From Pseudomonadota bacterium (GTDB lineage: Bacteria > Pseudomonadota > Gammaproteobacteria > Burkholderiales > Gallionellaceae), in NCBI GenBank assembly GCA_021787435.1, contig JAJYLY010000008.1:6319-70318 (forward strand): 64,000 bases of DNA, given 5' to 3'. Below are positions 1 through 64,000 of this stretch, piece by piece. The notes under the pieces are model-generated. The model had not been told where the DNA came from. It worked only from the letters and a program-made list of their open reading frames with translations, and ran no database searches. Both the position numbers and the translations under genes were made by a program. Position 1 is the first letter of the stretch. Every line of letters begins with the position of its first letter.

Positions 1-330
1 TGCGACAGGAGAAATTGATGACGGCGGTTGTATTTTCACAGCAGACTGAGCTGCTGGCTTGACCGGATTGCCTGGCTGCGTGCTCTGCGACTGCATCTCA
101 TCAATACGCTGCTGCTGAGCTTGCAAAGCATGATCCATGGCCTTTTTGTAGGCAGCCAGTTGATGCTCCTGTTCCTCCAACTCCTTTTTCAGTTTGATGG
201 ATTCCGCACGCAGCTGCTCAAGACTCATTTTTTCAACCGGCGTCGTTTCATCCGCATAAGCCGGAATAACTACAATCATGGCTCCAGACAAACATACTCT
301 CGCCAGCGCTTTGGTGCGGTGTGAAAACAT
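1..330 (-). CDS. hypothetical secreted coiled-coil protein (partial; 3' end runs off the window)
   Basis: Minus-strand frame from ATG at 330-328, preceded by an AGGGGGG SD-like run, stays open to base 1. It reads MFSHRTKALARVCLSGAMIVVIPAYADETTP... then a Q/E/K-rich helical segment. The + ORF 28..324 in the track is its antisense shadow. No family recognised. Confidence 0.4.
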   Translation of the reverse strand, partial: MFSHRTKALARVCLSGAMIVVIPAYADETTPVEKMSLEQLRAESIKLKKELEEQEHQLAAYKKAMDHALQAQQQRIDEMQSQSTQPGNPVKPAAQSAVKIQPPSSISPVA

Positions 331-401
331 TTTATAGCCCCCCCTGAGAAACCATTCAAGAAACAATGGGATGATTTTTTGCCTGTTTTCACTACCCTAA
401 G

Positions 402-1865
402 TCATGATTCGGGTATACGATTCTCTTTGATTTTTCGGATCAGACGGTACATCGTGGCACGGGAAATCCCAAGATCACGCGCTGCTTCAGTGACGTTGTT
501 GCGATTTTTGATCAGAACATGCCGCACTCTTTCCTCGTCCAGCTTGATTCTTGAAGACCCAAGCGTGATGCCATCCTTTACACCTGCATGTTGATCCAAA
601 CCCAGATCCACTGGCTGTAACAGACGATTCTCACTCATCACCATCGCGCTGCGCACCCGATTGATCAACTCACGCACATTGCCAGGCCATGCATGATGTT
701 TGATTGCATGCAGTGCCTGCTGACTAAATCCTTGAGCGGAATGCTCTCTGTCACGTGAAAATCGCCTGAAAAACTCGTGTGCCAACAAGGGAATATCGTC
801 GCCTCTTTCACGCAATGGCGGCATCTTCAGATGCAGCACATTGATCCTGTAATAAAGATCTTCCCGGAAATTTCCCTGCGCAATTGCCTTAGGTAAATCT
901 ACATGGGTTGCGGCGATTACCCGTGCATCAACGGGAATACTGATATTGGACCCTACTCGTTCGATACTTTTGTCCTGCAGGAAATGCAACAAATTCACCT
1001 GGAGCTCCATAGGCAAATCACCGATTTCGTCAAGAAAAATGGTGCCGCTTGAAGCGGCTTCTATGCGCCCGATTTTGCGCTGGTGCGCACCTGTGAACGA
1101 TCCCCTTTCATGGCCAAACAATTCCGACTGAATGAGATTAGGTGGCAATGCGCCACAGTTCACTGCAATGAAGGGCTTGTCGCGGCGCGGCGATAGTTGA
1201 TGAATCGCGCGCGCCACCAACTCCTTCCCTGTTCCGCTTTCCCCTCTAATCAGGACAGGTTCACTTATGCTGTGTATCTTCTCAATGCCGCGATAAATCT
1301 CTTCCATGACTGGACTTTTTCCTATCATGCCAAAGCATCCGACAGACGCATGCTCGTTCGATACAGTTCTGCCCAGCATAGATTTCCCATAGGCATGGCC
1401 TGTAGCCATCAGGAGACGATTGCGATCAACGGGGTGAAGGTGGTAATCGAAACAATAACGCTTGATAAATCTGCAAACCGTATCCAGGTGCAAGCCATCG
1501 TGTGATAGCAATGAAATCCATTCAATCTGGCGGTTAGCCAACATATAGGCCTCGATATCAGCCAGATCAGAATCGACCAGATTGTCCAATCCCACCAGAC
1601 CGACAAAGCAATCTTTGGCCGCTCTCAATGACTCAAGCGCAGCAATACTCGAAACATGTATCACTTCCCAACCCTCGGCATTCAGCAACAGCGCGATGTC
1701 TTGAAGCTCGTCCGCTGGCGAGATCATGAGCAGTTTGCGTTCATGCACCGGATTAACCACGGCGGATTTATCCAATGCGTATCCATTAATACCCAACAAT
1801 GAGTTAGGCAATTTGGACAAATTCATTTCGCTGCAGAAATCCATTTTCTCCATCATGTTCTTCAC
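402..1865 (-). CDS. sigma-54-dependent Fis-family transcriptional activator with atypical N-terminal domain
   Basis: AAA+ core with Walker A GESGTGKE, a GSFTGA loop (GAFTGA variant), and a C-terminal Fis-type HTH (NVTEAARDLGISRATMYRLIRK). Confidence 0.85.
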   Translation of the reverse strand: MKNMMEKMDFCSEMNLSKLPNSLLGINGYALDKSAVVNPVHERKLLMISPADELQDIALLLNAEGWEVIHVSSIAALESLRAAKDCFVGLVGLDNLVDSDLADIEAYMLANRQIEWISLLSHDGLHLDTVCRFIKRYCFDYHLHPVDRNRLLMATGHAYGKSMLGRTVSNEHASVGCFGMIGKSPVMEEIYRGIEKIHSISEPVLIRGESGTGKELVARAIHQLSPRRDKPFIAVNCGALPPNLIQSELFGHERGSFTGAHQRKIGRIEAASSGTIFLDEIGDLPMELQVNLLHFLQDKSIERVGSNISIPVDARVIAATHVDLPKAIAQGNFREDLYYRINVLHLKMPPLRERGDDIPLLAHEFFRRFSRDREHSAQGFSQQALHAIKHHAWPGNVRELINRVRSAMVMSENRLLQPVDLGLDQHAGVKDGITLGSSRIKLDEERVRHVLIKNRNNVTEAARDLGISRATMYRLIRKIKENRIPES

Positions 1866-2098
1866 GGTGTTCGGGTGGTAAAATTGCGCCTATTCTATTG
1901 ATCCAGACACTAAAGAAATATCGGGGAACGCTTATTCCGCATGGGGAAGAAACTCGGTATTGGTAGGAACTTTCCTGCCATGCGATTTATATTGACAGAA
2001 AGTATTGACGCTGCATCGTTTTAGAAATGAATTTCACCCGGTGTGAAACACATGCTCCATGACAATATCTGCACTAAAGTTGATAAGCTTTACATAGC

Positions 2099-2360
2099 AT
2101 GAATAATGCAGACCTTATAGGCAGCGTCGCAGCGACGCTGATGACCACGGCCTTCATTCCTCAGGCATGGCACGTCTGGCATACCCGCCATACTGCCGAC
2201 ATCTCTCTTGGCATGTATGCCATGTTCTCGGCAGGCGTTGCTTATGGCTGGCTTATGGCTGGTTTATGGCATCCTCTTATCGTCATGGCCCATCATCGCC
2301 AACGGCATTACACTGCTGCTGGCAGGCATTGTATTAGTGATGAAACTGAAGTTCGGATGA
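2099..2360 (+). pseudogene. SemiSWEET / PQ-loop sugar-transporter-family gene, frameshifted
   Basis: The N-terminal part (IGSVAATLMTTAFIPQAW..DISLGMY, PQ motif) is in the frame of 2099. The conserved third helix LWLVYGILLSSWPIIANGITLLLAGIVLVMKLKFG* is in the +1 frame and ends at the TGA at 2358-2360. The switch lies in the tandem repeat at 2240-2261. Confidence 0.6.
2240..2261. repeat. perfect 11-bp tandem duplication GCTTATGGCTG x2, followed by related GTTTATGGC
   Basis: Read directly from the sequence. It sits at the frame break of the SemiSWEET ORF. Confidence 0.9.
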
Positions 2361-2388
2361 GCTTTTTCTTAAGATATACGCCAATCCT

Positions 2389-3210
2389 ATGACCCACTTA
2401 CCAGAAATCAATCCGAATCAATCCATCGAATTGCTCAAAGAACTGCATATTCTGACGCGCGATGGCAAGCTTAATCAGGACAGCCGACGCAAGCTCAAGC
2501 AGGTATATCACCTGTATCATTTCATCGAACCGCTGCTAGAAGAACTCCTAGCTATCAGGCATGAACTGACATTGGCCGATCACGGCGCTGGAAAATCCTA
2601 CCTAGGGTTCATCCTTTATGATCTGTTCCTGAAATCACACAAAACAGGACACATTTACGGCATCGAAACACGCGAGACGTTGGTAAGGAAATCTCAGGAG
2701 CTTGCAAATAAGCTTGGATTCTCAAGGATGTCTTTTCTGAATCTTTCGGTAGAAGAGTCCATCGATTCCTCGCTCCTCCCAGACCAGATTGATATCGTCA
2801 CAGCATTGCACGCCTGCAATACAGCCACCGACGATGCCATCAAATTCGCCCTGCACAAAGAGGCTCGATTTATTGTGCTCATTCCCTGCTGCCAGGCCGA
2901 AGTCGCAAGCGCGCTCAACAAACACAAAAACCAGTCATTCGGCAAAACACCGCTGTCTGAAATCTGGCGACATCCAATACACACCCGCGAATTCGGCAGT
3001 CATCTGACCAATGTGCTTCGCTGCCTGCTGCTGGAGTCTAAAGGTTACCAGGTCAAAGTGACTGAGTTGGTCGGCTGGGAACACTCTATGAAAAACGAAC
3101 TGATCATTGCGCGTCGCACAGAGCAGCCGCGCAAGGATGCAAAGATGCGACTGGAATACATCCTGAAGGAATTAAACTTGGAAAGCCTGCAAGACCGCTT
3201 CATTTATTGA
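2389..3210 (+). CDS. class I SAM-dependent methyltransferase (family not resolved)
   Basis: 273-aa ORF with a glycine-rich motif-I-like segment (LADHGAGKSYLGF) followed by acidic loop motifs typical of Rossmann-fold methyltransferases. Confidence 0.55.
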   Translation: MTHLPEINPNQSIELLKELHILTRDGKLNQDSRRKLKQVYHLYHFIEPLLEELLAIRHELTLADHGAGKSYLGFILYDLFLKSHKTGHIYGIETRETLVRKSQELANKLGFSRMSFLNLSVEESIDSSLLPDQIDIVTALHACNTATDDAIKFALHKEARFIVLIPCCQAEVASALNKHKNQSFGKTPLSEIWRHPIHTREFGSHLTNVLRCLLLESKGYQVKVTELVGWEHSMKNELIIARRTEQPRKDAKMRLEYILKELNLESLQDRFIY

Positions 3211-3334
3211 AACGCCCCGATAATAAATGAACAGCTAGGGTTATTGTTGCGCATGAACTATAATTCCACATGTTCTGTCTTATTTAGCCAGCGTAGATCA
3301 ACCGCAAACCTAATTCCCGTATCGGGTTAAACCA

Positions 3335-4153
3335 ATGGATGCCATTACATTAAAAGGGGGCGAGCATGCCGTATTGTTGTTGCACGGCCTGCAAAGCAGC
3401 CCAGCAGAACTGCAGCCGATTGCCAAGCGACTTCATCAGGCTGGCTACACAGTGCATGCGCCGCATATCAAAGGATATGGCTTTACGCACGGCGACACAC
3501 CGCGTTCAGTGACGTCCTGGCAAAACTGGCATGCCAGCGCGCTGAAAGAATTTCGCGAACTCAAACTGCAATACCATACCGTTGCAGTGGGCGGGCTGTG
3601 CATAGGCGCCACCCTTGCCTTGAGCATCGCGGCAGAGCTTGCAGATGAGTTGTCCGCTCTAACTTTGCTTTCCACCACTCTGTGGTATGACGGATGGGGC
3701 ATCCCTTGGTACCGATCTTTACGCCACATCGGCTATTATTCACCTTTTCGCTATGTTTACAGCTACCGCGAGCGCGAGCCGTTTGGGCTGAAAAACAAAC
3801 AACTGCGCAAATGGATCGCGCGTGAAATGAGTCACAAAGACTCATCTATTGTCGGCGCCAGCAAACTGAATTTACCGGCGATACAAGAGGCAGAACGCAT
3901 GATCGTTGCAGTAAAAAAATCCATGCATCGGATCACAGCGCCTGCCATCATCATCCACGCCGAAGAAGATGAAATCGCTTCCCCTCGCAACGTCCGCTTC
4001 GTGTCGGAGCATATCGGCTCAAAAGTGGTGAAAATTGTGATGTTGCATAACAGCTACCATATGATTACAGTAGACAATGACAGAGAACAGGTAGCCAGTG
4101 AAACCATAGATTTTTTCAACACGTACATCCTTGCATCGTCAAGCCATACCTAA
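3335..4153 (+). CDS. Est/COG1647-type alpha/beta hydrolase with Cys in the nucleophile elbow
   Basis: HG oxyanion motif (LLLHGL), elbow VGGLCIGATLAL (Cys89, TGC at 3599-3601), an acid residue in HAEEDEIAS, and His in NSYHMITVD. It is collinear with Bacillus-type carboxylesterase from memory. Confidence 0.75.
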   Translation: MDAITLKGGEHAVLLLHGLQSSPAELQPIAKRLHQAGYTVHAPHIKGYGFTHGDTPRSVTSWQNWHASALKEFRELKLQYHTVAVGGLCIGATLALSIAAELADELSALTLLSTTLWYDGWGIPWYRSLRHIGYYSPFRYVYSYREREPFGLKNKQLRKWIAREMSHKDSSIVGASKLNLPAIQEAERMIVAVKKSMHRITAPAIIIHAEEDEIASPRNVRFVSEHIGSKVVKIVMLHNSYHMITVDNDREQVASETIDFFNTYILASSSHT

Positions 4154-4289
4154 CAACACTGTGAAACACAAGGAACCTTATCCCAATAACAAGTTGAAAT
4201 TCGCCCGCGTGTTTGCGCCTTGAAAGCGCATCATTTAGGTGCAGATTCGGTTATAATCTTATCCGAGTAATTATTTAACACCCATTACC

Positions 4290-4529
4290 ATGAGTTCATT
4301 ACCTACCATACAGCGCATGATGGTCGAGCAGTTTGACCTTAAACTTGAAGACTTGACGCCGGATGCCACCCTGGAAAGCCTAGGGCTGGATTCGCTATCT
4401 GTCATCGAGTTCATGTTCAATCTTGAGGACGAACTCAAGATCAAACTACCGGACGAACGGGTGGAGCTCAAGACCTTGCAGGATGTGATCAATCTGGTTG
4501 ACAGGATAGTCGCCGAGCAATCGGCGTGA
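4290..4529 (+). CDS. acyl carrier protein (dedicated, non-AcpP-like)
   Basis: 79 aa with the phosphopantetheine attachment motif LGLDSLSVIEF. Its stop overlaps the start of the next gene. Confidence 0.85.
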   Translation: MSSLPTIQRMMVEQFDLKLEDLTPDATLESLGLDSLSVIEFMFNLEDELKIKLPDERVELKTLQDVINLVDRIVAEQSA

Positions 4530-5779
4530 TCAATGCCATGTCCAGGCGCGTTGTCATCACCGGATTAGGCATCGTTTCACCGACAGGATCATCACCCGAG
4601 CAGTTCTTTAGCAACCTGATGCTTGGCCGCTCCGGCATCAAACGCTTGAATCGTCCTTTTGCTGATCAGCTCTCGATACGCATTGCCGCCCCCGTGGACG
4701 ACTTCAACCCGGCTGCGCACTTTTCCAAGATACAACTCACCGGCATCGAACGTTTCAGCCAGCTTGCCCTAGTTGCTGCCGAACAAGCAATACACGATGC
4801 CCGACTGACTCTGAGTGAGCAGGAATATCAACGTGCTGGCGTATATATGGGCTCGTGCCTGGGTGGCGCGGGCACGCTGGAAGACGGTTACATCGAAGTC
4901 TTCAAACACGACAGTCCACGAATCAAGCCGCTCAGCGTACTTCTCAGCATGAATAATGCCGCAGCTTCACATCTTTCCATCAAGTATCACCTGCAAGGAC
5001 CCAACATCACTTATGCCACTGCGTGCTCATCTTCGGCGATTGCCTTGGGTGAAGCATACCGCCAGATCAAACACGGTTATGCAGACGTGATGCTGGCAGG
5101 CGGCTCTGAAGCGATGCTGACATTGGGCGCAATGAAAGCCTGGGAAGCCTTGCGCACCGTTGCTCACGAAGATCCGAATGATCCTGGCGCATCCTGCAAA
5201 CCGTTTGCAAAGGATCGCAGCGGTCTCGTGCTGGGCGAAGGCGCTGCAGTGTTGGTGCTGGAAGACGCCCAGCGTGCGTTACAGCGGGGAGCCACGATAT
5301 ATGCAGAACTGGCAGGCTATGACTGCTCATCGGATGCAAGCCATATCACCAAACCGGATTCTATTGGGCAGACGCGCACCATCCTCAATGCCCTAAAGGA
5401 TGCCGGACTGCAACCTGAAGATATCAATTATGTGAACGCGCACGGCACAGCGACCCTAGCTGGCGACATAGAAGAAACCAAAGCCATCAAACAGGTGTTC
5501 GGCTCTCATGCCTACAAGCTTCCAATCAGCTCGACAAAATCCATGCATGGCCATCTGATGGGTGCGACCGGTGCAGTCGAGTTCATGGCCGCTGTCCTCG
5601 CAATGCAGCACAATTCAATCCCCCCTACCATCAACTTGCATCTGCCCGATCCCGAGTGCGATCTAGATTACGTTCCAAATCAAGGCAGAACCGATATCCC
5701 ACTCAATGCCGTGATGTCCAATTCATTCGCATTCGGTGGCACGAATGCGGTACTGATCGCCCGCCGCTTTGCGGTTTAG
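4526..5779 (+). CDS. beta-ketoacyl-ACP synthase, FabF/NodE-like (KAS II family)
   Basis: Active-site Cys in TACSSSAIALGEA and two His in NAHGTATLAGD and KSMHGHLMGATG, plus a C-terminal NSFAFGGTNAVL motif. Confidence 0.9.
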   Translation: MINAMSRRVVITGLGIVSPTGSSPEQFFSNLMLGRSGIKRLNRPFADQLSIRIAAPVDDFNPAAHFSKIQLTGIERFSQLALVAAEQAIHDARLTLSEQEYQRAGVYMGSCLGGAGTLEDGYIEVFKHDSPRIKPLSVLLSMNNAAASHLSIKYHLQGPNITYATACSSSAIALGEAYRQIKHGYADVMLAGGSEAMLTLGAMKAWEALRTVAHEDPNDPGASCKPFAKDRSGLVLGEGAAVLVLEDAQRALQRGATIYAELAGYDCSSDASHITKPDSIGQTRTILNALKDAGLQPEDINYVNAHGTATLAGDIEETKAIKQVFGSHAYKLPISSTKSMHGHLMGATGAVEFMAAVLAMQHNSIPPTINLHLPDPECDLDYVPNQGRTDIPLNAVMSNSFAFGGTNAVLIARRFAV

Positions 5780-5791
5780 CACGCTTCCTTC

Positions 5792-8700
5792 ATGTCCATG
5801 AAGGAATTTAATCTTTCTGCATGGGCACTCAAACATCCAGCTTTGATGCTCTACACGCTGTGCGCGCTTCTTTTTGCCGGCATTTTCTCCTATACACAGC
5901 TGCCGCAAAATGAAGACCCCGACTTCACATTCAGGGTAATGAGCATCAAACTGCTTTGGCCGGGTGCAAGCGCAAGTGAAGTCGAACAGCAACTCACCAA
6001 CCCGGTTGAACGAAAATTACAGCAAACACCCTGGCTGGATAATGTCAGCAGTTACTCCAAAGCAGGCGAAGCGGGAATTTACATCACGCTCAAGGACGCG
6101 ATGCCACCAGCACAACTTGAACCCAGTTGGAACCAGGTTCGCAAAGAATTGGCAGACATGCGCCTGCCTGATGGCGTTGCAGCGCCAGTCATCAACGACC
6201 ATTTCGGCCAAACCTTTACTGCAATCTATGCCTTCACCTCAAAATCGCTAAGCAATGCCGAGCTTGCTCATGAGGCACGAGTTGTGCGCGATGAATTGCT
6301 AGGCATAGCAAATGTCAGCCGTGTCGAATTGATCGGCATCCAGCCGGAAAGAGTATATATTGATTTAAATGACAAAGCCAAAACCGGCATCAACCCATGG
6401 CAAATCGCATCTGCATTAAAAGCCCAGAATGAAATCCAGTCTGCCGGAGAAATAAACACTTATCTTGACGTGATACGACCGCGCGTGAACGGTCATCTCG
6501 ATTCCGTCAAAAGCATACAGAACTTCTCATTTCAAGCAGACGGAAAAAGCTATCACCTGAATGATATCAGTCACGTTTACCGCTCCTATACTGATCCCGC
6601 CACTTTCAAGATGCGCACCATGGGGCAGGAGGCAGTCGGCCTTGCCATTGCGATCTCGCCCCAGGGCAATGTCACCCAGCTTGGCAAGGATCTTGAACAA
6701 GAATTTGCTAGCATCAAAAAAAAGCTGCCGGCAGGGATAGAGATTCATCAGATATCCGATCAGTCCCATGTAGTCAGAAAATCCATCGCTGAATTCATGA
6801 AGGCTCTGCTGGAAGCTTTCGCGATTGTGCTGGCGGTGAGTTTCATAAGCCTGGGTCCGCGTGCAGGCTTGGTGGTGGGACTGTCGATTCCGCTGGTGCT
6901 AGCAGGAACCTTTCTGCTGATGCATCTGCTTGGCATCGACTTGCAACGCGTATCCCTTGGTGCATTGATCATCGCACTGGGACTTCTGGTAGACGATGCG
7001 ATGATCACCGTTGAGATGATGAAAGTAAAACTGGAGCAAGGTTACAGCAAATTGCACGCCGCAACCTTTGCCTACACCAGCACCGCATGGCCAATGCTGA
7101 CAGGCACGATGATCACGGCAGCAGCATTTTTGCCCGTAGGCCTTGCGAAGTCTTCTGCCGGTGAATACACCTTTTCAATTTCTGTTGTCGTGACCATCGC
7201 CTTGCTGATCTCCTGGCTGGTTGCGGTGATCTATATACCGTTCATCGGCTTTCATCTGCTGAAAAAAAACAAGCAGCCCGCATTGCTCGATGATCACTAT
7301 CGCAGCGGTTTCTATTTGTACTTCAGGCGTGTGGTTGAATGGTGTCTTGAATACAGAAAGAGCGTGATTGCACTCACACTGATTGCCTTTGCACTGGCTC
7401 TTGCCGGATTTTTCAAGCTGCAGCAGGATTTTTTTCCGCCGTCTGAGCGAACAGAACTCCTGATGGATATATGGCTACCGGAAGGCACCAGCTTCTCCAC
7501 CACAGAAAGACTGACCATCGGCCTCGAACAGGATTTAATGAATGATCCCGATATCGTCAATTACACCAGTTATATCGGCGGTGGAACACCCAGATTCTAT
7601 CTGCCGCTCGAACTGGAACTGCCTGCCATCAATTATGCGCAAATCGTCATCAACACTCGCGACATAAAATCACGCGAGGTCGTACTCAAACGCGTACGCA
7701 GCATGCTGGACAAGGATTATGCAGCGATGGGAATACGCATCGCGAGACTGGAAAATGGCCCACCAGTCGGGTTCCCGATACAGTTCAACGTGACCGGAAA
7801 AGACCCGGGGAAACTCCGCGGCATCACCAGAGAAATCGCAGCCGTTGTCAGACACAATCCCAACACCAAAAATGTCAATCAGGATTCCAGCGAAAAAATA
7901 CGAATCCTCAATGTGACGCTCGATCAGCAGAAGAGCCTTCTACTTGGCTTGTCATCCGATGCAGTTTCCAGAAGCCTGCGTACATTTTTGTCTGGGCTTC
8001 CAGTCACGGTTTTTGGCGAGAATAACCAGCGCATCGAAGTCATCGAACGAGCCGCGCATCACGACGATCCTGATGCGCTAGGTCAAATGAATGTCTATAC
8101 TGATCAGGGAAGATCGGTGCAGCTCAACCAAATTGCCAAAATCAGCGAATCCGAGGAAGAAGGCATCATCTGGCACATGAACCGAATGCCTGTGGTGACT
8201 GTGCGCGCCGAGGTTCCTGACAATGTGCCTGCTTTAGATGTAAGCATGGTAATCGACCGGCAACTCGCCACGATTCGTGCAAACCTACCAGAAGGCTATC
8301 GCATCGAAATGGGGGGTGCAATGGAGGGCAGCAATCAGGCACAGGACTCAATCATTGCGATTTTGCCGCTGATGGGCTTTATCATCGTCACCTTGCTGAT
8401 ATTCCAGCTCAAAAAATACAAGCCCGTCGCATTGGCCTTGTTCACGGCACCGCTGGGCATCATCGGCGTGACCACAACCCTGCTTGCATTTCACGTGCCA
8501 TTCGGATTCGTTGCAATGCTGGGCACCATTTCACTGTCCGGCATGATCATGCGCAACTCGGTCATCCTGCTCGATCAAATCAGCCAGAATGCAGAGCTGG
8601 GCTCATGGGATGCTATCGTCGAATCCACCGTGCGTCGCTTCCGCCCCATCGTGCTGACGGCAGCCGCCGCAATCCTGGCGATGATACCTTTGACCCGCAG

Positions 8701-8836
8701 CGTTTTCTGGGGACCGATGGCCATTACCATCATGGGCGGCCTTCTCATCGCAACGCTGCTAACCCTGTTTTGCCTACCGGCACTGTATGCGCTGTGGTAC
8801 AAAGTTGAGCGCCCTGGCGGGAAAGCGCCCAATTAA
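5792..8836 (+). CDS. RND superfamily permease (AcrB/AcrD/AcrF fold), no adjacent adaptor or outer-membrane factor
   Basis: 1014 aa with a 12-TM two-large-loop organisation and typical N-terminus (SAWALKHPALMLYTLCALLFAGIFSYTQLPQNEDPDFTF). It starts 12 nt after the KAS stop. Confidence 0.9.
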   Translation: MSMKEFNLSAWALKHPALMLYTLCALLFAGIFSYTQLPQNEDPDFTFRVMSIKLLWPGASASEVEQQLTNPVERKLQQTPWLDNVSSYSKAGEAGIYITLKDAMPPAQLEPSWNQVRKELADMRLPDGVAAPVINDHFGQTFTAIYAFTSKSLSNAELAHEARVVRDELLGIANVSRVELIGIQPERVYIDLNDKAKTGINPWQIASALKAQNEIQSAGEINTYLDVIRPRVNGHLDSVKSIQNFSFQADGKSYHLNDISHVYRSYTDPATFKMRTMGQEAVGLAIAISPQGNVTQLGKDLEQEFASIKKKLPAGIEIHQISDQSHVVRKSIAEFMKALLEAFAIVLAVSFISLGPRAGLVVGLSIPLVLAGTFLLMHLLGIDLQRVSLGALIIALGLLVDDAMITVEMMKVKLEQGYSKLHAATFAYTSTAWPMLTGTMITAAAFLPVGLAKSSAGEYTFSISVVVTIALLISWLVAVIYIPFIGFHLLKKNKQPALLDDHYRSGFYLYFRRVVEWCLEYRKSVIALTLIAFALALAGFFKLQQDFFPPSERTELLMDIWLPEGTSFSTTERLTIGLEQDLMNDPDIVNYTSYIGGGTPRFYLPLELELPAINYAQIVINTRDIKSREVVLKRVRSMLDKDYAAMGIRIARLENGPPVGFPIQFNVTGKDPGKLRGITREIAAVVRHNPNTKNVNQDSSEKIRILNVTLDQQKSLLLGLSSDAVSRSLRTFLSGLPVTVFGENNQRIEVIERAAHHDDPDALGQMNVYTDQGRSVQLNQIAKISESEEEGIIWHMNRMPVVTVRAEVPDNVPALDVSMVIDRQLATIRANLPEGYRIEMGGAMEGSNQAQDSIIAILPLMGFIIVTLLIFQLKKYKPVALALFTAPLGIIGVTTTLLAFHVPFGFVAMLGTISLSGMIMRNSVILLDQISQNAELGSWDAIVESTVRRFRPIVLTAAAAILAMIPLTRSVFWGPMAITIMGGLLIATLLTLFCLPALYALWYKVERPGGKAPN

Positions 8837-9875
8837 CATGCTCTCTTACCAGCTCTGATGCATGGCTTGCGCGAGTTTGCAGCGCGGCAACCAACGCCGT
8901 ATTACTAGGCGCATTTCCCATCGCCACTGCGATATTGCGCAACCATTGTTCATGGCCGATACGATAAATTGCACTGCCGGCCAATTTTTCACGAAACTCA
9001 TTCTCGTCCCATGCGAACAATTTCACGAGACTGACATCATCCAATCCATTGCGCACCTCAAAATCAGGTTCCGATGTCATCTTTGCGAAGCGATTCCACG
9101 GGCACACCAGCTGACAGTCATCACAACCATATATACGGTTTCCAATCAGAGGTCGCAACGCTATTGGAATGCTCCCCTTGAGTTCGATGGTGAGATAGGA
9201 AATGCAGCGTCTCGCATCCAGCAGGTAAGGCGCGACGATGGCCTGCGTCGGACAAATCTCGATGCAGCGCGTGCAACTTCCACAATGTGCACTCTCCAGA
9301 TGATCCACAGGAAGTGGAAGATTGGTGTAAATTTCGCCCAGAAAAAACCACGATCCCGCATCCTGTGACAGCAACAGCGTGTGTTTTCCGCGCCAACCCA
9401 GGCCGGATTTTCTTGCCAGCGCCACCTCCATCACCGGCGCGCTGTCGACGAATACGCGCCCTTCGAATTCTGCAACTGCGATGCGTATCTTCTCTTCCAA
9501 CTGCGACAGTCGCTTGCGCATCAGCTTATGGTAATCGCGCCCCAACGCATAACGCGAAATAAAGGCGGATTCCCCCTGTTGCAACACCTCCCAGCTGTCC
9601 CGGACTTCTGGCGGCAGATAATTCATGCGCACGCTGATCACGCGCACCGTACCTGCCAGCAAATCCGCAGGACGGCTGCGCCTTATGCCATGTTTTGCCA
9701 TATAATCCATCTGTCCATGAAAACCTTGTGCCAGCCAGTCTAATAAACCGGTTTCAGCCTCTGCAAGATCCGTATTCGCAATACCCGTGGCCTGAAAACC
9801 GAGCTCATGCGCCCAACCGCGTATGTTTTCGGCCAGTTTTTCATACTGCACTGATTGAGGATTTAAATTTTGCAT
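8745..9875 (-). CDS. queG: tRNA epoxyqueuosine(34) reductase
   Basis: Two 4Fe-4S motifs (CGSCTRCIEICPTQA, CDDCQLVCPWN) and a HEAT-like C-terminus. I take the start at ATG 9875 (MQNLNP...) rather than the longer ORF. It is divergent from tsaE, as in E. coli. Confidence 0.85.
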   Translation of the reverse strand: MQNLNPQSVQYEKLAENIRGWAHELGFQATGIANTDLAEAETGLLDWLAQGFHGQMDYMAKHGIRRSRPADLLAGTVRVISVRMNYLPPEVRDSWEVLQQGESAFISRYALGRDYHKLMRKRLSQLEEKIRIAVAEFEGRVFVDSAPVMEVALARKSGLGWRGKHTLLLSQDAGSWFFLGEIYTNLPLPVDHLESAHCGSCTRCIEICPTQAIVAPYLLDARRCISYLTIELKGSIPIALRPLIGNRIYGCDDCQLVCPWNRFAKMTSEPDFEVRNGLDDVSLVKLFAWDENEFREKLAGSAIYRIGHEQWLRNIAVAMGNAPSNTALVAALQTRASHASELVREHVNWALSRQGAQLCTTAHTVPVGKTGLAALR

Positions 9876-10334
9876 GACCACGATGATAGCCGAATCACCC
9901 TTGACCTCGCTGATGAAAATGCAACCACAGCACTGGCAAGACGCCTGACCGCGCAACTCAAACCCGGCATGGTCATTTATCTCAATGGCGACCTGGGCGC
10001 AGGAAAAACCAGCCTAGTGCGCGGAGTATTAAATGCATTGGGCCACACCGGCCACGTAAAAAGCCCAACCTATACCCTGCTTGAACCCTACCATGTCGGC
10101 GGGTTAGACTTGCGCCACTTTGACCTGTATCGTTTGCAGGATGAAAATGAATGGGAGCAGGCTGGTTTCCGCGATGAGTTTGACGGCAACAATATTCTTT
10201 TCATCGAATGGCCGGAAAAAGCGCCAGTCCCGCCAGCCGACATCGTGATCGATCTCGTCATTTTGCAACAGGGGCGCCGTGCTATCATGATAAGCAACAC
10301 CGCTATAGGAAAAGCATGTCTAAAGCTGCTATAA
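9870..10334 (+). CDS. tsaE: tRNA t6A37 biosynthesis ATPase TsaE
   Basis: P-loop YLNGDLGAGKTSLVRGVL and SPTYTL motif. Only an in-frame TTG at 9870 precedes the conserved region. Confidence 0.85.
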   Translation: MHDHDDSRITLDLADENATTALARRLTAQLKPGMVIYLNGDLGAGKTSLVRGVLNALGHTGHVKSPTYTLLEPYHVGGLDLRHFDLYRLQDENEWEQAGFRDEFDGNNILFIEWPEKAPVPPADIVIDLVILQQGRRAIMISNTAIGKACLKLL

Positions 10335-11614
10335 AAACGTCCGCCATTCATCGCCTTTACCATGCGATATTGCTGACCGTGCTTGGACTGTGGCTCACGC
10401 CCTCTCTAGCTGAGGTCTCGATCACGGCCACGCGCATCTGGCCAGCGCAGGATTACACCCGTCTGACACTGGAATCACAGCAACCGATCCATCATCACAT
10501 GTTTTCCGTAGAGAATCCGGATCGTCTGGTCATAGACCTCGATGAGGTTGCGCTTGATGATACGCTAAAGAGCCTCACCGGCAAGATAGACAGCCACGAT
10601 CCCTACATCCAGAGCATCCGCATAGGCCATTACAAACCTGGCATCGTGCGTCTGGTGCTCGATCTCAAAGGACAGGTCAAACCTCAATTGTTCGATCTTG
10701 ATCCTGTAGGTGAATATGGCTACCGCCTAGTGCTCGATGTTTATCCCGTAGTACCGGCAGATCCCATGATGACGCTGCTAGGCCATGAAAAATCCATACC
10801 TGCCTCAGCCCCCGCTGCCGAGACACCTCCTGACAAATCAGCCGACAATTTCACCAGCAATGCTTCCACGCAAAAAGTGCCGCCAGAACCGCACTCCAGA
10901 ACGCTCATCATCGCAATCGATGCAGGCCACGGAGGCGAAGACCCTGGTGCCAGAGGCAGTCGTGGCTCGCATGAAAAAGACATCACGCTGGCCATTGCGC
11001 GCCGACTTTGTACGCTGGTGGACGACACGCCCAATATGCATGGCCTGCTGATACGCGATGGCGATTATTTCATTCCATTAGGCGGGCGTGTCGCGAAGGC
11101 ACGCCAAGCCAAAGCCGACTTATTCGTTTCCATACACGCCGATGCTTTCATCAGACCCGATGCGCACGGCTCATCCGTTTTTGCTCTCTCCGAACATGGT
11201 GCAACTAGCAGTGCCGCGCGCTGGCTGGCTAAGAAGGAAAACGAAGCCGATTTGATCGGCGGGGTCAACATCGCTGTGAAAGACCCTTATCTTGCCCGCA
11301 CCTTGCTCGATCTTTCTCAGACCGCGACCATCACTGACAGCTTGCGGCTTGCCAAACAGGTGCTTGGAGAATTGAACGACATCAATGACTTGCATAGCGG
11401 GCATGTCGACCAGGCCGGATTTGCAGTGCTTAAATCTCCCGATATTCCATCGATACTCGTGGAGACAGCTTTCATCAGTAACCCCAGCGAAGAAACCCGC
11501 TTAAACGACAAGAATTACCAGCTGAAGTTGGCCAGCGCCATTCTGGATGGCATCAAACGTTACCTAGCACAAAATCCCGCTATATCCAAACGCAATATTG
11601 CGCAGATGCCATGA
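10316..11614 (+). CDS. N-acetylmuramoyl-L-alanine amidase (AmiB/AmiC type, AMIN domain + amidase_3)
   Basis: Signal peptide, AMIN-like TRIWPAQDYTRLTLES, and catalytic IAIDAGHGGEDPGA. Start taken at ATG 10316 (MSKAAIK...). Confidence 0.85.
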   Translation: MSKAAIKTSAIHRLYHAILLTVLGLWLTPSLAEVSITATRIWPAQDYTRLTLESQQPIHHHMFSVENPDRLVIDLDEVALDDTLKSLTGKIDSHDPYIQSIRIGHYKPGIVRLVLDLKGQVKPQLFDLDPVGEYGYRLVLDVYPVVPADPMMTLLGHEKSIPASAPAAETPPDKSADNFTSNASTQKVPPEPHSRTLIIAIDAGHGGEDPGARGSRGSHEKDITLAIARRLCTLVDDTPNMHGLLIRDGDYFIPLGGRVAKARQAKADLFVSIHADAFIRPDAHGSSVFALSEHGATSSAARWLAKKENEADLIGGVNIAVKDPYLARTLLDLSQTATITDSLRLAKQVLGELNDINDLHSGHVDQAGFAVLKSPDIPSILVETAFISNPSEETRLNDKNYQLKLASAILDGIKRYLAQNPAISKRNIAQMP

Positions 11615-12159
11615 ATCAGCGATTACTCAGGATATTGAGCGGTTCAGCCGTACGTATCCCCATGCGCTGCAAAACAAATTTACGCGCATCCTCAACAGAC
11701 CGGTAGGTCATAGTGCGGCGGTCAATTTATTTCTTGAAGCGAAGGCGGGCACAGAAATTCGCAACAAGTGTGGCCGGTTACGTTTGATCTCTGCCGAATT
11801 CTACGGACATGATGTTGATCTCGATTTGCAGCTTCATCGAAAATGCGATGACAACGCACAGAATATGGAAAGAAATACTGCCTTGCACTGGGCAGCTTTT
11901 AACGGGCATACTCCAAGCGCCACCCGCATAATTGAGCATCATGCAAAAATCGATGTGCGGAACATCAGGCTGTACCCCTACGATGCAGGCGACTGCGCAC
12001 AACCATGTAAACTTCGTCACACGACTGATCGCCGCCGGCGCAAATCTAGATAGCACCGCCATCGCTCGCTGCTTGCCACAGACGGTTCAGCCTTGTGAAA
12101 CTTCAATGGTGCAGGCCGCTTCAATAAGAGCGAATGGGCTGACTCTTACACATGTATAG
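11598..12159 (+). pseudogene. ankyrin-repeat protein, apparently frameshifted near 11958-11965
   Basis: Frame 0 carries ANK-like repeats (NTALHWAAFNGHTPSATRIIEHHAKIDVRN). The next repeat (SGCTPTMQATAHNHVNFVTRLIAAGANLDS) is only readable in the +1 frame (track ORF 11932..12159). Confidence 0.4.
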
Positions 12160-13231
12160 CAGCAGATCCCGCATTGTCTGAATGTGTTGCAAATGCCATG
12201 CCGGATTCATCATTATGTAAATCATCAAACGGGCTAGGCCTAGACCTGTCCATGCGTCCGCGAAACCAGAACAAACAAGACACAACCATTAAAAGCGAGG
12301 CGAACGTTACAACGAGGTTTTTCCATTCATCCGGGGATTGAACGACAGATGCAGCCTTGGTCTTGTTAGCTTCACTATGGATGCTTGCAGACAACGCACT
12401 CGCTGCATCTACACCGCTTGCACTCACCCCTCTTGCCGCAACAACCCCGCTCGCCGTCATATCGACTGCGGTCCGGCCAGCCTGTTTCTCTTCCAAATCC
12501 CTGATCACCAGTTGCATTTCGCCAATCTGCAACTTGAGATCATTGAGCAGTTTCTCCTTGGCGATCAACTCTTCCTGCAGTGCATCGTTGTTCGCACTGG
12601 CTGACATTGAAGGGTCGTATCTGGATATCGTCAACGACATGGAAAGTTTCATCTGACGATGGTCGTCCTGAAAGTTCCTGATTTCCACCGCCTTGTGATG
12701 ATGACTCTTGTGAGAGTTCAAGATTTTAACTGGTTCTCTCATCGGCGCATCAGATTTAACGACTGCTGGCGGCGCGACTTCCATAGGCGCGTGTGCCTGT
12801 CGCGCATCTTCATTAGGATCTACAGGTAAATTGGCGGCAGGATCAAGCAAAACAGTGTATGACTTGACCAGTTTGCCTGCGACAGAGGTGGTTTCAATCA
12901 ATAGATGAACGAAAGGATCAACCACCGGGCGCAGCGATGTCACCCGTATATAGGATTGTTTTCCAGGCTCATTGACCAGTTGAAAGCGAATCTTGTGATT
13001 ATTGGGATAGATCAGGCCAAGTTTTTTATAATCCTGGTCGTCTGCTAGGCGCACCTTGAATTGCTGCGCTTCCGCGTCGGTCAGTTCGACAATGACGATC
13101 CGTGCTTTAAGCGGCTGGCCTAGGGCGCTGTCCAACTGAATATCATCCCCCAGTACCATCGCATTGGCATCCGCCATAAAAACAGCTGCCATAAAGAACA
13201 TCCACAGTTGCTGAATTACCCCCTGTAACAC
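12146..13231 (-). CDS. FimV/HubP-family N-terminal-domain protein (short form with coiled coil and C-proximal TM)
   Basis: Signal peptide, then LGDDIQLDSALGQPLKARIVIVELTD...SYTVLLDP, which matches the FimV N-terminal domain pattern. A coiled coil (LQEELIAKEKLLNDLKLQIGEMQL) and a TM segment (LVVTFASLLMVVSCLFWF) follow. Confidence 0.65.
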   Translation of the reverse strand: MLQGVIQQLWMFFMAAVFMADANAMVLGDDIQLDSALGQPLKARIVIVELTDAEAQQFKVRLADDQDYKKLGLIYPNNHKIRFQLVNEPGKQSYIRVTSLRPVVDPFVHLLIETTSVAGKLVKSYTVLLDPAANLPVDPNEDARQAHAPMEVAPPAVVKSDAPMREPVKILNSHKSHHHKAVEIRNFQDDHRQMKLSMSLTISRYDPSMSASANNDALQEELIAKEKLLNDLKLQIGEMQLVIRDLEEKQAGRTAVDMTASGVVAARGVSASGVDAASALSASIHSEANKTKAASVVQSPDEWKNLVVTFASLLMVVSCLFWFRGRMDRSRPSPFDDLHNDESGMAFATHSDNAGSAAIHV

Positions 13232-13297
13232 AACGCCCCGTTCTTCATTATGATGAATTATTAGTGATTTGAAATTATTAACAGACTTATGCCCTAT

Positions 13298-13720
13298 TCA
13301 GGCTGGATCAAGAAGAAAAGTATAGGATCTGATCTGCCTGCCTGAACCGGATGAAATTTCCATCACAAGATCGTTGAGTGGATCATCTAACGATTGTTCT
13401 GTGGTCACAACGATATAGGGTTGTTTACCAGACTCATGCACCAGTTGAAAATGAAACTTGCACCCAAGTGGGTATTGCAAACCGAGTTTTCTGTAATCCT
13501 GATCGTCTGCCAGACGCACCTTAAATTGCTGCACATCTGCATCCGTCAGCTCGGCAATCGATATCCGCGCATTGAGCGGCTGACCTATCGTGCTGTCCAC
13601 GTGAATGTCGCCCAACAACAGCGCATTTGCTTGCGACATAAAAAAAACAGCCATGGAGAGCATCCATAGCCACCTCTTTGCATGTATTTTGCTTTTCATT
13701 ATCATCAGCAGTGTGATCAT
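13298..13720 (-). CDS. stand-alone FimV-N-terminal-domain paralog (140 aa)
   Basis: LGDIHVDSTIGQPLNARISIAELTDADVQQFKVRLADDQDYRKLGLQYP...SYTFLLDPA* is closely parallel to the first ~135 aa of the neighbouring gene and stops right after the domain. The start may be the internal MKSK at 13699. Confidence 0.6.
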   Translation of the reverse strand: MITLLMIMKSKIHAKRWLWMLSMAVFFMSQANALLLGDIHVDSTIGQPLNARISIAELTDADVQQFKVRLADDQDYRKLGLQYPLGCKFHFQLVHESGKQPYIVVTTEQSLDDPLNDLVMEISSGSGRQIRSYTFLLDPA

Positions 13721-13762
13721 CGATCAGGAATTGTAACCAAATTGTGCATTTTTGTGGTCAAT

Positions 13763-14650
13763 TCAAACAGGAAACACTCCTGTTGACAGGTAACGGTCAC
13801 CCCGGTCACAAACAATAAATGCAATCACCGCATTTTCCAACTGCTGCGAGATGCGCAGCGCAACACTTAATGCCCCGCCTGATGATATACCGCAGAATAT
13901 GCCCTCTTCATGCGCCAGTCTGCGCGTCATCTCTTCCGCAGCCTCCTGACTCACAAGTTCTATTCTGTCTACCATGTTGGCATGATAGATGGCTGGCAGA
14001 TACGCCTGCTGCCATTTGCGTATGCCTGGAATCTGTGCGCCTTCTTCAGGCTGTACCCCTATGATCTGTATACTTGGATTTTTTTCCTTGAAGTAATGCG
14101 CGCAACCCATGATGGTGCCGGTAGTGCCCATGCTGCTGACAAAATGCGTCAGGCGCCCTGCTGTATCGCGCCAGATTTCAGGCGCAGTGCTTTCATAATG
14201 CGCGAGCGGATTATCAGGATTTGAAAACTGATCCAAGATGATGCCATGCCCGGCATTTTTCATAGCCTGCGCGGTATCGCGCGCCAGTTCCATCCCCCCT
14301 TCCTTCGCTGTCAGCACCAGTTCAGCGCCGAATACACGCATGCTCTGGCGGCGCTCAACGCTCTGATTTTCCGGCATCACCAATATCATCCGGTATCCCT
14401 TGACTGCAGCCGCCATCGCCAGCGCAATGCCGGTATTACCGCTGGTCGCCTCTATCAACGTGTCTCCAGGCTTGATCTCCCCACGTTGCTCGGCATGTGC
14501 AATCATGGAAAAAGCCGGCCTGTCTTTCACGGAGCCGGCAGGATTATTGCCTTCGAGTTTGGCCAGCAACACATTGCTTGTGATGCCTGGGATGCGCTTC
14601 AAACGCACCAGCGGCGTATTGCCTACAAAATCTTCAATGAATGGATACAT
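13763..14650 (-). CDS. cysM: cysteine synthase B (O-acetylserine sulfhydrylase B)
   Basis: Near-collinear with E. coli CysM from memory: GNTPLVRLKR, LEGNNPAGSVKDRPAFSMI (PLP Lys), SSMGTTGTIMG, ICDRGDRYLSTGVF. Confidence 0.9.
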   Translation of the reverse strand: MYPFIEDFVGNTPLVRLKRIPGITSNVLLAKLEGNNPAGSVKDRPAFSMIAHAEQRGEIKPGDTLIEATSGNTGIALAMAAAVKGYRMILVMPENQSVERRQSMRVFGAELVLTAKEGGMELARDTAQAMKNAGHGIILDQFSNPDNPLAHYESTAPEIWRDTAGRLTHFVSSMGTTGTIMGCAHYFKEKNPSIQIIGVQPEEGAQIPGIRKWQQAYLPAIYHANMVDRIELVSQEAAEEMTRRLAHEEGIFCGISSGGALSVALRISQQLENAVIAFIVCDRGDRYLSTGVFPV

Positions 14651-14747
14651 TTTTTTGTCTTAATATTTCAAGGAAGCGCTACCATAACTGCCACTAAACC
14701 GCATGATATTTGCTCATTCATGCAGCACTTGATGAAAGAAGTTTACC

Positions 14748-15572
14748 TTATGGCTGACCGGCTGCGCGATTTGGCATAACCATCGCCATCGCCTGATCCA
14801 GCGGGATATGCAGCAATTCGCTCAAGGCCCTGTAGTCATCCGGCAATGCCGCATCGTTCCAACCATTCGCTGAATGACGGGCAAGATTGACCGCAACAAT
14901 GACGTTGCGTACGCGCTGCAAACCAGCGCTGGCGTCACTCATCAGCGTGATAAGCAGTTCCGGCAACCCCCATTGCATCACCAGTTTCATTTGCAACTCA
15001 GCCAAGGTAAAACCTAACACCTGCATTTGCGCATCACGGCTGCGCATGGCCTTGTCATGCACCTGAAGATCGCGAATCTTCAACATGGCTTCAGGCAAAA
15101 AACACCACATCAGAATTTCGGCGATGTCGTGCAACAGCGCGGCAACCCGCACCTCCTCAAAGCGCAAGTCCTTCAAATACACCGCCCAGTCGAAGGCGTA
15201 TTCGGAAGCTCGGTGTGAACGATGCAGCAAGCGTAGCAAGGGCGGCAACGCTACGACATGCGCCTTGAGCTGATCTTCAATCAGAAGTTCAGGCATCACA
15301 TTCTTGAAAAACTGTTCTGTACCTAGCATCAGCAAGGCCTGTTCGACCTGAACGAGTTCGGTGATTTGCACCTTGCGCTTATGCTCCTGCAGATATCGCA
15401 ACAGCTTGACGGTCATCACGGGGTCTTGTCTGATCGCGTTGGCGATGGAATGCGCAGTCAGCTTGCTTTCATCCTCGCGCAACAAGACAAGATCGCGCAC
15501 AGTATGCTTCAACACGGGCAATTCACTTTTGCTGAGCCGATATACCCACTCGTTCAAATCGTTATCACTCAT
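14748..15572 (-). CDS. HDOD domain-containing signalling protein
   Basis: LPVLKHTVRDLVLL...ANAIRQDPVMTVKLLRYL and LHDIAEILMW are typical of HDOD. Confidence 0.75.
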   Translation of the reverse strand: MSDNDLNEWVYRLSKSELPVLKHTVRDLVLLREDESKLTAHSIANAIRQDPVMTVKLLRYLQEHKRKVQITELVQVEQALLMLGTEQFFKNVMPELLIEDQLKAHVVALPPLLRLLHRSHRASEYAFDWAVYLKDLRFEEVRVAALLHDIAEILMWCFLPEAMLKIRDLQVHDKAMRSRDAQMQVLGFTLAELQMKLVMQWGLPELLITLMSDASAGLQRVRNVIVAVNLARHSANGWNDAALPDDYRALSELLHIPLDQAMAMVMPNRAAGQP

Positions 15573-15613
15573 TACTGCACCCCGCTCCGGTACGACAAGC
15601 TAAAAACTCCAAA

Positions 15614-16507
15614 TCAGCTTCGCCCCCCCTGCACTGCCAGGGTGCCTGTGCGCCCTTCGATTTCGCGCATCAGCACTTCGTGCCTTGGCAAGTCACCCAA
15701 TCCTTGCAGATATTGCTGCATGGATACCAGCTCATAGCCTTGTTTCTGCCAACCCTGCAACAGCTTTTCAAAAATCGGCATCCATTTTCCACCCTCGAGC
15801 TCTGCATGCAAAGTATATACATGATCTCTCACAAGCGCCGTCTGTTGCAAAAGATGCTCCGCAACATTCTCCAGGGTAATGCCATCGCGATTGACCAGTT
15901 CATCCAGTGTTGGCAAGGTGGTGGGCAGCTCTGGACAAGCAACGATCTCCGCTTGCCAGGTTGGAATGAAAGGATGCGTGCCCCGTGTATTCGAACAATA
16001 GTCAAAACCCATGTGTTGCATCAGACGCAGCGCATGCCGGTTCATCTGCCAACCGGCCGCTGCATGCGCATGCGGTGCCTCACCGAAAATTGCCTTATAA
16101 CGGTCAACTGTACGCTGCAACTCCCGCTCTGTCCACTTTGCATCCTTGTGCGCGACATTGTCCTGCCAGCGGATATGGTCAAAACAGTGTATGCCCGCTT
16201 CAAATCCTTCTTCGCGCACCCCGCGCATGATGTCCGCACAGCGTTTTCCGATATCCGGCGAGGGCAACAAGGTACCATACAACAGCGTCTTGATGCCGTA
16301 GTGTTCCAACACTGAAGTACGCGACACCTTGCCTAAAAACCCTTTGCGGAATACCCGTCTGATCGCGCGCCCAGTATGATCGGGGCCAAGAGAAAAGAAA
16401 AAAGTTGCCTGCGCGTGATAGCGCTTCAGCACTTCAACAAGACGCGGAACCCCTTCGCGTGTGCCGCGATAGGTGTCCACATGAACCTGAAGGGCAAGTT
16501 TATTCAT
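15614..16507 (-). CDS. arnD: 4-deoxy-4-formamido-L-arabinose-phosphoundecaprenol deformylase
   Basis: MNKLALQVHVDTYRGTREGVPRLVEVLKRYHAQATFFFSLGPD parallels the E. coli ArnD N-terminus. Start moved to ATG 16507, because the longer TTG-initiated ORF only translates the palindromic element upstream. Confidence 0.85.
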   Translation of the reverse strand: MNKLALQVHVDTYRGTREGVPRLVEVLKRYHAQATFFFSLGPDHTGRAIRRVFRKGFLGKVSRTSVLEHYGIKTLLYGTLLPSPDIGKRCADIMRGVREEGFEAGIHCFDHIRWQDNVAHKDAKWTERELQRTVDRYKAIFGEAPHAHAAAGWQMNRHALRLMQHMGFDYCSNTRGTHPFIPTWQAEIVACPELPTTLPTLDELVNRDGITLENVAEHLLQQTALVRDHVYTLHAELEGGKWMPIFEKLLQGWQKQGYELVSMQQYLQGLGDLPRHEVLMREIEGRTGTLAVQGGRS

Positions 16508-16524
16508 ATCAGGGCTGAGGACTT

Positions 16525-16594
16525 GGGATTGAGGATTGAGGTAATGCGAAAAATCTATATGCAATTATAACTCTATCCTCGCTCCCCAATCCTG
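16525..16594. repeat. imperfect palindromic intercistronic element, copy A (arnA-C-domain gene / arnD junction)
   Basis: + strand arms GGGATTGAGGATTGAGG (16525-16541) and CCTCGCTCCCCAATCCTG (16577-16594), with a ~35-nt AT-rich loop starting TAATGCGAAAAATC. Homologous to copy B. Confidence 0.7.
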
Positions 16595-16597
16595 CTC

Positions 16598-17638
16598 TTA
16601 ATCCATCAGCTTGCGCGCTTCAGCAACCTGCCCGCGATATGCATCGAAGATATTGCGCAAGGTGTCCGCCATGGTAATCACGGGTTTCCAGTTTAACTCA
16701 TCACAGGTATTAGTGATTTTGGGAACGCGGTTTTGAACATCCTGATAGCCTTTGCCATAGTATGCGGCCGACGTGGTTTCGACGATCTTCACCTGCTGCG
16801 CAGATTCGCGATATTCAGGGTATTCCCCGGCCAGTTTCAGCATCATGTCGGCCAGATCGCGGATCGCAAAATTGTTCAAAGGATTGCCGATGTTGTATAT
16901 CTTGCCTGTGGCGATACCGCCCTTGTTCTCGATGATCTTCATCAGCGCATCTATGCCGTCGTCAATATAGGTGAAGGCGCGCTTTTGCAACCCGCCATCC
17001 ACCAGACTGATGTTCTCGCCTCGCACGATATGCCCCAGGAATTGGGTGACCACGCGCGAGCTGCCTTCCTTCGCGGTATGGATTGAATCCAGCCCGGCAC
17101 CGATCCAGTTGAATGGACGGAAAAGCGTGAAATTCAGCCCTTCCATACCATAGCCCCAGATCACGCGATCCATCAGCTGTTTGGAACAGGAATATATCCA
17201 GCGCGGCTTGTTGATCGGTCCGCAGATCAGTTCGGAATTCTCGGGGTCGAATTCCTCGTCATGGCACATTCCATAAACCTCCGATGTCGAAGGAAAGACC
17301 AGATGCTTGCCGTATTTCACCGCCGCGCGCACGATAGGAAGATTGGCCTCGAAATCCAGTTCGAACACGCGCAATGGTTGTTTCACATAAGTGGAAGGCG
17401 TTGCAATCGCAACCAGCGGCAGGATCACATCGCATTTCTTGACATGATACTCAACCCATTCCTTGTTGATGGTGATGTCGCCTTCAAAAAAATGAAAACG
17501 TTCATGACCGATCAGGTCGCTGATGCGATCAGCGCTCATATCCATCCCATACACTTCCCAGTCGGTAGTATTCAGAATGCGCTTGGAAAGATGGTGACCG
17601 ATAAAACCGTTCACGCCCAGTATCAATACTTTTTTCAT
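16598..17638 (-). CDS. arnA: UDP-glucuronate oxidative decarboxylase (ArnA C-terminal-domain homolog, separate gene)
   Basis: MKKVLILGVNGFIGHHL Rossmann motif and SDR catalytic YSCSK. AAGGAAG SD upstream of ATG 17638 (7-nt spacer). Confidence 0.85.
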   Translation of the reverse strand: MKKVLILGVNGFIGHHLSKRILNTTDWEVYGMDMSADRISDLIGHERFHFFEGDITINKEWVEYHVKKCDVILPLVAIATPSTYVKQPLRVFELDFEANLPIVRAAVKYGKHLVFPSTSEVYGMCHDEEFDPENSELICGPINKPRWIYSCSKQLMDRVIWGYGMEGLNFTLFRPFNWIGAGLDSIHTAKEGSSRVVTQFLGHIVRGENISLVDGGLQKRAFTYIDDGIDALMKIIENKGGIATGKIYNIGNPLNNFAIRDLADMMLKLAGEYPEYRESAQQVKIVETTSAAYYGKGYQDVQNRVPKITNTCDELNWKPVITMADTLRNIFDAYRGQVAEARKLMD

Positions 17639-17648
17639 GATGACTTCC

Positions 17649-18632
17649 TTAACAATTAAACTCAAACCTTTGGGTGCCGTACTTGCCGGCAAATTCTGCT
17701 GCACTGACCTCGCGACCATCCAGTTCAAAGCGCACGATCTCAAGCGTGCCTTGACCGCAGATTGCGTAGGCCCGCCCACCTTCAACATAGAAAGCGGGCT
17801 TCCCAGTCGCAGTGCCTTTTGCCAGAAGCGTCTGCAATATCCGCATCGGCATATTCATCAGTCGCGTCATCGCACCCGGATAAGGGGGGGCTACAGCACG
17901 CACCAGATTGTGTATATCTCTTGCGGATTGCTGCCAGTCGATCACACCATCCTCAGCGCGACGTCCGCCAAAATAAGCACCCAGACTCAAATCCTGTTTC
18001 ACTCTGGGCGCACAACCCGCCAGCAGTTCAGGTAGGATCTGATTCAACGCCATCTCGGCCGCCACGGTCACTTTCTGAAACACCTGTAGCGCATTATCAT
18101 CGGGCAATATCGGCACGGCCTGTTGTGCAACGATGTCGCCGTTATCCGGTTTCTCGGTCATGTAATGCAAGGTCGCGCCCGTTTCAGTCTCACCACGGAT
18201 TATCGCCCAATTTACCGGCACACGGCCACGATATTTTGGCAGCAATGATCCGTGCATATTCAACGCGCCTGCTTTGGGAATAGCCAGCAGCGGCGCTTTG
18301 AGCATCTCTCGATAATAAAATGAAAAGAAAAAATCCGGGCGCAAAGCGGCGATCTTCTCAACCACCTCAGGCACATTCGGGTTAACCGGCGTGATCACTT
18401 CAATATTATGCAACGCCGCCAGATCGGCAACACTCTCAAACCAGATATTTTCATTCTGATTGTCGCGGTGGGTGACAACGAGTCTCACATCCACCCCGTG
18501 CGCAAGCAGCACGGAAAGACAGCGCACCCCCACGTTGTGGTAGGCAAAGACAACGGCTGATACACAAGGATTGAGGTTTGAGGTTTGCGAAAATCCCTTT
18601 AGCTCGTATGCTGACTCCAATTCGCCCCTCAC
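17649..18632 (-). CDS. arnA: UDP-L-Ara4N formyltransferase (ArnA N-terminal-domain homolog, separate gene)
   Basis: AVVFAYHNVGVRCLSVLLAHGVDVRLVVTHRDN parallels the E. coli ArnA N-terminus, with an HxSLLPxxRG-type motif (MHGSLLPKYRG). The only in-frame starts are GTG 18632 (GTGA overlap with the arnC stop) or TTG 18620, so about 25 N-terminal codons translate repeat copy B. Confidence 0.85.
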   Translation of the reverse strand: MRGELESAYELKGFSQTSNLNPCVSAVVFAYHNVGVRCLSVLLAHGVDVRLVVTHRDNQNENIWFESVADLAALHNIEVITPVNPNVPEVVEKIAALRPDFFFSFYYREMLKAPLLAIPKAGALNMHGSLLPKYRGRVPVNWAIIRGETETGATLHYMTEKPDNGDIVAQQAVPILPDDNALQVFQKVTVAAEMALNQILPELLAGCAPRVKQDLSLGAYFGGRRAEDGVIDWQQSARDIHNLVRAVAPPYPGAMTRLMNMPMRILQTLLAKGTATGKPAFYVEGGRAYAICGQGTLEIVRFELDGREVSAAEFAGKYGTQRFEFNC

Positions 18633-18658
18633 TCCTCGATCCTCAATCCTGAATCCTG
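18567..18658. repeat. imperfect palindromic intercistronic element, copy B (arnC / formyltransferase junction)
   Basis: + strand arms GGATTGAGGTTTGAGG (18569-18584) and CCTCGATCCTCAATCC(TGAATCCTG) (18634-18658). The left arm is followed by TTTGCGAAAATC, as in copy A. Confidence 0.7.
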
Positions 18659-19588
18659 TTTTTCCAACACGGCTTCAACCAGATAGCGCGGCCTGTGACG
18701 CACCTGCTGATAGATGCGCCCGACATATTCACCCAGCAGACCGATGCCAAAAAGCGTGATGCCGATCAGGAAAAAAGCAATCGCGAACAGTGTGAACAAA
18801 CCTTCCGCTTCAGGACCGATGATGAGCCGGCGCACCAACAGGAATACCACGAAGAACGCGGACAGCACCGAAATCGCGATGCCCAGCATCGAAAACATCT
18901 GCAGCGGCACAACGGAAAAACCTGTCATCAGATCAAAATTGAGGCGGATCAGGCTGTACAGCGAATACTTAGACTCGCCGGCGGCGCGCTCCTCGTGGCC
19001 CACGACCACTTCTGCGGGATTGCGCGCAAAGCTATAGGCCAAGGCCGGAATGAAGGTATTCACTTCCTTGCAGCTGTTGATAGCATCGATGATCCCTCTA
19101 TCATAGGCGCGCAGCATGCAACCCTGGTCAGTAATCTTGATGCGCGTGATGCGCTCGCGCAGACTGTTCATCGCGCGCGATGCGACATGCCGCCACCAGC
19201 TGTCATTACGCTGCCTGCGGATCGAACCGACATAGTCATAGCCCTCGTCCATCTTGGCCAGCAGATTACCAATGTCCTCAGGAGGATTTTGCAAATCCGC
19301 ATCCAGCGTCACCATGCGTTGCCCGAGTGCATGCTCGAATCCGGCCATGATGGCCATGTGCTGACCAAAGTTGCCCTTGAACAGAATCACCCGTGTCACA
19401 TCAGGACGTTTCTGGAACTGTTCGCGCAGGATCGCGGCAGAACGATCACGGCTGCCATCGTTGATGAACAGAATTTCATACGTGGTCCCGAGCTTATCGA
19501 GAGCCGGATACAATCGGCCGAACAGGGCTTCCAAGCCTTCTTCCTCGTTATAGACGGGGATGATCACGGATAATTGCAAGGTATTCAT
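18629..19588 (-). CDS. arnC: undecaprenyl-phosphate 4-deoxy-4-formamido-L-arabinose transferase (GT2)
   Basis: LSVIIPVYNEEEGLEALFGRL...FINDGSRDRS GT2 signature and two C-terminal TM helices. Start taken at ATG 19588. Confidence 0.85.
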   Translation of the reverse strand: MNTLQLSVIIPVYNEEEGLEALFGRLYPALDKLGTTYEILFINDGSRDRSAAILREQFQKRPDVTRVILFKGNFGQHMAIMAGFEHALGQRMVTLDADLQNPPEDIGNLLAKMDEGYDYVGSIRRQRNDSWWRHVASRAMNSLRERITRIKITDQGCMLRAYDRGIIDAINSCKEVNTFIPALAYSFARNPAEVVVGHEERAAGESKYSLYSLIRLNFDLMTGFSVVPLQMFSMLGIAISVLSAFFVVFLLVRRLIIGPEAEGLFTLFAIAFFLIGITLFGIGLLGEYVGRIYQQVRHRPRYLVEAVLEKQDSGLRIEE

Positions 19589-19895
19589 GGGGCGGCATTC
19601 TACCGCATGGAGCAAGGTTAGCGAAATCTGCTTCAAACAACACCGTTTACTCAGTGATTAATTTTTTTTCATGTTAGTCGACGCTGCCATTGCTTCAGTA
19701 CAATCTCACGAGTCCGGTGACCCTCTTTAAATTCCTGACTGACCTGTTGCAGCAGATCTGTTGTTCAACCCAGGACGCCGGGTTTGGCTCAATATACCCG
19801 GCATGCCTTCCTTCTTCTTCTGGCATGATGCAGTCTGAGGAGAATGCCTTGTTACTTGTTTCTGCCATGACCACCGCATGATCCGGGAATAAAAC

Positions 19896-21143
19896 ATGCG
19901 CAACATTCATAAGCTCGTCGTCACGCGCCTGATCATTGGATGGATTTTACTGTCCGTGATGCTGGGTGGGATCGTCTATTACATCGAGCTGCAAAAAGTT
20001 GGGAAATTTGTTTTTGATCTTGCAACGGTGGAATCCCGCTTGTTTACCGGCACTGTCGATCGCAACAGCGCCCGCCGGAAAGATGAGCTAACAAAGCGGG
20101 CTGACGAATTTCTCAAGCAGCATTTCGTCGTTATCGAGCTTTATGATACAAACAAGCACCAGATCCTTCACGCAGAAAGACCGGGCGATGAAACGATTGA
20201 AAATAAACTGAATCAGTTACTGGACGCATTCCCGCTGGGAGATGCAATGCGCTACAAACAGTTCCTGATTGAGAGAAACTCATTTCTGCAGGTGATGTTG
20301 CCGCTGCGGGATGCCAGAGGAGAGCTGATAGGTTATTTCAAAGGCGTCTACCAGGTGGATGCCAAAACCCTGCACAATATCGAAATCGATATTTCTGGCA
20401 CATTGCTGCTGGTCGTCGTGGTGATCCTCATTACAACCATCATGCTCTACCCTATCATCATTTCCCTCAATAAAGGCCTGGTAAAGCTCTCGTCCGACCT
20501 TTTGAGCGGCAATATCGAACTGATGGATGTGCTGGGCAGCGCCATTGCAAAACGGGATTCCGATACCAACAGTCATAATTACCGGGTCACCATTTATGCG
20601 ATTCGTTTCGCCGAATTGCTAAATCTTTCCAGCACGGAAATCCGCAAACTGATCGCAGGCGCATTTTTGCATGACGTGGGCAAGATAGGTATCAGGGACA
20701 ATATATTGCTCAAACCTGTCAGCCTGACTGACGATGAGTTTGCGGTCATGCGCACCCATGTGCTGCTCGGTGCCGACATCATCAGCAGATCGAAATGGTT
20801 GACGGGTGCAAGAGAAGTGGTGGAATTTCATCATGAGAAATTTGACGGCAGCGGATACATGAAAGGGCTTGCCGGAAATGCAATCCCGTTAAACGCGCGC
20901 ATATTTACAATCGTCGACGTGTTCGATGCACTCACATCGAAACGTCCATACAAAGAACCGTTCGGATTCGAAAAAGCCATGGAACTCATGATGCCGGATA
21001 GTGGAAAGCGTTTCGATCCCGAGTTGCTACGCATATTTAATGAGAAAGCACGTGTGCTTTATCAAGAAATATCTCACGCTCCCGATGATGCTCTGGAGTC
21101 CATAATGAACACTTTGATCAGACAACATTTTTTTCGGAACTGA
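19896..21143 (+). CDS. membrane-anchored HD-GYP-family c-di-GMP phosphodiesterase (GYM variant)
   Basis: Two TM segments flank a ~140-aa periplasmic region. HD motif FLHDVGKIG, then HHEKFDGSGYMKGL. Confidence 0.85.
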   Translation: MRNIHKLVVTRLIIGWILLSVMLGGIVYYIELQKVGKFVFDLATVESRLFTGTVDRNSARRKDELTKRADEFLKQHFVVIELYDTNKHQILHAERPGDETIENKLNQLLDAFPLGDAMRYKQFLIERNSFLQVMLPLRDARGELIGYFKGVYQVDAKTLHNIEIDISGTLLLVVVVILITTIMLYPIIISLNKGLVKLSSDLLSGNIELMDVLGSAIAKRDSDTNSHNYRVTIYAIRFAELLNLSSTEIRKLIAGAFLHDVGKIGIRDNILLKPVSLTDDEFAVMRTHVLLGADIISRSKWLTGAREVVEFHHEKFDGSGYMKGLAGNAIPLNARIFTIVDVFDALTSKRPYKEPFGFEKAMELMMPDSGKRFDPELLRIFNEKARVLYQEISHAPDDALESIMNTLIRQHFFRN

Positions 21144-21151
21144 ATGGAAAC

Positions 21152-22534
21152 ATGCCCGAAAATCCTACGTTTTGGGATACCATGATTAAAAACTGCGACA
21201 AAATGACAGACAACACACCAGAAAAAAACGAATCAGATCTGCCAGCGCCCTATGGACGCAATATGCAGCTGTTGCGAATGCTGGGTCTGGCAATTGTGGT
21301 CGGCATACTGGGCGCATTGGCAGTACTGGCGTTTCATCAGTTGCTGCTTGTGCTTGAATCCACAATCTATGGGTTAAACCAGGGCTTGGTGGCCGATGCT
21401 GCGCATCTGCCACCTGAAATCCGCGTCATCACTCCTGCCGCTGGCGGGCTTGTTGCCGGAATAATGCTACAGTATTTTCTCAGGCGCAAGGAAACCGGCG
21501 CAGATTATATGGAAGCCATCTCCGCAGGCAGTGAAATTCCTTTGCGCTCTTCTCTGCTGAAATCGGCAGCATCCGCCGCCACGGTGGTCTCGGGCGGCTC
21601 GATAGGGCGAGAAGGCTCCATGGTGCAGCTTGCAGCTTTGTCGGGAAACATGCTGGGGAAAATTCTAAGAGTATCTCCTGTCGAACAGCGTTTTGCAGTG
21701 GCCTGTGGCGCGGCAGCAGGGCTTGCAGGCGCTTACAACACGCCGATTGCAGGTGCTCTGTTTGTCGCTGAAATCGTACTGGGCGGCATCAGCGTAGGCA
21801 GTTTCGGCCCCCTTCTGCTTGCAGCGGCCATTGCCGACTCTGTGGTGCGACATGTCAGTCGCGTCGGGCCCATTTTTTCAGCAACACCTGGCAATCTGCA
21901 AAGCCTGCCGGAGCTCTTGCTGGTTGTTGCTACGGGGATTGTGGCAGGATTACTGGGTCCGTTGTTTATCGCCTCATTGAATTACGCACACCGGAAGCTG
22001 TCTGAATTACGCCTTCCTCTATGGATCAAAATGATGCTCGCAGGGCTAGCTGTCGGCGGACTTTCCGTAATCAGTCCCGAAGTCTGGGGCAATGGCTACT
22101 CGGTGGTAAACTCATTGCTGCACGAAACCTGGATATGGCAAAGCGTGCTGCTCATTCTAGTGCTCAAGGTCATCGCCACTGTGTTGACATCAGGGTCAGG
22201 CGCGGTCGGCGGCGTATTCACGCCAACCTTGTTTGTCGGAGCTGCATTGGGTACGCTGGCAGGGAGCGCGGTGCATACCATATTGCCTGATGCATCGATG
22301 ACAGCGTATACGCTAGTCGGCATGAGCGCCTTCCTTGCTGCAGTCACCCACGCACCGCTCACCGCTGTGGTGATGATCAGCGAGATGACCGCCGGGTACG
22401 ACCTCGTTCCCGCGCTGGCACTGGCAAGCTTGGCCGGTTACTATGTATCATCGGTGCTGCATCCAGGGTCAATTTACGCTCGCTCTATCCCTCAAACCCA
22501 TCCCACACAGACGCTGCCATCCACCTATCTGTGA
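21152..22534 (+). CDS. ClC-family chloride channel / H+-Cl- antiporter
   Basis: Selectivity motifs GSIGREGSMVQL and GGVFTPTLFVGAALG. Multi-TM throughout. The exact start is uncertain. Confidence 0.85.
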   Translation: MPENPTFWDTMIKNCDKMTDNTPEKNESDLPAPYGRNMQLLRMLGLAIVVGILGALAVLAFHQLLLVLESTIYGLNQGLVADAAHLPPEIRVITPAAGGLVAGIMLQYFLRRKETGADYMEAISAGSEIPLRSSLLKSAASAATVVSGGSIGREGSMVQLAALSGNMLGKILRVSPVEQRFAVACGAAAGLAGAYNTPIAGALFVAEIVLGGISVGSFGPLLLAAAIADSVVRHVSRVGPIFSATPGNLQSLPELLLVVATGIVAGLLGPLFIASLNYAHRKLSELRLPLWIKMMLAGLAVGGLSVISPEVWGNGYSVVNSLLHETWIWQSVLLILVLKVIATVLTSGSGAVGGVFTPTLFVGAALGTLAGSAVHTILPDASMTAYTLVGMSAFLAAVTHAPLTAVVMISEMTAGYDLVPALALASLAGYYVSSVLHPGSIYARSIPQTHPTQTLPSTYL

Positions 22535-22553
22535 AATCCTTGCATATGCCGTG

Positions 22554-23678
22554 CTAACCCAGCACATCGACCAACGCACTGCACACCCGCTCGACATCCT
22601 TCTCGTTCATAGCATAAAACATCGGCAAGGAGACGATTTGTTTCCCGACCTGTTCTGCGATCGGGAACATGCCATCACTAAATCCCCGCTCGCGATACAA
22701 CTTGAAAAGATGGATGGGCGCATAGTGAAAACCGATGCCAATATTGTGTTTTTCCTTCATCTTTTCCATGAACTGTGGGCGCGCAATGCGTCCCGGTAGC
22801 ACGATCTGGAACAGGTGCCAGTTGGTGTTCTCGTAATCTTCAGGGGGCAGCCTGGCGCCTGTCCTCGCCTCAAAATCATTACCCAGTAGATTGAAATAGT
22901 GTTGTGCCAGCTTGCGTCTGTGCGTTGTGATCGCATCCAGTTTCGCAAATTGTCCCAGGCCGATCGCGGCTGCAATATCGGTCATGTTGTATTTTCCGCC
23001 CAGCACATCCACCTCGATGCCGTCCCAACCGCTGCGCACCACACCTTGCAGACGGTATTTTTCCGCAAGCAGCGCCTCTGCCTCGTTATTCATAACAAGA
23101 CAGCCGCCTTCTGAGGTGGTGATGTTCTTGTTAGCCTGAAAACTGAACGAGACAAAGTCACCAAATGATCCTATGGGTTTACCTTGCCACGATGATCCTA
23201 TCGCCTGTGCGGCATCTTCGATCACACGCAGTTTATGCTTTGCTGCGATTGCATATAGCCTGTCCATGTCCAGCGGCTTGCCTGCAAGAAGCACAGGAAT
23301 AACAGCTTTCGTACGCACTGTAATCGCTGCCTCAAGCTTGGCAAGATCGATGTTGCGCGTTAAAGGGTCAATGTCGGCAAACACCGGAGTCGCCCCCACT
23401 TCGAGGATCACGTTGGCGGTGGCCACCCATGAAACGGGGGTTGTGATCACCTCGTCACCAGGCCCGATGCCCGCAATGCGCAATGCGATCTCCATCGTAC
23501 AGGTACCGGAATTGAAAGTGCGCACGGGGCGCCCGCCAAAGTATGCGGAAAGCCTATTTTCAAATTCAAGCACCTTGGGACCGTTGGTAATCCAGCCAGA
23601 ACGCAATGTGTCTACCACCGACGAGATGGTCGCCTCGTCTATGGTAGGTCTGGAAAAGGGTAAAAAAGTATTATTCAT
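22554..23678 (-). CDS. arnB: UDP-4-amino-4-deoxy-L-arabinose--oxoglutarate aminotransferase
   Basis: MNNTFLPFSRPTIDEATISSVVDTLRSGWITNGPK parallels E. coli ArnB. DegT/DnrJ/EryC1 fold with a SFQANKNIT lysine motif. ATG 23678 is preferred over GTG 23705. Confidence 0.85.
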   Translation of the reverse strand: MNNTFLPFSRPTIDEATISSVVDTLRSGWITNGPKVLEFENRLSAYFGGRPVRTFNSGTCTMEIALRIAGIGPGDEVITTPVSWVATANVILEVGATPVFADIDPLTRNIDLAKLEAAITVRTKAVIPVLLAGKPLDMDRLYAIAAKHKLRVIEDAAQAIGSSWQGKPIGSFGDFVSFSFQANKNITTSEGGCLVMNNEAEALLAEKYRLQGVVRSGWDGIEVDVLGGKYNMTDIAAAIGLGQFAKLDAITTHRRKLAQHYFNLLGNDFEARTGARLPPEDYENTNWHLFQIVLPGRIARPQFMEKMKEKHNIGIGFHYAPIHLFKLYRERGFSDGMFPIAEQVGKQIVSLPMFYAMNEKDVERVCSALVDVLG

Positions 23679-23679
23679 T

Positions 23680-24051
23680 TTATGCTCGCGAAATAATGAC
23701 GACACCCAGGATGATTATTGCCATGCCGATGAGCTTGGTCGGATTGAATGCCTCCCCCAGAAAATACCATGCCGCCAGCGCATTGACCACATAGGCCATG
23801 GACAGCATCGGAAACGCGATGCTCACCGGCACGCGCGACAACGCAAGTATCCACACTACCACGCTGATTCCATAGCAGACCAGGGCTGCGATGATGTGCC
23901 ACTCGGTCCCAAGCTTAAGTCCAATCGGCAGGATATTCTGCATGCTGAATTCAAAATGCCCGATGGCATTGGTGCCGGCCTTCATTAATATCTGCGCGGT
24001 CGCGTTGAGCATCACCCCGGTAAATATCAGCGCGAAGCTGACCAAATTCAT
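23680..24051 (-). CDS. ArnE/ArnF-like small EamA/SMR-type membrane protein (putative L-Ara4N-undecaprenyl phosphate flippase subunit)
   Basis: 123 aa with 4 predicted TM helices. It sits between arnT and arnB with overlapping or abutting stops and starts. Only one such gene is present. Confidence 0.6.
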   Translation of the reverse strand: MNLVSFALIFTGVMLNATAQILMKAGTNAIGHFEFSMQNILPIGLKLGTEWHIIAALVCYGISVVVWILALSRVPVSIAFPMLSMAYVVNALAAWYFLGEAFNPTKLIGMAIIILGVVIISRA

Positions 24052-25700
24052 GGCTTTTCCACCACGATATGCTGCCTGTCCTGAAAAATAATTTTCATCT
24101 TCAGCCCCATTCTTTGAAGTATCGGATAAACCTGGACCTGCATGATCGCCAGTGCCTTAGGTTGATCTGCCCATACCTTGGCAAAATCTGCCAGCGTTGG
24201 CACCCAGCGCCATGGCTCTTGTTCGATGCCAAACTTCATCTCGTCCTGATACTGCACCAGTGTGAAGGTGCGTTTGAGATAAAACGGCAGGGTCTGCTCG
24301 TAAGTCAGCACGGAATAAAAAGGAATATCCGGTTTCACATCGGCACGTATCGCCTCAGCAATATGTTTCGCAGATCGCTCGCGAGCCACGGTATTGTAAC
24401 CTGACACACCGAGCTGCGCGGCAAGCAGGCTTGCCAGCGAAATGATCAGCGCAGCAGGGAATTTATTTTCCTTCCACAACAGTCGCATGCCGACCAGCAA
24501 TCCCGTTAACAAAATCAGTGAGGCAGAAACCAGCCAGACGGCGTAATGCGGATACAACTCCATCTGGTTAGGCGTGTCGGCAAATCTGCCGACATTGGCA
24601 GACACACCGAGCAACAGCAGGGCAACGGGTATCACCGCGGCAACATACCAGAACAAAAGTCGTTCGCGGATTTCGACCAGACGGCGCCCCATCAGCAGGG
24701 CCAGCGCGGGAAACATCGGCAACAGATAGGATGGTAGCTTGGAGTCAGAAATGGAAAAAAACACGTATATAAAAACCGCCCAGATCAATAAAAACAAAGT
24801 GGCATGGAACGGTTTAGTGTCTGTCCTGGATGCAGTGGGTTTACCGATATGGAACAAAGAGTCGAACAATAGCAGAGTCCATGGCAAGGCGCCTGACAAC
24901 AGGATGGGGACGAAATAATACCAGGGCTGATAGCGCCCCAATTCTTTCGTCATGAAACGCGTGTAATGCTCATAGATGAAAAAGCGCTGAAAGAATTCGG
25001 GGTTGGCTTTGATGACAAGATAAAACCAGGGCACCGTGATCAGCAGAAACAAGCAAAAGCCGGCCAGCCAATGCATGCGTTTTAACACTGAGAAATCGCG
25101 CCTCACCGCGCAATAAATAAACACTGCGGTGCCAGGCAGAACAATGCCCATCAGCCCCTTAGACAGCACTGCCAGCCCCATGCCGGCCCAAGCCAGCATC
25201 ATCCAGTTCCGACCTGCCTGCCGGGTGGTGCCATGTTGCGCGAGCAAAAAAGAAAACACGCCTAGCGTGATAAAGAATGTCACCCCCATATCCAGCGTAT
25301 TGATATGGCCCATCATTGCATACAGCATGCTGCTGCCAAGCAGCATCGCGGCATAGTTTGCCTCGTCCCGGCCAAACAGCCGCAATCCGGTGAACCACAC
25401 CAGCAGCAACCCCGCAAATCCGGTCAGCCCGGTCCAAAGGCGCGCAGTCCACTGATGCTCGCCAAAAACTTCGTAAGCCGTTGCAGTAGCCCAGTATTGC
25501 AGCGGCGGCTTCTCGAAATACTTGAGACCATTCAGGCGCGGCGTGACCCAATCGCCACTAGCCAGCATTTCACGGGGAATTTCCGCATAGCGGCCTTCAT
25601 CCGGTTTAATCAGCGTGCGGTATTCTAGATTGGAAAACCAGATCAGCGCGACTGTCACCAGCAACCACCAGAGTTGCCTGTCAGAGATTCGATTCGTCAT
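24048..25700 (-). CDS. arnT: 4-amino-4-deoxy-L-arabinose lipid A transferase (GT39/GT83-type)
   Basis: N-terminal KPDEGRYAEIPREMLASGDWVTPRLNGLKYFEKPPLQYW signature, about 12 TM helices, and a soluble C-terminal domain. Confidence 0.85.
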   Translation of the reverse strand: MTNRISDRQLWWLLVTVALIWFSNLEYRTLIKPDEGRYAEIPREMLASGDWVTPRLNGLKYFEKPPLQYWATATAYEVFGEHQWTARLWTGLTGFAGLLLVWFTGLRLFGRDEANYAAMLLGSSMLYAMMGHINTLDMGVTFFITLGVFSFLLAQHGTTRQAGRNWMMLAWAGMGLAVLSKGLMGIVLPGTAVFIYCAVRRDFSVLKRMHWLAGFCLFLLITVPWFYLVIKANPEFFQRFFIYEHYTRFMTKELGRYQPWYYFVPILLSGALPWTLLLFDSLFHIGKPTASRTDTKPFHATLFLLIWAVFIYVFFSISDSKLPSYLLPMFPALALLMGRRLVEIRERLLFWYVAAVIPVALLLLGVSANVGRFADTPNQMELYPHYAVWLVSASLILLTGLLVGMRLLWKENKFPAALIISLASLLAAQLGVSGYNTVARERSAKHIAEAIRADVKPDIPFYSVLTYEQTLPFYLKRTFTLVQYQDEMKFGIEQEPWRWVPTLADFAKVWADQPKALAIMQVQVYPILQRMGLKMKIIFQDRQHIVVEKP

Positions 25701-25814
25701 GAGGTGAAAACGGAAAGATCAAAGCGGCAAGATTTCATGATTTCGGGCCAATGCCAAAAGCGGGGATGCGAATTCTAACGCGCGTCATAGCAAAGATTCA
25801 ACTTTCCATCCCAA

Positions 25815-26815
25815 CTAATTGCATACAGACCTAATCTGCAGAATATCGGTTTACCCCTTCAACACCAGTTCTATGCCCTACTGTTTCAGGATGTGCATGC
25901 TATGGTTAAGCGCTTCGGTCTGCAATGCCTCGACATACCCCTGATGCTGAACCAGCCTCTTGATCGCCTGAGTGGCCCCCAGAAATTCATACAATCCAAT
26001 TCTTCCCCTGTATCCGGTACCGCCACACTCGCGGCATCCTTTGGCGGAATAGAGCGTGTATGTCTATTGCTCATTGAAATAGGATTGTTTCCACTGCCGC
26101 AATACCACGTTGGAATTAACCCATGCAATACTCTTCGGCCAGCGCAGTCATTTCATCGTTTGCGGTTGCATAGGCTTGCTTGCAGACATCACAGTAGCGA
26201 CGCGCCAGACGTTGCGCCAGTATGCCCAACAGCGCATCTGAAAAATTAAACGAATCCATGCCCAGATCCAGCAGGCGCACCATGCTCTCGGCCGCACTGT
26301 TGGTGTGCAAGGTCAAAAACACCATGTGGCTGGCCAGATATGCCTATATGGCAATCTTCGCCGTGTCAGCATCGCGTATCTCGCCCACCATGATCACATC
26401 AGAATCGGCGCGCAAAAAGTTGCGCATGGCCACCGCAAAGGTCCAGCCTATGTTCGAATTAACCTGGACTTGACGCAACCCATCCTGAGTGATTTCGGTA
26501 GGATCCTCGGCTGTCCATATCTTGCGATCTGGCGAATTGATGAAACCCAGCACGGATGCCAGGCCATACGGTTTTTTCACCAGCTCCTTGATTCTTGCAA
26601 GCACATGAGACGGCCGCCCTAGCTTTTCCAGAGGAATGGATTTGGCCCCAGCCATCACGCACATCACCACATATTCCGGATCATTGGCAGTCGAAATCGT
26701 CGCCACGCGAAACTTGACTTTCAGTTCCTGACTTAGCTTGAGCGCTATCTTTCCATCCTAAGGCCTGCGCTTCTCGGAAATATCCAGTTTCCCCAACTAT
26801 CTACCAATTCTGCTC
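25815..26815 (-). pseudogene. GspE/PilB-family secretion/pilus ATPase relic (N-terminus missing, P-loop deleted, multiple stops, one frameshift)
   Basis: The minus strand reads LDISEKRRP*DGKIALKL..RVATISTANDPEYVV..LEKLG..KKPYGL[Walker A absent]ASVLGFINSPDRKIWTAEDPTE..DVIMVGEIRDADTAKIAI*A..HMVFLTLHTNSAAES..ILAQRLARRYCDVCK..[frameshift]..GCRECGGTGYRGRIGLYEFL..LKQ*G..LKG*T. Stops are at 26799-97, 26760-58, 26346-44, 26118-16, 26066-64, 25880-78 and 25853-51. Confidence 0.75.
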
Positions 26816-26821
26816 TGCGAG

Positions 26822-28165
26822 CTAATCCCCCTTCTCCTGCACTCTTGCACGCGCCCAGCCCTTCCCAAACACAATATTGAGCTCTGCCCCCACAATCAAA
26901 CTGCGCGCATCCGATACCATGCGACCATTTTCGTCCTGCACTAGACTGTAACCTCTCGCCAATACCCGCTCCGGGTTGAGAAGGCTAAGATGCTGCATAA
27001 TCGCATCAAGTTTTGTCAGTCGCTGACTCTGGCTCGTGTACACCGCATTGATTAAGCGCTCACGCAGATGATCCTGCTTATCCCTCAATCGATGAAAGTC
27101 GCTGCCTACGCCGTGCATGCGTTGCATCAAAAATGACTGTCTCCACTGCTGCTGTTGCAACATATGTTCGAAATTGCGTTGCATTTGTTGTTGCAACTGG
27201 TCAAGTTGCCGTGCCTTTTGTTGCAGCTGTTCGGCAGGATGCACGATGCGACGCTGCAAATAATCCAGCGTCTGCATGGCATGTCTTACTCGGTTGCGCA
27301 TCGGGCGCACCAGATGCTGTGACATGTCGCGCAAACCCTGCAGCAAAGATAAGCGATCGGGCACTACCCTTTGTGCAGCAGCAGTCGGGGTAGGCGCACG
27401 TTCATCGGCAACAAAATCGGCTATGGTAAAATCCGTCTCATGACCGATGCCGCTGACAATGGGAATTCTGCTTGCTGCAATGGCCCGCGCGACGACCTCT
27501 TCGTTGAAGGCCCACAAATCCTCAATGCTGCCGCCACCCCGGCACAGAATCAGCACAGAACATTCGGCCCGGCTGTTGGCCAATTCTATGGCCTGCACAA
27601 TCTTCTCCGCGCTCCCTCCCCCTTGCACTGGCGACGGATACAACACGACAGGCACGCTGGGCAGACGCAGCTTCAATGTGGACAGTACATCGCGCAATGC
27701 GGCAGCCTGGATCGACGTGATGATGCCTATACGCTTTGGAAAACTGGGCAAAGGCCGCTTACGCGTTACCGCAAACAAGCCTGCCCGCTCAAGTTTCTGT
27801 TTGAGCCTTGCAAATTGCTCATACAAAACGCCCAGACCCGCCGGGCGCAGCTGCTCGATAGTCAGCTGAAAATCACCACGCGCCTCGTAAAGGCTTGCTG
27901 ATGCCAGCACTTCGACCTGAACGCCATTGTCCAATCCATGACCCTGCATGATATTCTTCTGGCGAAACATCACGCAGCGTACTTGCGCCTGTTCGTCCTT
28001 CAACGCAAAATACCAGTGACCAGAAGATGCCTTGACCAGATTGCTGATCTCACCTTTCACCCACAGCAAAGGCACGGATCCTTCCAGCAACTGGTTGATT
28101 GCACGAGTAAGCTCAGACACACGCAGCACACGCTGGTTTTCTTTTAAAAAATCTGTTGCAGACAT
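26822..28165 (-). CDS. xseA: exodeoxyribonuclease VII large subunit
   Basis: OB-fold N-terminus (LRVSELTRAINQLLEGSVPLLWVKGEISNLVKASSGHWYFALKD), a catalytic core, and a long helical C-terminus. Confidence 0.9.
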   Translation of the reverse strand: MSATDFLKENQRVLRVSELTRAINQLLEGSVPLLWVKGEISNLVKASSGHWYFALKDEQAQVRCVMFRQKNIMQGHGLDNGVQVEVLASASLYEARGDFQLTIEQLRPAGLGVLYEQFARLKQKLERAGLFAVTRKRPLPSFPKRIGIITSIQAAALRDVLSTLKLRLPSVPVVLYPSPVQGGGSAEKIVQAIELANSRAECSVLILCRGGGSIEDLWAFNEEVVARAIAASRIPIVSGIGHETDFTIADFVADERAPTPTAAAQRVVPDRLSLLQGLRDMSQHLVRPMRNRVRHAMQTLDYLQRRIVHPAEQLQQKARQLDQLQQQMQRNFEHMLQQQQWRQSFLMQRMHGVGSDFHRLRDKQDHLRERLINAVYTSQSQRLTKLDAIMQHLSLLNPERVLARGYSLVQDENGRMVSDARSLIVGAELNIVFGKGWARARVQEKGD

Positions 28166-28346
28166 ATTGACAATTCCAAATTATTCACAAACTCAGGCAA
28201 CATACCGCTTAGTGCCGAATCATCCGTAATAAAAACACAACACTTACATTAAGTATATGATTACAAATGATAATAAATGAATCAAAAAACAGGCAAAACC
28301 TATAAAACCCTTGCAAATCGCGGCTTTCAAACCTAAATCAACATCC

Positions 28347-28381
28347 TTGTCCACAGAGTTATCCACAGATATTGTGGGTAA
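28347..28381. promoter_or_regulatory. cluster of three DnaA-box 9-mers
   Basis: TTGTCCACA (28347-55, 1 mismatch), TTATCCACA (28359-67, perfect consensus), and TGTGGGTAA (28373-81, reverse complement TTACCCACA, 1 mismatch), all in the AT-rich xseA-exbB spacer. Confidence 0.45.
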
Positions 28382-28555
28382 ACAATAATACGTTATATAT
28401 AACCGTGAATTAACTCATGCATATTGAAGAAAAGTCTGAGAAATCTTGCTCAACTGCGAATGACACGCTACAGTTGCAGCTTCAGAGCATCAAAAATCAT
28501 CACAATCAATTAAAGCACGATAATTAAGTATCACAATCATATTTGGAGAATACCT

Positions 28556-29164
28556 GTGTTAGCAATCGTAGAAGCGGCTGGCTGGCCAATCTGGTTTTTG
28601 ATTTTTGCATCCATCATAGCAGTCGGTTTGATCACTGAAAGACTGATTTCTCTGCGCAGCAGCAGGGTTGCACCGCCTTCACTACTCGACGAAGTGATCA
28701 AGGAACTCAAACAACGCGGAGTCAACGATGACATGCTGGCTAAACTGGCGAAACATTCCCCTTTGGGCTGTATCTTCGCGGCGGGATTGAAGAATATCAA
28801 AAGCTCTCCGGAAGTCATGAAAGAATCCGTCGAAGAGGCAGGGCGCGCCGCAGCTCATGACCTGGAGCGTTTTCTCACCACGCTGGGTACCATCGCGTCG
28901 ATCAGTCCATTGCTAGGCTTGTTCGGCACCGTGGTCGGCATGATTGAAATTTTCGGCTCTCAAACTGCCGCAGGCAATAGCCCGGCGATCCTGGCGCACG
29001 GCATTTCTGTTGCCTTGTATAACACAGCATTCGGCCTGATTGTCGCCATACCCAGTATGATTTCTTACCGTCATTTCCGAGCCAAGGCAGACAGCCTGAC
29101 CATAGAAATGGAGCAACAGGCCATCAAACTGGTCGAAATCGTACACGGTCAGCGTAAGGGTTAA
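28556..29164 (+). CDS. exbB: MotA/TolQ/ExbB proton-channel family protein
   Basis: GTG start, three TM helices, and the conserved LGTIASISPLLGLFGTVVGMIEIF motif. Confidence 0.8.
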   Translation: MLAIVEAAGWPIWFLIFASIIAVGLITERLISLRSSRVAPPSLLDEVIKELKQRGVNDDMLAKLAKHSPLGCIFAAGLKNIKSSPEVMKESVEEAGRAAAHDLERFLTTLGTIASISPLLGLFGTVVGMIEIFGSQTAAGNSPAILAHGISVALYNTAFGLIVAIPSMISYRHFRAKADSLTIEMEQQAIKLVEIVHGQRKG

Positions 29165-29166
29165 CA

Positions 29167-29586
29167 ATGAATTTTCAACGCGGACGCACTCGTGAAGAAC
29201 CGGAAATCAATCTGATTCCGATGATAGACGTACTGCTTGTGATCCTGATTTTCATGATGGTCACAACTAGCTATGCAAAATTTTCCGAATTGCAGATCAA
29301 TTTACCTCAAGCCGGCGGAGAGCCTGCCGCTTCAGAAGTCAAACCCATCAATGTCTCCATCGACGCCACAGAACATTACGCGATCAACGACGGCACAATC
29401 CGGTATAGCGGAGTGCCCGCGCTGGCCGCTGAAATAAAAAAAGCGGCAGGCACACAGACAGACCCTACCATCGTGATCAATGCTGATGCCAAAACACCGC
29501 ATCAGGCCGTCATCAACGTGATGGAAGCGGCTCGACAGGCAGGTTTTGGGCGCATTACCTTTGCTACGCAGAACGAAGCCAAATAA
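29167..29586 (+). CDS. exbD: ExbD/TolR biopolymer transport protein
   Basis: EINLIPMIDVLLVILIFMMV TM signature and a periplasmic domain. Starts 2 nt after exbB. Confidence 0.8.
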   Translation: MNFQRGRTREEPEINLIPMIDVLLVILIFMMVTTSYAKFSELQINLPQAGGEPAASEVKPINVSIDATEHYAINDGTIRYSGVPALAAEIKKAAGTQTDPTIVINADAKTPHQAVINVMEAARQAGFGRITFATQNEAK

Positions 29587-29693
29587 AAATAATTCGCAAA
29601 ATTCACGAAACGACTCAGATCTCAGCCCACCTCCTTAACTGAGCCTTCAGAAACTGCGATTCGTGAACAGCCGTCATTTAAGGATTTATCGGC

Positions 29694-30692
29694 ATGACTG
29701 GACTTGAAAAATACTGGTATCGGACAAGTCCAGTCCATCTGATTCTGCTGCCCGCAAGCTGGCTATTTGGCGCATTGTCAGCTTTGCGTCGCCTCTTTTA
29801 TCGCAGCCATATTCTTGAATCCTTTAAATTGCCCGTGCCCGTCATCGTCATCGGAAATATCAGCGTGGGCGGCACTGGCAAGACGCCACTCACACTGGCC
29901 ATCGCTGAGCAACTGGCAAAGCAAGGTTATCGACCTACAATCATCAGCCGTGGCTATGGCGGCAATAATTTTCAGCAGGTCGTCACGGAAAAGAGCTTGG
30001 CGCAAGAGGTAGGAGATGAACCACTGCTGATGGCAAAACGCAACATCTGCCCAGTATGGGTAGGCAAAGACCGCGTTGCCACTGCAAGGCAGGTTTTAAT
30101 TGCACATCCGCAATGTGATGTACTGCTGTGTGATGATGGCTTGCAGCATTACCGCTTGCAGCGCGATATGGAAATTGCGGTCATCGATGGTGTACGCCGT
30201 TTCGGCAATCGTCATCTGCTCCCGGCAGGGCCGTTGCGCGAGTCAGTCTCCAGATTGAATACAGTTGACGCAGTGGTGATCAATGGCGGACAAAGTATTC
30301 CTGGGTTAAAGAATCAATATGCAATGCAGTTGTCAGGAAGTATTTTTCATAACCTGCGTCATTCCGAAAAAATTGCAGACGCGGAACAGTTTAGCGGATT
30401 GCGGTTGCATGCTGCCGCCGGCATCGGGAATCCGCAACGTTTTTTTGCACACCTGACAACGCTGGGATTGCGTTTCACGCCACATGCGTTTGCAGATCAC
30501 CATCTTTTCAAGGCCAGCGATTTGTTCTTCGATGAATGCGATGCGCTATTCCTTACTGAAAAAGATGCGGTAAAATGCACGGCGTTTGCTGATGATCGTT
30601 TCTGGGTACTGCGTGTCGATGCACAAGTCGATCCCGCACTGCTCAACCACCTACTGCGAAAGATTGCTATTCATGGATGCAAAACTGCTTGA
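29694..30692 (+). CDS. lpxK: tetraacyldisaccharide 4'-kinase
   Basis: P-loop [17 protein letters not shown] and SRGYGG motif. Confidence 0.9.
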
Positions 30693-30858
30693 TATTCTCG
30701 TCTGCCCTTTATGCAAATCACCGCTGATCTATCGCAAGACAGAACAGGAGCTGATCTGCAAACCAGACCGCCTAGCCTATAAAATTGAAGACGGTATACC
30801 AGTCATGCTGGTTGATGAGGCGCGCAAACTGACGCCTGAAGAAGCTGAAGCGCTTTAA
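30673..30858 (+). CDS. Trm112/YcaR-family small zinc-ribbon-like protein
   Basis: [18 protein letters not shown]...[12 protein letters not shown]. Conserved position between lpxK and kdsB. ATG at 30673. Confidence 0.75.
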
Positions 30859-30859
30859 A

Positions 30860-31633
30860 GTGGTCGATTTTCACGTCGTCATTCCGGCGCGCCATTCCTC
30901 AACCCGCTTGCCCGGCAAACCACTGTTGCATATTGCGGGCAAACCCATGGTGGTACGCGTTGCCGAACAGGCCGCAAAAAGCGGTGCTCGGCAAATTTGG
31001 ATAGCCACCGACCATCATGCGATTGCAAACGTGGTGCACGAGCATGGTTTCAAGGCTTGCATGACGAAAGATACGCACGCAAGCGGCACTGATCGCATCG
31101 CCGAGGTGGTTGAAAAACAAGGCTGGCCTGATGAGACGATCGTAGTCAACGTGCAGGGCGATGAACCATTGATCCCGCCAGGCCTGATCAACTCAGTAGC
31201 CAGCCACTTGCACGGTCATCCGGAATGTGCGGTGGCCACAGCCTGCCATGCGATACACGGCGAAGAGGACATGCGCAATCCGAACATCGTCAAGGCTGTG
31301 TTGGACAAAAACAACAACGCGCTGTATTTTAGCCGCGCTCCGATACCCTACCCGCGCGATGTGTTTGCCAATGGGGCAAGTTTGCCGGATGACCTACCCG
31401 TGTTGCGCCATATCGGCATTTACGCCTATCGCGCAGTTTTTTTGCGGGCATACGGTAAACTGGCTCCCGCCATCATCGAACAATACGAATCACTTGAACA
31501 GTTGCGCGCGCTTTATCACGGCTACAAAATCGGCGTATTTATCGCAGACGATGCACCTCCTGGCGGTGTTGATACGGAAAAGGATTTGCAAGCGGCAAGA
31601 AAAGCTTTTGAAAAGACAGCAAGTAGCAAGTAG
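30860..31633 (+). CDS. kdsB: 3-deoxy-manno-octulosonate cytidylyltransferase (CMP-Kdo synthetase)
   Basis: VIPARHSSTRLPGKPLLHIAGKPMVVRV, NVQGDEPLI. GTG start. Confidence 0.9.
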   Translation: MVDFHVVIPARHSSTRLPGKPLLHIAGKPMVVRVAEQAAKSGARQIWIATDHHAIANVVHEHGFKACMTKDTHASGTDRIAEVVEKQGWPDETIVVNVQGDEPLIPPGLINSVASHLHGHPECAVATACHAIHGEEDMRNPNIVKAVLDKNNNALYFSRAPIPYPRDVFANGASLPDDLPVLRHIGIYAYRAVFLRAYGKLAPAIIEQYESLEQLRALYHGYKIGVFIADDAPPGGVDTEKDLQAARKAFEKTASSK

Positions 31634-31673
31634 CAAGTCTGGCTGGTGTAACACCCTAATAGCTACTCGCTAC
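31623..31673. repeat. hairpin built from short tandem repeats spanning the kdsB stop
   Basis: GTAGCAAGTAGC (31623-34) pairs with GCTACTCGCTAC (31662-73), 12 bp with 1 mismatch. The arms are themselves tandem (AGTAGCA x2; GCTAC x3). No U-tract follows. Confidence 0.4.
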
Positions 31674-31734
31674 CAGCTACCAGATTGTTATGACTCACGA
31701 TTTCCAACTGACGACTTAACCAAAAGGAGAATAA

Positions 31735-32795
<1,061 letters not shown>

Positions 32796-32949
32796 CCTCC
32801 AATTCCCATTCTATAAAAATGGAAATAAATATTGCCGTAGATGTATCATGTTATGCTAATACTGTTATGATTGGGTGCGTCAAAAATCAAGTTGAAAAAT
32901 AAGGAGCAGTTCGTAAAAAAATAGCGGTTCAACTCTAAAGGAGGCAATC

Positions 32950-34971
32950 ATGTCAGCTGGTCTTGGCTTTGCGTTGTTGTGTGCATCCATAGCAATTTTG
33001 TACGGCATATTTTCCATCAAATGGATACTGGACAAACCGACTGGCAGTGAAAAAATGCGAAGTATCGCCGCTGCGATACAGGAAGGCGCTACCGCCTACC
33101 TTAACCGGCAATACCTCACCATAGGCCTGGTTGGCCTCATCCTGTTCATCCTCATCTTTATAGCCTTGGGCTGGCAAACCGCTACAGGATTTGCAATAGG
33201 CGCCCTGCTTTCGGGTGCTACCGGGTTCATCGGCATGAACGTATCCGTGCGCGCCAATGTGCGCACTGCTGAAGCGGCTAAGGACGGCCTTAATGCCGCG
33301 TTGAATGTCGCATTTAAAGGCGGCGCCATCACAGGCATGCTGGTGGTGGGTTTGGGGTTGTTAGGTGTTGCAGGCTATTACACATTCCTGACCCATAATG
33401 GCGACACCCTGACAGAAGCCACCCACGCATTGGTGGGGCTAGGTTTTGGCGGCTCTTTGATTTCCATCTTCGCTCGCCTTGGCGGAGGCATTTTCACCAA
33501 GGGTGCAGACGTAGGCGCGGACCTAGTGGGCAAAGTCGAAGCCGGGATACCGGAAGATGACCCGCGCAATCCAGCGGTGATTGCCGACAACGTAGGCGAC
33601 AATGTCGGCGATTGCGCAGGCATGGCAGCAGATCTTTTCGAAACCTACGCGGTCACCATCATCGCCACCATGATGCTGGGCGGCCTGTTGATGAAAAATG
33701 CAGGCGAGAACGCGGTGATTTTCCCGCTGGTGCTGGGTGGCTTCTCCATCATTGCCTCCATCATCGGCACTTTCTTTGTCAAGGCCAGGCCCGGCGGCAA
33801 GATCATGAACGCCTTATATCGTGGCCTTGCGGTGTCCGCCATATTAGCGCTGATCGCTTTCTATCCGCTAACCGACTGGATCATGAAAGACAACGGTGTC
33901 TATAGCGTGAGTGCGCTGTATGGCGCGACCGTCATCGGACTGTTGCTCACCGCAGCCCTGGTCTGGATCACCGAATACTATACCGCCACCGAATATGCAC
34001 CGGTGCGCCACATCGCCTTCGCTTCCACCACAGGGCACGGCACCAACGTGATCGCGGGTCTTGGTGTGTCCATGAAATCCACCGCAGCCCCTGTGCTGGC
34101 AGTGTGCATGGCCATCATGGGCGCGTATTCACTGGCTGGCCTTTATGGCATCGCCATCGCCGCCACTGCGATGCTCTCGATGACCGGCATCATCGTGGCA
34201 CTCGACGCCTACGGCCCGATCACCGATAACGCAGGCGGCATTGCCGAAATGGCAGGCTTGCCGGAAGAAATTCGCAACATCACCGACCCGCTCGACGCGG
34301 TTGGCAACACCACAAAGGCGGTCACCAAAGGCTACGCCATTGGCTCTGCAGGACTGGCAGCGCTGGTGCTATTTGCCGATTACACCCATGCGCTGGAAGC
34401 ACACTCACACAGCGCCATGCTGTTTGACCTGTCCGACCACATGGTGATCGTCGGTCTGTTCATCGGCGGCATGGTTCCCTATCTGTTCGGTGCGATGGGC
34501 ATGGAGGCGGTAGGTCGTGCTGCTGGCGCAGTAGTTGTTGAAGTTCGCCGCCAGTTCAAGGAAATTCCCGGCATCATGGAAGGGACAGGAAAACCTGAAT
34601 ACGGCACTTGTGTGGACATGCTGACCAGGGCTGCGATCAAGGAAATGCTCATCCCTTCGCTTTTGCCTGTCGCCGTACCTGTCATCGTGGGTCTCACGCT
34701 GGGTGCTCAGGCACTGGGCGGCGTGCTGGTGGGTACCATCATCACCGGAATCTTCGTCGCAATCTCGATGACCACAGGCGGTGGCGCATGGGACAATGCA
34801 AAAAAATACATCGAGGAAGGCAACTACGGAGGCAAGGGTTCTGAGGCGCACAAGGCGGCCGTTACCGGGGACACCGTGGGCGACCCATACAAGGATACCG
34901 CAGGACCTGCGATCAACCCGCTGATCAAGATCATCAACATCGTCGCGCTGATGATCGTCCCGCTGCTTTGA
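32950..34971 (+). CDS. hppA: membrane-bound proton-translocating pyrophosphatase
   Basis: 673 aa, about 16 TM helices, with signature motifs [41 protein letters not shown] and [14 protein letters not shown]. Confidence 0.95.
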
Positions 34972-34981
34972 GTCAGTTGCG

Positions 34982-35009
34982 CCAGGATAGCTCCAACGAG
35001 CTATCTTGG
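34982..35009 (+). terminator. strong stem-loop after hppA (no U-tract)
   Basis: CCAGGATAGCTC caac GAGCTATCTTGG forms a 12-bp stem (11 Watson-Crick + 1 G-U) with a 4-nt loop, 10 nt after the stop codon. Confidence 0.45.
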
Positions 35010-35051
35010 CTCGTGCAGACGCCTTAAAATATAATCAGCTCTTTTTCGCTT

Positions 35052-35687
35052 TTGGCGCAACCCGTGAAAACACGTATCTGTTTTATTCGACATGGAGAAA
35101 CCGACTGGAACGCCAGCCGTCGCATCCAGGGACAGCTGGACATTCCGCTTAATGAGAACGGCAGAAATCAGGCGCTGTCGCTTAGCGCACTCCATGACAA
35201 CAACTTCAACAGTATCTACAGCAGTGATTTGAGTCGCGCTCATGAAACAGCAAAGATGCTTGCAAATAATATTGACGTCATCAAGCTGCCTTCCTTGCGC
35301 GAGCGCCATCATGGCCAGTTTCAGGGCCTCACCGCAAACGAGGCAGAGATGCGCTATCCAGAAGCATATGCCCGTTACAAGTCGCGAGATCCGGACTATG
35401 ATTTCGAAACTGGCGAAAGCTTGGTGCAGTTTGCATTGCGGGTCGGCGCGGTAATGGATGCGCTTGCCAAACAGCACGTTGGAGAAACTGTTGCCGTCGT
35501 CACGCATGCGGGCGTGCTCGACATCGTCTATCGCAAGGCCACCGGAAGGCCGCTGCGAACTCCTCGCGATTTTGCGGTACGCAACTGTGCGATGAACTGG
35601 TTTTCTGTCAGCGGGGACGGCTTGAAACTTGAAGCGTGGGACGATCACTGCGGCTTGTTCAAAACCGAAACAGAGTCCGTGGAATAG
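35052..35687 (+). CDS. histidine phosphatase (phosphoglycerate mutase) family protein
   Basis: RHGETDWN catalytic motif, RAHETA, and VVTHAGVL. Confidence 0.75.
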   Translation: MAQPVKTRICFIRHGETDWNASRRIQGQLDIPLNENGRNQALSLSALHDNNFNSIYSSDLSRAHETAKMLANNIDVIKLPSLRERHHGQFQGLTANEAEMRYPEAYARYKSRDPDYDFETGESLVQFALRVGAVMDALAKQHVGETVAVVTHAGVLDIVYRKATGRPLRTPRDFAVRNCAMNWFSVSGDGLKLEAWDDHCGLFKTETESVE

Positions 35688-35695
35688 CGATATCG

Positions 35696-36661
35696 CTAAG
35701 CCTTGGCCGGTTTGCCTGCCTTCTGATCGGGAAAATCCGTGATGCCAAGCAGATATTTCTCGCTTATCAGTTTGCTTTCTTCATGCAGGAATTCGAGAAA
35801 TACTTTGGCGAGCACAGACAGTTGCTTGTCCTTGGCATAGGCCAGATACCAGTGGCGGCGTATCGGAAACCCTTCCACGTCGAGAATCACAAGCTCATCT
35901 GCGCTGCGTTCAAGCGCAAGTGTGTGCGCAGACACCACCGCGATCCCCAGCCCGCCTGCGACAGCCTGCTTGATTGCCTCGTTGCTGCCAAGTTCCATCC
36001 TGACCTTGAGTTTCAACCCTCGCTCGGTGAAAAATTTTTCGGTGGCAAGGCGTGTGCCTGAACCCGCCTCCCGCATCAGGAACGGCTCTTCAGTAATGCG
36101 CTTGGGCGGAATATCCTTTGCGTTCGCAAGGGGGTGGTTGCGCGCAGCCAGCACCACCATCGGGTTTTCCAGAAAAGGGGTCAACTCGACATCCATATGT
36201 TCAGGCGGCTGCCCCAGAACATACAAGTCGTCGAGATTATCCGCCATACGTTGCAACATGCGCTCACGATTTTCCACCTTGAGAGACACATCTATGCCGG
36301 GATAACGCTGGCAAAATAACCCTAGCAGGCGTGGCACAAAATACTTGGCGGTGGTGATCACCGATAATTTCAGTCTACCTGCCTTGACGCCTTTCATGTC
36401 CGACAACAACATCTCGAAACGCGAAAGGCCGTCGAAAATATCCCGGCAAACCTTGAGTAGTTCACGTCCCACATCGGTTAAAAATACCTTCTTCCCGATC
36501 TGCTCGACAAGCGGCTGTCCAACAATATCCGTCAGCTGTTTAAGCTGGATAGATACCGTCGGCTGTGTGGTGTGCAGCTCTTCGGCTGCCCGGGTGAAAC
36601 TCAAGTTGCGCGCAACCGCTTCAAAGACTTTCAGCTGACGTAACGTGGCATTCTTGATCAT
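35696..36661 (-). CDS. cbbR: LysR-family regulator divergent from cbbL
   Basis: LRQLKVFEAVARNLSFTRAAEELHTTQPTVSIQLKQL wHTH plus a LysR substrate-binding domain. The divergent position upstream of RuBisCO genes is typical of CbbR. Confidence 0.8.
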   Translation of the reverse strand: MIKNATLRQLKVFEAVARNLSFTRAAEELHTTQPTVSIQLKQLTDIVGQPLVEQIGKKVFLTDVGRELLKVCRDIFDGLSRFEMLLSDMKGVKAGRLKLSVITTAKYFVPRLLGLFCQRYPGIDVSLKVENRERMLQRMADNLDDLYVLGQPPEHMDVELTPFLENPMVVLAARNHPLANAKDIPPKRITEEPFLMREAGSGTRLATEKFFTERGLKLKVRMELGSNEAIKQAVAGGLGIAVVSAHTLALERSADELVILDVEGFPIRRHWYLAYAKDKQLSVLAKVFLEFLHEESKLISEKYLLGITDFPDQKAGKPAKA

Positions 36662-36676
36662 GGCGCTTCATTGGAT

Positions 36677-36704
36677 TTAATCATAGACAATGATAAATGA
36701 TTAA
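36677..36704. promoter_or_regulatory. nested inverted repeats, candidate CbbR (LysR T-N11-A type) operator
   Basis: TTAATCAT (36677-84) and ATGATTAA (36697-704) form a perfect 8-bp inverted repeat. An inner ATCAT-agaca-ATGAT lies at 36680-94. The site begins 16 nt upstream of the cbbR start codon. Confidence 0.4.
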
Positions 36705-36823
36705 CATTAAAAAAAACAATTATTATTTATACTTGATAGCCTATATAGTGCCAACACGCTCAAACGGGCTACAGGTCTTTCACCGTGAAAGACATCTGAT
36801 TAACCAGACATAAAGGAATTGCT

Positions 36824-38245
36824 ATGGCAGTCAAGACCTACAACGCCGGTGTAAAAGAATACCGGCAAACTTACTGGACGCCGGAATACACGCCGCTGGA
36901 TACCGACATTCTCGCTTGCTTCAAGATCACACCTCAACCTGGCGTGGATCGCGAAGAAGTCGCGGCTGCGGTGGCTGCCGAGTCTTCAACCGGTACCTGG
37001 ACTACGGTGTGGACCGACCTTCTGACCGACCTCGACTACTACAAGGGCCGCGCCTATCGCATCGAAGACGTACCAGGCGATGACACCTGCTTCTACGCAT
37101 TTGTTGCATACCCTATCGATCTGTTCGAAGAAGGCTCCGTGGTCAACGTGCTGACTTCTCTGGTGGGTAACGTATTCGGCTTCAAGGCCTTGCGTGCACT
37201 GCGTCTGGAAGACGTGCGCTTCCCGATCGCCTACGTGAAGACCTGCGGCGGCCCGCCACAAGGTATCCAGGTTGAACGCGACAAGATGAACAAGTATGGC
37301 CGTCCACTGCTAGGCTGCACCATCAAGCCTAAACTGGGTCTGTCTGCTAAGAACTATGGGCGCGCTGTTTATGAGTGCCTGCGCGGCGGCCTGGATTTCA
37401 CCAAGGACGACGAGAACGTCAACAGCCAACCCTTTATGCGCTGGCGCGACCGTTTCGAGTTCGTACATGAGGCAACGTTGAAGGCAGAACGCGAGACCGG
37501 CGAGCGCAAGGGGCACTACCTGAACGTCACCGCTCCAACGCCTGAAGAGATGTACAAGCGCGCAGAGTTCGCCAAGGAAATCGGCGCACCGATCATCATG
37601 CACGACTACCTGACTGGCGGCTTGACAGCCAATACCGGCTTGGCCAACTGGTGCCGCAACAACGGCATGCTGTTGCACATCCACCGCGCGATGCACGCCG
37701 TGCTCGACCGCAACCCGCACCACGGCATCCACTTCCGCGTGCTGACCAAGGTATTGCGTCTGTCTGGTGGTGATCACCTGCACTCGGGCACTGTGGTTGG
37801 CAAGCTGGAAGGCGACCGCGAAGCAACGCTGGGCTGGATCGACACGATGCGCGACGAGTTCATCAAGGAAGATCGCTCACGCGGCCTGTTCTTCGATCAG
37901 GACTGGGGCTCGATGCCAGGCGTGATTCCTGTCGCATCCGGCGGTATCCATGTATGGCACATGCCAGCACTGGTCAACATCTTTGGTGATGACTCGGTCT
38001 TGCAGTTCGGTGGCGGCACACTGGGCCACCCATGGGGCAATGCAGCAGGTGCAGCGGCTAACCGTGTCGCGCTTGAAGCCTGCGTCGCAGCACGCAACCA
38101 GGGCATCGCAATCGAGAAGGAAGGCAAGGCCATCCTGACCAAGGCAGCAGAAAGCAGCCCCGAACTGAAGATCGCCATGGAAACATGGAAGGAGATCAAG
38201 TTCGAATTCGACACAGTCGACAAACTGGACGTGGCTCACAAGTAA
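36824..38245 (+). CDS. cbbL: RuBisCO large subunit, form IA (green-like)
   Basis: [45 protein letters not shown]..., [23 protein letters not shown] (carbamylated Lys region), 473 aa. Confidence 0.97.
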
Positions 38246-38254
38246 CAGGAACAT

Positions 38255-38282
38255 TCCGGACGCACCTCAAGTGCGATCCGGA
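38255..38282 (+). other. intercistronic stem-loop between cbbL and cbbS
   Basis: TCCGGACGCAC ctcaa GTGCG(A)TCCGGA forms 5+6 bp with a one-base bulge, 10 nt after the cbbL stop. No U-tract. Confidence 0.4.
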
Positions 38283-38311
38283 TTCCCATACCACATTTGA
38301 AAGGAAATGAA

Positions 38312-38668
38312 ATGTCTGAAGTAATGGATTACAAAAGCCGCCTGTCTGATCCTGCCAGCCGCAAGTTCGAGACTTTCTCCTACTTGCCAGCGATGACAGC
38401 AGCAGAAATCAAGAAACAGGTCGAGTACCTGGTTTCCAAAGGCTGGAACCCGGCTATCGAGCACATCGAGCCAGAGTATTTGATGGATTCGTACTGGTAC
38501 ATGTGGAAACTGCCGATGTTTGGCGAAACCGATGTTACCAAGGTTCTGGCCGAAGCCGAAGCCTGTCACAAAGCCAACCCGAACAACCACGTGCGTCTGA
38601 TTGGTTACAACAACTTCAATCAGTCACAAGGTGCGGCGATGGTGATTTTCCGCGGCAAGACTGTTTAA
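38312..38668 (+). CDS. cbbS: RuBisCO small subunit
   Basis: [44 protein letters not shown]. Start taken at ATG 38312. Confidence 0.9.
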
Positions 38669-38677
38669 TGCTGTGAT

Positions 38678-38711
38678 CCCTGCCGTCGGTTTGCGTCGGC
38701 GGCGGGGTTTT
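38678..38711 (+). terminator. GC-rich hairpin + T4 between cbbS and cbbQ (putative partial terminator/attenuator)
   Basis: CCCTGCCG (38678-85) pairs with CGGCGGGG (38700-07) over 8 bp including one G-U, followed by TTTT at 38708-11. Confidence 0.5.
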
Positions 38712-38781
38712 CAGTGCATGGACCAAAGTGACTTGAAATCGGTTGCTTTCGCCCCTGTGTTGAATGTTAGACGGAGAACGT

Positions 38782-39588
38782 ATGAGCAACGATATCCTTC
38801 AGCAGTACCGTATCGAAAAAGAACCCTATTATCGCCCCGTCTCTGACGAAGTCGAGTTGTACGAGGCGACCTACAGCGTGCGCATGCCGATGATGCTGAA
38901 AGGCCCGACTGGTTGCGGCAAATCCCGTTTTGTCGAGCATATGGCCTGGAAGCTTGGCAAACCGCTGATCACCGTCGCCTGCAACGAAGACATGACGGCA
39001 AGTGATCTGGTCGGCCGTTTCCTGCTCGATGCGGATGGCACGCGCTGGCAGGATGGCCCGCTTGCAATAGCCGCGCGTTATGGTGCAATCTGCTATCTGG
39101 ACGAGGTTGTCGAAGCGCGTCAGGACACCACGGTGGTGATTCACCCCTTGACCGACAACCGCCGCGTTTTGCCTCTGGAAAAGAAGGGTGAGCTGGTCAA
39201 GGCGCATCCCGATTTTCAACTTGTCATTTCCTATAATCCCGGATATCAGAGCCTGATGAAGGATCTGAAACAATCCACAAAGCAGCGTTTCGGCGGACTG
39301 GATTTCAACTATCCTGAACATGGCATCGAAACGGAAATCGTCGCCCACGAAACGAATGTCAGCGCGGAAGTGGCTGACAAGCTTGTCTCCATTGCTGAGC
39401 GCGCCCGAAATCTCAAGGGGCACGGCCTGGATGAAGGCATCTCGACACGCATGCTGATCTACGCAGGCAGCCTCATTGCCACCGGTGTCGACCCGATCAA
39501 GGCCTGCCGCGTAGCGCTTGTTCGTCCGATTACAGACGATCCTGACATGCGCGATGCACTCGATGCCGCAGTGACCACATATTTTTGA
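38782..39588 (+). CDS. cbbQ: MoxR-type AAA+ ATPase CbbQ (RuBisCO activase subunit)
   Basis: [40 protein letters not shown] (Walker A), [10 protein letters not shown] (Walker B). 268 aa from ATG 38782. Confidence 0.9.
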
Positions 39589-39642
39589 TCATGCAGGGTT
39601 GCCTTGCGGCTCACCCTGCATGATGATTTGGGTAAAGTGACC

Positions 39643-41982
39643 ATGTCGATCAATCTTGAAGATTATCAGGAACTGCTGGCTGAGCTTTCGCCGGAATTGC
39701 AGAGCAGTCTGCATTCTGCGTGGCTCGAAGCCACGAAAGTTTTCAGCGCACGGGGACTGGACAACTATCTCAAGGGTGCTGCAGCGCTGAAGAGCCTGGG
39801 CAAAGGCGATGAGCTGATTGCCACCTGGATAGACCATGCACCGATGGTGGCCAAGGAAATCGGCGAGGATGCCGTCCCTGACCTTGTGCAAACCGCGCTT
39901 ACACTGGCATCCAAGACCTCCGCAACCGTAATCGAACTGGTCCTGACTACAGCACCGACTGCTGCCAACCGGCTGGGTGACGAACATCTGTTTCGCGCCT
40001 ATCTGCAATTTCTGAACACCCTGCTCTCGCAAGCGCCGCGCGGTGTTAGACCGATGCTGGAAAATCTGGAAATGCTGTTCAGCCAGCTAACACTGGGTGG
40101 TCTGCGCCGCTGGGCGCTGTGGGGCGCGCACGCGCATCGCACCAATTATCCCGAGCAGGCAAGCTATTTCAGCCTGCAGTCCAAAGAGTCGCAGGCGATA
40201 CTGCAGAAAGAACGCAAGGGTACGCTGTTCATCGATGTGCAGCGCCGTATCAACATGTATCTGCGCGCGCTGTGGGCGCGGGATTTTTTCATGAAACCCA
40301 CTTCCGGAGACTTCGAGACGCGTGAAGGATACCGGCCGTTCGTGGAAGGTTATTTTATCCATCTTCCCGACGCTTATGATGATTTCACCGTTGGCGAAAC
40401 CAAGCTGCCGGGTCTTGCGATGTATCGCGCCGCAGCCGCGCACAGTGCCGCACATATCGTCTACACCCGCGAACCGATTTCGGCCGAAGCACTCAACCCG
40501 CTCCAGATGGCTGTGATCAGCGTGATCGAGGATGCGCGCGTGGAAACGCTGGCGGTGCGCAAATTTCCTGGTTTAAAGCAGCTCTGGTCAGTATTCCACA
40601 CAATAGAATCGACCAGCGCAAAGTCTGCAGGAGATTATTTCAATCGTCTGGCGCGCGCGCTGCTGGACGAATCTTATCAGGACAACGATCCCTGGATTGT
40701 GCAGGGGCGGTTGTTGTTCAAGCAGGCGGCAGATCGCCTGGAAAACAATCAGGTGTCCTGGGATATCGGCGTGCAACTGGCCCATGAATTCATGAGCAAG
40801 CGCATCGCATTCAACCCCAGAAGCGATCTCTTAACCGCTCTCTATCGCGACGACAATCGCTATTTCTGGGAATTCAAGGAGTTTGATTTCGACAAGGCCA
40901 TGGCGGCAGGCTATGAAGCGCCCAAACAGGTGCGCAAGCATGTCAGCCTGATGGAGTTCGCCAACGAGATCGATGTCGAAAATGCAGGTGACGATGCGGA
41001 AGAAATCTGGGTGCTGGGCACCGAGCTGTTCCCCTATGAGGACCTTGGCGTCTCCTTTAATGAGATGGAAGGCAAGGAACCCGTCTCCGAACCCTATCAT
41101 TATTCGGAATGGGATTACCAGATACAGCTCGAGCGACCCGCATGGGCAACAGTGCTCGAAAAACGGCCAAAGATGGGTGAGTTGCAGCTGATAGACGATA
41201 TTGTTCATCAGCACAAGCGCACCATAGGTCGCCTCAAATTCTTGCTCGATGCGCTGCAGCCGCAGGGGGTGACGCGCATCCGCAAACTCGAGGATGGGGA
41301 CGAGGTCGACATCAATGCGGCGATTCGTTCCATGATAGACATACGCATGGCGCAGCAACCCGACCCGCGTATCATGATGCGGTCTGTGCGCAAGGTGCGC
41401 GACATTTCCGTGATGGTGCTGCTTGATCTTTCCGAGTCCACCAACGAAAAAGTGGCAGGACAGGATTACAGCGTGCTCGACTTGCAACGTCAGGCTACCG
41501 TGCTTTTAGCCGATGCAATACACAAGATAGGCGACCCCTTTGCGATACACGGTTTTTGTTCGGATGGCAGGCACAATGTAGAATATTTCCGTTACAAGGA
41601 TTTCAACCAGGCATACAATGACGAACCTAAGTCGCGTCTTGCGGGAATGAAAGGGCAGCTGTCCACGCGAATGGGTGCTGCCATCCGCCACGCGGGACAT
41701 TACCTGAACCAGCAGAAGTCGTCGAAAAAACTGCTTCTGGTGCTTACCGACGGGGAACCTGCCGATGTAGACGTGCGCGATCCGCAATATTTGCGTTTTG
41801 ACACCAAAAAGGCGGTAGAAGAATTGGCGCGTTCCGGCGTGAATACTTTCTGCATGTCGCTTGACCCCAGAGCCGACCAGTATGTGTCGAGAATCTTTGG
41901 GGCCAAGAACTATATGGTCGTCGATCATGTAGAACGTTTGCCGGAAAAACTGCCGGCACTCTATGCGGGACTGACAAGATGA
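39643..41982 (+). CDS. cbbO: CbbO (von Willebrand factor A domain RuBisCO activase adaptor)
   Basis: Large protein following cbbQ with a C-terminal VWA/MIDAS region (VMVLLDLSESTN ... LLLVLTDGEPADVD). Start likely ATG 39643. Confidence 0.85.
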   Translation: MSINLEDYQELLAELSPELQSSLHSAWLEATKVFSARGLDNYLKGAAALKSLGKGDELIATWIDHAPMVAKEIGEDAVPDLVQTALTLASKTSATVIELVLTTAPTAANRLGDEHLFRAYLQFLNTLLSQAPRGVRPMLENLEMLFSQLTLGGLRRWALWGAHAHRTNYPEQASYFSLQSKESQAILQKERKGTLFIDVQRRINMYLRALWARDFFMKPTSGDFETREGYRPFVEGYFIHLPDAYDDFTVGETKLPGLAMYRAAAAHSAAHIVYTREPISAEALNPLQMAVISVIEDARVETLAVRKFPGLKQLWSVFHTIESTSAKSAGDYFNRLARALLDESYQDNDPWIVQGRLLFKQAADRLENNQVSWDIGVQLAHEFMSKRIAFNPRSDLLTALYRDDNRYFWEFKEFDFDKAMAAGYEAPKQVRKHVSLMEFANEIDVENAGDDAEEIWVLGTELFPYEDLGVSFNEMEGKEPVSEPYHYSEWDYQIQLERPAWATVLEKRPKMGELQLIDDIVHQHKRTIGRLKFLLDALQPQGVTRIRKLEDGDEVDINAAIRSMIDIRMAQQPDPRIMMRSVRKVRDISVMVLLDLSESTNEKVAGQDYSVLDLQRQATVLLADAIHKIGDPFAIHGFCSDGRHNVEYFRYKDFNQAYNDEPKSRLAGMKGQLSTRMGAAIRHAGHYLNQQKSSKKLLLVLTDGEPADVDVRDPQYLRFDTKKAVEELARSGVNTFCMSLDPRADQYVSRIFGAKNYMVVDHVERLPEKLPALYAGLTR

Positions 41983-42281
41983 CACAACAAACTTATGTAG
42001 GTATAGACCAGGATAGCAATGCAGGACTGACGCATCTTGGCCGTATGGTGCGGGACGCCTGGATATTCGGAATTCTGCCCGAGACAGAAACCTGTGCGGG
42101 CTGGGATGCCTCGCGCATGCAGAATTTGTACGAGAAGGTGTATGCGGCTTGGGAACCCTATGCTCATCTACCCAGCCGTCTGCCCGAAGCCTTGCGTGAA
42201 AAGCACGCGCGCTTTTACGCTAATGCGATTGATAATGCGCGCGGAGAAGGATGGGACCCCGAGCTCGGTGATGACGATTAA
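41979..42281 (+). CDS. cbbN: small conserved-position ORF after cbbO (cbbN-like, function unknown)
   Basis: 100 aa with an ATGA start/stop overlap with cbbO. Position and size match my recollection of the fifth gene of the Nitrosomonas europaea cbbLSQON operon. No motif recognised. Confidence 0.55.
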   Translation: MTQQTYVGIDQDSNAGLTHLGRMVRDAWIFGILPETETCAGWDASRMQNLYEKVYAAWEPYAHLPSRLPEALREKHARFYANAIDNARGEGWDPELGDDD

Positions 42282-42688
42282 TCAGCGTTTGGCGCAGGGA
42301 ACTTAAGCACGCGCGCAAAACCGCTGAATCGCCATTTTTCAGCAAGTTCATTCAGTGCGCGGGGAAATTCGGCCTGCAGACGCGACATGATGTCAGCCGC
42401 ACCGGCTTGATAGTAAACAGCCTGATAGGCCACCGGTTCGTCGAGCGATATACGGTTTTGCGGCTGGAATTTTCGCCACGCGATGTCGATCCAGCATTTT
42501 CGTTCGCCGTCGAGGAAGATGAGCTCCTCCTCATCCAGAATGGCCAGGTATTGCATGGAACGAATCGGGATGAACAGGCAACCATTGATAGTTCTGGCAA
42601 GCAGGGTATGTGCCAGGTTATAAGTCGCGGCAGGCAGCGAGCGTGGCTCGCTGGCGATTTCAATGTCCCGGTAGCAGGTGATTTCCAT
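42278..42688 (-). CDS. hypothetical protein (136 aa), no family recognised
   Basis: Long ORF filling the gap between cbbN and purC. Its stop overlaps the cbbN stop by 4 nt. Its start is 23 nt from the divergent purC start. Confidence 0.45.
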
Positions 42689-42711
42689 GGGTTTATTTTA
42701 CGAGAAATGAT

Positions 42712-44232
42712 ATGAAAAATGCACTCTTTCAATCGGACATCAAGAGTCTGAAATTGCTCAATCGCGGCAAGGTTCGCGACATTTACGAAGTGGACAAGGA
42801 TCATCTGTTGATCGTCACGACCGACCGCCTATCCGCTTTCGATGTGGTGCTGCCGACGCCGATACCCGGCAAGGGTGCGGTGCTGACCGCCGTCGCGAAT
42901 TTCTGGTTCGGCAGGCTTCAGCATATCATCCCCAACCAGTTGACCGGGATCGATCCTGCATCCGTGGTGGCAGAGAGCGAACGCGAACAGGTAATCGATC
43001 GCGCAATAGTCGTGAAAAAGTTGAAGCCACTGCCGATAGAAGCCATCGTTCGCGGCTATCTGGTGGGATCGGGCTGGAAGGAATACAAAAAGGAAGGCAG
43101 TGTCTGCGGCATTGCGTTACCCGCCGGACTCTGCGAAGCAGACAGGCTGCCGGAGCCGCTCTTCACCCCCTCCACCAAGGCGGAAATGGGCGCACATGAT
43201 GAAAATATCAGCTACGAAAAAGCAGAGGAGTTGCTGGGTAAAGAGCTGGCAGCAAAGGTGCGCGATGTTTGCATCGCGCTTTACAAGGAGGCTGCCGCTT
43301 TTGCATTGGACAAGGGCATCATCATCGCCGACACCAAGTTCGAGTTCGGTCAGGATGATGAAGGCAAGCTTTATCTGATCGACGAAGCGCTCACCCCGGA
43401 TTCTTCGCGTTTCTGGCCTGCGGATCAGTATCAGCCCGGCAGCAACCCGCCCAGTTTCGACAAGCAATATGTGCGCGACTGGCTGGAGGCGAGCGGTTGG
43501 AACAAAAAGGCGCCCGGCCCCGAATTGCCGGCAGATGTCGTTGCCAAAACCACGGAGAAATACCGATTGGCCTTAAGGTACTTGACGCAGAGCCATATCG
43601 AAAAGCTGGTCTCGGGCTATGTGAGGTTTCGCAAAAATACTTACGAAAAAAATCAGGCTCTGTTTGAACGTTTGACCAGACAGGGACAGTCTCCCAAGAC
43701 GATCGTGGTCGGCTGTTGCGATTCAAGAGTGGATCCTGCGATCGTGACCGATTGCGATCCTGGCGACCTGTTCATCATACGCAATGTCGCCAATCTGGTG
43801 CCGCCATTTGAGAAAAGCGGCAATTTTCACGGCACCAGCGCTGCGCTCGAATTTGGCGTATGCCATCTCGAAGTAGAGAACATCATCGTGCTGGGCCACG
43901 CCCAATGCGGCGGCATACAGGCGCTGTTAAACCAAGCAACGGAGACAACACAGCAAGATGGATTCATCTCCGGCTGGATGAATGTCGCAAGCCATGCGCG
44001 CAACCGCGTGTTGTCCAGAATGCCCGAAAAACCCATGGAAGAACAGGCGCGCGCCTGCGAGCATGAAGCAATCCTGGTGTCGCTGGACAACCTTCTGACC
44101 TTCCCGTGGATACTGGAACGGGTTGCAAGCAAGAAGCTGGCGCTGCACGGCTGGTATTTTGATATGGATCGCGGCGAACTGCTGCGATATAACCCGGCCA
44201 GCAACCGCTTCGAGGCGTTTCTGGTTCAATAG
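42712..44232 (+). CDS. purC: fusion protein: SAICAR synthetase (PurC, ~aa 1-295) + beta-class carbonic anhydrase (~aa 296-506)
   Basis: N-terminal part: [54 protein letters not shown], ending ..[11 protein letters not shown] as in long-type PurC. It continues without a stop into [15 protein letters not shown]...[18 protein letters not shown]...[12 protein letters not shown]...[13 protein letters not shown], which carries the beta-CA zinc ligands and the Asp-Arg dyad. Confidence 0.85.
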
Positions 44233-44258
44233 ATCATTTACATCAGGAGCAATTCAGC

Positions 44259-44780
44259 ATGGCAAAAAAGAAAACGGCGCCCAAAATACTGGTCGGCATA
44301 CTCACAGGCAGCCCCAATGACCTGCCCACGGTGGTCAAAGTGCGCGATACCTTGAGCGAACTCGGAATCGCCAGCGAAATCGTCGTGGCATCTGCTCATC
44401 GCACACCGGACAAGGTTTTAAACTATATTGAGCGCGCTCACAAGGAAGACGTGCAGGTGTTGATAGGTTGCGCAGGCGTTGCTGCGCACTTGGCCGGCGT
44501 CATTGCAGGCCATACCCGGTTGCCGGTGATAGGGCTTCCACTCTCCGGCGGCGTGATGTCAGGCCTGGATGCATTGCTCTCAACTGTACAGATGCCGCCC
44601 GGCGTACCTGTGGCGACCGTGGCAGTGGATGGCGCAAAGAATGCCGCCATGCTGGCTGCACGCATCTTGGCATTGAAATTTCCTGAAATCAACAATGCGC
44701 TGGACCTTGCCGCAAAAAAGGAACGCGCACGGTATGATCAGACTGCGAATGAGGCTCTGGCAAAACTGACTCAAAAATAA
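44259..44780 (+). CDS. purE: N5-carboxyaminoimidazole ribonucleotide mutase
   Basis: ASAHRTPDKV, GCAGVAAHLAGVIAGHTRLPVIGLPL, VATVAVDGAKNAA. Confidence 0.9.
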   Translation: MAKKKTAPKILVGILTGSPNDLPTVVKVRDTLSELGIASEIVVASAHRTPDKVLNYIERAHKEDVQVLIGCAGVAAHLAGVIAGHTRLPVIGLPLSGGVMSGLDALLSTVQMPPGVPVATVAVDGAKNAAMLAARILALKFPEINNALDLAAKKERARYDQTANEALAKLTQK

Positions 44781-44853
44781 ACGCTGTCATCCCAAGCCCA
44801 TCTGCCTGAACCGATCAAACGCGCAGGTTCAAGCGATGGGGGTTTTGGGGTGC

Positions 44854-46314
44854 TTATCTATCCTCACGGGCAAGATGAGTATGTTTAAGTGCGGATTTAC
44901 TGTGATAATAGGCTAGTTTGCGATGCACAACCCTGGTTGAATGCCTGCCTGCCAAGCGTCTGTAATGCGAAATTGGTCGGGCCGCCTGCAACCTTTGTTC
45001 CGGTTTGACATGTTCCCACTCGGCATTCCAGTTTCTCAGCGTACTGATGCTGACATGGTAGCGGCGCGCCAGCTTGTTTAAGGAATCGCCTTTGCGCACG
45101 ATATATCCTTCGCTCTCCGGCGTATTCAGACTGTCAGCTTGCAGATTCATATTGAAGGGTTGAAATCCATTTTCATCGGATTCCGCGCTGACGGGGACCA
45201 GCAGCGTCTCGTTGGTGCTGATACGCGCACGCGCTGATAAACCGTTAACGGCTTTTAACTTTTCAAGGGTGAGACCAAAACGCGGTGCCAAGTGATCTAA
45301 CCTCTCCCCCATCTTGGCATGATAGGCCTGCCAGCTGACTAATGGTTTATCGTACTTCTGAAGATTGCTTTGAAATGTATCAACCTTATCCACCGGCAAC
45401 AATATGTAATCGGTGTTGTCATGCAGTATCACAGGTCGGTTGTTTTCTGGATTCAGCGCGACGAATTCGTCCTTAGGAATGTCCGCCAACTGTGCGACGA
45501 GTTTGACGTCAATAGGTTTGCTGGTAGGAACTACGGCAAAATAAGGCTTGTTAGGAATGTCTGACAAAGTCAGGCCGTAGCTGGACGGATTGCTAACGAT
45601 ATTTTTAATTGCCAGCAGTTTAGGCAAATAATTGCGTGTCTCATCTGGCAGCTTCAGACTTTCATAGTCAACCGGCAAGCCTTTTCTGCGGTTTTTTTCC
45701 TGGGCGCGCTGCACTGCCCCCTCCCCCCAGTTATAGGCCGCAAGCGCCAAGCGCCAGTCGCCGAACATATCGTGCAGTTTTTCCAGATAATCCAGCGCAC
45801 TTTGCGTAGCACTGATGATGTTGCGCCTACCGTCATACCACCAGTTCTGCCTCAGGCCAAAATTTCTGCCGGTGGCGGGGATGAACTGCCAGATGCCGGA
45901 GGCGTTGCTGACAGAATGCGCGCTGGGGTTGAACCCGCTTTCTATCATTGGCAGCAGCGCGATTTCGCTGGGCATACCACGTTTTTCGACTTCGTTCGTA
46001 ATGTAATAAAGATATCGGCTTGCCCTGTCCATCATGCGTGCAAAATACTCGGGTTTGCTGGCATACCACTGTTCGTGTTTGGCGATCAAGGAACTATCCA
46101 TGGCCGGCATGGCAAAACCCTCTCTCAGGCGTTGCCAGATATCTCCCTGACTCAGCGGATCCTCCGGCAGGAGTGTCAACTGAACGTTATGAGCATTCGT
46201 GAAGGTCAGCGGTGCAGCATCCAGCGACTTACTCAGCGTGAGCTTATCTTCTGCATGTGCGTTAAGCGCAACTGTTGCAAACAGCAGTGTAAGAATCAGT
46301 TTGATCAATGGCAC
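44854..46314 (-). CDS. mltD: membrane-bound lytic murein transglycosylase D-like (SLT domain + LysM repeats)
   Basis: Lipoprotein or signal N-terminus, ESGFNPSAHSVSNASGIWQFIPATGRNFGL catalytic region, and LysM segments (YIVRKGDSLNKLARRYHVSISTLRNWN). Confidence 0.8.
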   Translation of the reverse strand: MPLIKLILTLLFATVALNAHAEDKLTLSKSLDAAPLTFTNAHNVQLTLLPEDPLSQGDIWQRLREGFAMPAMDSSLIAKHEQWYASKPEYFARMMDRASRYLYYITNEVEKRGMPSEIALLPMIESGFNPSAHSVSNASGIWQFIPATGRNFGLRQNWWYDGRRNIISATQSALDYLEKLHDMFGDWRLALAAYNWGEGAVQRAQEKNRRKGLPVDYESLKLPDETRNYLPKLLAIKNIVSNPSSYGLTLSDIPNKPYFAVVPTSKPIDVKLVAQLADIPKDEFVALNPENNRPVILHDNTDYILLPVDKVDTFQSNLQKYDKPLVSWQAYHAKMGERLDHLAPRFGLTLEKLKAVNGLSARARISTNETLLVPVSAESDENGFQPFNMNLQADSLNTPESEGYIVRKGDSLNKLARRYHVSISTLRNWNAEWEHVKPEQRLQAARPISHYRRLAGRHSTRVVHRKLAYYHSKSALKHTHLAREDR

Positions 46315-46517
46315 TAATCTGACCCTGTGAAATCGGAAAAATTATGCCATCGTAGCCGAGTTGCAGCTGACAGGTCAATGCAAATTCTGGCGTCAAGCCA
46401 TCGCGGAAATGACACCGTCAGAATTTCCCGTCAAGCCACGATTTGCTTTGCTCATAACACGCTCAGATAATATCATATGATCAATTAACGTGAAGACCCA
46501 CGGAAGCATTCATAAAA

Positions 46518-48479
46518 GTGCACCAAGGAGATGTAATGACATTAAGACGACAACTGCTGTTGATCATCCTGCTGCTGTTTCTTTTGATGTTCGCAGGCGC
46601 ATCAATCATCAGCGTGAACAATACCCGCCATTATCTTGTCGATCAGATGGGCTCATCTGCGCAGGATACGGCAACATCTCTCGGCCTTGCACTCTCGCCG
46701 CACATGAAGGAAAACGATCTGGAGACGATGAATTCGATGGTCGATGCGATATTCGACCGCGGCTATTATCGAGAAATAATCGTTAAATCCACCGATGGCA
46801 AATTGATGATTCAGCGAATATCGCAAGTCAAAGTGGAGGGTGTGCCGCAATGGTTCGTCAATCTCATTCCGCTCAACACGCCTCGCGCGAAGGCGCTCAT
46901 CATGTCCGGATCTCGGCAGACGGCAGTCGTCTATGTCAGCAACCGCCCGGGGTTTGCATATGAACAATTGTGGCGCAACAGCATCGGCGAATTGACTTGG
47001 TTTTCGCTGGTCGGATCAGGCGCGCTGATACTGGGACTCATCGTTTTGCATTTCATGCTTGATTCGCTACGCGCCGTCGAAGAGCAGGCCAATGCGATCA
47101 GCAACAGGGAATATCCGGTGCAGCAAAAGCTGCCTTGGACGACAGATTTGCGACGCGTGGTCGAGGTGATGAACAGGATGTCGATCCGGGTAAAGCAAAT
47201 GTTCCAGGAGCAAGCCGCATTGACTGAAAAGCTGCGCGCTGAAACGTACATGGATGCGGTTACAGGCTTGGGCAACAGGAATTATTTCAACACGCAAGTT
47301 GATTATCTAATCCATGAACCAGAAAAGTTCTACAGCGGCACGCTTTTCTTGCTGCTGCTGGATCGCTTCAAGGAATATAACAATCTACACGGTTTCGAGG
47401 CTGGGGATGAGATTCTGGTCAAAACCGCAGATATGCTGAGGGAAATCGAAAGGGACGCACCAGGTTGCGTGCTCGCGCGCATGTCGGGTGCCAGCTTTGC
47501 GCTGTTTATGCCCAATGTAGATCTGGAGGCATCCGAAGGCATGGCGCAGCGCCTTGTGGATGCACAACACCGGATCACAGGGGTTAGCACGTTTGATATA
47601 GGGCATGTTGGCGTCGCACTCTACCGAAAAGGGATGAACGTCGGCAAGCTTCTTGCAGAAGCAGACATGGCGCTGCGTTCGGCACAATCCAGGGGCGAAG
47701 CAGGCTGGCACAGGCGTGATGATGCCATTGCCAGAATGCCGCTTTTACATGGAGCAAACAACTGGCGCAACCACTTTAAAAAGGTTCTCGAAGAAAAGTC
47801 CATTTTGTTGGAGTTTCAGACGGCCATAAGCGCTTCAACCAGGGAATTGCTGCACCGCGAGGTCTTGCTAAGAATACCAGGAGGAGAAGGTGAGCTTCTA
47901 AATGCTGGTATTTTCATGCCCATGGCCGAAAACCTTGGATTTTCGGCTCAGTTCGACAGGCTGATCGTCGTGGAACTGTCCAAATTGATCGGCACTTCTA
48001 AGGACAAATTTGCAGTTAATCTGTCGATGCATTCGATACGCGATCAGAGTTTTGTCGCAACGCTGGAAGCAATTCTGCGCGCGCTGGGTACAAGGGCCCA
48101 ACAGCTGATGTTCGAGTTTCAGGAATATGATGTCGTGAACCATGTCGAGGCAGTTGGCGATTTCATCACTCGCCTGCAATCTCACGGTTGTGAATTCGGC
48201 GTTGATCACTGTGGGCGCGGGTTTGCTTCATTCAGCTATCTCAGAGACCTCAAGATACATTACCTGAAAATAGACGGCAGTTATATCCGGGATGTAGACA
48301 GCAACAAGGGCCATCAATTTCTGGTTCAGTCGATCGCAAAAATCGCCCACGAGCTCGATATATGCGTGATTGCGGAGGCTGTCGAGACAATTGCCGAGCG
48401 CGATATGCTCATGAGTCTTTATGTAGACGGATTGAAGGGCTACCTGATCGGCAAGCCGGAACACCTGACCGCAGCCTGA
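46518..48479 (+). CDS. LapD/MoxY-N periplasmic domain - HAMP - degenerate GGDEF - EAL-like c-di-GMP signalling protein
   Basis: The N-terminus (LLIILLLFLLMFAGASIISVNNTRHYLVDQMGSSAQDTATSLGLAL) is typical of LapD_MoxY_N. The GGDEF position reads SGASF. The EAL position reads EVL, with DHCGRGFAS in place of DDFGTGYSS. Confidence 0.8.
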   Translation: MHQGDVMTLRRQLLLIILLLFLLMFAGASIISVNNTRHYLVDQMGSSAQDTATSLGLALSPHMKENDLETMNSMVDAIFDRGYYREIIVKSTDGKLMIQRISQVKVEGVPQWFVNLIPLNTPRAKALIMSGSRQTAVVYVSNRPGFAYEQLWRNSIGELTWFSLVGSGALILGLIVLHFMLDSLRAVEEQANAISNREYPVQQKLPWTTDLRRVVEVMNRMSIRVKQMFQEQAALTEKLRAETYMDAVTGLGNRNYFNTQVDYLIHEPEKFYSGTLFLLLLDRFKEYNNLHGFEAGDEILVKTADMLREIERDAPGCVLARMSGASFALFMPNVDLEASEGMAQRLVDAQHRITGVSTFDIGHVGVALYRKGMNVGKLLAEADMALRSAQSRGEAGWHRRDDAIARMPLLHGANNWRNHFKKVLEEKSILLEFQTAISASTRELLHREVLLRIPGGEGELLNAGIFMPMAENLGFSAQFDRLIVVELSKLIGTSKDKFAVNLSMHSIRDQSFVATLEAILRALGTRAQQLMFEFQEYDVVNHVEAVGDFITRLQSHGCEFGVDHCGRGFASFSYLRDLKIHYLKIDGSYIRDVDSNKGHQFLVQSIAKIAHELDICVIAEAVETIAERDMLMSLYVDGLKGYLIGKPEHLTAA

Positions 48480-48518
48480 TGACTCTTACCTGCCCGTCAG
48501 CTCCGGCTTAAGTCAGCG

Positions 48519-51033
<2,515 letters not shown>

Positions 51034-51034
<1 letters not shown>

Positions 51035-51219
51035 TATTTAATCCAATACAATATCAGCAAACCGGAAAGCATCGCGGTCATGCCGATAAATCGTAGTTGT
51101 CCGTCCGTCAAGGAAACTAGCTTCTGGAAGGTTGTGCGCCAGATATCGGGAAAAAGAAAAGGTATCAATCCTTCAATCACCAGCATCATCGCAAACCCCA
51201 GCAGCCAGTAATTCAGCAC
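51034..51219 (-). CDS. DUF2065 (YjeT-like) small membrane protein
   Basis: 61 aa, two TM helices, LVIEGLIPFLFP motif. Conserved position after hflC. Confidence 0.7.
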
Positions 51220-52097
51220 TACTTGGCCTCCTTGCCGGGATTCTTCATGTACTTGAAGAAGGCTGAACTGGGGTCCACCACCATTACGTCACTCTTGTTC
51301 TTGAAGCTTTGCTTATATGCTTCAAGACTGCGATAGAACGCATAGAACTCGGCATTTTTGCCAAATGCAGCACCGTAAATTGCGGATGCCGTGGCATCGC
51401 CTTCACCTTTGGTCTGCTGTGCCTGACGGTACGCCTGAGCCAGAATCACTTCGCGTTGTTTGTCGGCATCCGCCTTGATCTTCTCACCTTCGGCCGCACC
51501 CGATGCGCGCAGCTCATTCGCCACCCGCTTGCGTTCCGCATCCATGCGGCGATAGACGGAGTCGCTGATCTCGGGCGGAAAATCCACGCGTTTCAAACGC
51601 ACATCGAGAACCTGTATGCCGATCTTTCGCGCATCCGAATCGATCTTTGTGCGCAGCACATTCATGATCTGTTCGCGCTCGCCGGACACCACTTCACTGA
51701 TGGTGCGCTTGCCAAATTCCTCGCGCATGCTTGAATTCACCGTCTGCTTCAAACGCGTATTGGCACGCTCCGGATCTCCGCCCACGCTGATGTAATACTG
51801 CTTGACATCGATGATGCGCCATTTGACGAACGAATCCACCATCACGTTTTTCTTCTCGGCCGTGATGAATCTCTCGGGCTCACCGGTATCCAGCGTCTGT
51901 ATGCGCGCATCAAAGAACCGCACGTTCTGCATCAGCGGAATCTTGAAATACAGACCCGGCTTCGTTTTCACGCTGACAATCTCACCCAACTGGAACACGA
52001 TTGCATCTTGACGCTGATCCACAACAAACATGCTGAGACTCAGCATGATCAGGACGACGACTGCGCCTATCAATATATTAGCAACACTGGTTTTCAT
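51219..52097 (-). CDS. hflC: FtsH protease modulator HflC
   Basis: N-terminal TM and an SPFH/band-7 domain. Follows hflK with a 4-nt overlap. Confidence 0.9.
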   Translation of the reverse strand: MKTSVANILIGAVVVLIMLSLSMFVVDQRQDAIVFQLGEIVSVKTKPGLYFKIPLMQNVRFFDARIQTLDTGEPERFITAEKKNVMVDSFVKWRIIDVKQYYISVGGDPERANTRLKQTVNSSMREEFGKRTISEVVSGEREQIMNVLRTKIDSDARKIGIQVLDVRLKRVDFPPEISDSVYRRMDAERKRVANELRASGAAEGEKIKADADKQREVILAQAYRQAQQTKGEGDATASAIYGAAFGKNAEFYAFYRSLEAYKQSFKNKSDVMVVDPSSAFFKYMKNPGKEAK

Positions 52098-53284
52098 CGG
52101 GCCTCCCGATCGCGGCTCAGCAGCGAATCTCGGGCTCGCTGCGCCGCATTATTATCATTACTCTGCGATGAAGGTGGTTCCGTCTTGTTCGATGATGAAA
52201 CATCCGCAACAGGAACTGGCGCACGGCTTGTTTCCATCAATTTGTCCAAGGGTAGATACAGAAGACTGTTGCCGGCTTTCTGATCGACCATCACCTTGCT
52301 GACATTGCCCATGATCTGCGACATCGTATCCAGATACATGCGCTCGCGAGTCACGACGGGCGCCTTTTCATACTCAACCAGTATCTGCTTAAAGCGGCTG
52401 GCATCACCCTCGGCATTGGCGATCACACTTTGTTTGTAGCCTTCGGATTCCTGTATCAGTCGCGCTGCTGTGCCGCTCGCACGCGGTATCACGTCATTCG
52501 CATAGGACTGGCCTTCATTTTTTTGCCGCTCGCGATCCTGCCCTGCCTTGACGGCATCGTCAAAGGATGCCTGCACCTGTTCCGGCGGCTGCGCATTCTG
52601 CATGGTCAGCTTGCTGATCTGGATGCCAGACTTGTAGCGGTTCAGAATATCCTGGATCAGCTTGGTCGCAGCGGCGGCCACCTGTTCACGACCTTCATAC
52701 AGCACGAAGTCCATCTTGTTTTTTCCGACCACTTCGCGCATCGCCGACTCTGCTACTTGACGCACATTTTCATCCGGGTTGCGGTTGTTGAAAAGATATT
52801 CGGCCGGATCGCTCAGCGTGTACTGGACCGCAAACTGGATATCGATGATGTTTTCATCTTCTGTAAGCATCAGCGATTCTTTCGGAATCTTGTTCTTGAC
52901 GTTGTCGCGATAACCGACTTCGACGGTACGAACCTCGCTTAGGTTGACAATCTCGACCGTTTCAATAGGATAAGGGATATGCCAGCGCGGACCGGGTTCG
53001 GTCGTTTCCACCATCTTGCCAAAGCGCAACACCACGCCGCGCTGGCTTGCATCGACAATATAGAAGCCGCTGGAAAGCCAGATCAGAATGACGATAGCGA
53101 CAACAAGCCCAATTCCGCCACCATTCATTTTTGGCATGCCTGGCCCGGAATTCTTGCCATCGCCGCCTTTGCCGCCTTTGCCGCCCATCAAGGATGCCAC
53201 CTTCGCATTCAATTTCCGCAGCAACTCATCCAGGTCTGGCGGGCCACCGTTCTTACTGCCCCATTTCGGGTCATTTAATCCCAT
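52094..53284 (-). CDS. hflK: FtsH protease modulator HflK
   Basis: GGPPDLDELLRKL N-terminus, a glycine-rich linker, a TM helix and an SPFH domain. Confidence 0.9.
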   Translation of the reverse strand: MGLNDPKWGSKNGGPPDLDELLRKLNAKVASLMGGKGGKGGDGKNSGPGMPKMNGGGIGLVVAIVILIWLSSGFYIVDASQRGVVLRFGKMVETTEPGPRWHIPYPIETVEIVNLSEVRTVEVGYRDNVKNKIPKESLMLTEDENIIDIQFAVQYTLSDPAEYLFNNRNPDENVRQVAESAMREVVGKNKMDFVLYEGREQVAAAATKLIQDILNRYKSGIQISKLTMQNAQPPEQVQASFDDAVKAGQDRERQKNEGQSYANDVIPRASGTAARLIQESEGYKQSVIANAEGDASRFKQILVEYEKAPVVTRERMYLDTMSQIMGNVSKVMVDQKAGNSLLYLPLDKLMETSRAPVPVADVSSSNKTEPPSSQSNDNNAAQRARDSLLSRDREAR

Positions 53285-54417
53285 GGCTCATTTCTCGCTT
53301 GTTTAATTTGATTTTCAATTTGCAAAGCAGCCAATCTGGTATCACGCGCCTCTGAAAGCGCAAGACGTAACTCATCTAGTCCCGCGCCGCTTTGGGCACT
53401 CACAAAAATGCGCACGATTCTACCATACTCGTCCCGCTCTACGCCGGGCAGCATATCGGCAAGGTCCACTTTATTCAACACCAGCAGTTGCGGGATCTCT
53501 CCTGCATTGATCTCAGCCAACACCTTATTCACCTCGGCAACCTGATCATCGCGATGGGGATTGCTGGCATCGACCACATGCAGCAGCAGGTCCGCATGTA
53601 TGGTTTCTTCCAGCGTACTGCGAAATGCTGCGACCAGACCGTGCGGAAGATGCCTTATAAAACCCACCGTATCCGACACCACAATCTCGCCCTCCCCTTC
53701 TGCATACATCCTGCGCGACGTGGTATCCAACGTTGCGAACAACTGGTTGGCCACATACACGCTGGATTTGGTAAGGCGATTGAACAGCGTGGATTTTCCC
53801 GCGTTGGTATAGCCCACAATGGATACGGAGAAAACGCCTGAACGATTGCGCGAACGGCGCTGCACATCGCGTTGATGCTTTAATTTTTCCAGGCGCTCCT
53901 TCAGCAGATGCACGCGTTTGTCCAGCTTTCGCCTGTCTAGCTCCAACTGGGTTTCGCCAGGGCCGCGAGCACCCACTGCAAATTTCTGCTGCCCCATGTC
54001 AGTATTGAGTCCCACGAGCCGAGTTGCAAGATATTTGAGCTGTGCGAGTTCGACCTGCACCTTGCCTTCATGGCTTTGCGCACGTTGCGCGAAAATATCC
54101 AGTATCAGCATAGTACGGTCGATCACGCGGGTATTGAGTGCCGCAGTCAGGTTGCGCATCTGCGCAGGCGTTAGATCATGATTGAAGATCACCAAAGGGA
54201 TTTCCATGCGCTCGACCATCTCGGCAATTTCCCGTACTTTGCCACTGCCCGCAAACAACGCCGCATCAGGGCGTATTCGTCTGGCCTCTACGGCCGCCAG
54301 CGTGCGCACGCCAGCGGTCTGGGCCAACAAACGCAACTCTTCCAGACTCTCCCGATAATCAGCATCGCCAAAATCTATGCTGACCAACAATGCCGATTCA
54401 GCACCCGCCTGTTTCAT
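53275..54417 (-). CDS. hflX: GTPase HflX
   Basis: HflX N-domain (LEELRLLAQTAG), G1 VGYTNAGKSTLFN, G3 DTVGF, G4 NKVD. Confidence 0.9.
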   Translation of the reverse strand: MKQAGAESALLVSIDFGDADYRESLEELRLLAQTAGVRTLAAVEARRIRPDAALFAGSGKVREIAEMVERMEIPLVIFNHDLTPAQMRNLTAALNTRVIDRTMLILDIFAQRAQSHEGKVQVELAQLKYLATRLVGLNTDMGQQKFAVGARGPGETQLELDRRKLDKRVHLLKERLEKLKHQRDVQRRSRNRSGVFSVSIVGYTNAGKSTLFNRLTKSSVYVANQLFATLDTTSRRMYAEGEGEIVVSDTVGFIRHLPHGLVAAFRSTLEETIHADLLLHVVDASNPHRDDQVAEVNKVLAEINAGEIPQLLVLNKVDLADMLPGVERDEYGRIVRIFVSAQSGAGLDELRLALSEARDTRLAALQIENQIKQARNEPWD

Positions 54418-54659
54418 TACTCGGCAGCGTCATCATCAAAGGACATATTGATCGCGCGTGCCGGAACGATAGTGGAAATGGCATGTTTGTATACCATCTG
54501 GATGACAGCATTGTTTTTTAGCAACACCACGTACTGATCGAAAGACTCAACCTGGCCTTGCAACTTGATGCCGTTGACAAGATAAATCGCCACCTGCACA
54601 TGTTCCTTGCGCAGACTGTTCAGAAAGGGGTCCTGCAACTGTTGGCCTTTTGCACTCAT
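54417..54659 (-). CDS. hfq: RNA chaperone Hfq
   Basis: [49 protein letters not shown]...[12 protein letters not shown] at 54659. Confidence 0.95.
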
Positions 54660-54774
54660 GTTATTGCTCTTTTTGTAAGTCAAGGGAAGCACACTTTACT
54701 GGATTCCGGAGCGAAAGACCAGATGCACAAAGAAATTTTAATGCCAGCATTGCGTAAAACCATTTACGCCTAAT

Positions 54775-55866
54775 TCATCCCGTGCGCCATATCCGGCAGG
54801 CGCCCTCATCAGACACCATGCAGGGGCCGATTGGGTGGCGCGGCGTACAGGCAGTATTGAAAAGCCTGCATTCGTCGGGATAGATTTTTCCCAGCACCAC
54901 GCGCGCGCAGTCGCAGCCAGGCGGCATCTCACCTGACCGCTTGCGGTCCTCCGTTTCATATTCCGCAAATACCTTGTGCGCATCGTATTTTGCAAAGCGC
55001 TCTGACAGTTCAAAACCGGATGCCGGGATGATGCCGATGCCTCGCCAGTTTGCATCGACGACATGCAGCACATTTTTGAGATGCGTTTGCGCCAGCGCAT
55101 TTCCGCCATTGCGCACCACCTCAGAATAACAGTTGTCGAGAAAATATTTTCCTTCCTGCAACTGACGCAACACGGAATAGATTGCGGCAAGCAGGGATGC
55201 CGGCGAAAACCCCGCGACTGCAGCCGGAATGCCATGCCGCTCCACCACAAAGCCCCACTCCTCCGGCCCCATCACGGTGGCGACATGGCCCGGCGCGATC
55301 AACGCATCAAAACCTGGCGCTTCTGAGTCAAGCAACATCGCCACCGCAGGCCAAGTCAGCCTGCACGAGAGCAACAGAAATAAATTATCCGGCACGCCTT
55401 CCATCAGCATCGCAGCCACAGGCGCCGTGGTGGTCTCGAAACCCGCGACGAAGAACACCACTTGCCGGCCGGGATTTTCCCTAGCAATTTTCAGCGCCTC
55501 CTGCGGACTCGATATCGGACGTATATCCGCACCTTTGGCCTTAGCTTGCTCCAGTGAGCGCGGTTCCATTTTTGGCACATTCACCGGCACGCGCAGCATG
55601 TCGCCGAAGGCTGCCAGGATAACGCCGGCGCGAAGGGCAAGCTGCATTGCAAGATACACATCTTCTTCCGGGCACACGCATACCGGACAGCCTGGGCCAG
55701 GAATCAGCTCAACATTCCGGGGCAACGCACTGCGCAGACCTGCCATAGAAATGGAGCGCTCGTGCCCACCGCACACGTTCATGATGCGCACGCGGCCTGC
55801 AAGCGACAGCGCGCGGATTCTGTCAAGCCAATGCTGAGCGCTTTTCAGCCTATCTTCAGTGAACAT
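54775..55866 (-). CDS. hypD: [NiFe]-hydrogenase maturation protein HypD
   Basis: MNVCGGHE, PGPGCPVCVCP, GFETTTAP, and a C-terminal Cys cluster CDCARVVLGK..C..CTPRHPIGPCMVSDEGAC. All motifs appear intact. Confidence 0.85.
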   Translation of the reverse strand: MFTEDRLKSAQHWLDRIRALSLAGRVRIMNVCGGHERSISMAGLRSALPRNVELIPGPGCPVCVCPEEDVYLAMQLALRAGVILAAFGDMLRVPVNVPKMEPRSLEQAKAKGADIRPISSPQEALKIARENPGRQVVFFVAGFETTTAPVAAMLMEGVPDNLFLLLSCRLTWPAVAMLLDSEAPGFDALIAPGHVATVMGPEEWGFVVERHGIPAAVAGFSPASLLAAIYSVLRQLQEGKYFLDNCYSEVVRNGGNALAQTHLKNVLHVVDANWRGIGIIPASGFELSERFAKYDAHKVFAEYETEDRKRSGEMPPGCDCARVVLGKIYPDECRLFNTACTPRHPIGPCMVSDEGACRIWRTG

Positions 55867-56092
55867 CGGGATCGTATGCCAGCAACTCGTCTAACAACTC
55901 CCAACTAGAACGCGCTTCCTGCTCGGTCATCTTCTGCAATGCATAACCCACATGAACCATCACGTAATCGCCTGCTGTGATGAGTTCATCCTGCAACATG
56001 AACAGGCTCACCTCACGCATCACGCCGCGCGCCTCACAACGCGCGTTGTAGCCTTCGATGGAAACGATTTTCATGGGAATACCGAGGCACAT
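55856..56092 (-). CDS. hypC: HypC/HybG/HupF-family hydrogenase maturation chaperone
   Basis: MCLGIPMKIVSIEG (essential N-terminal Cys2), 78 aa from ATG 56092. Overlaps the hypD start. Confidence 0.8.
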   Translation of the reverse strand: MCLGIPMKIVSIEGYNARCEARGVMREVSLFMLQDELITAGDYVMVHVGYALQKMTEQEARSSWELLDELLAYDPDVH

Positions 56093-56310
56093 CACAGTTT
56101 CCTGAAGTTGTAGTTCCTGCAGTATAGCAAGCATAATTCACCAACATCCAGCGCGCAGTTACCTGCCTGCTCATCCTCAGATTATCCTTTCGTTTGTATG
56201 CTGATATCCTCATATCAAAATCATCCTTGTCCGATACCCATTGCGCGACAGAGTAGCCAAAATCAACATCCCTGCGAGCCATGAATAAAAAACGTCAAAG
56301 GAGTAATGTC

Positions 56311-56427
56311 ATGATGCAAAAATTTGCGCAGTTTTCACGTTTTATTGAAAACTATCGTCACTACCGCAGAAAAGGACTCTATTACAAGGATGCATGGCAT
56401 CTGGCCAGCATGACGCTACCACAATAA
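56311..56427 (+). CDS. possible 38-aa small protein (unannotated by the >=60-aa track)
   Basis: ATG ATG at 56311, preceded by AAGGAG (56298-303) with a 7-nt spacer. It reads MMQKFAQFSRFIENYRHYRRKGLYYKDAWHLASMTLPQ*. No homology evidence is available. Confidence 0.25.
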   Translation: MMQKFAQFSRFIENYRHYRRKGLYYKDAWHLASMTLPQ

Positions 56428-56477
56428 CCCAGGCAGTCTGCTTGATCAGGCTGCATGCAAGACTTCAACAGACAGAT

Positions 56478-56840
56478 TCAACTCTGGTTCTCGACGCCGG
56501 GATCAGGCAATCCTGCCAACTGGCAGAGTGTTTGCACCGGACCGTTGGGGAACAGCTCATAGAGAAATTTTTTGTAAGCATATGTGTCACTAAAGTGCTT
56601 CTTCTGGTGCTTTCCCAAGGTATTCACCAATACATTCATGGTCGGATGTGTGTGATTTTCTTCATAATATTCGCGGAAGTAATCAACTAGCCCCAGCGAG
56701 GTATCATCTATCGGCCTGAGACCCGATTTTTCATATTCTTTCACCAGCATGTCGCCAACCTCATCATTCCAGTCATACAGATTTTTCAGAAAACCCGCCC
56801 TGTCAGTTTCGATGGTCTTACCGTTTACCGTAATGTTCAT
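56478..56840 (-). CDS. TusE/DsrC-family protein lacking the C-terminal-arm cysteine
   Basis: GFLKNLYDWNDEV, IDYFREYYEE-type core. The C-terminus ...VQTLCQLAGLPDPGVENQS* keeps the CxxAGLP cysteine but has no Cys in the terminal arm. Confidence 0.75.
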   Translation of the reverse strand: MNITVNGKTIETDRAGFLKNLYDWNDEVGDMLVKEYEKSGLRPIDDTSLGLVDYFREYYEENHTHPTMNVLVNTLGKHQKKHFSDTYAYKKFLYELFPNGPVQTLCQLAGLPDPGVENQS

Positions 56841-56901
56841 GATGATGCTCCAAAAATAAACCCTACCCGATACCCTGACGCAAGTTAGATAAAGATCCCG
56901 G

Positions 56902-57264
56902 CTAGCGTCCGCCGCCTCCCATGCCGCCTCCCATGCCGCCTCCCATGCCGCCTCCCATGCCGCCTCCTGGCGCCATCATACCTCTGGCTGGCGGTTCATC
57001 GGGCAGCGTCACACCACGCTCCTTGGCGCGCACCTTCATCTGCTCGTGGTGTTCATTACGTATCCTCTCGCGTTCCTCGGCAGTTTTCGCGGCTCGCATT
57101 CTTGAACGATATTCAGTGCGCTCCTGTGGCGTCATCAACTGGCTGCCGTAGATGCGCGTCTGCGACTGGGTTTGAACCTGCTCCTGCACACTCTCCTGAT
57201 CAGCAGCCCAGACACTCGGTATCACCAAAGTCAATGCAGACACCATCAATATTTTTTTTAGCAT
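56902..57264 (-). CDS. secreted Spy/CpxP/ZraP-like (LTxxQ-type) protein with Met/Gly-repeat tail
   Basis: Signal peptide MLKKILMVSALTLVIPSVWA, LMTPQERTEYRSRMRAAKTAEERERIRNEHHEQM, and tail GGGMGGGMGGGMGGGMGGGGR*. AGGAG SD upstream of ATG 57264 (6-nt spacer). Confidence 0.6.
   Translation of the reverse strand: MLKKILMVSALTLVIPSVWAADQESVQEQVQTQSQTRIYGSQLMTPQERTEYRSRMRAAKTAEERERIRNEHHEQMKVRAKERGVTLPDEPPARGMMAPGGGMGGGMGGGMGGGMGGGGR
56911..56967. repeat. 12-bp perfect tandem repeat GCCGCCTCCCAT x4 plus a partial copy (encodes MGGG units on the minus strand)
   Basis: Read directly: copies at 56911-22, 56923-34, 56935-46 and 56947-58, then GCCGCCTCC. Confidence 0.9.
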
Positions 57265-57280
57265 GGTTTTCTCCTCGCGA

Positions 57281-57316
57281 TAATACAAATACCATTCCCG
57301 CTAGGGGCGGAAATGG
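57281..57316 (-). terminator. hairpin + T-rich run downstream of hsp20
   Basis: CCATT(C)CCGC tagg(g) GCGG(A)AATGG at 57292-57316. On the minus strand it is followed by TATTTGTATTA. Confidence 0.4.
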
Positions 57317-57338
57317 CAATTATGGCCGGAACGACCTA

Positions 57339-57800
57339 TTACGCAATGGGGATTTCCTTCCTTGCAGAACCGGGCTTCTTGGGCAGGGTGAGTTCGAGCA
57401 CGCCGTTGTTATATTTGGCCTGTATCTGCCCCTCGTCCACTTCATCGGCAAGTGTGAAAGTGCGCGAAGCCATGCCGTAACTGCGCTCACAGCGTATCAC
57501 CCGCTCCCCTTCCTTGGCTTCTTTCTCCTGTTTCATCTCTGCGCTAATCGAAACTCTGTTGCCATCGACCGTCACATGGATGTCATCCTTGTTGACGCCA
57601 GGGATGTCGGCATGGATCAAATATTTGCCATCTGCCTCCTTCACATCCATCTTGATCTGCGGTTCAATACCCATTCCTTCGCGAAAAAACGGACGCATCA
57701 TCGATTTGTTTAACCTTTCAAACATATCGTCGATATCAAGAAATGGATCCAGACGTGTGAGGCCGCCTGCAAGCGGGGTAAATCGCGTAATTCCGTTCAT
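57339..57800 (-). CDS. Hsp20/alpha-crystallin family small heat-shock protein
   Basis: Alpha-crystallin domain: DVKEADGKYLIHADIPGVNKDDIHVTVDGNRVSISAE...ERSYG...F.L...V......A.YNNGVLELTLPK. Confidence 0.9.
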   Translation of the reverse strand: MNGITRFTPLAGGLTRLDPFLDIDDMFERLNKSMMRPFFREGMGIEPQIKMDVKEADGKYLIHADIPGVNKDDIHVTVDGNRVSISAEMKQEKEAKEGERVIRCERSYGMASRTFTLADEVDEGQIQAKYNNGVLELTLPKKPGSARKEIPIA

Positions 57801-58087
57801 GATTTTTCTCCTTTAGATTAATGGAGCATGGCGAGCATCAAACACGCCACACTGAATAATGGAAACACTGACCCGACTACAAAATCAGTTCATCACCTTT
57901 ATCGCTGCGGCAATTCTGTGCCCGCAAGCAGGAGTGCGCTATCAGAGGAGGATTATTTGTACCTCAATAAACTCGGGGGATAAGAAGGGATTTTCCTAGC
58001 TTGAGACGCGGCACAGCGCAAATTGCTTCATAACATGACGGAAAACGCACGACACATGCCGAACGCCCCACGGTATAATTACTCACT

Positions 58088-59014
58088 ATGCAGATACTCC
58101 GCGGACTTCACTGCCCTGAACACGATCCTGTTGCACTCACTGTCGGTAATTTCGATGGCGTGCATCTTGGTCACCAATCACTGCTCAATGAATTGAAGGC
58201 AGCGGCAAAGTCACGCTCGCTGAAAACAGCGGTGGTGATTTTCGAGCCGCACCCGCGCGAATTTTTTACCCCGCTTGATGCGCCGGCAAGGCTATCTTCA
58301 CTTCGCGAAAAACTGGAGATGTTTGAACTGCTGGGTATAGACCGCGTACATGTATGCCGATTTAATGCCGAGTTCGCGCAGATGAGTGCGGCTTATTTCA
58401 TTCATGCGCTACATGAAAAACTATTTGCGAAATATGTACTGATCGGCGATGACTTCCGTTTCGGCAGCAAACGCGCTGGCGACTTCGCACTGATGGAAAA
58501 AATTGCCGAACAGCAGGGCTTCGAGGTTAAGGCAGTCAACACCGTCAAAAATGACGGCGTGCGAATTTCCAGCACGGCAGTGCGTGCAGCGTTGGCGGCA
58601 GGTCAACTGCGCCGTGCGCATGATTATCTGGGCAGACATTACAGCATCAGCGGCCGCGTGGTTCACGGCGATGGCGTGGGGAAAAAACTCGGATATCCGA
58701 CCGCTAACGTGCAAATGAAACACAATCGTCCGCCATTGTCCGGCATCTTCGTGGTCGAGGTGCATGCGGCAGGTCATGGGGTGATGCGCGGTGTCGCAAG
58801 CCTGGGAGTACGCCCCACTCTGAAACACGATGCGAAACCCGTGCTGGAGGTGTACCTGTTCGAATTCGATCAGGATATTTATGGCAAGAAATTGCGCGTT
58901 GAGTTTTTGCAAAAGCACAGGGACGAAGAAAAGTTTTCCGATGTAGCTGCTCTGACCGGGCAAATCGCATTGGATGTGGAAAATGCAAAGAAATGGTTTG
59001 AACAACATGAATGA
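58088..59014 (+). CDS. ribF: bifunctional riboflavin kinase / FMN adenylyltransferase
   Basis: [23 protein letters not shown], and a [16 protein letters not shown] motif ([14 protein letters not shown]). Confidence 0.9.
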
Positions 59015-61859
59015 TTACAAGAAAACACTGAACCTACCCGACACGCCGTTTCCGATGCGCGGCGACATGGCAAAACGCGAACCGCAGATGCTTCAGCGCT
59101 GGCATGCTTTGCAACGGTACCAGAAGATACGCAAAGCCAAACAGGGGCTGTCTAGGTTCATCCTGCACGATGGTCCGCCCTATGCGAACGGGGATATCCA
59201 CATCGGCCATGCGGTAAACAAGGTTCTCAAGGACATCATCATCAAGAGCAAAACGCTGTCAGGATTCGATGCGCCTTACGTGCCTGGCTGGGACTGTCAC
59301 GGCCTGCCGATCGAACTGCAGGTCGAGAAGATGCACGGCAAGTCGATTCCCGCAAAAGAATTCCGCGAGCTTTGCCGCACCTACGCCATAGAACAGATAG
59401 AACGCCAGAAAAAGGATTTCATGCGGCTGGGCGTTCTGGGCGACTGGGACCACCCCTATCTCACGATGGATTTCAGAACCGAGGCCGATATCATCCGCGC
59501 ACTAGGCGCTATCCATCAACACGGTTATCTATATCAGGGCTACAAACCCGTGAACTGGTGTCTAGACTGCCAGTCGGCACTGGCCGAGGCCGAAGTCGAA
59601 TACGAAGACAAAACCTCAAGCGCAATTGACGTGGCGTTCGAAGTCAAGGACCCGGAGGGCCTTGCACGCGCCTTTAATGTGTCGCTGCCGGGTTCGGCAA
59701 AAGCCTTTGCCGTGATCTGGACAACCACGCCTTGGACATTGCCTGCAAACCAAGCGGTGAGCGTACATCCGGAATTCGAATACACGCTTTGCAAAACCGC
59801 AAAAGGCTATCTGCTGCTCGCCTCAGAGCTCATGCAAAGTTGCCTTGAACGCTACCAGCTGGAAGGCGAGTCCATTAGCACCTGCAAAGGTGCCGCACTC
59901 GAGATGCTGCCCTTGCAACATCCGTTTCAGGATCGCATCGTGCCTGTCATCTGCGGCGAACACGTGACTCATGACTCCGGCACGGGCCTTGTGCATACAG
60001 CGCCTGCACATGGCCTTGATGATTATTTCGTCGGACAGAAATACCATTTGCCCACCGACAATCCTGTAGGCGACGACGGAAAATTTTTATCAACCGTGCC
60101 ACCCGTGAATGAGGTTGCACTGGCCGGCGTTTTCGTCTGGAAAGCAAACGATCTCATCATTCAATCGCTTCAACAAAATAGCCACATGCTTTGCCTGAAA
60201 AAGGTGCAGCACAGCTATCCGCATTGCTGGCGACACAAGACACCGATCATCTTCCGTTCCACACCGCAATGGTTCATCGGCATGGAAAACAGCGGACAGG
60301 AGTCAGAATATCCAAGGCAGAACATAGAGAATCTGGTGAATGAAAAACGTCACAACGGGCATGAGGAAATCACACTGCGCGACCTTGCAAACAAGGCGGT
60401 GGACGAAACCACTTTCTTCCCCGCATGGGGCCGCGCGAGGCTTGAGGCAATGATCAGAAACCGTCCTGACTGGTGCGTGTCTCGCCAGCGCAACTGGGGT
60501 GTTCCCATGCCCTTCTTCATGCACAAAGAGACCGGCGAATTGCATCCTGACACACCTGCACTGCTCGAACAAGCAGCGCTTCGGGTTGAACAGCAAGGCA
60601 TTGAAGCCTGGTTCAGCCTGGACCCAGAAGAGCTCCTGGGCATTGACGCCCGGTACTACAAAAAACTCACGCACACGCTGGACGTATGGTTCGATTCCGG
60701 CACGACACACGCCTCGGTTCTTGCGCGGCGCGATGAGCTGCGCATGCCTGCCGACCTGTATCTTGAAGGCTCAGATCAGCATCGCGGCTGGTTTCAGTCA
60801 TCGCTGCTCACAGGATGCGCGATCAACGGCAGAGCCCCCTACAACGCGCTATTGACACACGGTTTCGTGGTGGATGGCAACGGTCACAAGATGTCAAAAT
60901 CCAAGGGCAATGTGATCGCGCCGCAGAAGATCTTCGACACCTTGGGCGCTGACATCCTGCGCCTTTGGACCGCGTCGACCGACTACTCAGGCGAACTCAC
61001 GATTTCGGACGAAATATTAAAGCGCGTGGTGGAGAGTTACCGCCGCATCCGCAACACGCTGAAATTTCTGCTGGCCAATATCTCGGATTTCAACCTGGCG
61101 CGCGATGCTTTGCCTGTCGATCAATGGCTGACGATCGACCGCTATGCGCTTTACCTGACTCAAAAGCTGCAAAACGACGTGCGCGCTGATTTCGATCGCT
61201 ATGAATTCCATCTGGCCGTGCAAAAGCTGATGGGCTACTGTTCCGAAACCTTGGGCAGCTTCTATCTGGATATTCTGAAGGATCGCCTTTATACCGCAGG
61301 CGAAAATTCACGCGCGCGCCGCTCCGCGCAGAATGCGCTGCATCATGTGACTCATGTTCTGACAAGATTGATTTCGCCCATCTTAAGCTTCACCGGAGAA
61401 GAAGCCTGGACAATATTGAATGGTAAGGATGATGAGAGCGTGTTTGAAGGTCTGTGGCATGAACTGCCCGAATCAAACATGACAGGCGATGAAATCAGCG
61501 ACTGGCTAATTATCGAAGCCTGGCGCAACCGCGTCAACAAGCAGCTCGAGGAGGCACGTTCCGCTGGGCTGATCGGTTCGGCTCTCGCAGCCGAAGTGGA
61601 TGTCTTCGCATCGGGCAACGACTACGACATACTCGCGCGCCTGGGCTGCGACCTGCGCCTAGTGTTCATCACATCGCGCGCCACCTTGCATCGTGCGGCA
61701 GACGAATCCAGAGTAGATGTGTCCGCCAGCTTGCATGACAAATGCGAGCGCTGCTGGCATTACCGCGAAGATGTGGGCATCGATAAATCGCACCCCACCC
61801 TGTGCGGCCGTTGCGTGAGCAACCTGTATGGGGAAGGCGAGGATCGCCGCCATGCTTAG
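59007..61859 (+). CDS. ileS: isoleucine--tRNA ligase
   Basis: [24 protein letters not shown] motif ([13 protein letters not shown]), KMSKS (HKMSKSKGN), and a C-terminal zinc-finger CERCWHY...CGRC. Confidence 0.95.
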
Positions 61860-62328
61860 CCGCTGGCTCTCGCTTTCCGCATTAGTCATCTTGCTCGACC
61901 AGATCAGCAAGCTTTGGATCGTCAACCACTTTGCCAATCAGGAAAGCATGACGATCTTGAGCGTGTTTGATCTCACGCTGATGCACAACACAGGCGCTGC
62001 TTTCAGTTTCTTAAGCGACGCGGGCGGTATGCAGCGCTGGCTGTTCACCGCCATTGCGATCATCGCCTCGCTATCCATCGCATGGCTGCTGAAGAAACAT
62101 GAGACCGAAATTCTTTTTTCCTTTGCGCTCTCCCTGATCTTGGGCGGCGCTTTAGGCAACCTGATAGACCGCATCAACCACGGTTATGTGATCGACTTCC
62201 TGCTGTTCCACTGGAACGCACATTACTTTCCCGCCTTCAACCTTGCCGACTCCGCGATCACCTGCGGTGCAGGCATGCTGATCTGGCAAAGCCTCATGGA
62301 GAAAAAACATGGATCTGCTGTTAGCTAA
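61852..62328 (+). CDS. lspA: lipoprotein signal peptidase II
   Basis: [36 protein letters not shown] motifs. ATG 61852 overlaps the ileS stop. Confidence 0.85.
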
Positions 62329-63232
62329 CCCGCGCGGCTTTTGCGCCGGCGTGGACCGCGCGATCGAGATCGTTGAGCGAGCATTAAGGCTGCATGGCGC
62401 GCCAATTTATGTGCGCCATGAAGTCGTACACAACAAGTTCGTGGTGGACGACTTGCGCAATAAGGGAGCGATTTTTATCGAGGATCTAAACGACGTTCCT
62501 AAAGGCAGCATCCTGATCTTCAGCGCACACGGCGTATCCCAGGCAGTGCGCCGAAAAGCCGAGGCGCGCAATCTCACCATATTTGATGCAACCTGCCCGC
62601 TGGTCACCAAGGTGCATATCGAAGTCTCACGCCTGCGAAAGCAGGACAAGGAAATCATCATGATCGGCCACAAAGGACACCCGGAAGTGGAAGGCACGAT
62701 GGGCCAGGCAGACAGCGGCATGTACCTCGTAGAATCTCCCGATCAGGTAGCGGATCTTCGAGTGAAGGACGAAAAAAATCTGTCTTATGTCACCCAGACC
62801 ACGCTGTCCATGGATGACGCAAGCAACATCATCGCAGCACTCAAGAACCGCTTTCCGTTCATCACCGGACCTAGGAAAGACGACATCTGCTATGCAACAC
62901 AGAATCGCCAGGATGCTGTCAAACTACTGGTTGCAAAGTGCGATGCGGTTGTCGTGGTAGGCTCCCCCAACAGCTCAAATTCCAACCGGCTGCGTGAAGT
63001 GGCGGCAAACGTTGGCATTCCGGCATATCTGGTGGACGATGCAAACGGATTGGAAGCGACATGGTTCGTCGGAATGGAAAAGGTAGGCGTGACAGCCGGC
63101 GCATCCGCCCCCGAAGTGCTGGTACAGGGAGTGATTGCAAGATTGCAGGAGTTTGGTGCAGGGCATGTCACCGAATTGCAGGGCATCACCGAGAACGTGA
63201 CCTTCCCCTTACCCAAGGCATTGCAAATTTGA
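62309..63232 (+). CDS. ispH: 4-hydroxy-3-methylbut-2-enyl diphosphate reductase
   Basis: [40 protein letters not shown]. Confidence 0.95.
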
Positions 63233-64000
63233 AAACGGATTTTCTGATCATCGGCGGTGGCGCAATCGGTTTGAGCAGCGCGATCGTTTTGCTTGAAGCG
63301 GGTTTCAAAGTTGTCCTCATCGATCGCAGCTCAACAGGCACTGAAGCCTCCTGGGCAGGCGGCGGCATTCTGTCGCCGCTTTGTTCGTGGGATTACAGCG
63401 AGGCGGTCACGACTCTTGCCGGGCGCAGCATGGGCATGTTCGAAAGGACTGCTGCCATGCTGTTTGATGCCACAGGCATAGATACGGAATACCGGAAAAG
63501 CGGCATGCTGCTATTGCCGCCGTACCAGAATGAACGGGCAACTACATGGTGCAAAGCACATCAGGTTACTCTTAATCAAGTCAGGCTTGACGAGCATTTG
63601 CAAGGCATGCAAGGTGAAGGGCTGTTCATGCCGGACATCGCACAGGTGCGCAATCCAAGATTGCTACAGGCGCTGCGCCGCCGTGTCGAGATGCTTGGCG
63701 GAAAGATACTCGAGCAATATGAAGCACTGAACTTCGACATACAATACGACAAAATAGCTTCGTTGAAAACTTCAAAGGGCAGCTTGAGCGCGGATGCGTA
63801 CATCATGGCGGCAGGCGCATGGAGCAGTGCGCTGCTTGGAGAGCACGCGATGGGCATGGAGGTTCGCCCGATACGCGGCCAGATACTGCTGTTCAAATTC
63901 GATACGCCGCCCTTCTCCAACATCCTGCTCCAGGAAAATCTGTATTTCATCCCGCGCAAAGACGGACATGTGCTAGTCGGCAGCACGCTGGAAGATGCGG
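63229..64000 (+). CDS. FAD-dependent oxidoreductase, glycine oxidase ThiO-like (partial; runs off the window end)
   Basis: The frame from TTG 63229 stays open to 64000. It reads [33 protein letters not shown] (GxGxxG), ...[20 protein letters not shown]. It is not in the ORF track because no stop lies in the window. Confidence 0.7.

Follow-up and report, generated by a model that had tools for sequence, protein, structure and literature searches.

A dedicated ACP-KAS pair next to a MexK/TriC-type RND permease gene in Gallionella-like iron oxidisers

In a Gallionella-like iron oxidiser, the genes for an acyl carrier protein (ACP) and a β-ketoacyl-ACP synthase (KAS), both of which appear to be dedicated paralogues, are followed on the chromosome by the gene of an RND permease that is assigned by homology to the MexK/TriC clade of HAE-1 pumps and has no adaptor gene beside it. 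We tentatively propose that the acyl cassette and the permease form one unit, in which the permease would remove a product derived from the cassette, and we put the probability of this reading at roughly 0.45. Functional coupling of the permease to the ACP-KAS pair is plausible but unproven, being read from gene order alone.

Layout of the region

The unit lies in a window of 64 kb, by which we mean the whole stretch of DNA that was analysed. Its features are as follows.

2389-3210, + strand: Methyltransf_32 SAM-dependent methyltransferase (PF13679, 170 bits); accessory neighbour, outside the core
3335-4153, + strand: Cys-nucleophile hydrolase or acyltransferase with an alpha/beta fold, monoacylglycerol-lipase/Est30 type (PF12146, 75 bits)
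4220-4257, + strand: intergenic block, conserved in a five-locus alignment, with TATAAT (4252-4257) at its end; putative promoter or operator of ACP-KAS-RND
4290-4529, + strand: predicted dedicated ACP, 79 aa, Ser35 in DSL, pI 4.1 (PF00550, 50.9 bits)
4538-5779, + strand: predicted dedicated FabF-type elongating β-ketoacyl-ACP synthase, 413 aa (PF00109 and PF02801); the ORF reaches upstream to GTG 4526
5798-8836, + strand: HAE-1 RND permease assigned to the MexK/TriC clade, ~1012 aa (PF00873, 521 bits); the ORF starts at ATG 5792
8745-9956, - strand: queG, epoxyqueuosine reductase (TIGR00276, 495 bits); right-hand boundary, outside the module

A gap of 8 nt separates the ACP and KAS genes, and 12-18 nt separate the latter from the RND gene. 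The layout of the three genes is confirmed with two corrections to start codons. An earlier note on this DNA had the ACP stop overlapping the KAS start at 4526-4529; GTG 4526 is merely the start of the longest ORF. The KAS is likely to begin at ATG 4538 (MSRRVVITGLG), behind an 8-nt spacer and with no overlap, because all of its orthologues are called at 413 aa and start 5-10 nt past the ACP stop. The same note described an RND of 1014 aa whose gene begins 12 nt after the KAS ends. This holds for ATG 5792, but ATG 5798, with an 18-nt spacer and a product of ~1012 aa, is favoured, since conservation in the alignment of the KAS-RND junction begins at ATGAAGGAA. An AT-rich 9-bp hairpin, flagged as terminator-like, spans the RND start in the window; it is absent from what is conserved among the relatives, and was rejected as a conserved regulator.

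On the right, queG converges on the RND gene, and the stop codons (8836 for the RND gene, 8745 for queG) give a 3' overlap of 92 nt, in line with the convergent overlap first noticed. Downstream of the RND gene, queG keeps its position only in loci of the window type.

Upstream of the ACP gene, an alignment of five Gallionella loci retains the intergenic block GAAAG.GCATC..TT...GATTC.GTTATAAT, whereas the surrounding spacer is not kept. Between TATAAT and the ACP start lie 32 nt. The TATAAT block is not preceded by a good -35 box, and a simple sigma-70 scan did not call it. A sigma-54 promoter tying the unit to the VpsR-like activator encoded upstream was considered and rejected, as the upstream intergenic regions hold no match and the window-wide count of matches is below chance.

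Pfam scans of nearly all ORFs of at least 90 aa in the 64-kb window returned no KR, DH, ER, AT, adaptor or OEP domains, which upholds the initial observation that KR, DH, ER and AT genes are missing. Likewise, no fabD, fabG, fabH or other fab genes were found in the window.

The ACP, the KAS and the upstream hydrolase

The attachment motif of the ACP is LGLD-S35-LS. Against the acyl_carrier model TIGR00517 the protein scores 47, under the cut-off of 70.45. Its identity is 35% with E. coli AcpP and 31% with a Gallionella AcpP that itself shares 74% with the E. coli protein; over the canonical Gallionella fab clusters, AcpP is 73-76% identical to E. coli AcpP. As for the KAS, alignment to E. coli FabF bears out the elongating Cys-His-His triad reported at the outset and adds the lysine and the gate phenylalanine: Cys163, His302, His339, Lys334 and Phe399 correspond to Cys164, His304, His341, Lys336 and Phe401 of FabF (precursor numbering). 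The KAS scores 477.9 against TIGR03150 (fabF), under the cut-off of 493.75, and 477 bits against PRK07314, a broad NCBIfam subfamily, above the cut-off of 387. Its identity is 43% to E. coli FabF, 45.5% to Gallionella FabF and 47% to NodE. In an NJ tree, the Gallionellaceae KAS sequences form a clade with 100% bootstrap, which joins NodE, and not housekeeping FabF, in a super-clade (93.5%); within the latter, KAS and NodE occupy separate sub-branches.

A canonical fabH-fabD-fabG-acpP-fabF cluster is present in five Gallionella MAG loci and in L102, an observation made at the level of the genus, and the FabF of these clusters is just 42-45% identical to the KAS. A scan of the genome collection with the KAS supplied housekeeping FabF and outgroup sequences, the matches listed all being at or below 56% identity, and missed the close orthologues. 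Because of the sub-equivalog scores, the separate Gallionella fab clusters and the NodE-containing KAS clade, the ACP and KAS are shown, at the level of sequence, to be active-site-complete dedicated paralogues outside the housekeeping FAS II cluster, as the earlier note had supposed in setting the pair apart from AcpP and FabF.

NodF and NodE are the dedicated ACP and KAS that rhizobia use for the acyl chains of Nod factors. By gene order and domain content, the present pair has the same layout: the gene of a small ACP precedes that of an active-site-complete FabF-type KAS (the gap measures 7 nt in S. fredii pSfreNXT3b and 8 nt in the present locus), there are no dedicated KR, DH or ER in either system, and the KAS falls in the NodE super-clade. 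However, orthology to NodE/NodF is not indicated and no nod genes or acyl acceptor genes lie near the unit; the ACP is just 24% identical to NodF, and what accompanies the pair is a conserved Cys-nucleophile hydrolase, joined in some lineages by an RND pump.

Dedicated ACP and KAS proteins for special acyl chains are also found in the AcpXL cluster, which serves very-long-chain lipid A acyl synthesis, and in the aryl-polyene/xanthomonadin clusters, which are linked to an RND-superfamily exporter of the MMPL type. Both kinds of cluster carry dedicated dehydratase, reductase and acyltransferase genes. Neither near the ACP nor elsewhere in the 64-kb window are there domains corresponding to the FabZ, two KAS genes, alcohol dehydrogenase and LpxXL acyltransferase that characterise AcpXL loci, and the dehydratase, reductase, acyltransferase and MMPL exporter of aryl-polyene/xanthomonadin clusters are all absent from the window.

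The hydrolase carries Cys in its nucleophile elbow, G-L-C-I-G, together with Asp212 and His242. Among solved structures, bacterial monoacylglycerol lipases come closest to it (E 5e-31), and it keeps the fold, Asp and His of the serine-hydrolase monoacylglycerol lipase/Est30 family, but all Gallionellaceae copies have Cys where that family has the serine of G-x-S-x-G. The nucleophile is Cys in Methylotenera as well and Ser in L008, while the Asp and His are invariant. Biotin-related (BioC/BioH-like) and PEP-CTERM 'hydrolase 2' identities were tried and rejected, the matches reaching just ~22-27 bits, far under the cut-offs.

The RND permease and its transport path

According to profile and PDB searches, the RND is an HAE-1 pump of the MexK/TriC clade. 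The PF00873 match covers residues 10-1001, in agreement with a full-length AcrB-type architecture (12 TM and two large periplasmic loops that contain porter and docking subdomains), and the protein aligns end to end with MexK (5-1011 versus 2-1024) at 48% identity and with short gaps only. Its docking and porter domains show no large deletions and the exit funnel is kept; the TM6-TM7 linker is shorter than that of MexK. Among solved RND proteins, MexK (1007 bits) and TriC (824 bits) are followed by MdtB at 213 bits. The same searches rule out the HpnN/MmpL-type classification that had been suggested earlier: the HAE3 model TIGR00921 gives 25.6 bits against a cut-off of 351.9, and Pfam returns no MMPL (PF03176) match in the window RND at E<=0.001. 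Some RND orthologues carry a secondary or faint precomputed MMPL match.

The hallmarks of the MexK/TriC clade are a proton relay in which TM10 contributes Arg instead of Lys, TM4 Asp-Asp and TM11 Thr, an elongated 19-residue switch loop and a shortened 11-residue flexible loop (PMC13450314). In the RND, D401, D402, R921 and T956 correspond to D402, D403, R932 and T969 of MexK and are invariant in 118 clade members. Its switch loop (GGGTPRFYLPLELELPAIN, versus GTGSPRFYLPLDQQLPAAS in MexK) and its flexible loop (RLENGPPVGFP, versus RLENGPPVGYP) have the same lengths as those of MexK. In MexK, triclosan occupies a TM2/3/4/6 pocket that can be reached from the cytosol; the pocket suits small molecules and not bulky lipids, and in pumps of this type a path that begins on the cytoplasmic side crosses the TM domain (PMC13450314). 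Six of the seven MexK pocket residues and nearly all of the tunnel residues checked are identical in the RND, and they too are invariant across the 118 members. The alignment shows that the RND retains the proton relay as well as the substrate path known from MexK, which is embedded in the membrane and accessible from the cytosol. No pocket or tunnel divergence was found between RNDs in the identity class of the KAS-linked proteins (>=65.5%, the linked class) and those in the class of the lone ones (<63.5%, the lone class), so that there is no sign of substrate specialisation. In contrast to the invariant transport path, the positions matching the salt-bridge and hydrogen-bond contacts of MexK with MexJ vary within the clade, and five of the nine MexJ-contact positions differ in the RND, including E650 to K.

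As had been noticed, no adaptor or outer-membrane factor gene lies beside the RND gene, and the absence extends across the 64-kb window. Two tblastn queries with MexJ-type adaptors gave no match at E<1, whether against the window or against the flanks (7-8 kb) of the orthologues, and all sampled orthologues of the RND are without an adjacent adaptor. The locus differs in this from the tripartite MexJK type, with its adjacent adaptor and, usually, TetR regulator. RND homologues of 46% identity have a TetR-adaptor-RND arrangement, and those members of the MexK/TriC clade that have been characterised belong to tripartite drug pumps and have their adaptor genes next to them (PMC13450314). In one relative, an OEP gene lies ~7 kb upstream.

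The RND thus resembles MexJK-OprM/OpmH and TriABC-OpmH of Pseudomonas aeruginosa in the TM10 Arg, the 19- and 11-residue loops and the residues of the triclosan pocket and tunnel. It differs from MexL-MexJ-MexK in having neither an adjacent adaptor nor a TetR regulator, and from MexJK and TriABC in general in its operon-like setting with fatty-acid-type biosynthetic genes. The gene of the E. coli RND permease AcrD also lacks an adaptor of its own, and AcrD uses AcrA-TolC. With regard to this lone HAE-1 permease gene, a missing adjacent adaptor need not mean adaptor-independent function, although the present RND belongs to another HAE-1 subclade (193 bits to the AcrD model). AcrD takes its substrate from the cytoplasm (PMC13450314).

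Gene order in relatives and the role of the permease

KAS is followed by RND in eight other contigs (L004, L005, L006, L007 from Ferrigenium kumadai (AP019536.1), L088, L089, L091 and L103), and because of this recurrence the arrangement is more than chance. In F. kumadai the gene order is hydrolase, a 78-aa ORF, ACP, KAS, RND. A metagenome scan with the RND gave 7 loci. The flanks of the linked loci represent at least three contexts (sigma54/MT32...queG; ylqF...rluA-like; MoCo-dehydrogenase...EamA/rpoD), and the adjacency is kept down to 69% RND identity and through at least three flank changes. The KAS-RND spacer is 12-33 nt in most loci and ~120 nt in L089 and L091. In the loci whose adjacent queG shows 73-84% identity, the ACP is 91-97% identical over its full length, its first codons varying at the third position, and the KAS 83-93%. 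The KAS-linked RNDs group together in an NJ tree.

The conserved core is the hydrolase (Cys nucleophile)-ACP-KAS set, not the ACP-KAS-RND trio. All Gallionellaceae loci, and Methylophilaceae too, have the hydrolase gene immediately before ACP-KAS, and in L097, L104 and Methylophilaceae this set is not accompanied by the RND. Conversely, RND orthologues of 59-62% identity occur without the cassette in Sideroxyarcus (S. emersonii, AP023423.1), Ferriphaselus (F. amnicola, AP018738.1), Mariprofundus and one Gallionella MAG. The trio is syntenic in close relatives, but the invariant unit is a different one and each module is also found alone. The earlier note had been ready to give up its idea if the permease proved to be of the HAE-1 type and the trio was not syntenic; the former was found and the latter was not, and the idea is weakened, not refuted. 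A literature search on an ACP-KAS-RND system or on Gallionellaceae RND pumps found nothing relevant.

In the reading that we prefer, the KAS would add malonyl units to an acyl primer carried by the dedicated ACP, loading and reduction would fall to housekeeping FabD, FabG, FabZ and FabI, and the hydrolase would off-load or transfer the finished chain. The RND, presumably co-transcribed with ACP-KAS from the conserved promoter-like element upstream of the ACP, would rid the inner membrane or the cytoplasm of an acyl-derived product that is small and hydrophobic, or of a toxic by-product. It might borrow its adaptor and outer-membrane factor from other loci, or free its substrate into the periplasm. 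The recurrent gene order amid differing flanks, the short spacers, the conserved TATAAT block and the MexK-like transport path speak for this reading; against it stand the separate occurrence of each module, the uniform pocket and tunnel residues, the ~120-nt KAS-RND gap in L089 and L091 and the terminator-like hairpin over the RND start in the window. Three metatranscriptomes from the same study contained no contig across the locus. A more specific proposal, which we consider quite unlikely, is that a small biosynthetic operon relies for export on a MexK/TriC-clade permease without a dedicated adaptor, which takes an acyl-derived small molecule from the cytoplasm or inner leaflet via the TM tunnel recently described for MexK. 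If true, the 'triclosan pump' clade would gain its first physiological substrate class, and an HAE-1 pump would have been drawn into biosynthesis.

What is known of MexJK and TriABC concerns chiefly the export of triclosan; natural substrates are not known, and PMC9323910 reports no more than an effect on alkylquinolone signalling. Provided that the link between a MexK-type permease and an acyl cassette is real, fatty-acyl-derived metabolites could be native substrates, and the coupling would fit the cytosol-accessible path reported in 2026 (PMC13450314). The clade of HAE-1 permeases from Gallionellaceae and one Mariprofundus, which is without an adjacent adaptor everywhere sampled, raises the question of whether these proteins borrow one or work alone. 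The highly conserved hydrolase-ACP-KAS set may constitute an uncharacterised lipid or signal pathway in iron oxidisers. If the adjacency is merely historical, the region is ordinary.

Such an inherited, non-functional adjacency is the strongest alternative, although we judge it rather unlikely. The RND would be a general efflux 'orphan' for hydrophobic compounds, like acrD, with its adaptor and outer-membrane factor elsewhere, and would have stayed beside an unrelated cassette since one Gallionellaceae ancestor. A single rearrangement suffices for this, since the linked RNDs cluster in the NJ tree, and the separate occurrence of cassette and RND agrees with it. So do the intact docking and porter domains, the pocket residues identical between linked-class and lone-class RNDs, the TetR-adaptor-RND order in the 46%-identical homologues, the OEP gene near one relative and the tripartite drug pumps MexJK and TriABC among the characterised members (PMC13450314). 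On the other hand, the linkage has outlasted divergence and repeated changes of flank, the spacers are very short, an adaptor is absent from 64 kb here and from the flanks of sampled orthologues, and the equivalents of the MexJ contacts are variable while the transport path is invariant.

A second alternative, the version of the earlier note, is an adaptor-free RND acting as an inner-membrane lipid translocase, which would place an unusual acyl lipid made by the ACP-KAS pair in the envelope. As with HpnN and MmpL3, the RND gene has no adaptor and adjoins lipid-type biosynthetic genes; the lack of an adjacent adaptor in every sampled context, the unconserved MexJ-contact positions and the MexK-type route from the cytoplasmic side (PMC13450314) would all suit such a role. 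However, the protein is ACR_tran/HAE-1 from end to end, with marginal HAE3/MMPL model matches, and it has the complete docking domain and exit funnel of tripartite pumps. Moreover, a pocket of the MexK kind fits small molecules, not bulky lipids (PMC13450314), and the unit has no conserved companion genes for lipid assembly (acyltransferase, glycosyltransferase), which makes this alternative improbable.

It is less probable still that hydrolase-ACP-KAS yields an intracellular metabolite or cofactor precursor (e.g. a pimelate-like or short dicarboxyl/acyl compound), with no export and the RND irrelevant. The set is widespread without the RND, in Methylophilaceae its neighbours are a class-III aminotransferase and a HAD phosphatase, and the L008 hydrolase has weak matches to BioH and BioV. 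These, however, reach ~22 bits against cut-offs of 150-207 bits, and the window hydrolase has no match to BioH, BioV or BioC at E<=0.001. No bio genes are conserved nearby, and many families match the Methylophilaceae aminotransferase better than BioA does.

That the ACP and KAS are simply the housekeeping acpP and fabF is effectively refuted at the genus level: the KAS passes PRK07314, but both proteins stay under their equivalog cut-offs, the window has no fab cluster, Gallionella has canonical fab clusters with a much more AcpP-like ACP, and the KAS falls in a separate clade.

Returning to the proposed unit of cassette and permease, the accessory methyltransferase gene upstream of the hydrolase is absent in L007, L097 and L104 and present in L004, L005, L006, L088 and L103.

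The unit and its gene boundaries

The window derives from the chromosome of a Gallionella-like betaproteobacterium. Its best protein matches come from Gallionella and Nitrosomonadales MAGs, the whole stretch is contained in a mine-drainage metagenome, and form I RuBisCO, an arn-like lipid A modification cluster, lpxK, kdsB and hflKC are among the neighbouring genes. The unit considered here consists of the hydrolase-ACP-KAS cassette, with or without the RND permease; all of its genes are new members of known families.

Features of the window
3335-4153, plus strand: alpha/beta hydrolase, 5' of the ACP gene; closest solved structures: bacterial monoacylglycerol lipases and Est30 esterases
4290-4529, plus strand: acyl carrier protein (ACP; PF00550), motif LGLD-S35-LS, pI 4.1
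from ATG 4538 (likely start), plus strand: FabF-type beta-ketoacyl-ACP synthase (KAS), both ketosynthase domains
from ATG 5798 (favoured start), plus strand: RND permease, ~1014 aa, end-to-end ACR_tran protein
15614-25700, minus strand: arn-like lipid A aminoarabinose-modification cluster (deacetylase, ArnA-like epimerase, GT2, DegT aminotransferase, small EamA/SMR protein, ArnT)

The earlier note, which proposed a lipid synthesis-export module of ACP, KAS and a lone RND permease, had placed the ORFs correctly, including a convergent queG overlapping the 3' end of the RND gene (the overlap, from stop codon to stop codon, is 92 nt); two start codons are revised. The KAS start that would overlap the ACP stop (GTG 4526) is only that of the longest ORF. 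Since all KAS orthologues are 413 aa long and begin 5-10 nt past the ACP stop, ATG 4538 is the likely start, leaving a spacer of 8 nt. For the RND gene, alignment of the KAS/RND junction favours ATG 5798 over 5792; the KAS-RND spacer is 12-33 nt in most loci and ~120 nt in the relative contigs L089 and L091. The first nine codons of the ACP gene are kept with third-position changes, which supports its start at 4290.

Upstream of the ACP gene, a block at 4220-4257 (GAAAGCGCATCATTT...GATTCGGTTATAAT) is conserved in five Gallionella loci and ends in TATAAT (4252-4257), 32 nt 5' of the ACP start, making it a candidate promoter or operator. No good -35 box or palindrome was seen in the block, and a simple scan for sigma-70 promoters did not pick it up; nor was a sigma-54 promoter found upstream of the ACP that would link the unit to the divergent VpsR-like activator. 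A perfect 9-bp AT-rich hairpin (TTCCTTCAT/ATGAAGGAA; 5785-5806; z = -2.3), followed by a T-rich tail, covers both candidate RND starts; it is peculiar to the window, not being kept in relatives.

A dedicated carrier-synthase pair and a cysteine hydrolase

The Cys-His-His triad read earlier in the KAS is borne out, as Cys163, His302 and His339, along with Lys334 and the gate residue Phe399, line up with their catalytic counterparts in E. coli FabF. The ACP is acidic, yet only 35% identical to E. coli AcpP, and neither protein reaches its NCBIfam equivalog cut-off (acpP for the ACP, fabF for the KAS). In five Gallionella/Gallionellales MAG loci and in L102 there is a canonical (plsX-)fabH-fabD-fabG-acpP-fabF cluster; its AcpP and FabF proteins are 73-76% and 57-60% identical to those of E. 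coli, and the same FabFs share 42-45% with the KAS. Canonical fabF and acpP thus occur in the genus Gallionella at loci other than those of the unit. In a neighbour-joining tree (200 bootstraps), the Gallionellaceae KASs form a clade (100%), join KASs from outside fab clusters in Methylophilaceae, Burkholderiales and others (99.5%), and fall in a super-clade that holds S. fredii NodE and excludes housekeeping FabF (93.5%). NodE is 47% identical to the KAS, and nodE lies 7 nt after nodF, a layout like that of ACP-KAS. The sub-cut-off scores, the separate fab clusters of the genus, the NodE-holding clade and the shared layout together argue that the pair is a dedicated NodF/NodE-style carrier and synthase, a contrast with housekeeping copies drawn at the genus level. 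The dedicated role proposed earlier therefore stands, and a housekeeping FAS II function is highly improbable. Across relatives with the unit, ACP (91-97%) and KAS (83-93%) are more conserved than queG (73-84%) and RND (69-85%).

The hydrolase invariably accompanies the pair, in all Gallionellaceae loci and also in Methylophilaceae at ~35% identity, where the trio adjoins a HAD phosphatase, a class-III aminotransferase and UDP-glucose dehydrogenase. Its nucleophile elbow (residues 87-91) reads G-L-C-I-G, with Cys where the family carries Ser; Asp212 and His242 are invariant. The Cys is kept in Gallionellaceae and Methylotenera, and a Methylophilaceae-like MAG has Ser. A Cys nucleophile would suit a thioester acyl-enzyme intermediate, i.e. 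off-loading or acyl transfer, and suggests a transferase or thioesterase rather than a plain esterase.

Sister KAS-ACP pairs occupy other small clusters in Methylophilaceae (L008, L009, L012) and Burkholderiales (L015-L017, L105), either HAD phosphatase-aminotransferase-hydrolase-ACP-KAS-UDP-glucose dehydrogenase or FabH-like-FAD oxidoreductase-ACP-KAS(-PLP enzyme). Both types are uncharacterised pathways organised around this dedicated pair.

The permease and its link to the cassette

Classification of the RND protein places it in the MexK/TriC clade of HAE-1 permeases. Among solved structures it scores highest with P. aeruginosa MexK (1007 bits; 48% identity over 982 aligned residues) and TriC (824 bits), against at most 213 bits for all other RND structures, so that an HpnN/MmpL-like assignment is rejected. 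The 2026 MexJK structure paper gives as clade hallmarks an Arg for Lys in the TM10 proton relay, a 19-residue switch loop and an 11-residue flexible loop, and describes tunnel residues whose mutation impaired efflux (PMC13450314). Every hallmark is present (relay D401, D402, R921, T956), as are 6 of the 7 membrane-embedded triclosan pocket residues (V483 is I) and nearly all efflux-critical tunnel residues; the relay, pocket and tunnel positions are invariant in 118 members of the RND clade.

As noted earlier, the permease lacks neighbouring partners: Pfam scans of nearly all window ORFs of at least 90 aa detected neither an adaptor or outer-membrane factor nor any ketoreductase, dehydratase, enoyl reductase or acyltransferase. 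Neither the window nor the 7-8 kb around orthologues on ten independent contigs yielded a MexJ-type adaptor, and in those contexts gene calls gave no adaptor or outer-membrane efflux protein (OEP) domain except one OEP ~7 kb upstream in L103. With no adaptor in any of these contexts, the absence of an adjacent adaptor is a conserved property of the Gallionellaceae/Mariprofundus RND clade. The L103 OEP gene (L103 1-3) ends just 5' of SemiSWEET, ~7 kb 5' of the RND gene with a MoCo-dehydrogenase operon between, and has no equivalent in the window. Homologues of ~46% identity on Azospirillum and Methylovirgula replicons stand in the canonical TetR-adaptor-RND order, in which the adaptor and permease genes overlap. 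Of nine MexJ-contact positions, five differ in the RND protein, including the salt-bridge E650 (K), but being surface positions that vary within the clade in a small sample, they give weak evidence.

Look-ups anchored on both RND and KAS found the KAS directly 5' of every RND orthologue of at least 69% identity with upstream sequence (L004, L005, L006, L088, L089, L091), and also in the KAS-anchored loci L007 (Ferrigenium kumadai) and L103. The trio is thus syntenic within this Gallionellaceae lineage, but the cassette occurs without RND in L097 and L104. Linkage holds in three flanking contexts (sigma54/SemiSWEET/MT32...queG; ylqF...rluA-like; MoCo-dehydrogenase/MT32...EamA-rpoD, MT32 being a Methyltransf_32 methyltransferase), and linked RNDs cluster together in the neighbour-joining tree, where the lone Gallionella copy is their sister. 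Orthologues of 59-62% identity, from Sideroxyarcus emersonii, Ferriphaselus amnicola, Mariprofundus erugo and a single Gallionella MAG, stand by themselves in unrelated surroundings, and none of ~70 other KAS loci among the matches listed has an RND homologue within 8 kb.

In one lineage, then, a dedicated ACP-KAS pair with complete active sites, accompanied by its constant Cys-hydrolase, is followed directly by a MexK-type permease whose proton relay and membrane substrate path are intact. Our best explanation, given a probability of about 0.45, is that the pair and the hydrolase would synthesise a chain and the permease would be co-transcribed with them and clear the product or a by-product. 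The KAS would extend an acyl primer on the dedicated ACP, drawing on housekeeping FabD, FabG, FabZ and FabI, and the hydrolase would release or transfer the finished chain. The permease would draw a small hydrophobic product or by-product from the cytoplasmic face of the membrane, and would either release it to the periplasm or borrow an adaptor and outer-membrane factor from elsewhere, as E. coli AcrD does. Removal from that face agrees with the MexK tunnel, which is accessible from the cytosol (PMC13450314), and with an effect on alkylquinolones reported for MexJK (PMC9323910).

The single line of evidence suggesting a functional link between cassette and permease is synteny. A purely historical adjacency, with the RND as a general pump, is the strongest competitor, though a less probable one: the two modules are also found separately, and the identity classes matching linked and lone copies do not differ in their pocket residues, set against linkage in three contexts. 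The adaptor-free lipid translocase of the earlier note seems unlikely given the MexK/TriC assignment, even with no adaptor adjoining, and a cofactor or intracellular product of the cassette is more doubtful still. Neither the combination of a NodFE-like cassette, Cys alpha/beta hydrolase and MexK-clade HAE-1 permease, nor the lack of an adjacent adaptor throughout the sampled contexts of the Gallionellaceae/Mariprofundus RND clade, is described in the searchable literature.

Other observations in the window

The sigma-54 activator (402-1865, minus strand) has a VpsR-type N-terminal domain and is divergent from SemiSWEET-MT32; its top score is to the PEP-CTERM-box regulator model, yet below cut-off. 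SemiSWEET (2099-2392) and MT32 (2389-3210) share 4 nt (ATGA) at stop and start, and relatives show a gap there or have no SemiSWEET called. Two adjoining minus-strand ORFs (12146-13231, 13298-13720) each open with a FimV N-terminal domain, and relatives carry a single long FimV-like gene and a short one at this site. Plus-strand HD-domain and ClC-channel genes break up the arn-like cluster, which is followed by lpxK and kdsB at 29.7-31.6 kb. A 120-aa ORF (26344-26706, minus strand) matches only the mid-portion of a type II/IV secretion ATPase (T2SSE 158-230 of 370) and is probably a gene remnant. Directly 3' of the cbbLSQO RuBisCO cluster, a 506-aa ORF (42712-44232) joins SAICAR synthetase PurC (residues 16-268) to a beta-carbonic anhydrase (331-490); it could be a genuine fusion or a pair of genes read as a single one.

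Follow-up and report, generated by a model that had tools for sequence, protein, structure and literature searches.

The window, that is, the whole 64-kb stretch of DNA that was analysed, carries a RuBisCO operon followed by a gene in which purC and a beta-carbonic anhydrase (CA) sequence share one reading frame, and then by purE (Table 1). The RuBisCO genes form a cluster of the form IAq (non-carboxysomal) type, in which cbbS, cbbQ and cbbO stand behind a form IA cbbL and carboxysome genes are absent. The closest PDB entry to CbbL is the form IA enzyme 1SVD (1004 bits), and the form IC enzyme 1BXN scores 618 bits. Carboxysome shell and CsoS families were absent from the window ORFs scanned, a set in which ORFs shorter than about 300 aa and far from the locus are only partly covered. 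The initial annotation, made from the sequence alone, had described a carboxysome-less form IA RuBisCO next door, and the cluster bears this out. The divergent LysR-type regulator is probably cbbR, judging from its position.

Two small ORFs lie between cbbO and the fusion gene. The first, orf100, has no family match in Pfam or NCBIfam and is conserved behind cbbO in most form I loci. Its match in the form IAq cluster of Sideroxydans ES-1 is described as a "small (100aa) hypothetical protein" (PMC3770913). The second, orf136, converges on orf100 with a 4-nt overlap. It has no Pfam or NCBIfam match either, but more than 20 loci have a tblastn homologue in the corresponding place, with 53-80% amino acid identity. 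It is also called as a gene in an independently assembled contig, L082. The distance of about 0.4 kb first given between the cbb operon and purC thus describes a true adjacency, but the gap is not empty. Downstream, purE begins 26 nt past the stop codon of the fusion gene, as first described, and is preceded by an AGGAG Shine-Dalgarno sequence. Its translation carries ASAHRTP (SAHR) and GCAGVAAHLAG (AAHLAG), loop motifs that mark a class I enzyme. Neither the promoter nor the terminator scan around the locus rose above the shuffled expectation, and an Rfam scan of the window gave no match.

Table 1. Features of the purC-CA locus and the adjoining cbb cluster (positions in the window).
Feature	Position	Strand	Basis or remark
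LysR-type regulator, divergent, cbbR-like	35696..36661	-	Pfam HTH_1 + LysR_substrate
cbbL, form IA RuBisCO large subunit	36824..38245	+	Pfam RuBisCO_large
cbbS, RuBisCO small subunit	38297..38668	+	Pfam RuBisCO_small
cbbQ, AAA+ RuBisCO activase	38764..39588	+	Pfam CbbQ_C + AAA_5
cbbO, VWA-domain RuBisCO activase adaptor	39604..41982	+	Pfam VWA; synteny with cbbQ
orf100, small conserved protein ending form IAq cbbLSQO clusters	41979..42281	+	position after cbbO
orf136, conserved hypothetical	42278..42688	-	between cbb operon and purC; start 23 nt from purC start
purC::CA fusion gene	42712..44232	+	single ORF, 506 codons plus stop; Pfam SAICAR_synt + Pro_CA
PurC (SAICAR synthetase) module	42712..43590	+	residues 1-293; NCBIfam equivalog PRK13961
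Fusion junction CAG/AGC CAT (Q293/S294 H295)	43588..43596	+	site of ancestral 11-nt deletion
Beta-carbonic anhydrase module, plant-type	43591..44229	+	residues 294-506; Pfam Pro_CA
purE, class I N5-CAIR mutase	44259..44780	+	TIGR01162, 170.1 bits vs cutoff 149.6

The fusion ORF is open throughout, and both domain profiles are matched in a single polypeptide with no linker between them, which agrees with the initial annotation on both points. That annotation had also recognised a complete SAICAR synthetase; its end, first set at residue 295, has moved to Q293, and the CA begins at S294 (DNA boundary between 43590 and 43591). Because the frame contains no ATG beyond the junction, the CA can be produced only as part of the fusion. 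An AlphaFold2 model of the fusion, built from a mixed alignment of 63 sequences, has a mean pLDDT of 59.9 and a pTM of 0.42, with values below 50 in the junction region, too low for reading the interdomain geometry or the compatibility of the two oligomeric states from it.

The N-terminal half has the profile of a full-length SAICAR synthetase (PurC, EC 6.3.2.6). NCBIfam PRK13961, a profile of 297 positions, matches residues 3-295 with 468 bits (cutoff 251), and Pfam SAICAR_synt (PF01259) matches residues 16-268 with 251 bits (cutoff 20; 1.5e-74). Its nearest solved structures are the long-type PurCs 3R9R/6YVQ and 1A48. An alignment of fused and unfused PurC sequences contains 121 invariant columns, and dN/dS values of 0.05-0.11 show that PurC is under purifying selection in the fused state. 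The protein is not of the PAICS type, in which an AIRC domain (PF00731) stands in the SAICAR_synt polypeptide: the second domain is Pro_CA, and AIRC is encoded by the separate downstream gene.

The C-terminal half is a complete beta-CA domain. Pfam Pro_CA (PF00484) matches residues 331-490 over profile positions 2-156 of 156 with 159 bits (cutoff 25.7; 1.2e-46). The motifs CCDSRV (residues 335-340) and GHAQCGG (395-401) supply the Cys-His-Cys set of predicted Zn ligands, C335 (43714-43716), H396 (43897-43899) and C399 (43906-43908), and the D337/R339 dyad and Q326 of the active site are also intact. C335, D337, R339, H396 and C399 align with C160, D162, R164, H220 and C223 of the pea enzyme. 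The nearest structures are the pea beta-CA 1EKJ (2.6e-50) and then CcaA 5SWC (5.6e-37). Selection on this half is similarly strong (dN/dS = 0.05-0.15).

The CA half might instead be non-catalytic or regulatory, for instance a CO2/bicarbonate sensor that modulates PurC. The alignment with 1EKJ shows Phe at the position of pea Tyr205, and some beta-CAs of type II do have allosteric bicarbonate sites. A change from Tyr205 to Phe is expected to lower proton-transfer rates only modestly, however, and the Zn ligands, the Asp-Arg dyad and Gln326 are all present, and every fused homologue in the alignment retains CxDxR and HxxC. The domain also falls outside the allosteric type II group: it scores 75.9 bits against a cutoff of 251 for the E. 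coli Can equivalog (PRK10437) and matches the Can structure 1I6O at only 5e-20, and its nearest structure is the highly active plant-type 1EKJ. It is 77-84% identical to ordinary stand-alone CAs of 212 aa from Sulfuricella and Sulfurimicrobium. We therefore regard a non-catalytic or regulatory role as very unlikely.

The fusion is genuine and not an assembly artefact. A sequencing or assembly error that removed a stop codon or shifted the frame, or a recent pseudogene-like read-through in one genome, was worth considering because the fused and the two-gene states differ by only 11 nt, one further apparent fusion (P0026) is known from a single contig, and related long-read MAGs (L043, L030) are frameshifted. 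Against this, the independent assembly that contains L082 has the same fused ORF with an identical in-frame junction at 99.70% nucleotide identity (23 mismatches over 7,644 nt). The junction LT(Q/E)/SHI(D/E)KL is conserved in 24 aligned divergent sequences from ENA, NCBI, JGI and Logan sources, and neither these nor L082 contain the stop codon or frameshift that would have split the ORF into two genes. Between fused homologues dS exceeds 1 (saturated), and dN/dS is 0.05-0.15 in both halves; divergence of this depth, with dN/dS near 0.1 in both halves, indicates long-term maintenance of the fusion. The chance that it is an artefact is negligible.

Nor is the architecture peculiar to one assembly, a possibility that had been raised at the outset. 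It occurs in protein clusters P0001-P0027, 26 of them besides the window protein (about 27 in all), which range down to 76% identity with the junction unchanged, and in six GTDB species representatives (Gallionella sp. UBA4121, Gallionella sp. MAG 25, Gallionellaceae SMAG_U9450 and three further MAGs). The fused loci are L001-L004, L021, L023 and L082. The carriers are a group of uncultured iron/sulfur-oxidising bacteria, and the fusion is restricted to this one small clade, with separate proteins in most relatives. A search of 1.84 billion representative proteins returned no distant PurC-CA fusion among its best 150 matches, and no other lineage combining SAICAR_synt with Pro_CA appeared there. 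The candidates P0251 and P0253 proved to be internally duplicated PurC artefacts. L043, flagged as fused by a script, was rejected: it belongs to a frameshift-ridden long-read MAG and has an ATGA overlap at the junction. Frameshifts are present in some related long-read MAGs, L030 as well as L043, and the apparent fusion P0026 may reflect a 1-nt error. None of the fused clusters carries a UniRef or nr source tag. The only names given by the sources are JGI labels, which read PurC alone or, once, carbonic anhydrase alone. Literature searches for a PurC-CA fusion, or for purC/purE in cbb clusters, gave nothing specific, in line with the initial annotation, and the architecture is apparently undescribed.

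The origin of the fusion can be read from its unfused relatives. In the nearest of these (Sulfuricella type), the purC stop codon is followed by 2 nt and the ATG of the CA gene. The junction reads GAG GTT TGA CA ATG AGT CAC in L007, L008 and L010, and in the fused genes GAG or CAG is followed directly by AGC and CAT or CAC, so that exactly 11 nt are missing. The ancestral GGAG Shine-Dalgarno sequence sits within the last purC codons. In the ancestor, purC and the CA gene were adjacent and translationally coupled, and the two frames were joined by a deletion that took out the final codon and stop of purC together with the spacer and the start codon of the CA gene. An 11-nt deletion between already coupled genes is the simplest cause. 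Of 80 related loci, 39 have purC and CA as separate but translationally coupled genes, 2-15 nt apart or overlapping as ATGA; most of these pairs lie within CBB gene clusters, and the fusion hardens this old operon link. A single origin is not cleanly supported: 198 of 200 bootstraps group fused L023 with unfused L014, which keeps the homologous 11-nt spacer, as sisters. Either recombination or two identical deletions may account for this.

The wider gene order connects the CA with both carboxylation systems. In relatives, purC, CA and purE neighbour either cbbLSQO (form IA) or cbbM-cbbQ-cbbO-fbp, together with a CbbA-like aldolase, and the differently ordered form IAq and form II clusters share the same set of purE, purC and CA. 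This gene order matches the 7-gene CBB cluster of Sideroxydans ES-1 (Slit_0022...) and Gallionella ES-2 (Galf_0034-0040) (PMC3770913). The same CA follows cbb clusters that lack purC in about 12 loci (e.g. L013, L017, L019, L024-L026, L028, L030, L031, L072), some of which have CA-purE without purC (L017, L026, L028, L030, L031). Tight purC-CA pairs occur without cbb genes, with at least 6 kb of upstream sequence, in L006, L018 (Propionivibrio) and L035 (Muproteobacteria). In the fused loci L002-L004, purE is not adjacent. Neither a second CA nor a DIC transporter was found in the window, and purK was found neither in the 64-kb window nor beside any related locus, so the enzyme that consumes bicarbonate is encoded elsewhere. 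Two candidates for purK were rejected: in Gallionella loci (L065), the gene that separates purE from purC is FBPase, and the 392-aa gene after purE in L001 is class II FBP aldolase.

Since the same CA follows about 12 cbb clusters that lack purC, the link to RuBisCO is at least as strong as that to purines. The CA may even serve RuBisCO only, as a cytosolic enzyme that dehydrates imported HCO3- to CO2, with purC and purE as passengers and the fusion as a selectively neutral accident of adjacency that means nothing for purine synthesis. One 11-nt deletion would suffice for such a fusion, a CBB aldolase or FBPase flanks the module, the same CA subfamily stands directly behind purC-less cbb clusters, and there are precedents in T. 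crunogena and Ferrigenium. Yet purC and CA are still tightly coupled where cbb genes are missing (L006, L018, L035), and purE is repeatedly adjacent, even next to CA without purC. Hitch-hiking also explains poorly why two cluster types share the same three genes. We consider a role confined to RuBisCO rather unlikely.

Another proposal would place the CA wholly on the purine side. PurC-CA and the class I PurE, encoded without purK within Calvin-cycle clusters, would form a dedicated physical or kinetic unit for AIR carboxylation, in which the CA supplies local inorganic carbon or recaptures CO2 lost from N5-CAIR/CAIR. Such a unit might allow a PurK-independent, ATP-saving route, in which N5-CAIR arises spontaneously from AIR and CO2, is turned into CAIR by PurE and is drawn on to SAICAR by PurC. 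The conserved purC-CA-purE linkage and the lack of purK in these clusters fit such a unit, and in E. coli high CO2 rescues purK mutants. Channelling of the unstable N5-CAIR from PurK to PurE is a proposal that has never been demonstrated (PMC10484210). PurC-PurE fusions offer a precedent, in bacteria (P0312, P0363, P0258) and in animal PAICS (PMC9376930). On the other hand, proximity should count for little with species that diffuse as fast as CO2 and HCO3-, purE stands apart in L002-L004, and the fusion is confined to its small clade. A dedicated AIR-carboxylation module seems unlikely. If it did exist, it could give CO2 a PurK-independent, ATP-saving entry into purines when RuBisCO is induced, and selection for physical coupling would explain why independent fusions recurred, perhaps twice in the main clade and once more in P0026.

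We favour a less specialised reading, to which we assign a probability of roughly 0.6: the product is an evolutionarily maintained bifunctional PurC/beta-CA protein whose CA half would equilibrate cytosolic CO2 and HCO3- for the neighbouring carboxylations. Judged from its sequence, the PurC half would ligate aspartate to CAIR, and the CA half would interconvert CO2 and HCO3- in the cytosol. The CA would thereby hold the inorganic-carbon pool in equilibrium for the carboxylations whose genes surround purC-CA(-purE) in Calvin-cycle clusters. It would provide bicarbonate for PurK and then PurE, while PurC draws the unfavourable carboxylation of AIR onward, and CO2 for the cytosolic, carboxysome-less RuBisCO. 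The fusion would add obligatory 1:1 co-expression and co-localisation, with no substrate channel. The architecture, its origin and conservation, the intact catalytic residues and the synteny are observed, whereas we infer both activities, the direction in which the CA is used and any benefit of the fusion.

The initial annotation had suggested that the fusion could deliver bicarbonate to, or recapture CO2 from, the AIR carboxylation steps. A functional link between the CA and the genes for AIR carboxylation gains comparative support, purC and CA being adjacent and coupled in 39 further species. Some of these species have no cbb genes nearby, and purE is often alongside. Delivery or recapture by the fusion itself gains no such support: CO2 and bicarbonate diffuse freely, the substrates of PurC include neither, and PurK, the user of bicarbonate, is encoded elsewhere. 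Adjacency alone could explain why the CA became fused to PurC. PurK uses bicarbonate plus ATP, and its product N5-CAIR is unstable (PMC9376930; PMC10484210; PMC13622662).

With this architecture, the handling of inorganic carbon is tied to purine synthesis. Few genomic hints that proteins work together are as strong as a gene fusion, and carbonic anhydrase is generally needed for bicarbonate-dependent biosyntheses; to our knowledge, little direct evidence ties a particular CA to the purine carboxylation steps. The fusion also exposes a much wider purC-CA-purE module within Calvin-cycle clusters. With a protein that can be expressed and a set of genes that is defined, one can ask whether CA limits AIR carboxylation at low inorganic carbon. 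The same set bears on whether autotrophs co-regulate purine carboxylation with RuBisCO, and on the kinetic gain from physical coupling. The annotation is corrected as well: labels that name PurC alone would cause the CA to be missed in surveys of the inorganic-carbon "toolkit" of iron- and sulfur-oxidising Betaproteobacteria.

Several known systems resemble the fusion in part. The closest is the separate purC-CA pair of Sulfuricellaceae and Gallionellaceae CBB clusters, for example the 7-gene cluster of Sideroxydans ES-1 and Gallionella ES-2, whose products are orthologues (PurC 70-86%, CA 54-84% identical) and whose gene order and neighbours (cbbQ, cbbO, purE, FBPase or aldolase) are alike. 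There the two polypeptides are encoded by genes 2-15 nt apart or overlapping as ATGA, whereas the fused gene lacks 11 nt and encodes one 506-aa protein. In Thiomicrospira crunogena, a beta-CA gene behind cbbM-cbbO-cbbQ (Tcr0421-0424) is presumed to serve that RuBisCO (PMC1635747). It likewise encodes a cytosolic beta-CA at the end of a carboxysome-less RuBisCO/CbbQO cluster, but that CA is a stand-alone protein, and no purC or purE is reported in its cluster. A beta-CA has also been reported beside the CBB genes of Ferrigenium.

Fusions with other partners are known for each half. In PAICS, SAICAR synthetase forms the N-terminal part and its partner belongs to the AIR-carboxylation step (PMC9376930), and the bacterial PurC-PurE and PurE-PurC fusions (P0312, P0363, P0258) join the same two functions. 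Their partner has the AIR carboxylase/N5-CAIR mutase fold (PF00731) and handles the nucleotide, whereas the partner in the window is a zinc beta-CA (PF00484) that would handle CO2/HCO3- only, and purE is a separate gene. Fusions of SulP transporters with CA (Felce and Saier 2004, cited in PMC1635747) similarly join a beta-CA to an inorganic-carbon-dependent protein; their partner is a membrane anion transporter, in contrast to the soluble biosynthetic ligase found here. The CA half itself shares the Cys/His/Cys zinc site, the Asp-Arg dyad and the active-site Gln with the pea chloroplast beta-CA (1EKJ) and Synechocystis CcaA (5SWC). Those enzymes are stand-alone or carboxysome-targeted, whereas the CA of the window is fused to PurC and has Phe in place of pea Tyr205.

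The PurC (SAICAR synthetase) and beta-carbonic anhydrase (CA) of this locus are encoded as one polypeptide. Pfam finds both domains complete: SAICAR_synt at residues 16-268 (E 1.5e-74) and Pro_CA at residues 331-490 (E 1.2e-46). The NCBIfam purC equivalog PRK13961 scores 468 bits (cutoff 251) over residues 3-295. These matches bear out the two complete enzymes described in the initial annotation, but exact mapping ends PurC two residues earlier than stated there, at Q293 (DNA 43590), and CA begins at S294 (43591). An in-frame ATG is absent 3' of the junction, and the nearest start-like codon, a GTG at residue 304, has no Shine-Dalgarno sequence. Thus, CA can be produced solely within the fusion. 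A non-catalytic CA half is very unlikely; all zinc ligands (C335, H396, and C399), the Asp337-Arg339 dyad, and Gln326 are retained. Among solved structures, it best matches the pea beta-CA (1EKJ; E 2.6e-50, identity about 50%), with CcaA of Synechocystis (5SWC) also among the closest. It is remote from E. coli Can (1I6O, 5e-20) and falls below the Can equivalog cutoff. Ordinary 212-aa CAs of Sulfuricella (S. denitrificans skB26 among them) and Sulfurimicrobium lacus share 77-84% identity with it. For the PurC half, the nearest structures are long-type PurCs from Mycobacterium abscessus and yeast. These PurCs are monomers; if the PurC half is monomeric too, it would decorate a CA oligomer with no steric clash. 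The fusion gave an AlphaFold model of poor quality.

The fusion is real. A contig carrying an identical protein (L082), with the same ORF and neighbours, differs from the window at 23/7,644 nucleotides and therefore comes from a close strain, assembled independently. Among 5.8 billion clustered proteins, 27 clusters drawn from ENA, NCBI, JGI, and Logan contain both PF01259 and PF00484, with 100% to 67% identity. The 24 aligned fused sequences share a linker-less junction, LT[QE] running directly into SHI[DE]KL. When GTDB species representatives were scanned with the CA half, 80 loci were obtained. Six species have purC and CA in one frame with no stop (Gallionella sp. UBA4121, Gallionella sp. 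MAG 25, one Gallionellaceae MAG, and three Proteobacteria MAGs); a separate purC lies directly upstream of CA in 39 of the 80 loci, and 35 have no upstream purC. An artefact is thus left with a negligible probability. Since dS among fused genes exceeds 1 (saturated) and dN/dS is 0.05-0.15 in each half, the fused state is of long standing, with purifying selection acting on both domains. One fused protein (P0012) runs on for an extra 60 aa or so at the C-terminus, probably through read-through or a frameshift.

This is a clean "Rosetta-stone" fusion, with an origin legible straight from the DNA. In the closest unfused relatives, the Sulfuricella-type loci L007, L008, and L010, the junction reads ...CTG ACG GAG GTT TGA CA ATG AGT CAC ATC..., that is, the purC valine codon and stop, 2 nt, and the CA start, with the GGAG ribosome-binding site of CA within the final purC codons. 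In remoter relatives, the purC stop and CA start overlap as ATGA. The fused genes read ...CTG ACC GAG AGC CAC ATC (Gallionella sp. UBA4121, L001) and ...ACG CAG AGC CAT ATC (window), and exactly 11 nt are gone: GTT, TGA, CA, and ATG. Hence the ancestor had a translationally coupled gene pair, which a small deletion fused. A homologous 11-nt spacer (gttgggtcatg) survives in unfused L014, although this locus is the sister of fused L023 in 198/200 NJ bootstraps (junctions compared near L014 1886-1904 and L023 7000). Therefore, either an identical deletion occurred twice or recombination shifted a junction.

A PurC-CA fusion of clearly different joining, P0026 (L081 647-2161), belongs to the Gallionella-type lineage. 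The DNA of its junction, where ...RLTAQV meets TAPKQL..., retains a GTGA relic, and its PurC is 87% identical to that of unfused L066. As the evidence is a single ENA metagenome contig, the fusion either arose independently or reflects a 1-nt error of assembly. When 1.84 billion representative proteins were searched exhaustively with HMMER, the best 150 matches contained no further PurC-CA fusion. These did include natural PurC-PurE, PurE-PurC, PurC-PurS, and AI-2E transporter-PurC fusions (P0312, P0363, P0258, P0305, P0326, and P0252). P0251 and P0253 are PurCs in which about 170 residues are internally duplicated in tandem, and are probably assembly artefacts.

Upstream of the fusion lie a divergent LysR regulator, cbbL, cbbS, cbbQ, cbbO, and the conserved orf100. 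The cbbL product is form IA, its closest match being 1SVD (1004 bits, vs. 618 bits for form IC 1BXN). The distance of about 0.4 kb between the cbb operon and purC in the initial annotation holds, but the gap is not empty, being occupied by orf136. The 3' end of orf136 is convergent with orf100 (4-nt overlap), and its start is 23 nt from that of purC. It has no match in Pfam or NCBIfam, and orf100 has no family match. More than 20 related loci have orf136 in this same place, with 53-80% identity, so that it is probably a genuine gene tied to form IAq clusters. Elsewhere in the window, purA and adk lie about 5-11 kb from purC::CA-purE, hypD hints at a hydrogenase, and a lipid A/4-amino-4-deoxy-L-arabinose modification-like cluster is present.

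Features of the window (positions in nt)
Feature	Position	Strand	Remarks
Lipid A modification-like cluster	15614-25700		includes GT2 glycosyltransferase and polysaccharide deacetylase
ArnA C-terminal-like UDP-xylose synthase	16598-17788		same cluster
ArnB-like aminotransferase	22554-23705		same cluster
ArnT	24048-25700		same cluster
adk	31738-32397	+	
Membrane pyrophosphatase	32950-34971		immediately upstream of cbbR-like gene
orf100	41979-42281	+	100 aa; 4-nt overlap with cbbO; kept in most form I loci
orf136	42278-42688	-	136 aa; between cbb operon and purC
purC::CA	42712-44232	+	506 codons, uninterrupted
purE	44259-44780		starts 26 nt past fusion stop; above TIGR01162 cutoff; class I SAHR and AAHLAG motifs
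MltD-like lytic transglycosylase	44854-46314	-	after purE
purA	48519-49829	-	adenylosuccinate synthase
hypD	54775-55866		

The purC-CA pair is part of a wider conserved module, and the same set is found in two cluster types of different order. The form IAq type is cbbL-cbbS-cbbQ-cbbO-orf100-(orf136, reverse strand)-[purC]-CA-purE-cbbA-like aldolase. The form II type (L040 4226-7624 and L065 4404-7618) is cbbM-cbbQ-cbbO-fbp-purE-purC-CA, or has cbbO-purE-fbp-purC-CA, with a reverse-strand DUF4124 gene downstream. L001 has two pairs on one contig, at 481-3748 (+) and 8772-7130 (-). The fused pair is accompanied by purE and aldolase; the second is unfused with an ATGA overlap, of the Gallionella (form II-cluster) type, and its CA reaches 240 aa through an N-terminal extension. 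The aldolase after purE is a CbbA-like class II ketose/fructose-bisphosphate aldolase of 392 aa, about 100 aa of which form a C-terminal extension (L001 2570-3748). It is also found in L007, L008, L010, L013, L014, L017, L021-L026, L028, L030, and L031, and is absent in the window.

AIR carboxylation by PurK uses bicarbonate and ATP. N5-CAIR, which is unstable, is turned into CAIR by class I PurE, and PurC then uses the CAIR (PMC9376930; PMC10484210). Bicarbonate for such anabolic reactions comes from CA (PMC13622662). We put at roughly 60% the probability that the fusion is a bifunctional enzyme, whose CA half would equilibrate cytosolic CO2/HCO3- for both adjoining carboxylation systems, while the link to PurC would fix 1:1 co-expression of a gene pair coupled beforehand. 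Channelling need not be invoked, because CO2 and HCO3- diffuse freely and PurC uses neither. Where a beta-CA gene comes after genes for a non-carboxysomal RuBisCO, its product is presumed to serve that enzyme (PMC1635747; Ferrigenium preprint). In about 12 loci, CA comes directly after a cbb cluster and purC is missing; L006, L018 (Propionivibrio), and L035 (Muproteobacteria) have purC-CA and lack cbb genes within at least 6 kb. A CA for RuBisCO alone, with purC as a passenger, is a less probable alternative. A dedicated AIR-carboxylation module, possibly bypassing PurK, is rather unlikely. No purK was found in the window or adjoining any related locus, and two genes in related loci that were candidates for purK proved to be FBPase and aldolase.

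The two domains and their gene neighbourhood are of known kinds; the single-polypeptide PurC-CA architecture is new. The initial annotation knew of no described fusion of this sort, and literature searches found no paper on one. UniRef and nr tags are absent from all fused clusters, and the source-given names are JGI labels only (PurC, or carbonic anhydrase in one case). The fusion draws attention to purE, purC, and CA being embedded more widely in Calvin-cycle clusters, a setting that has been little discussed. Its functional consequence may be small. The form II type has its counterpart in the "7 gene cluster" with "a carbonate dehydratase" of Sideroxydans ES-1 and Gallionella ES-2 (PMC3770913). 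The form IAq cluster of Sideroxydans ES-1 ends in a "small (100aa) hypothetical protein", to which orf100 of the window corresponds (PMC3770913).
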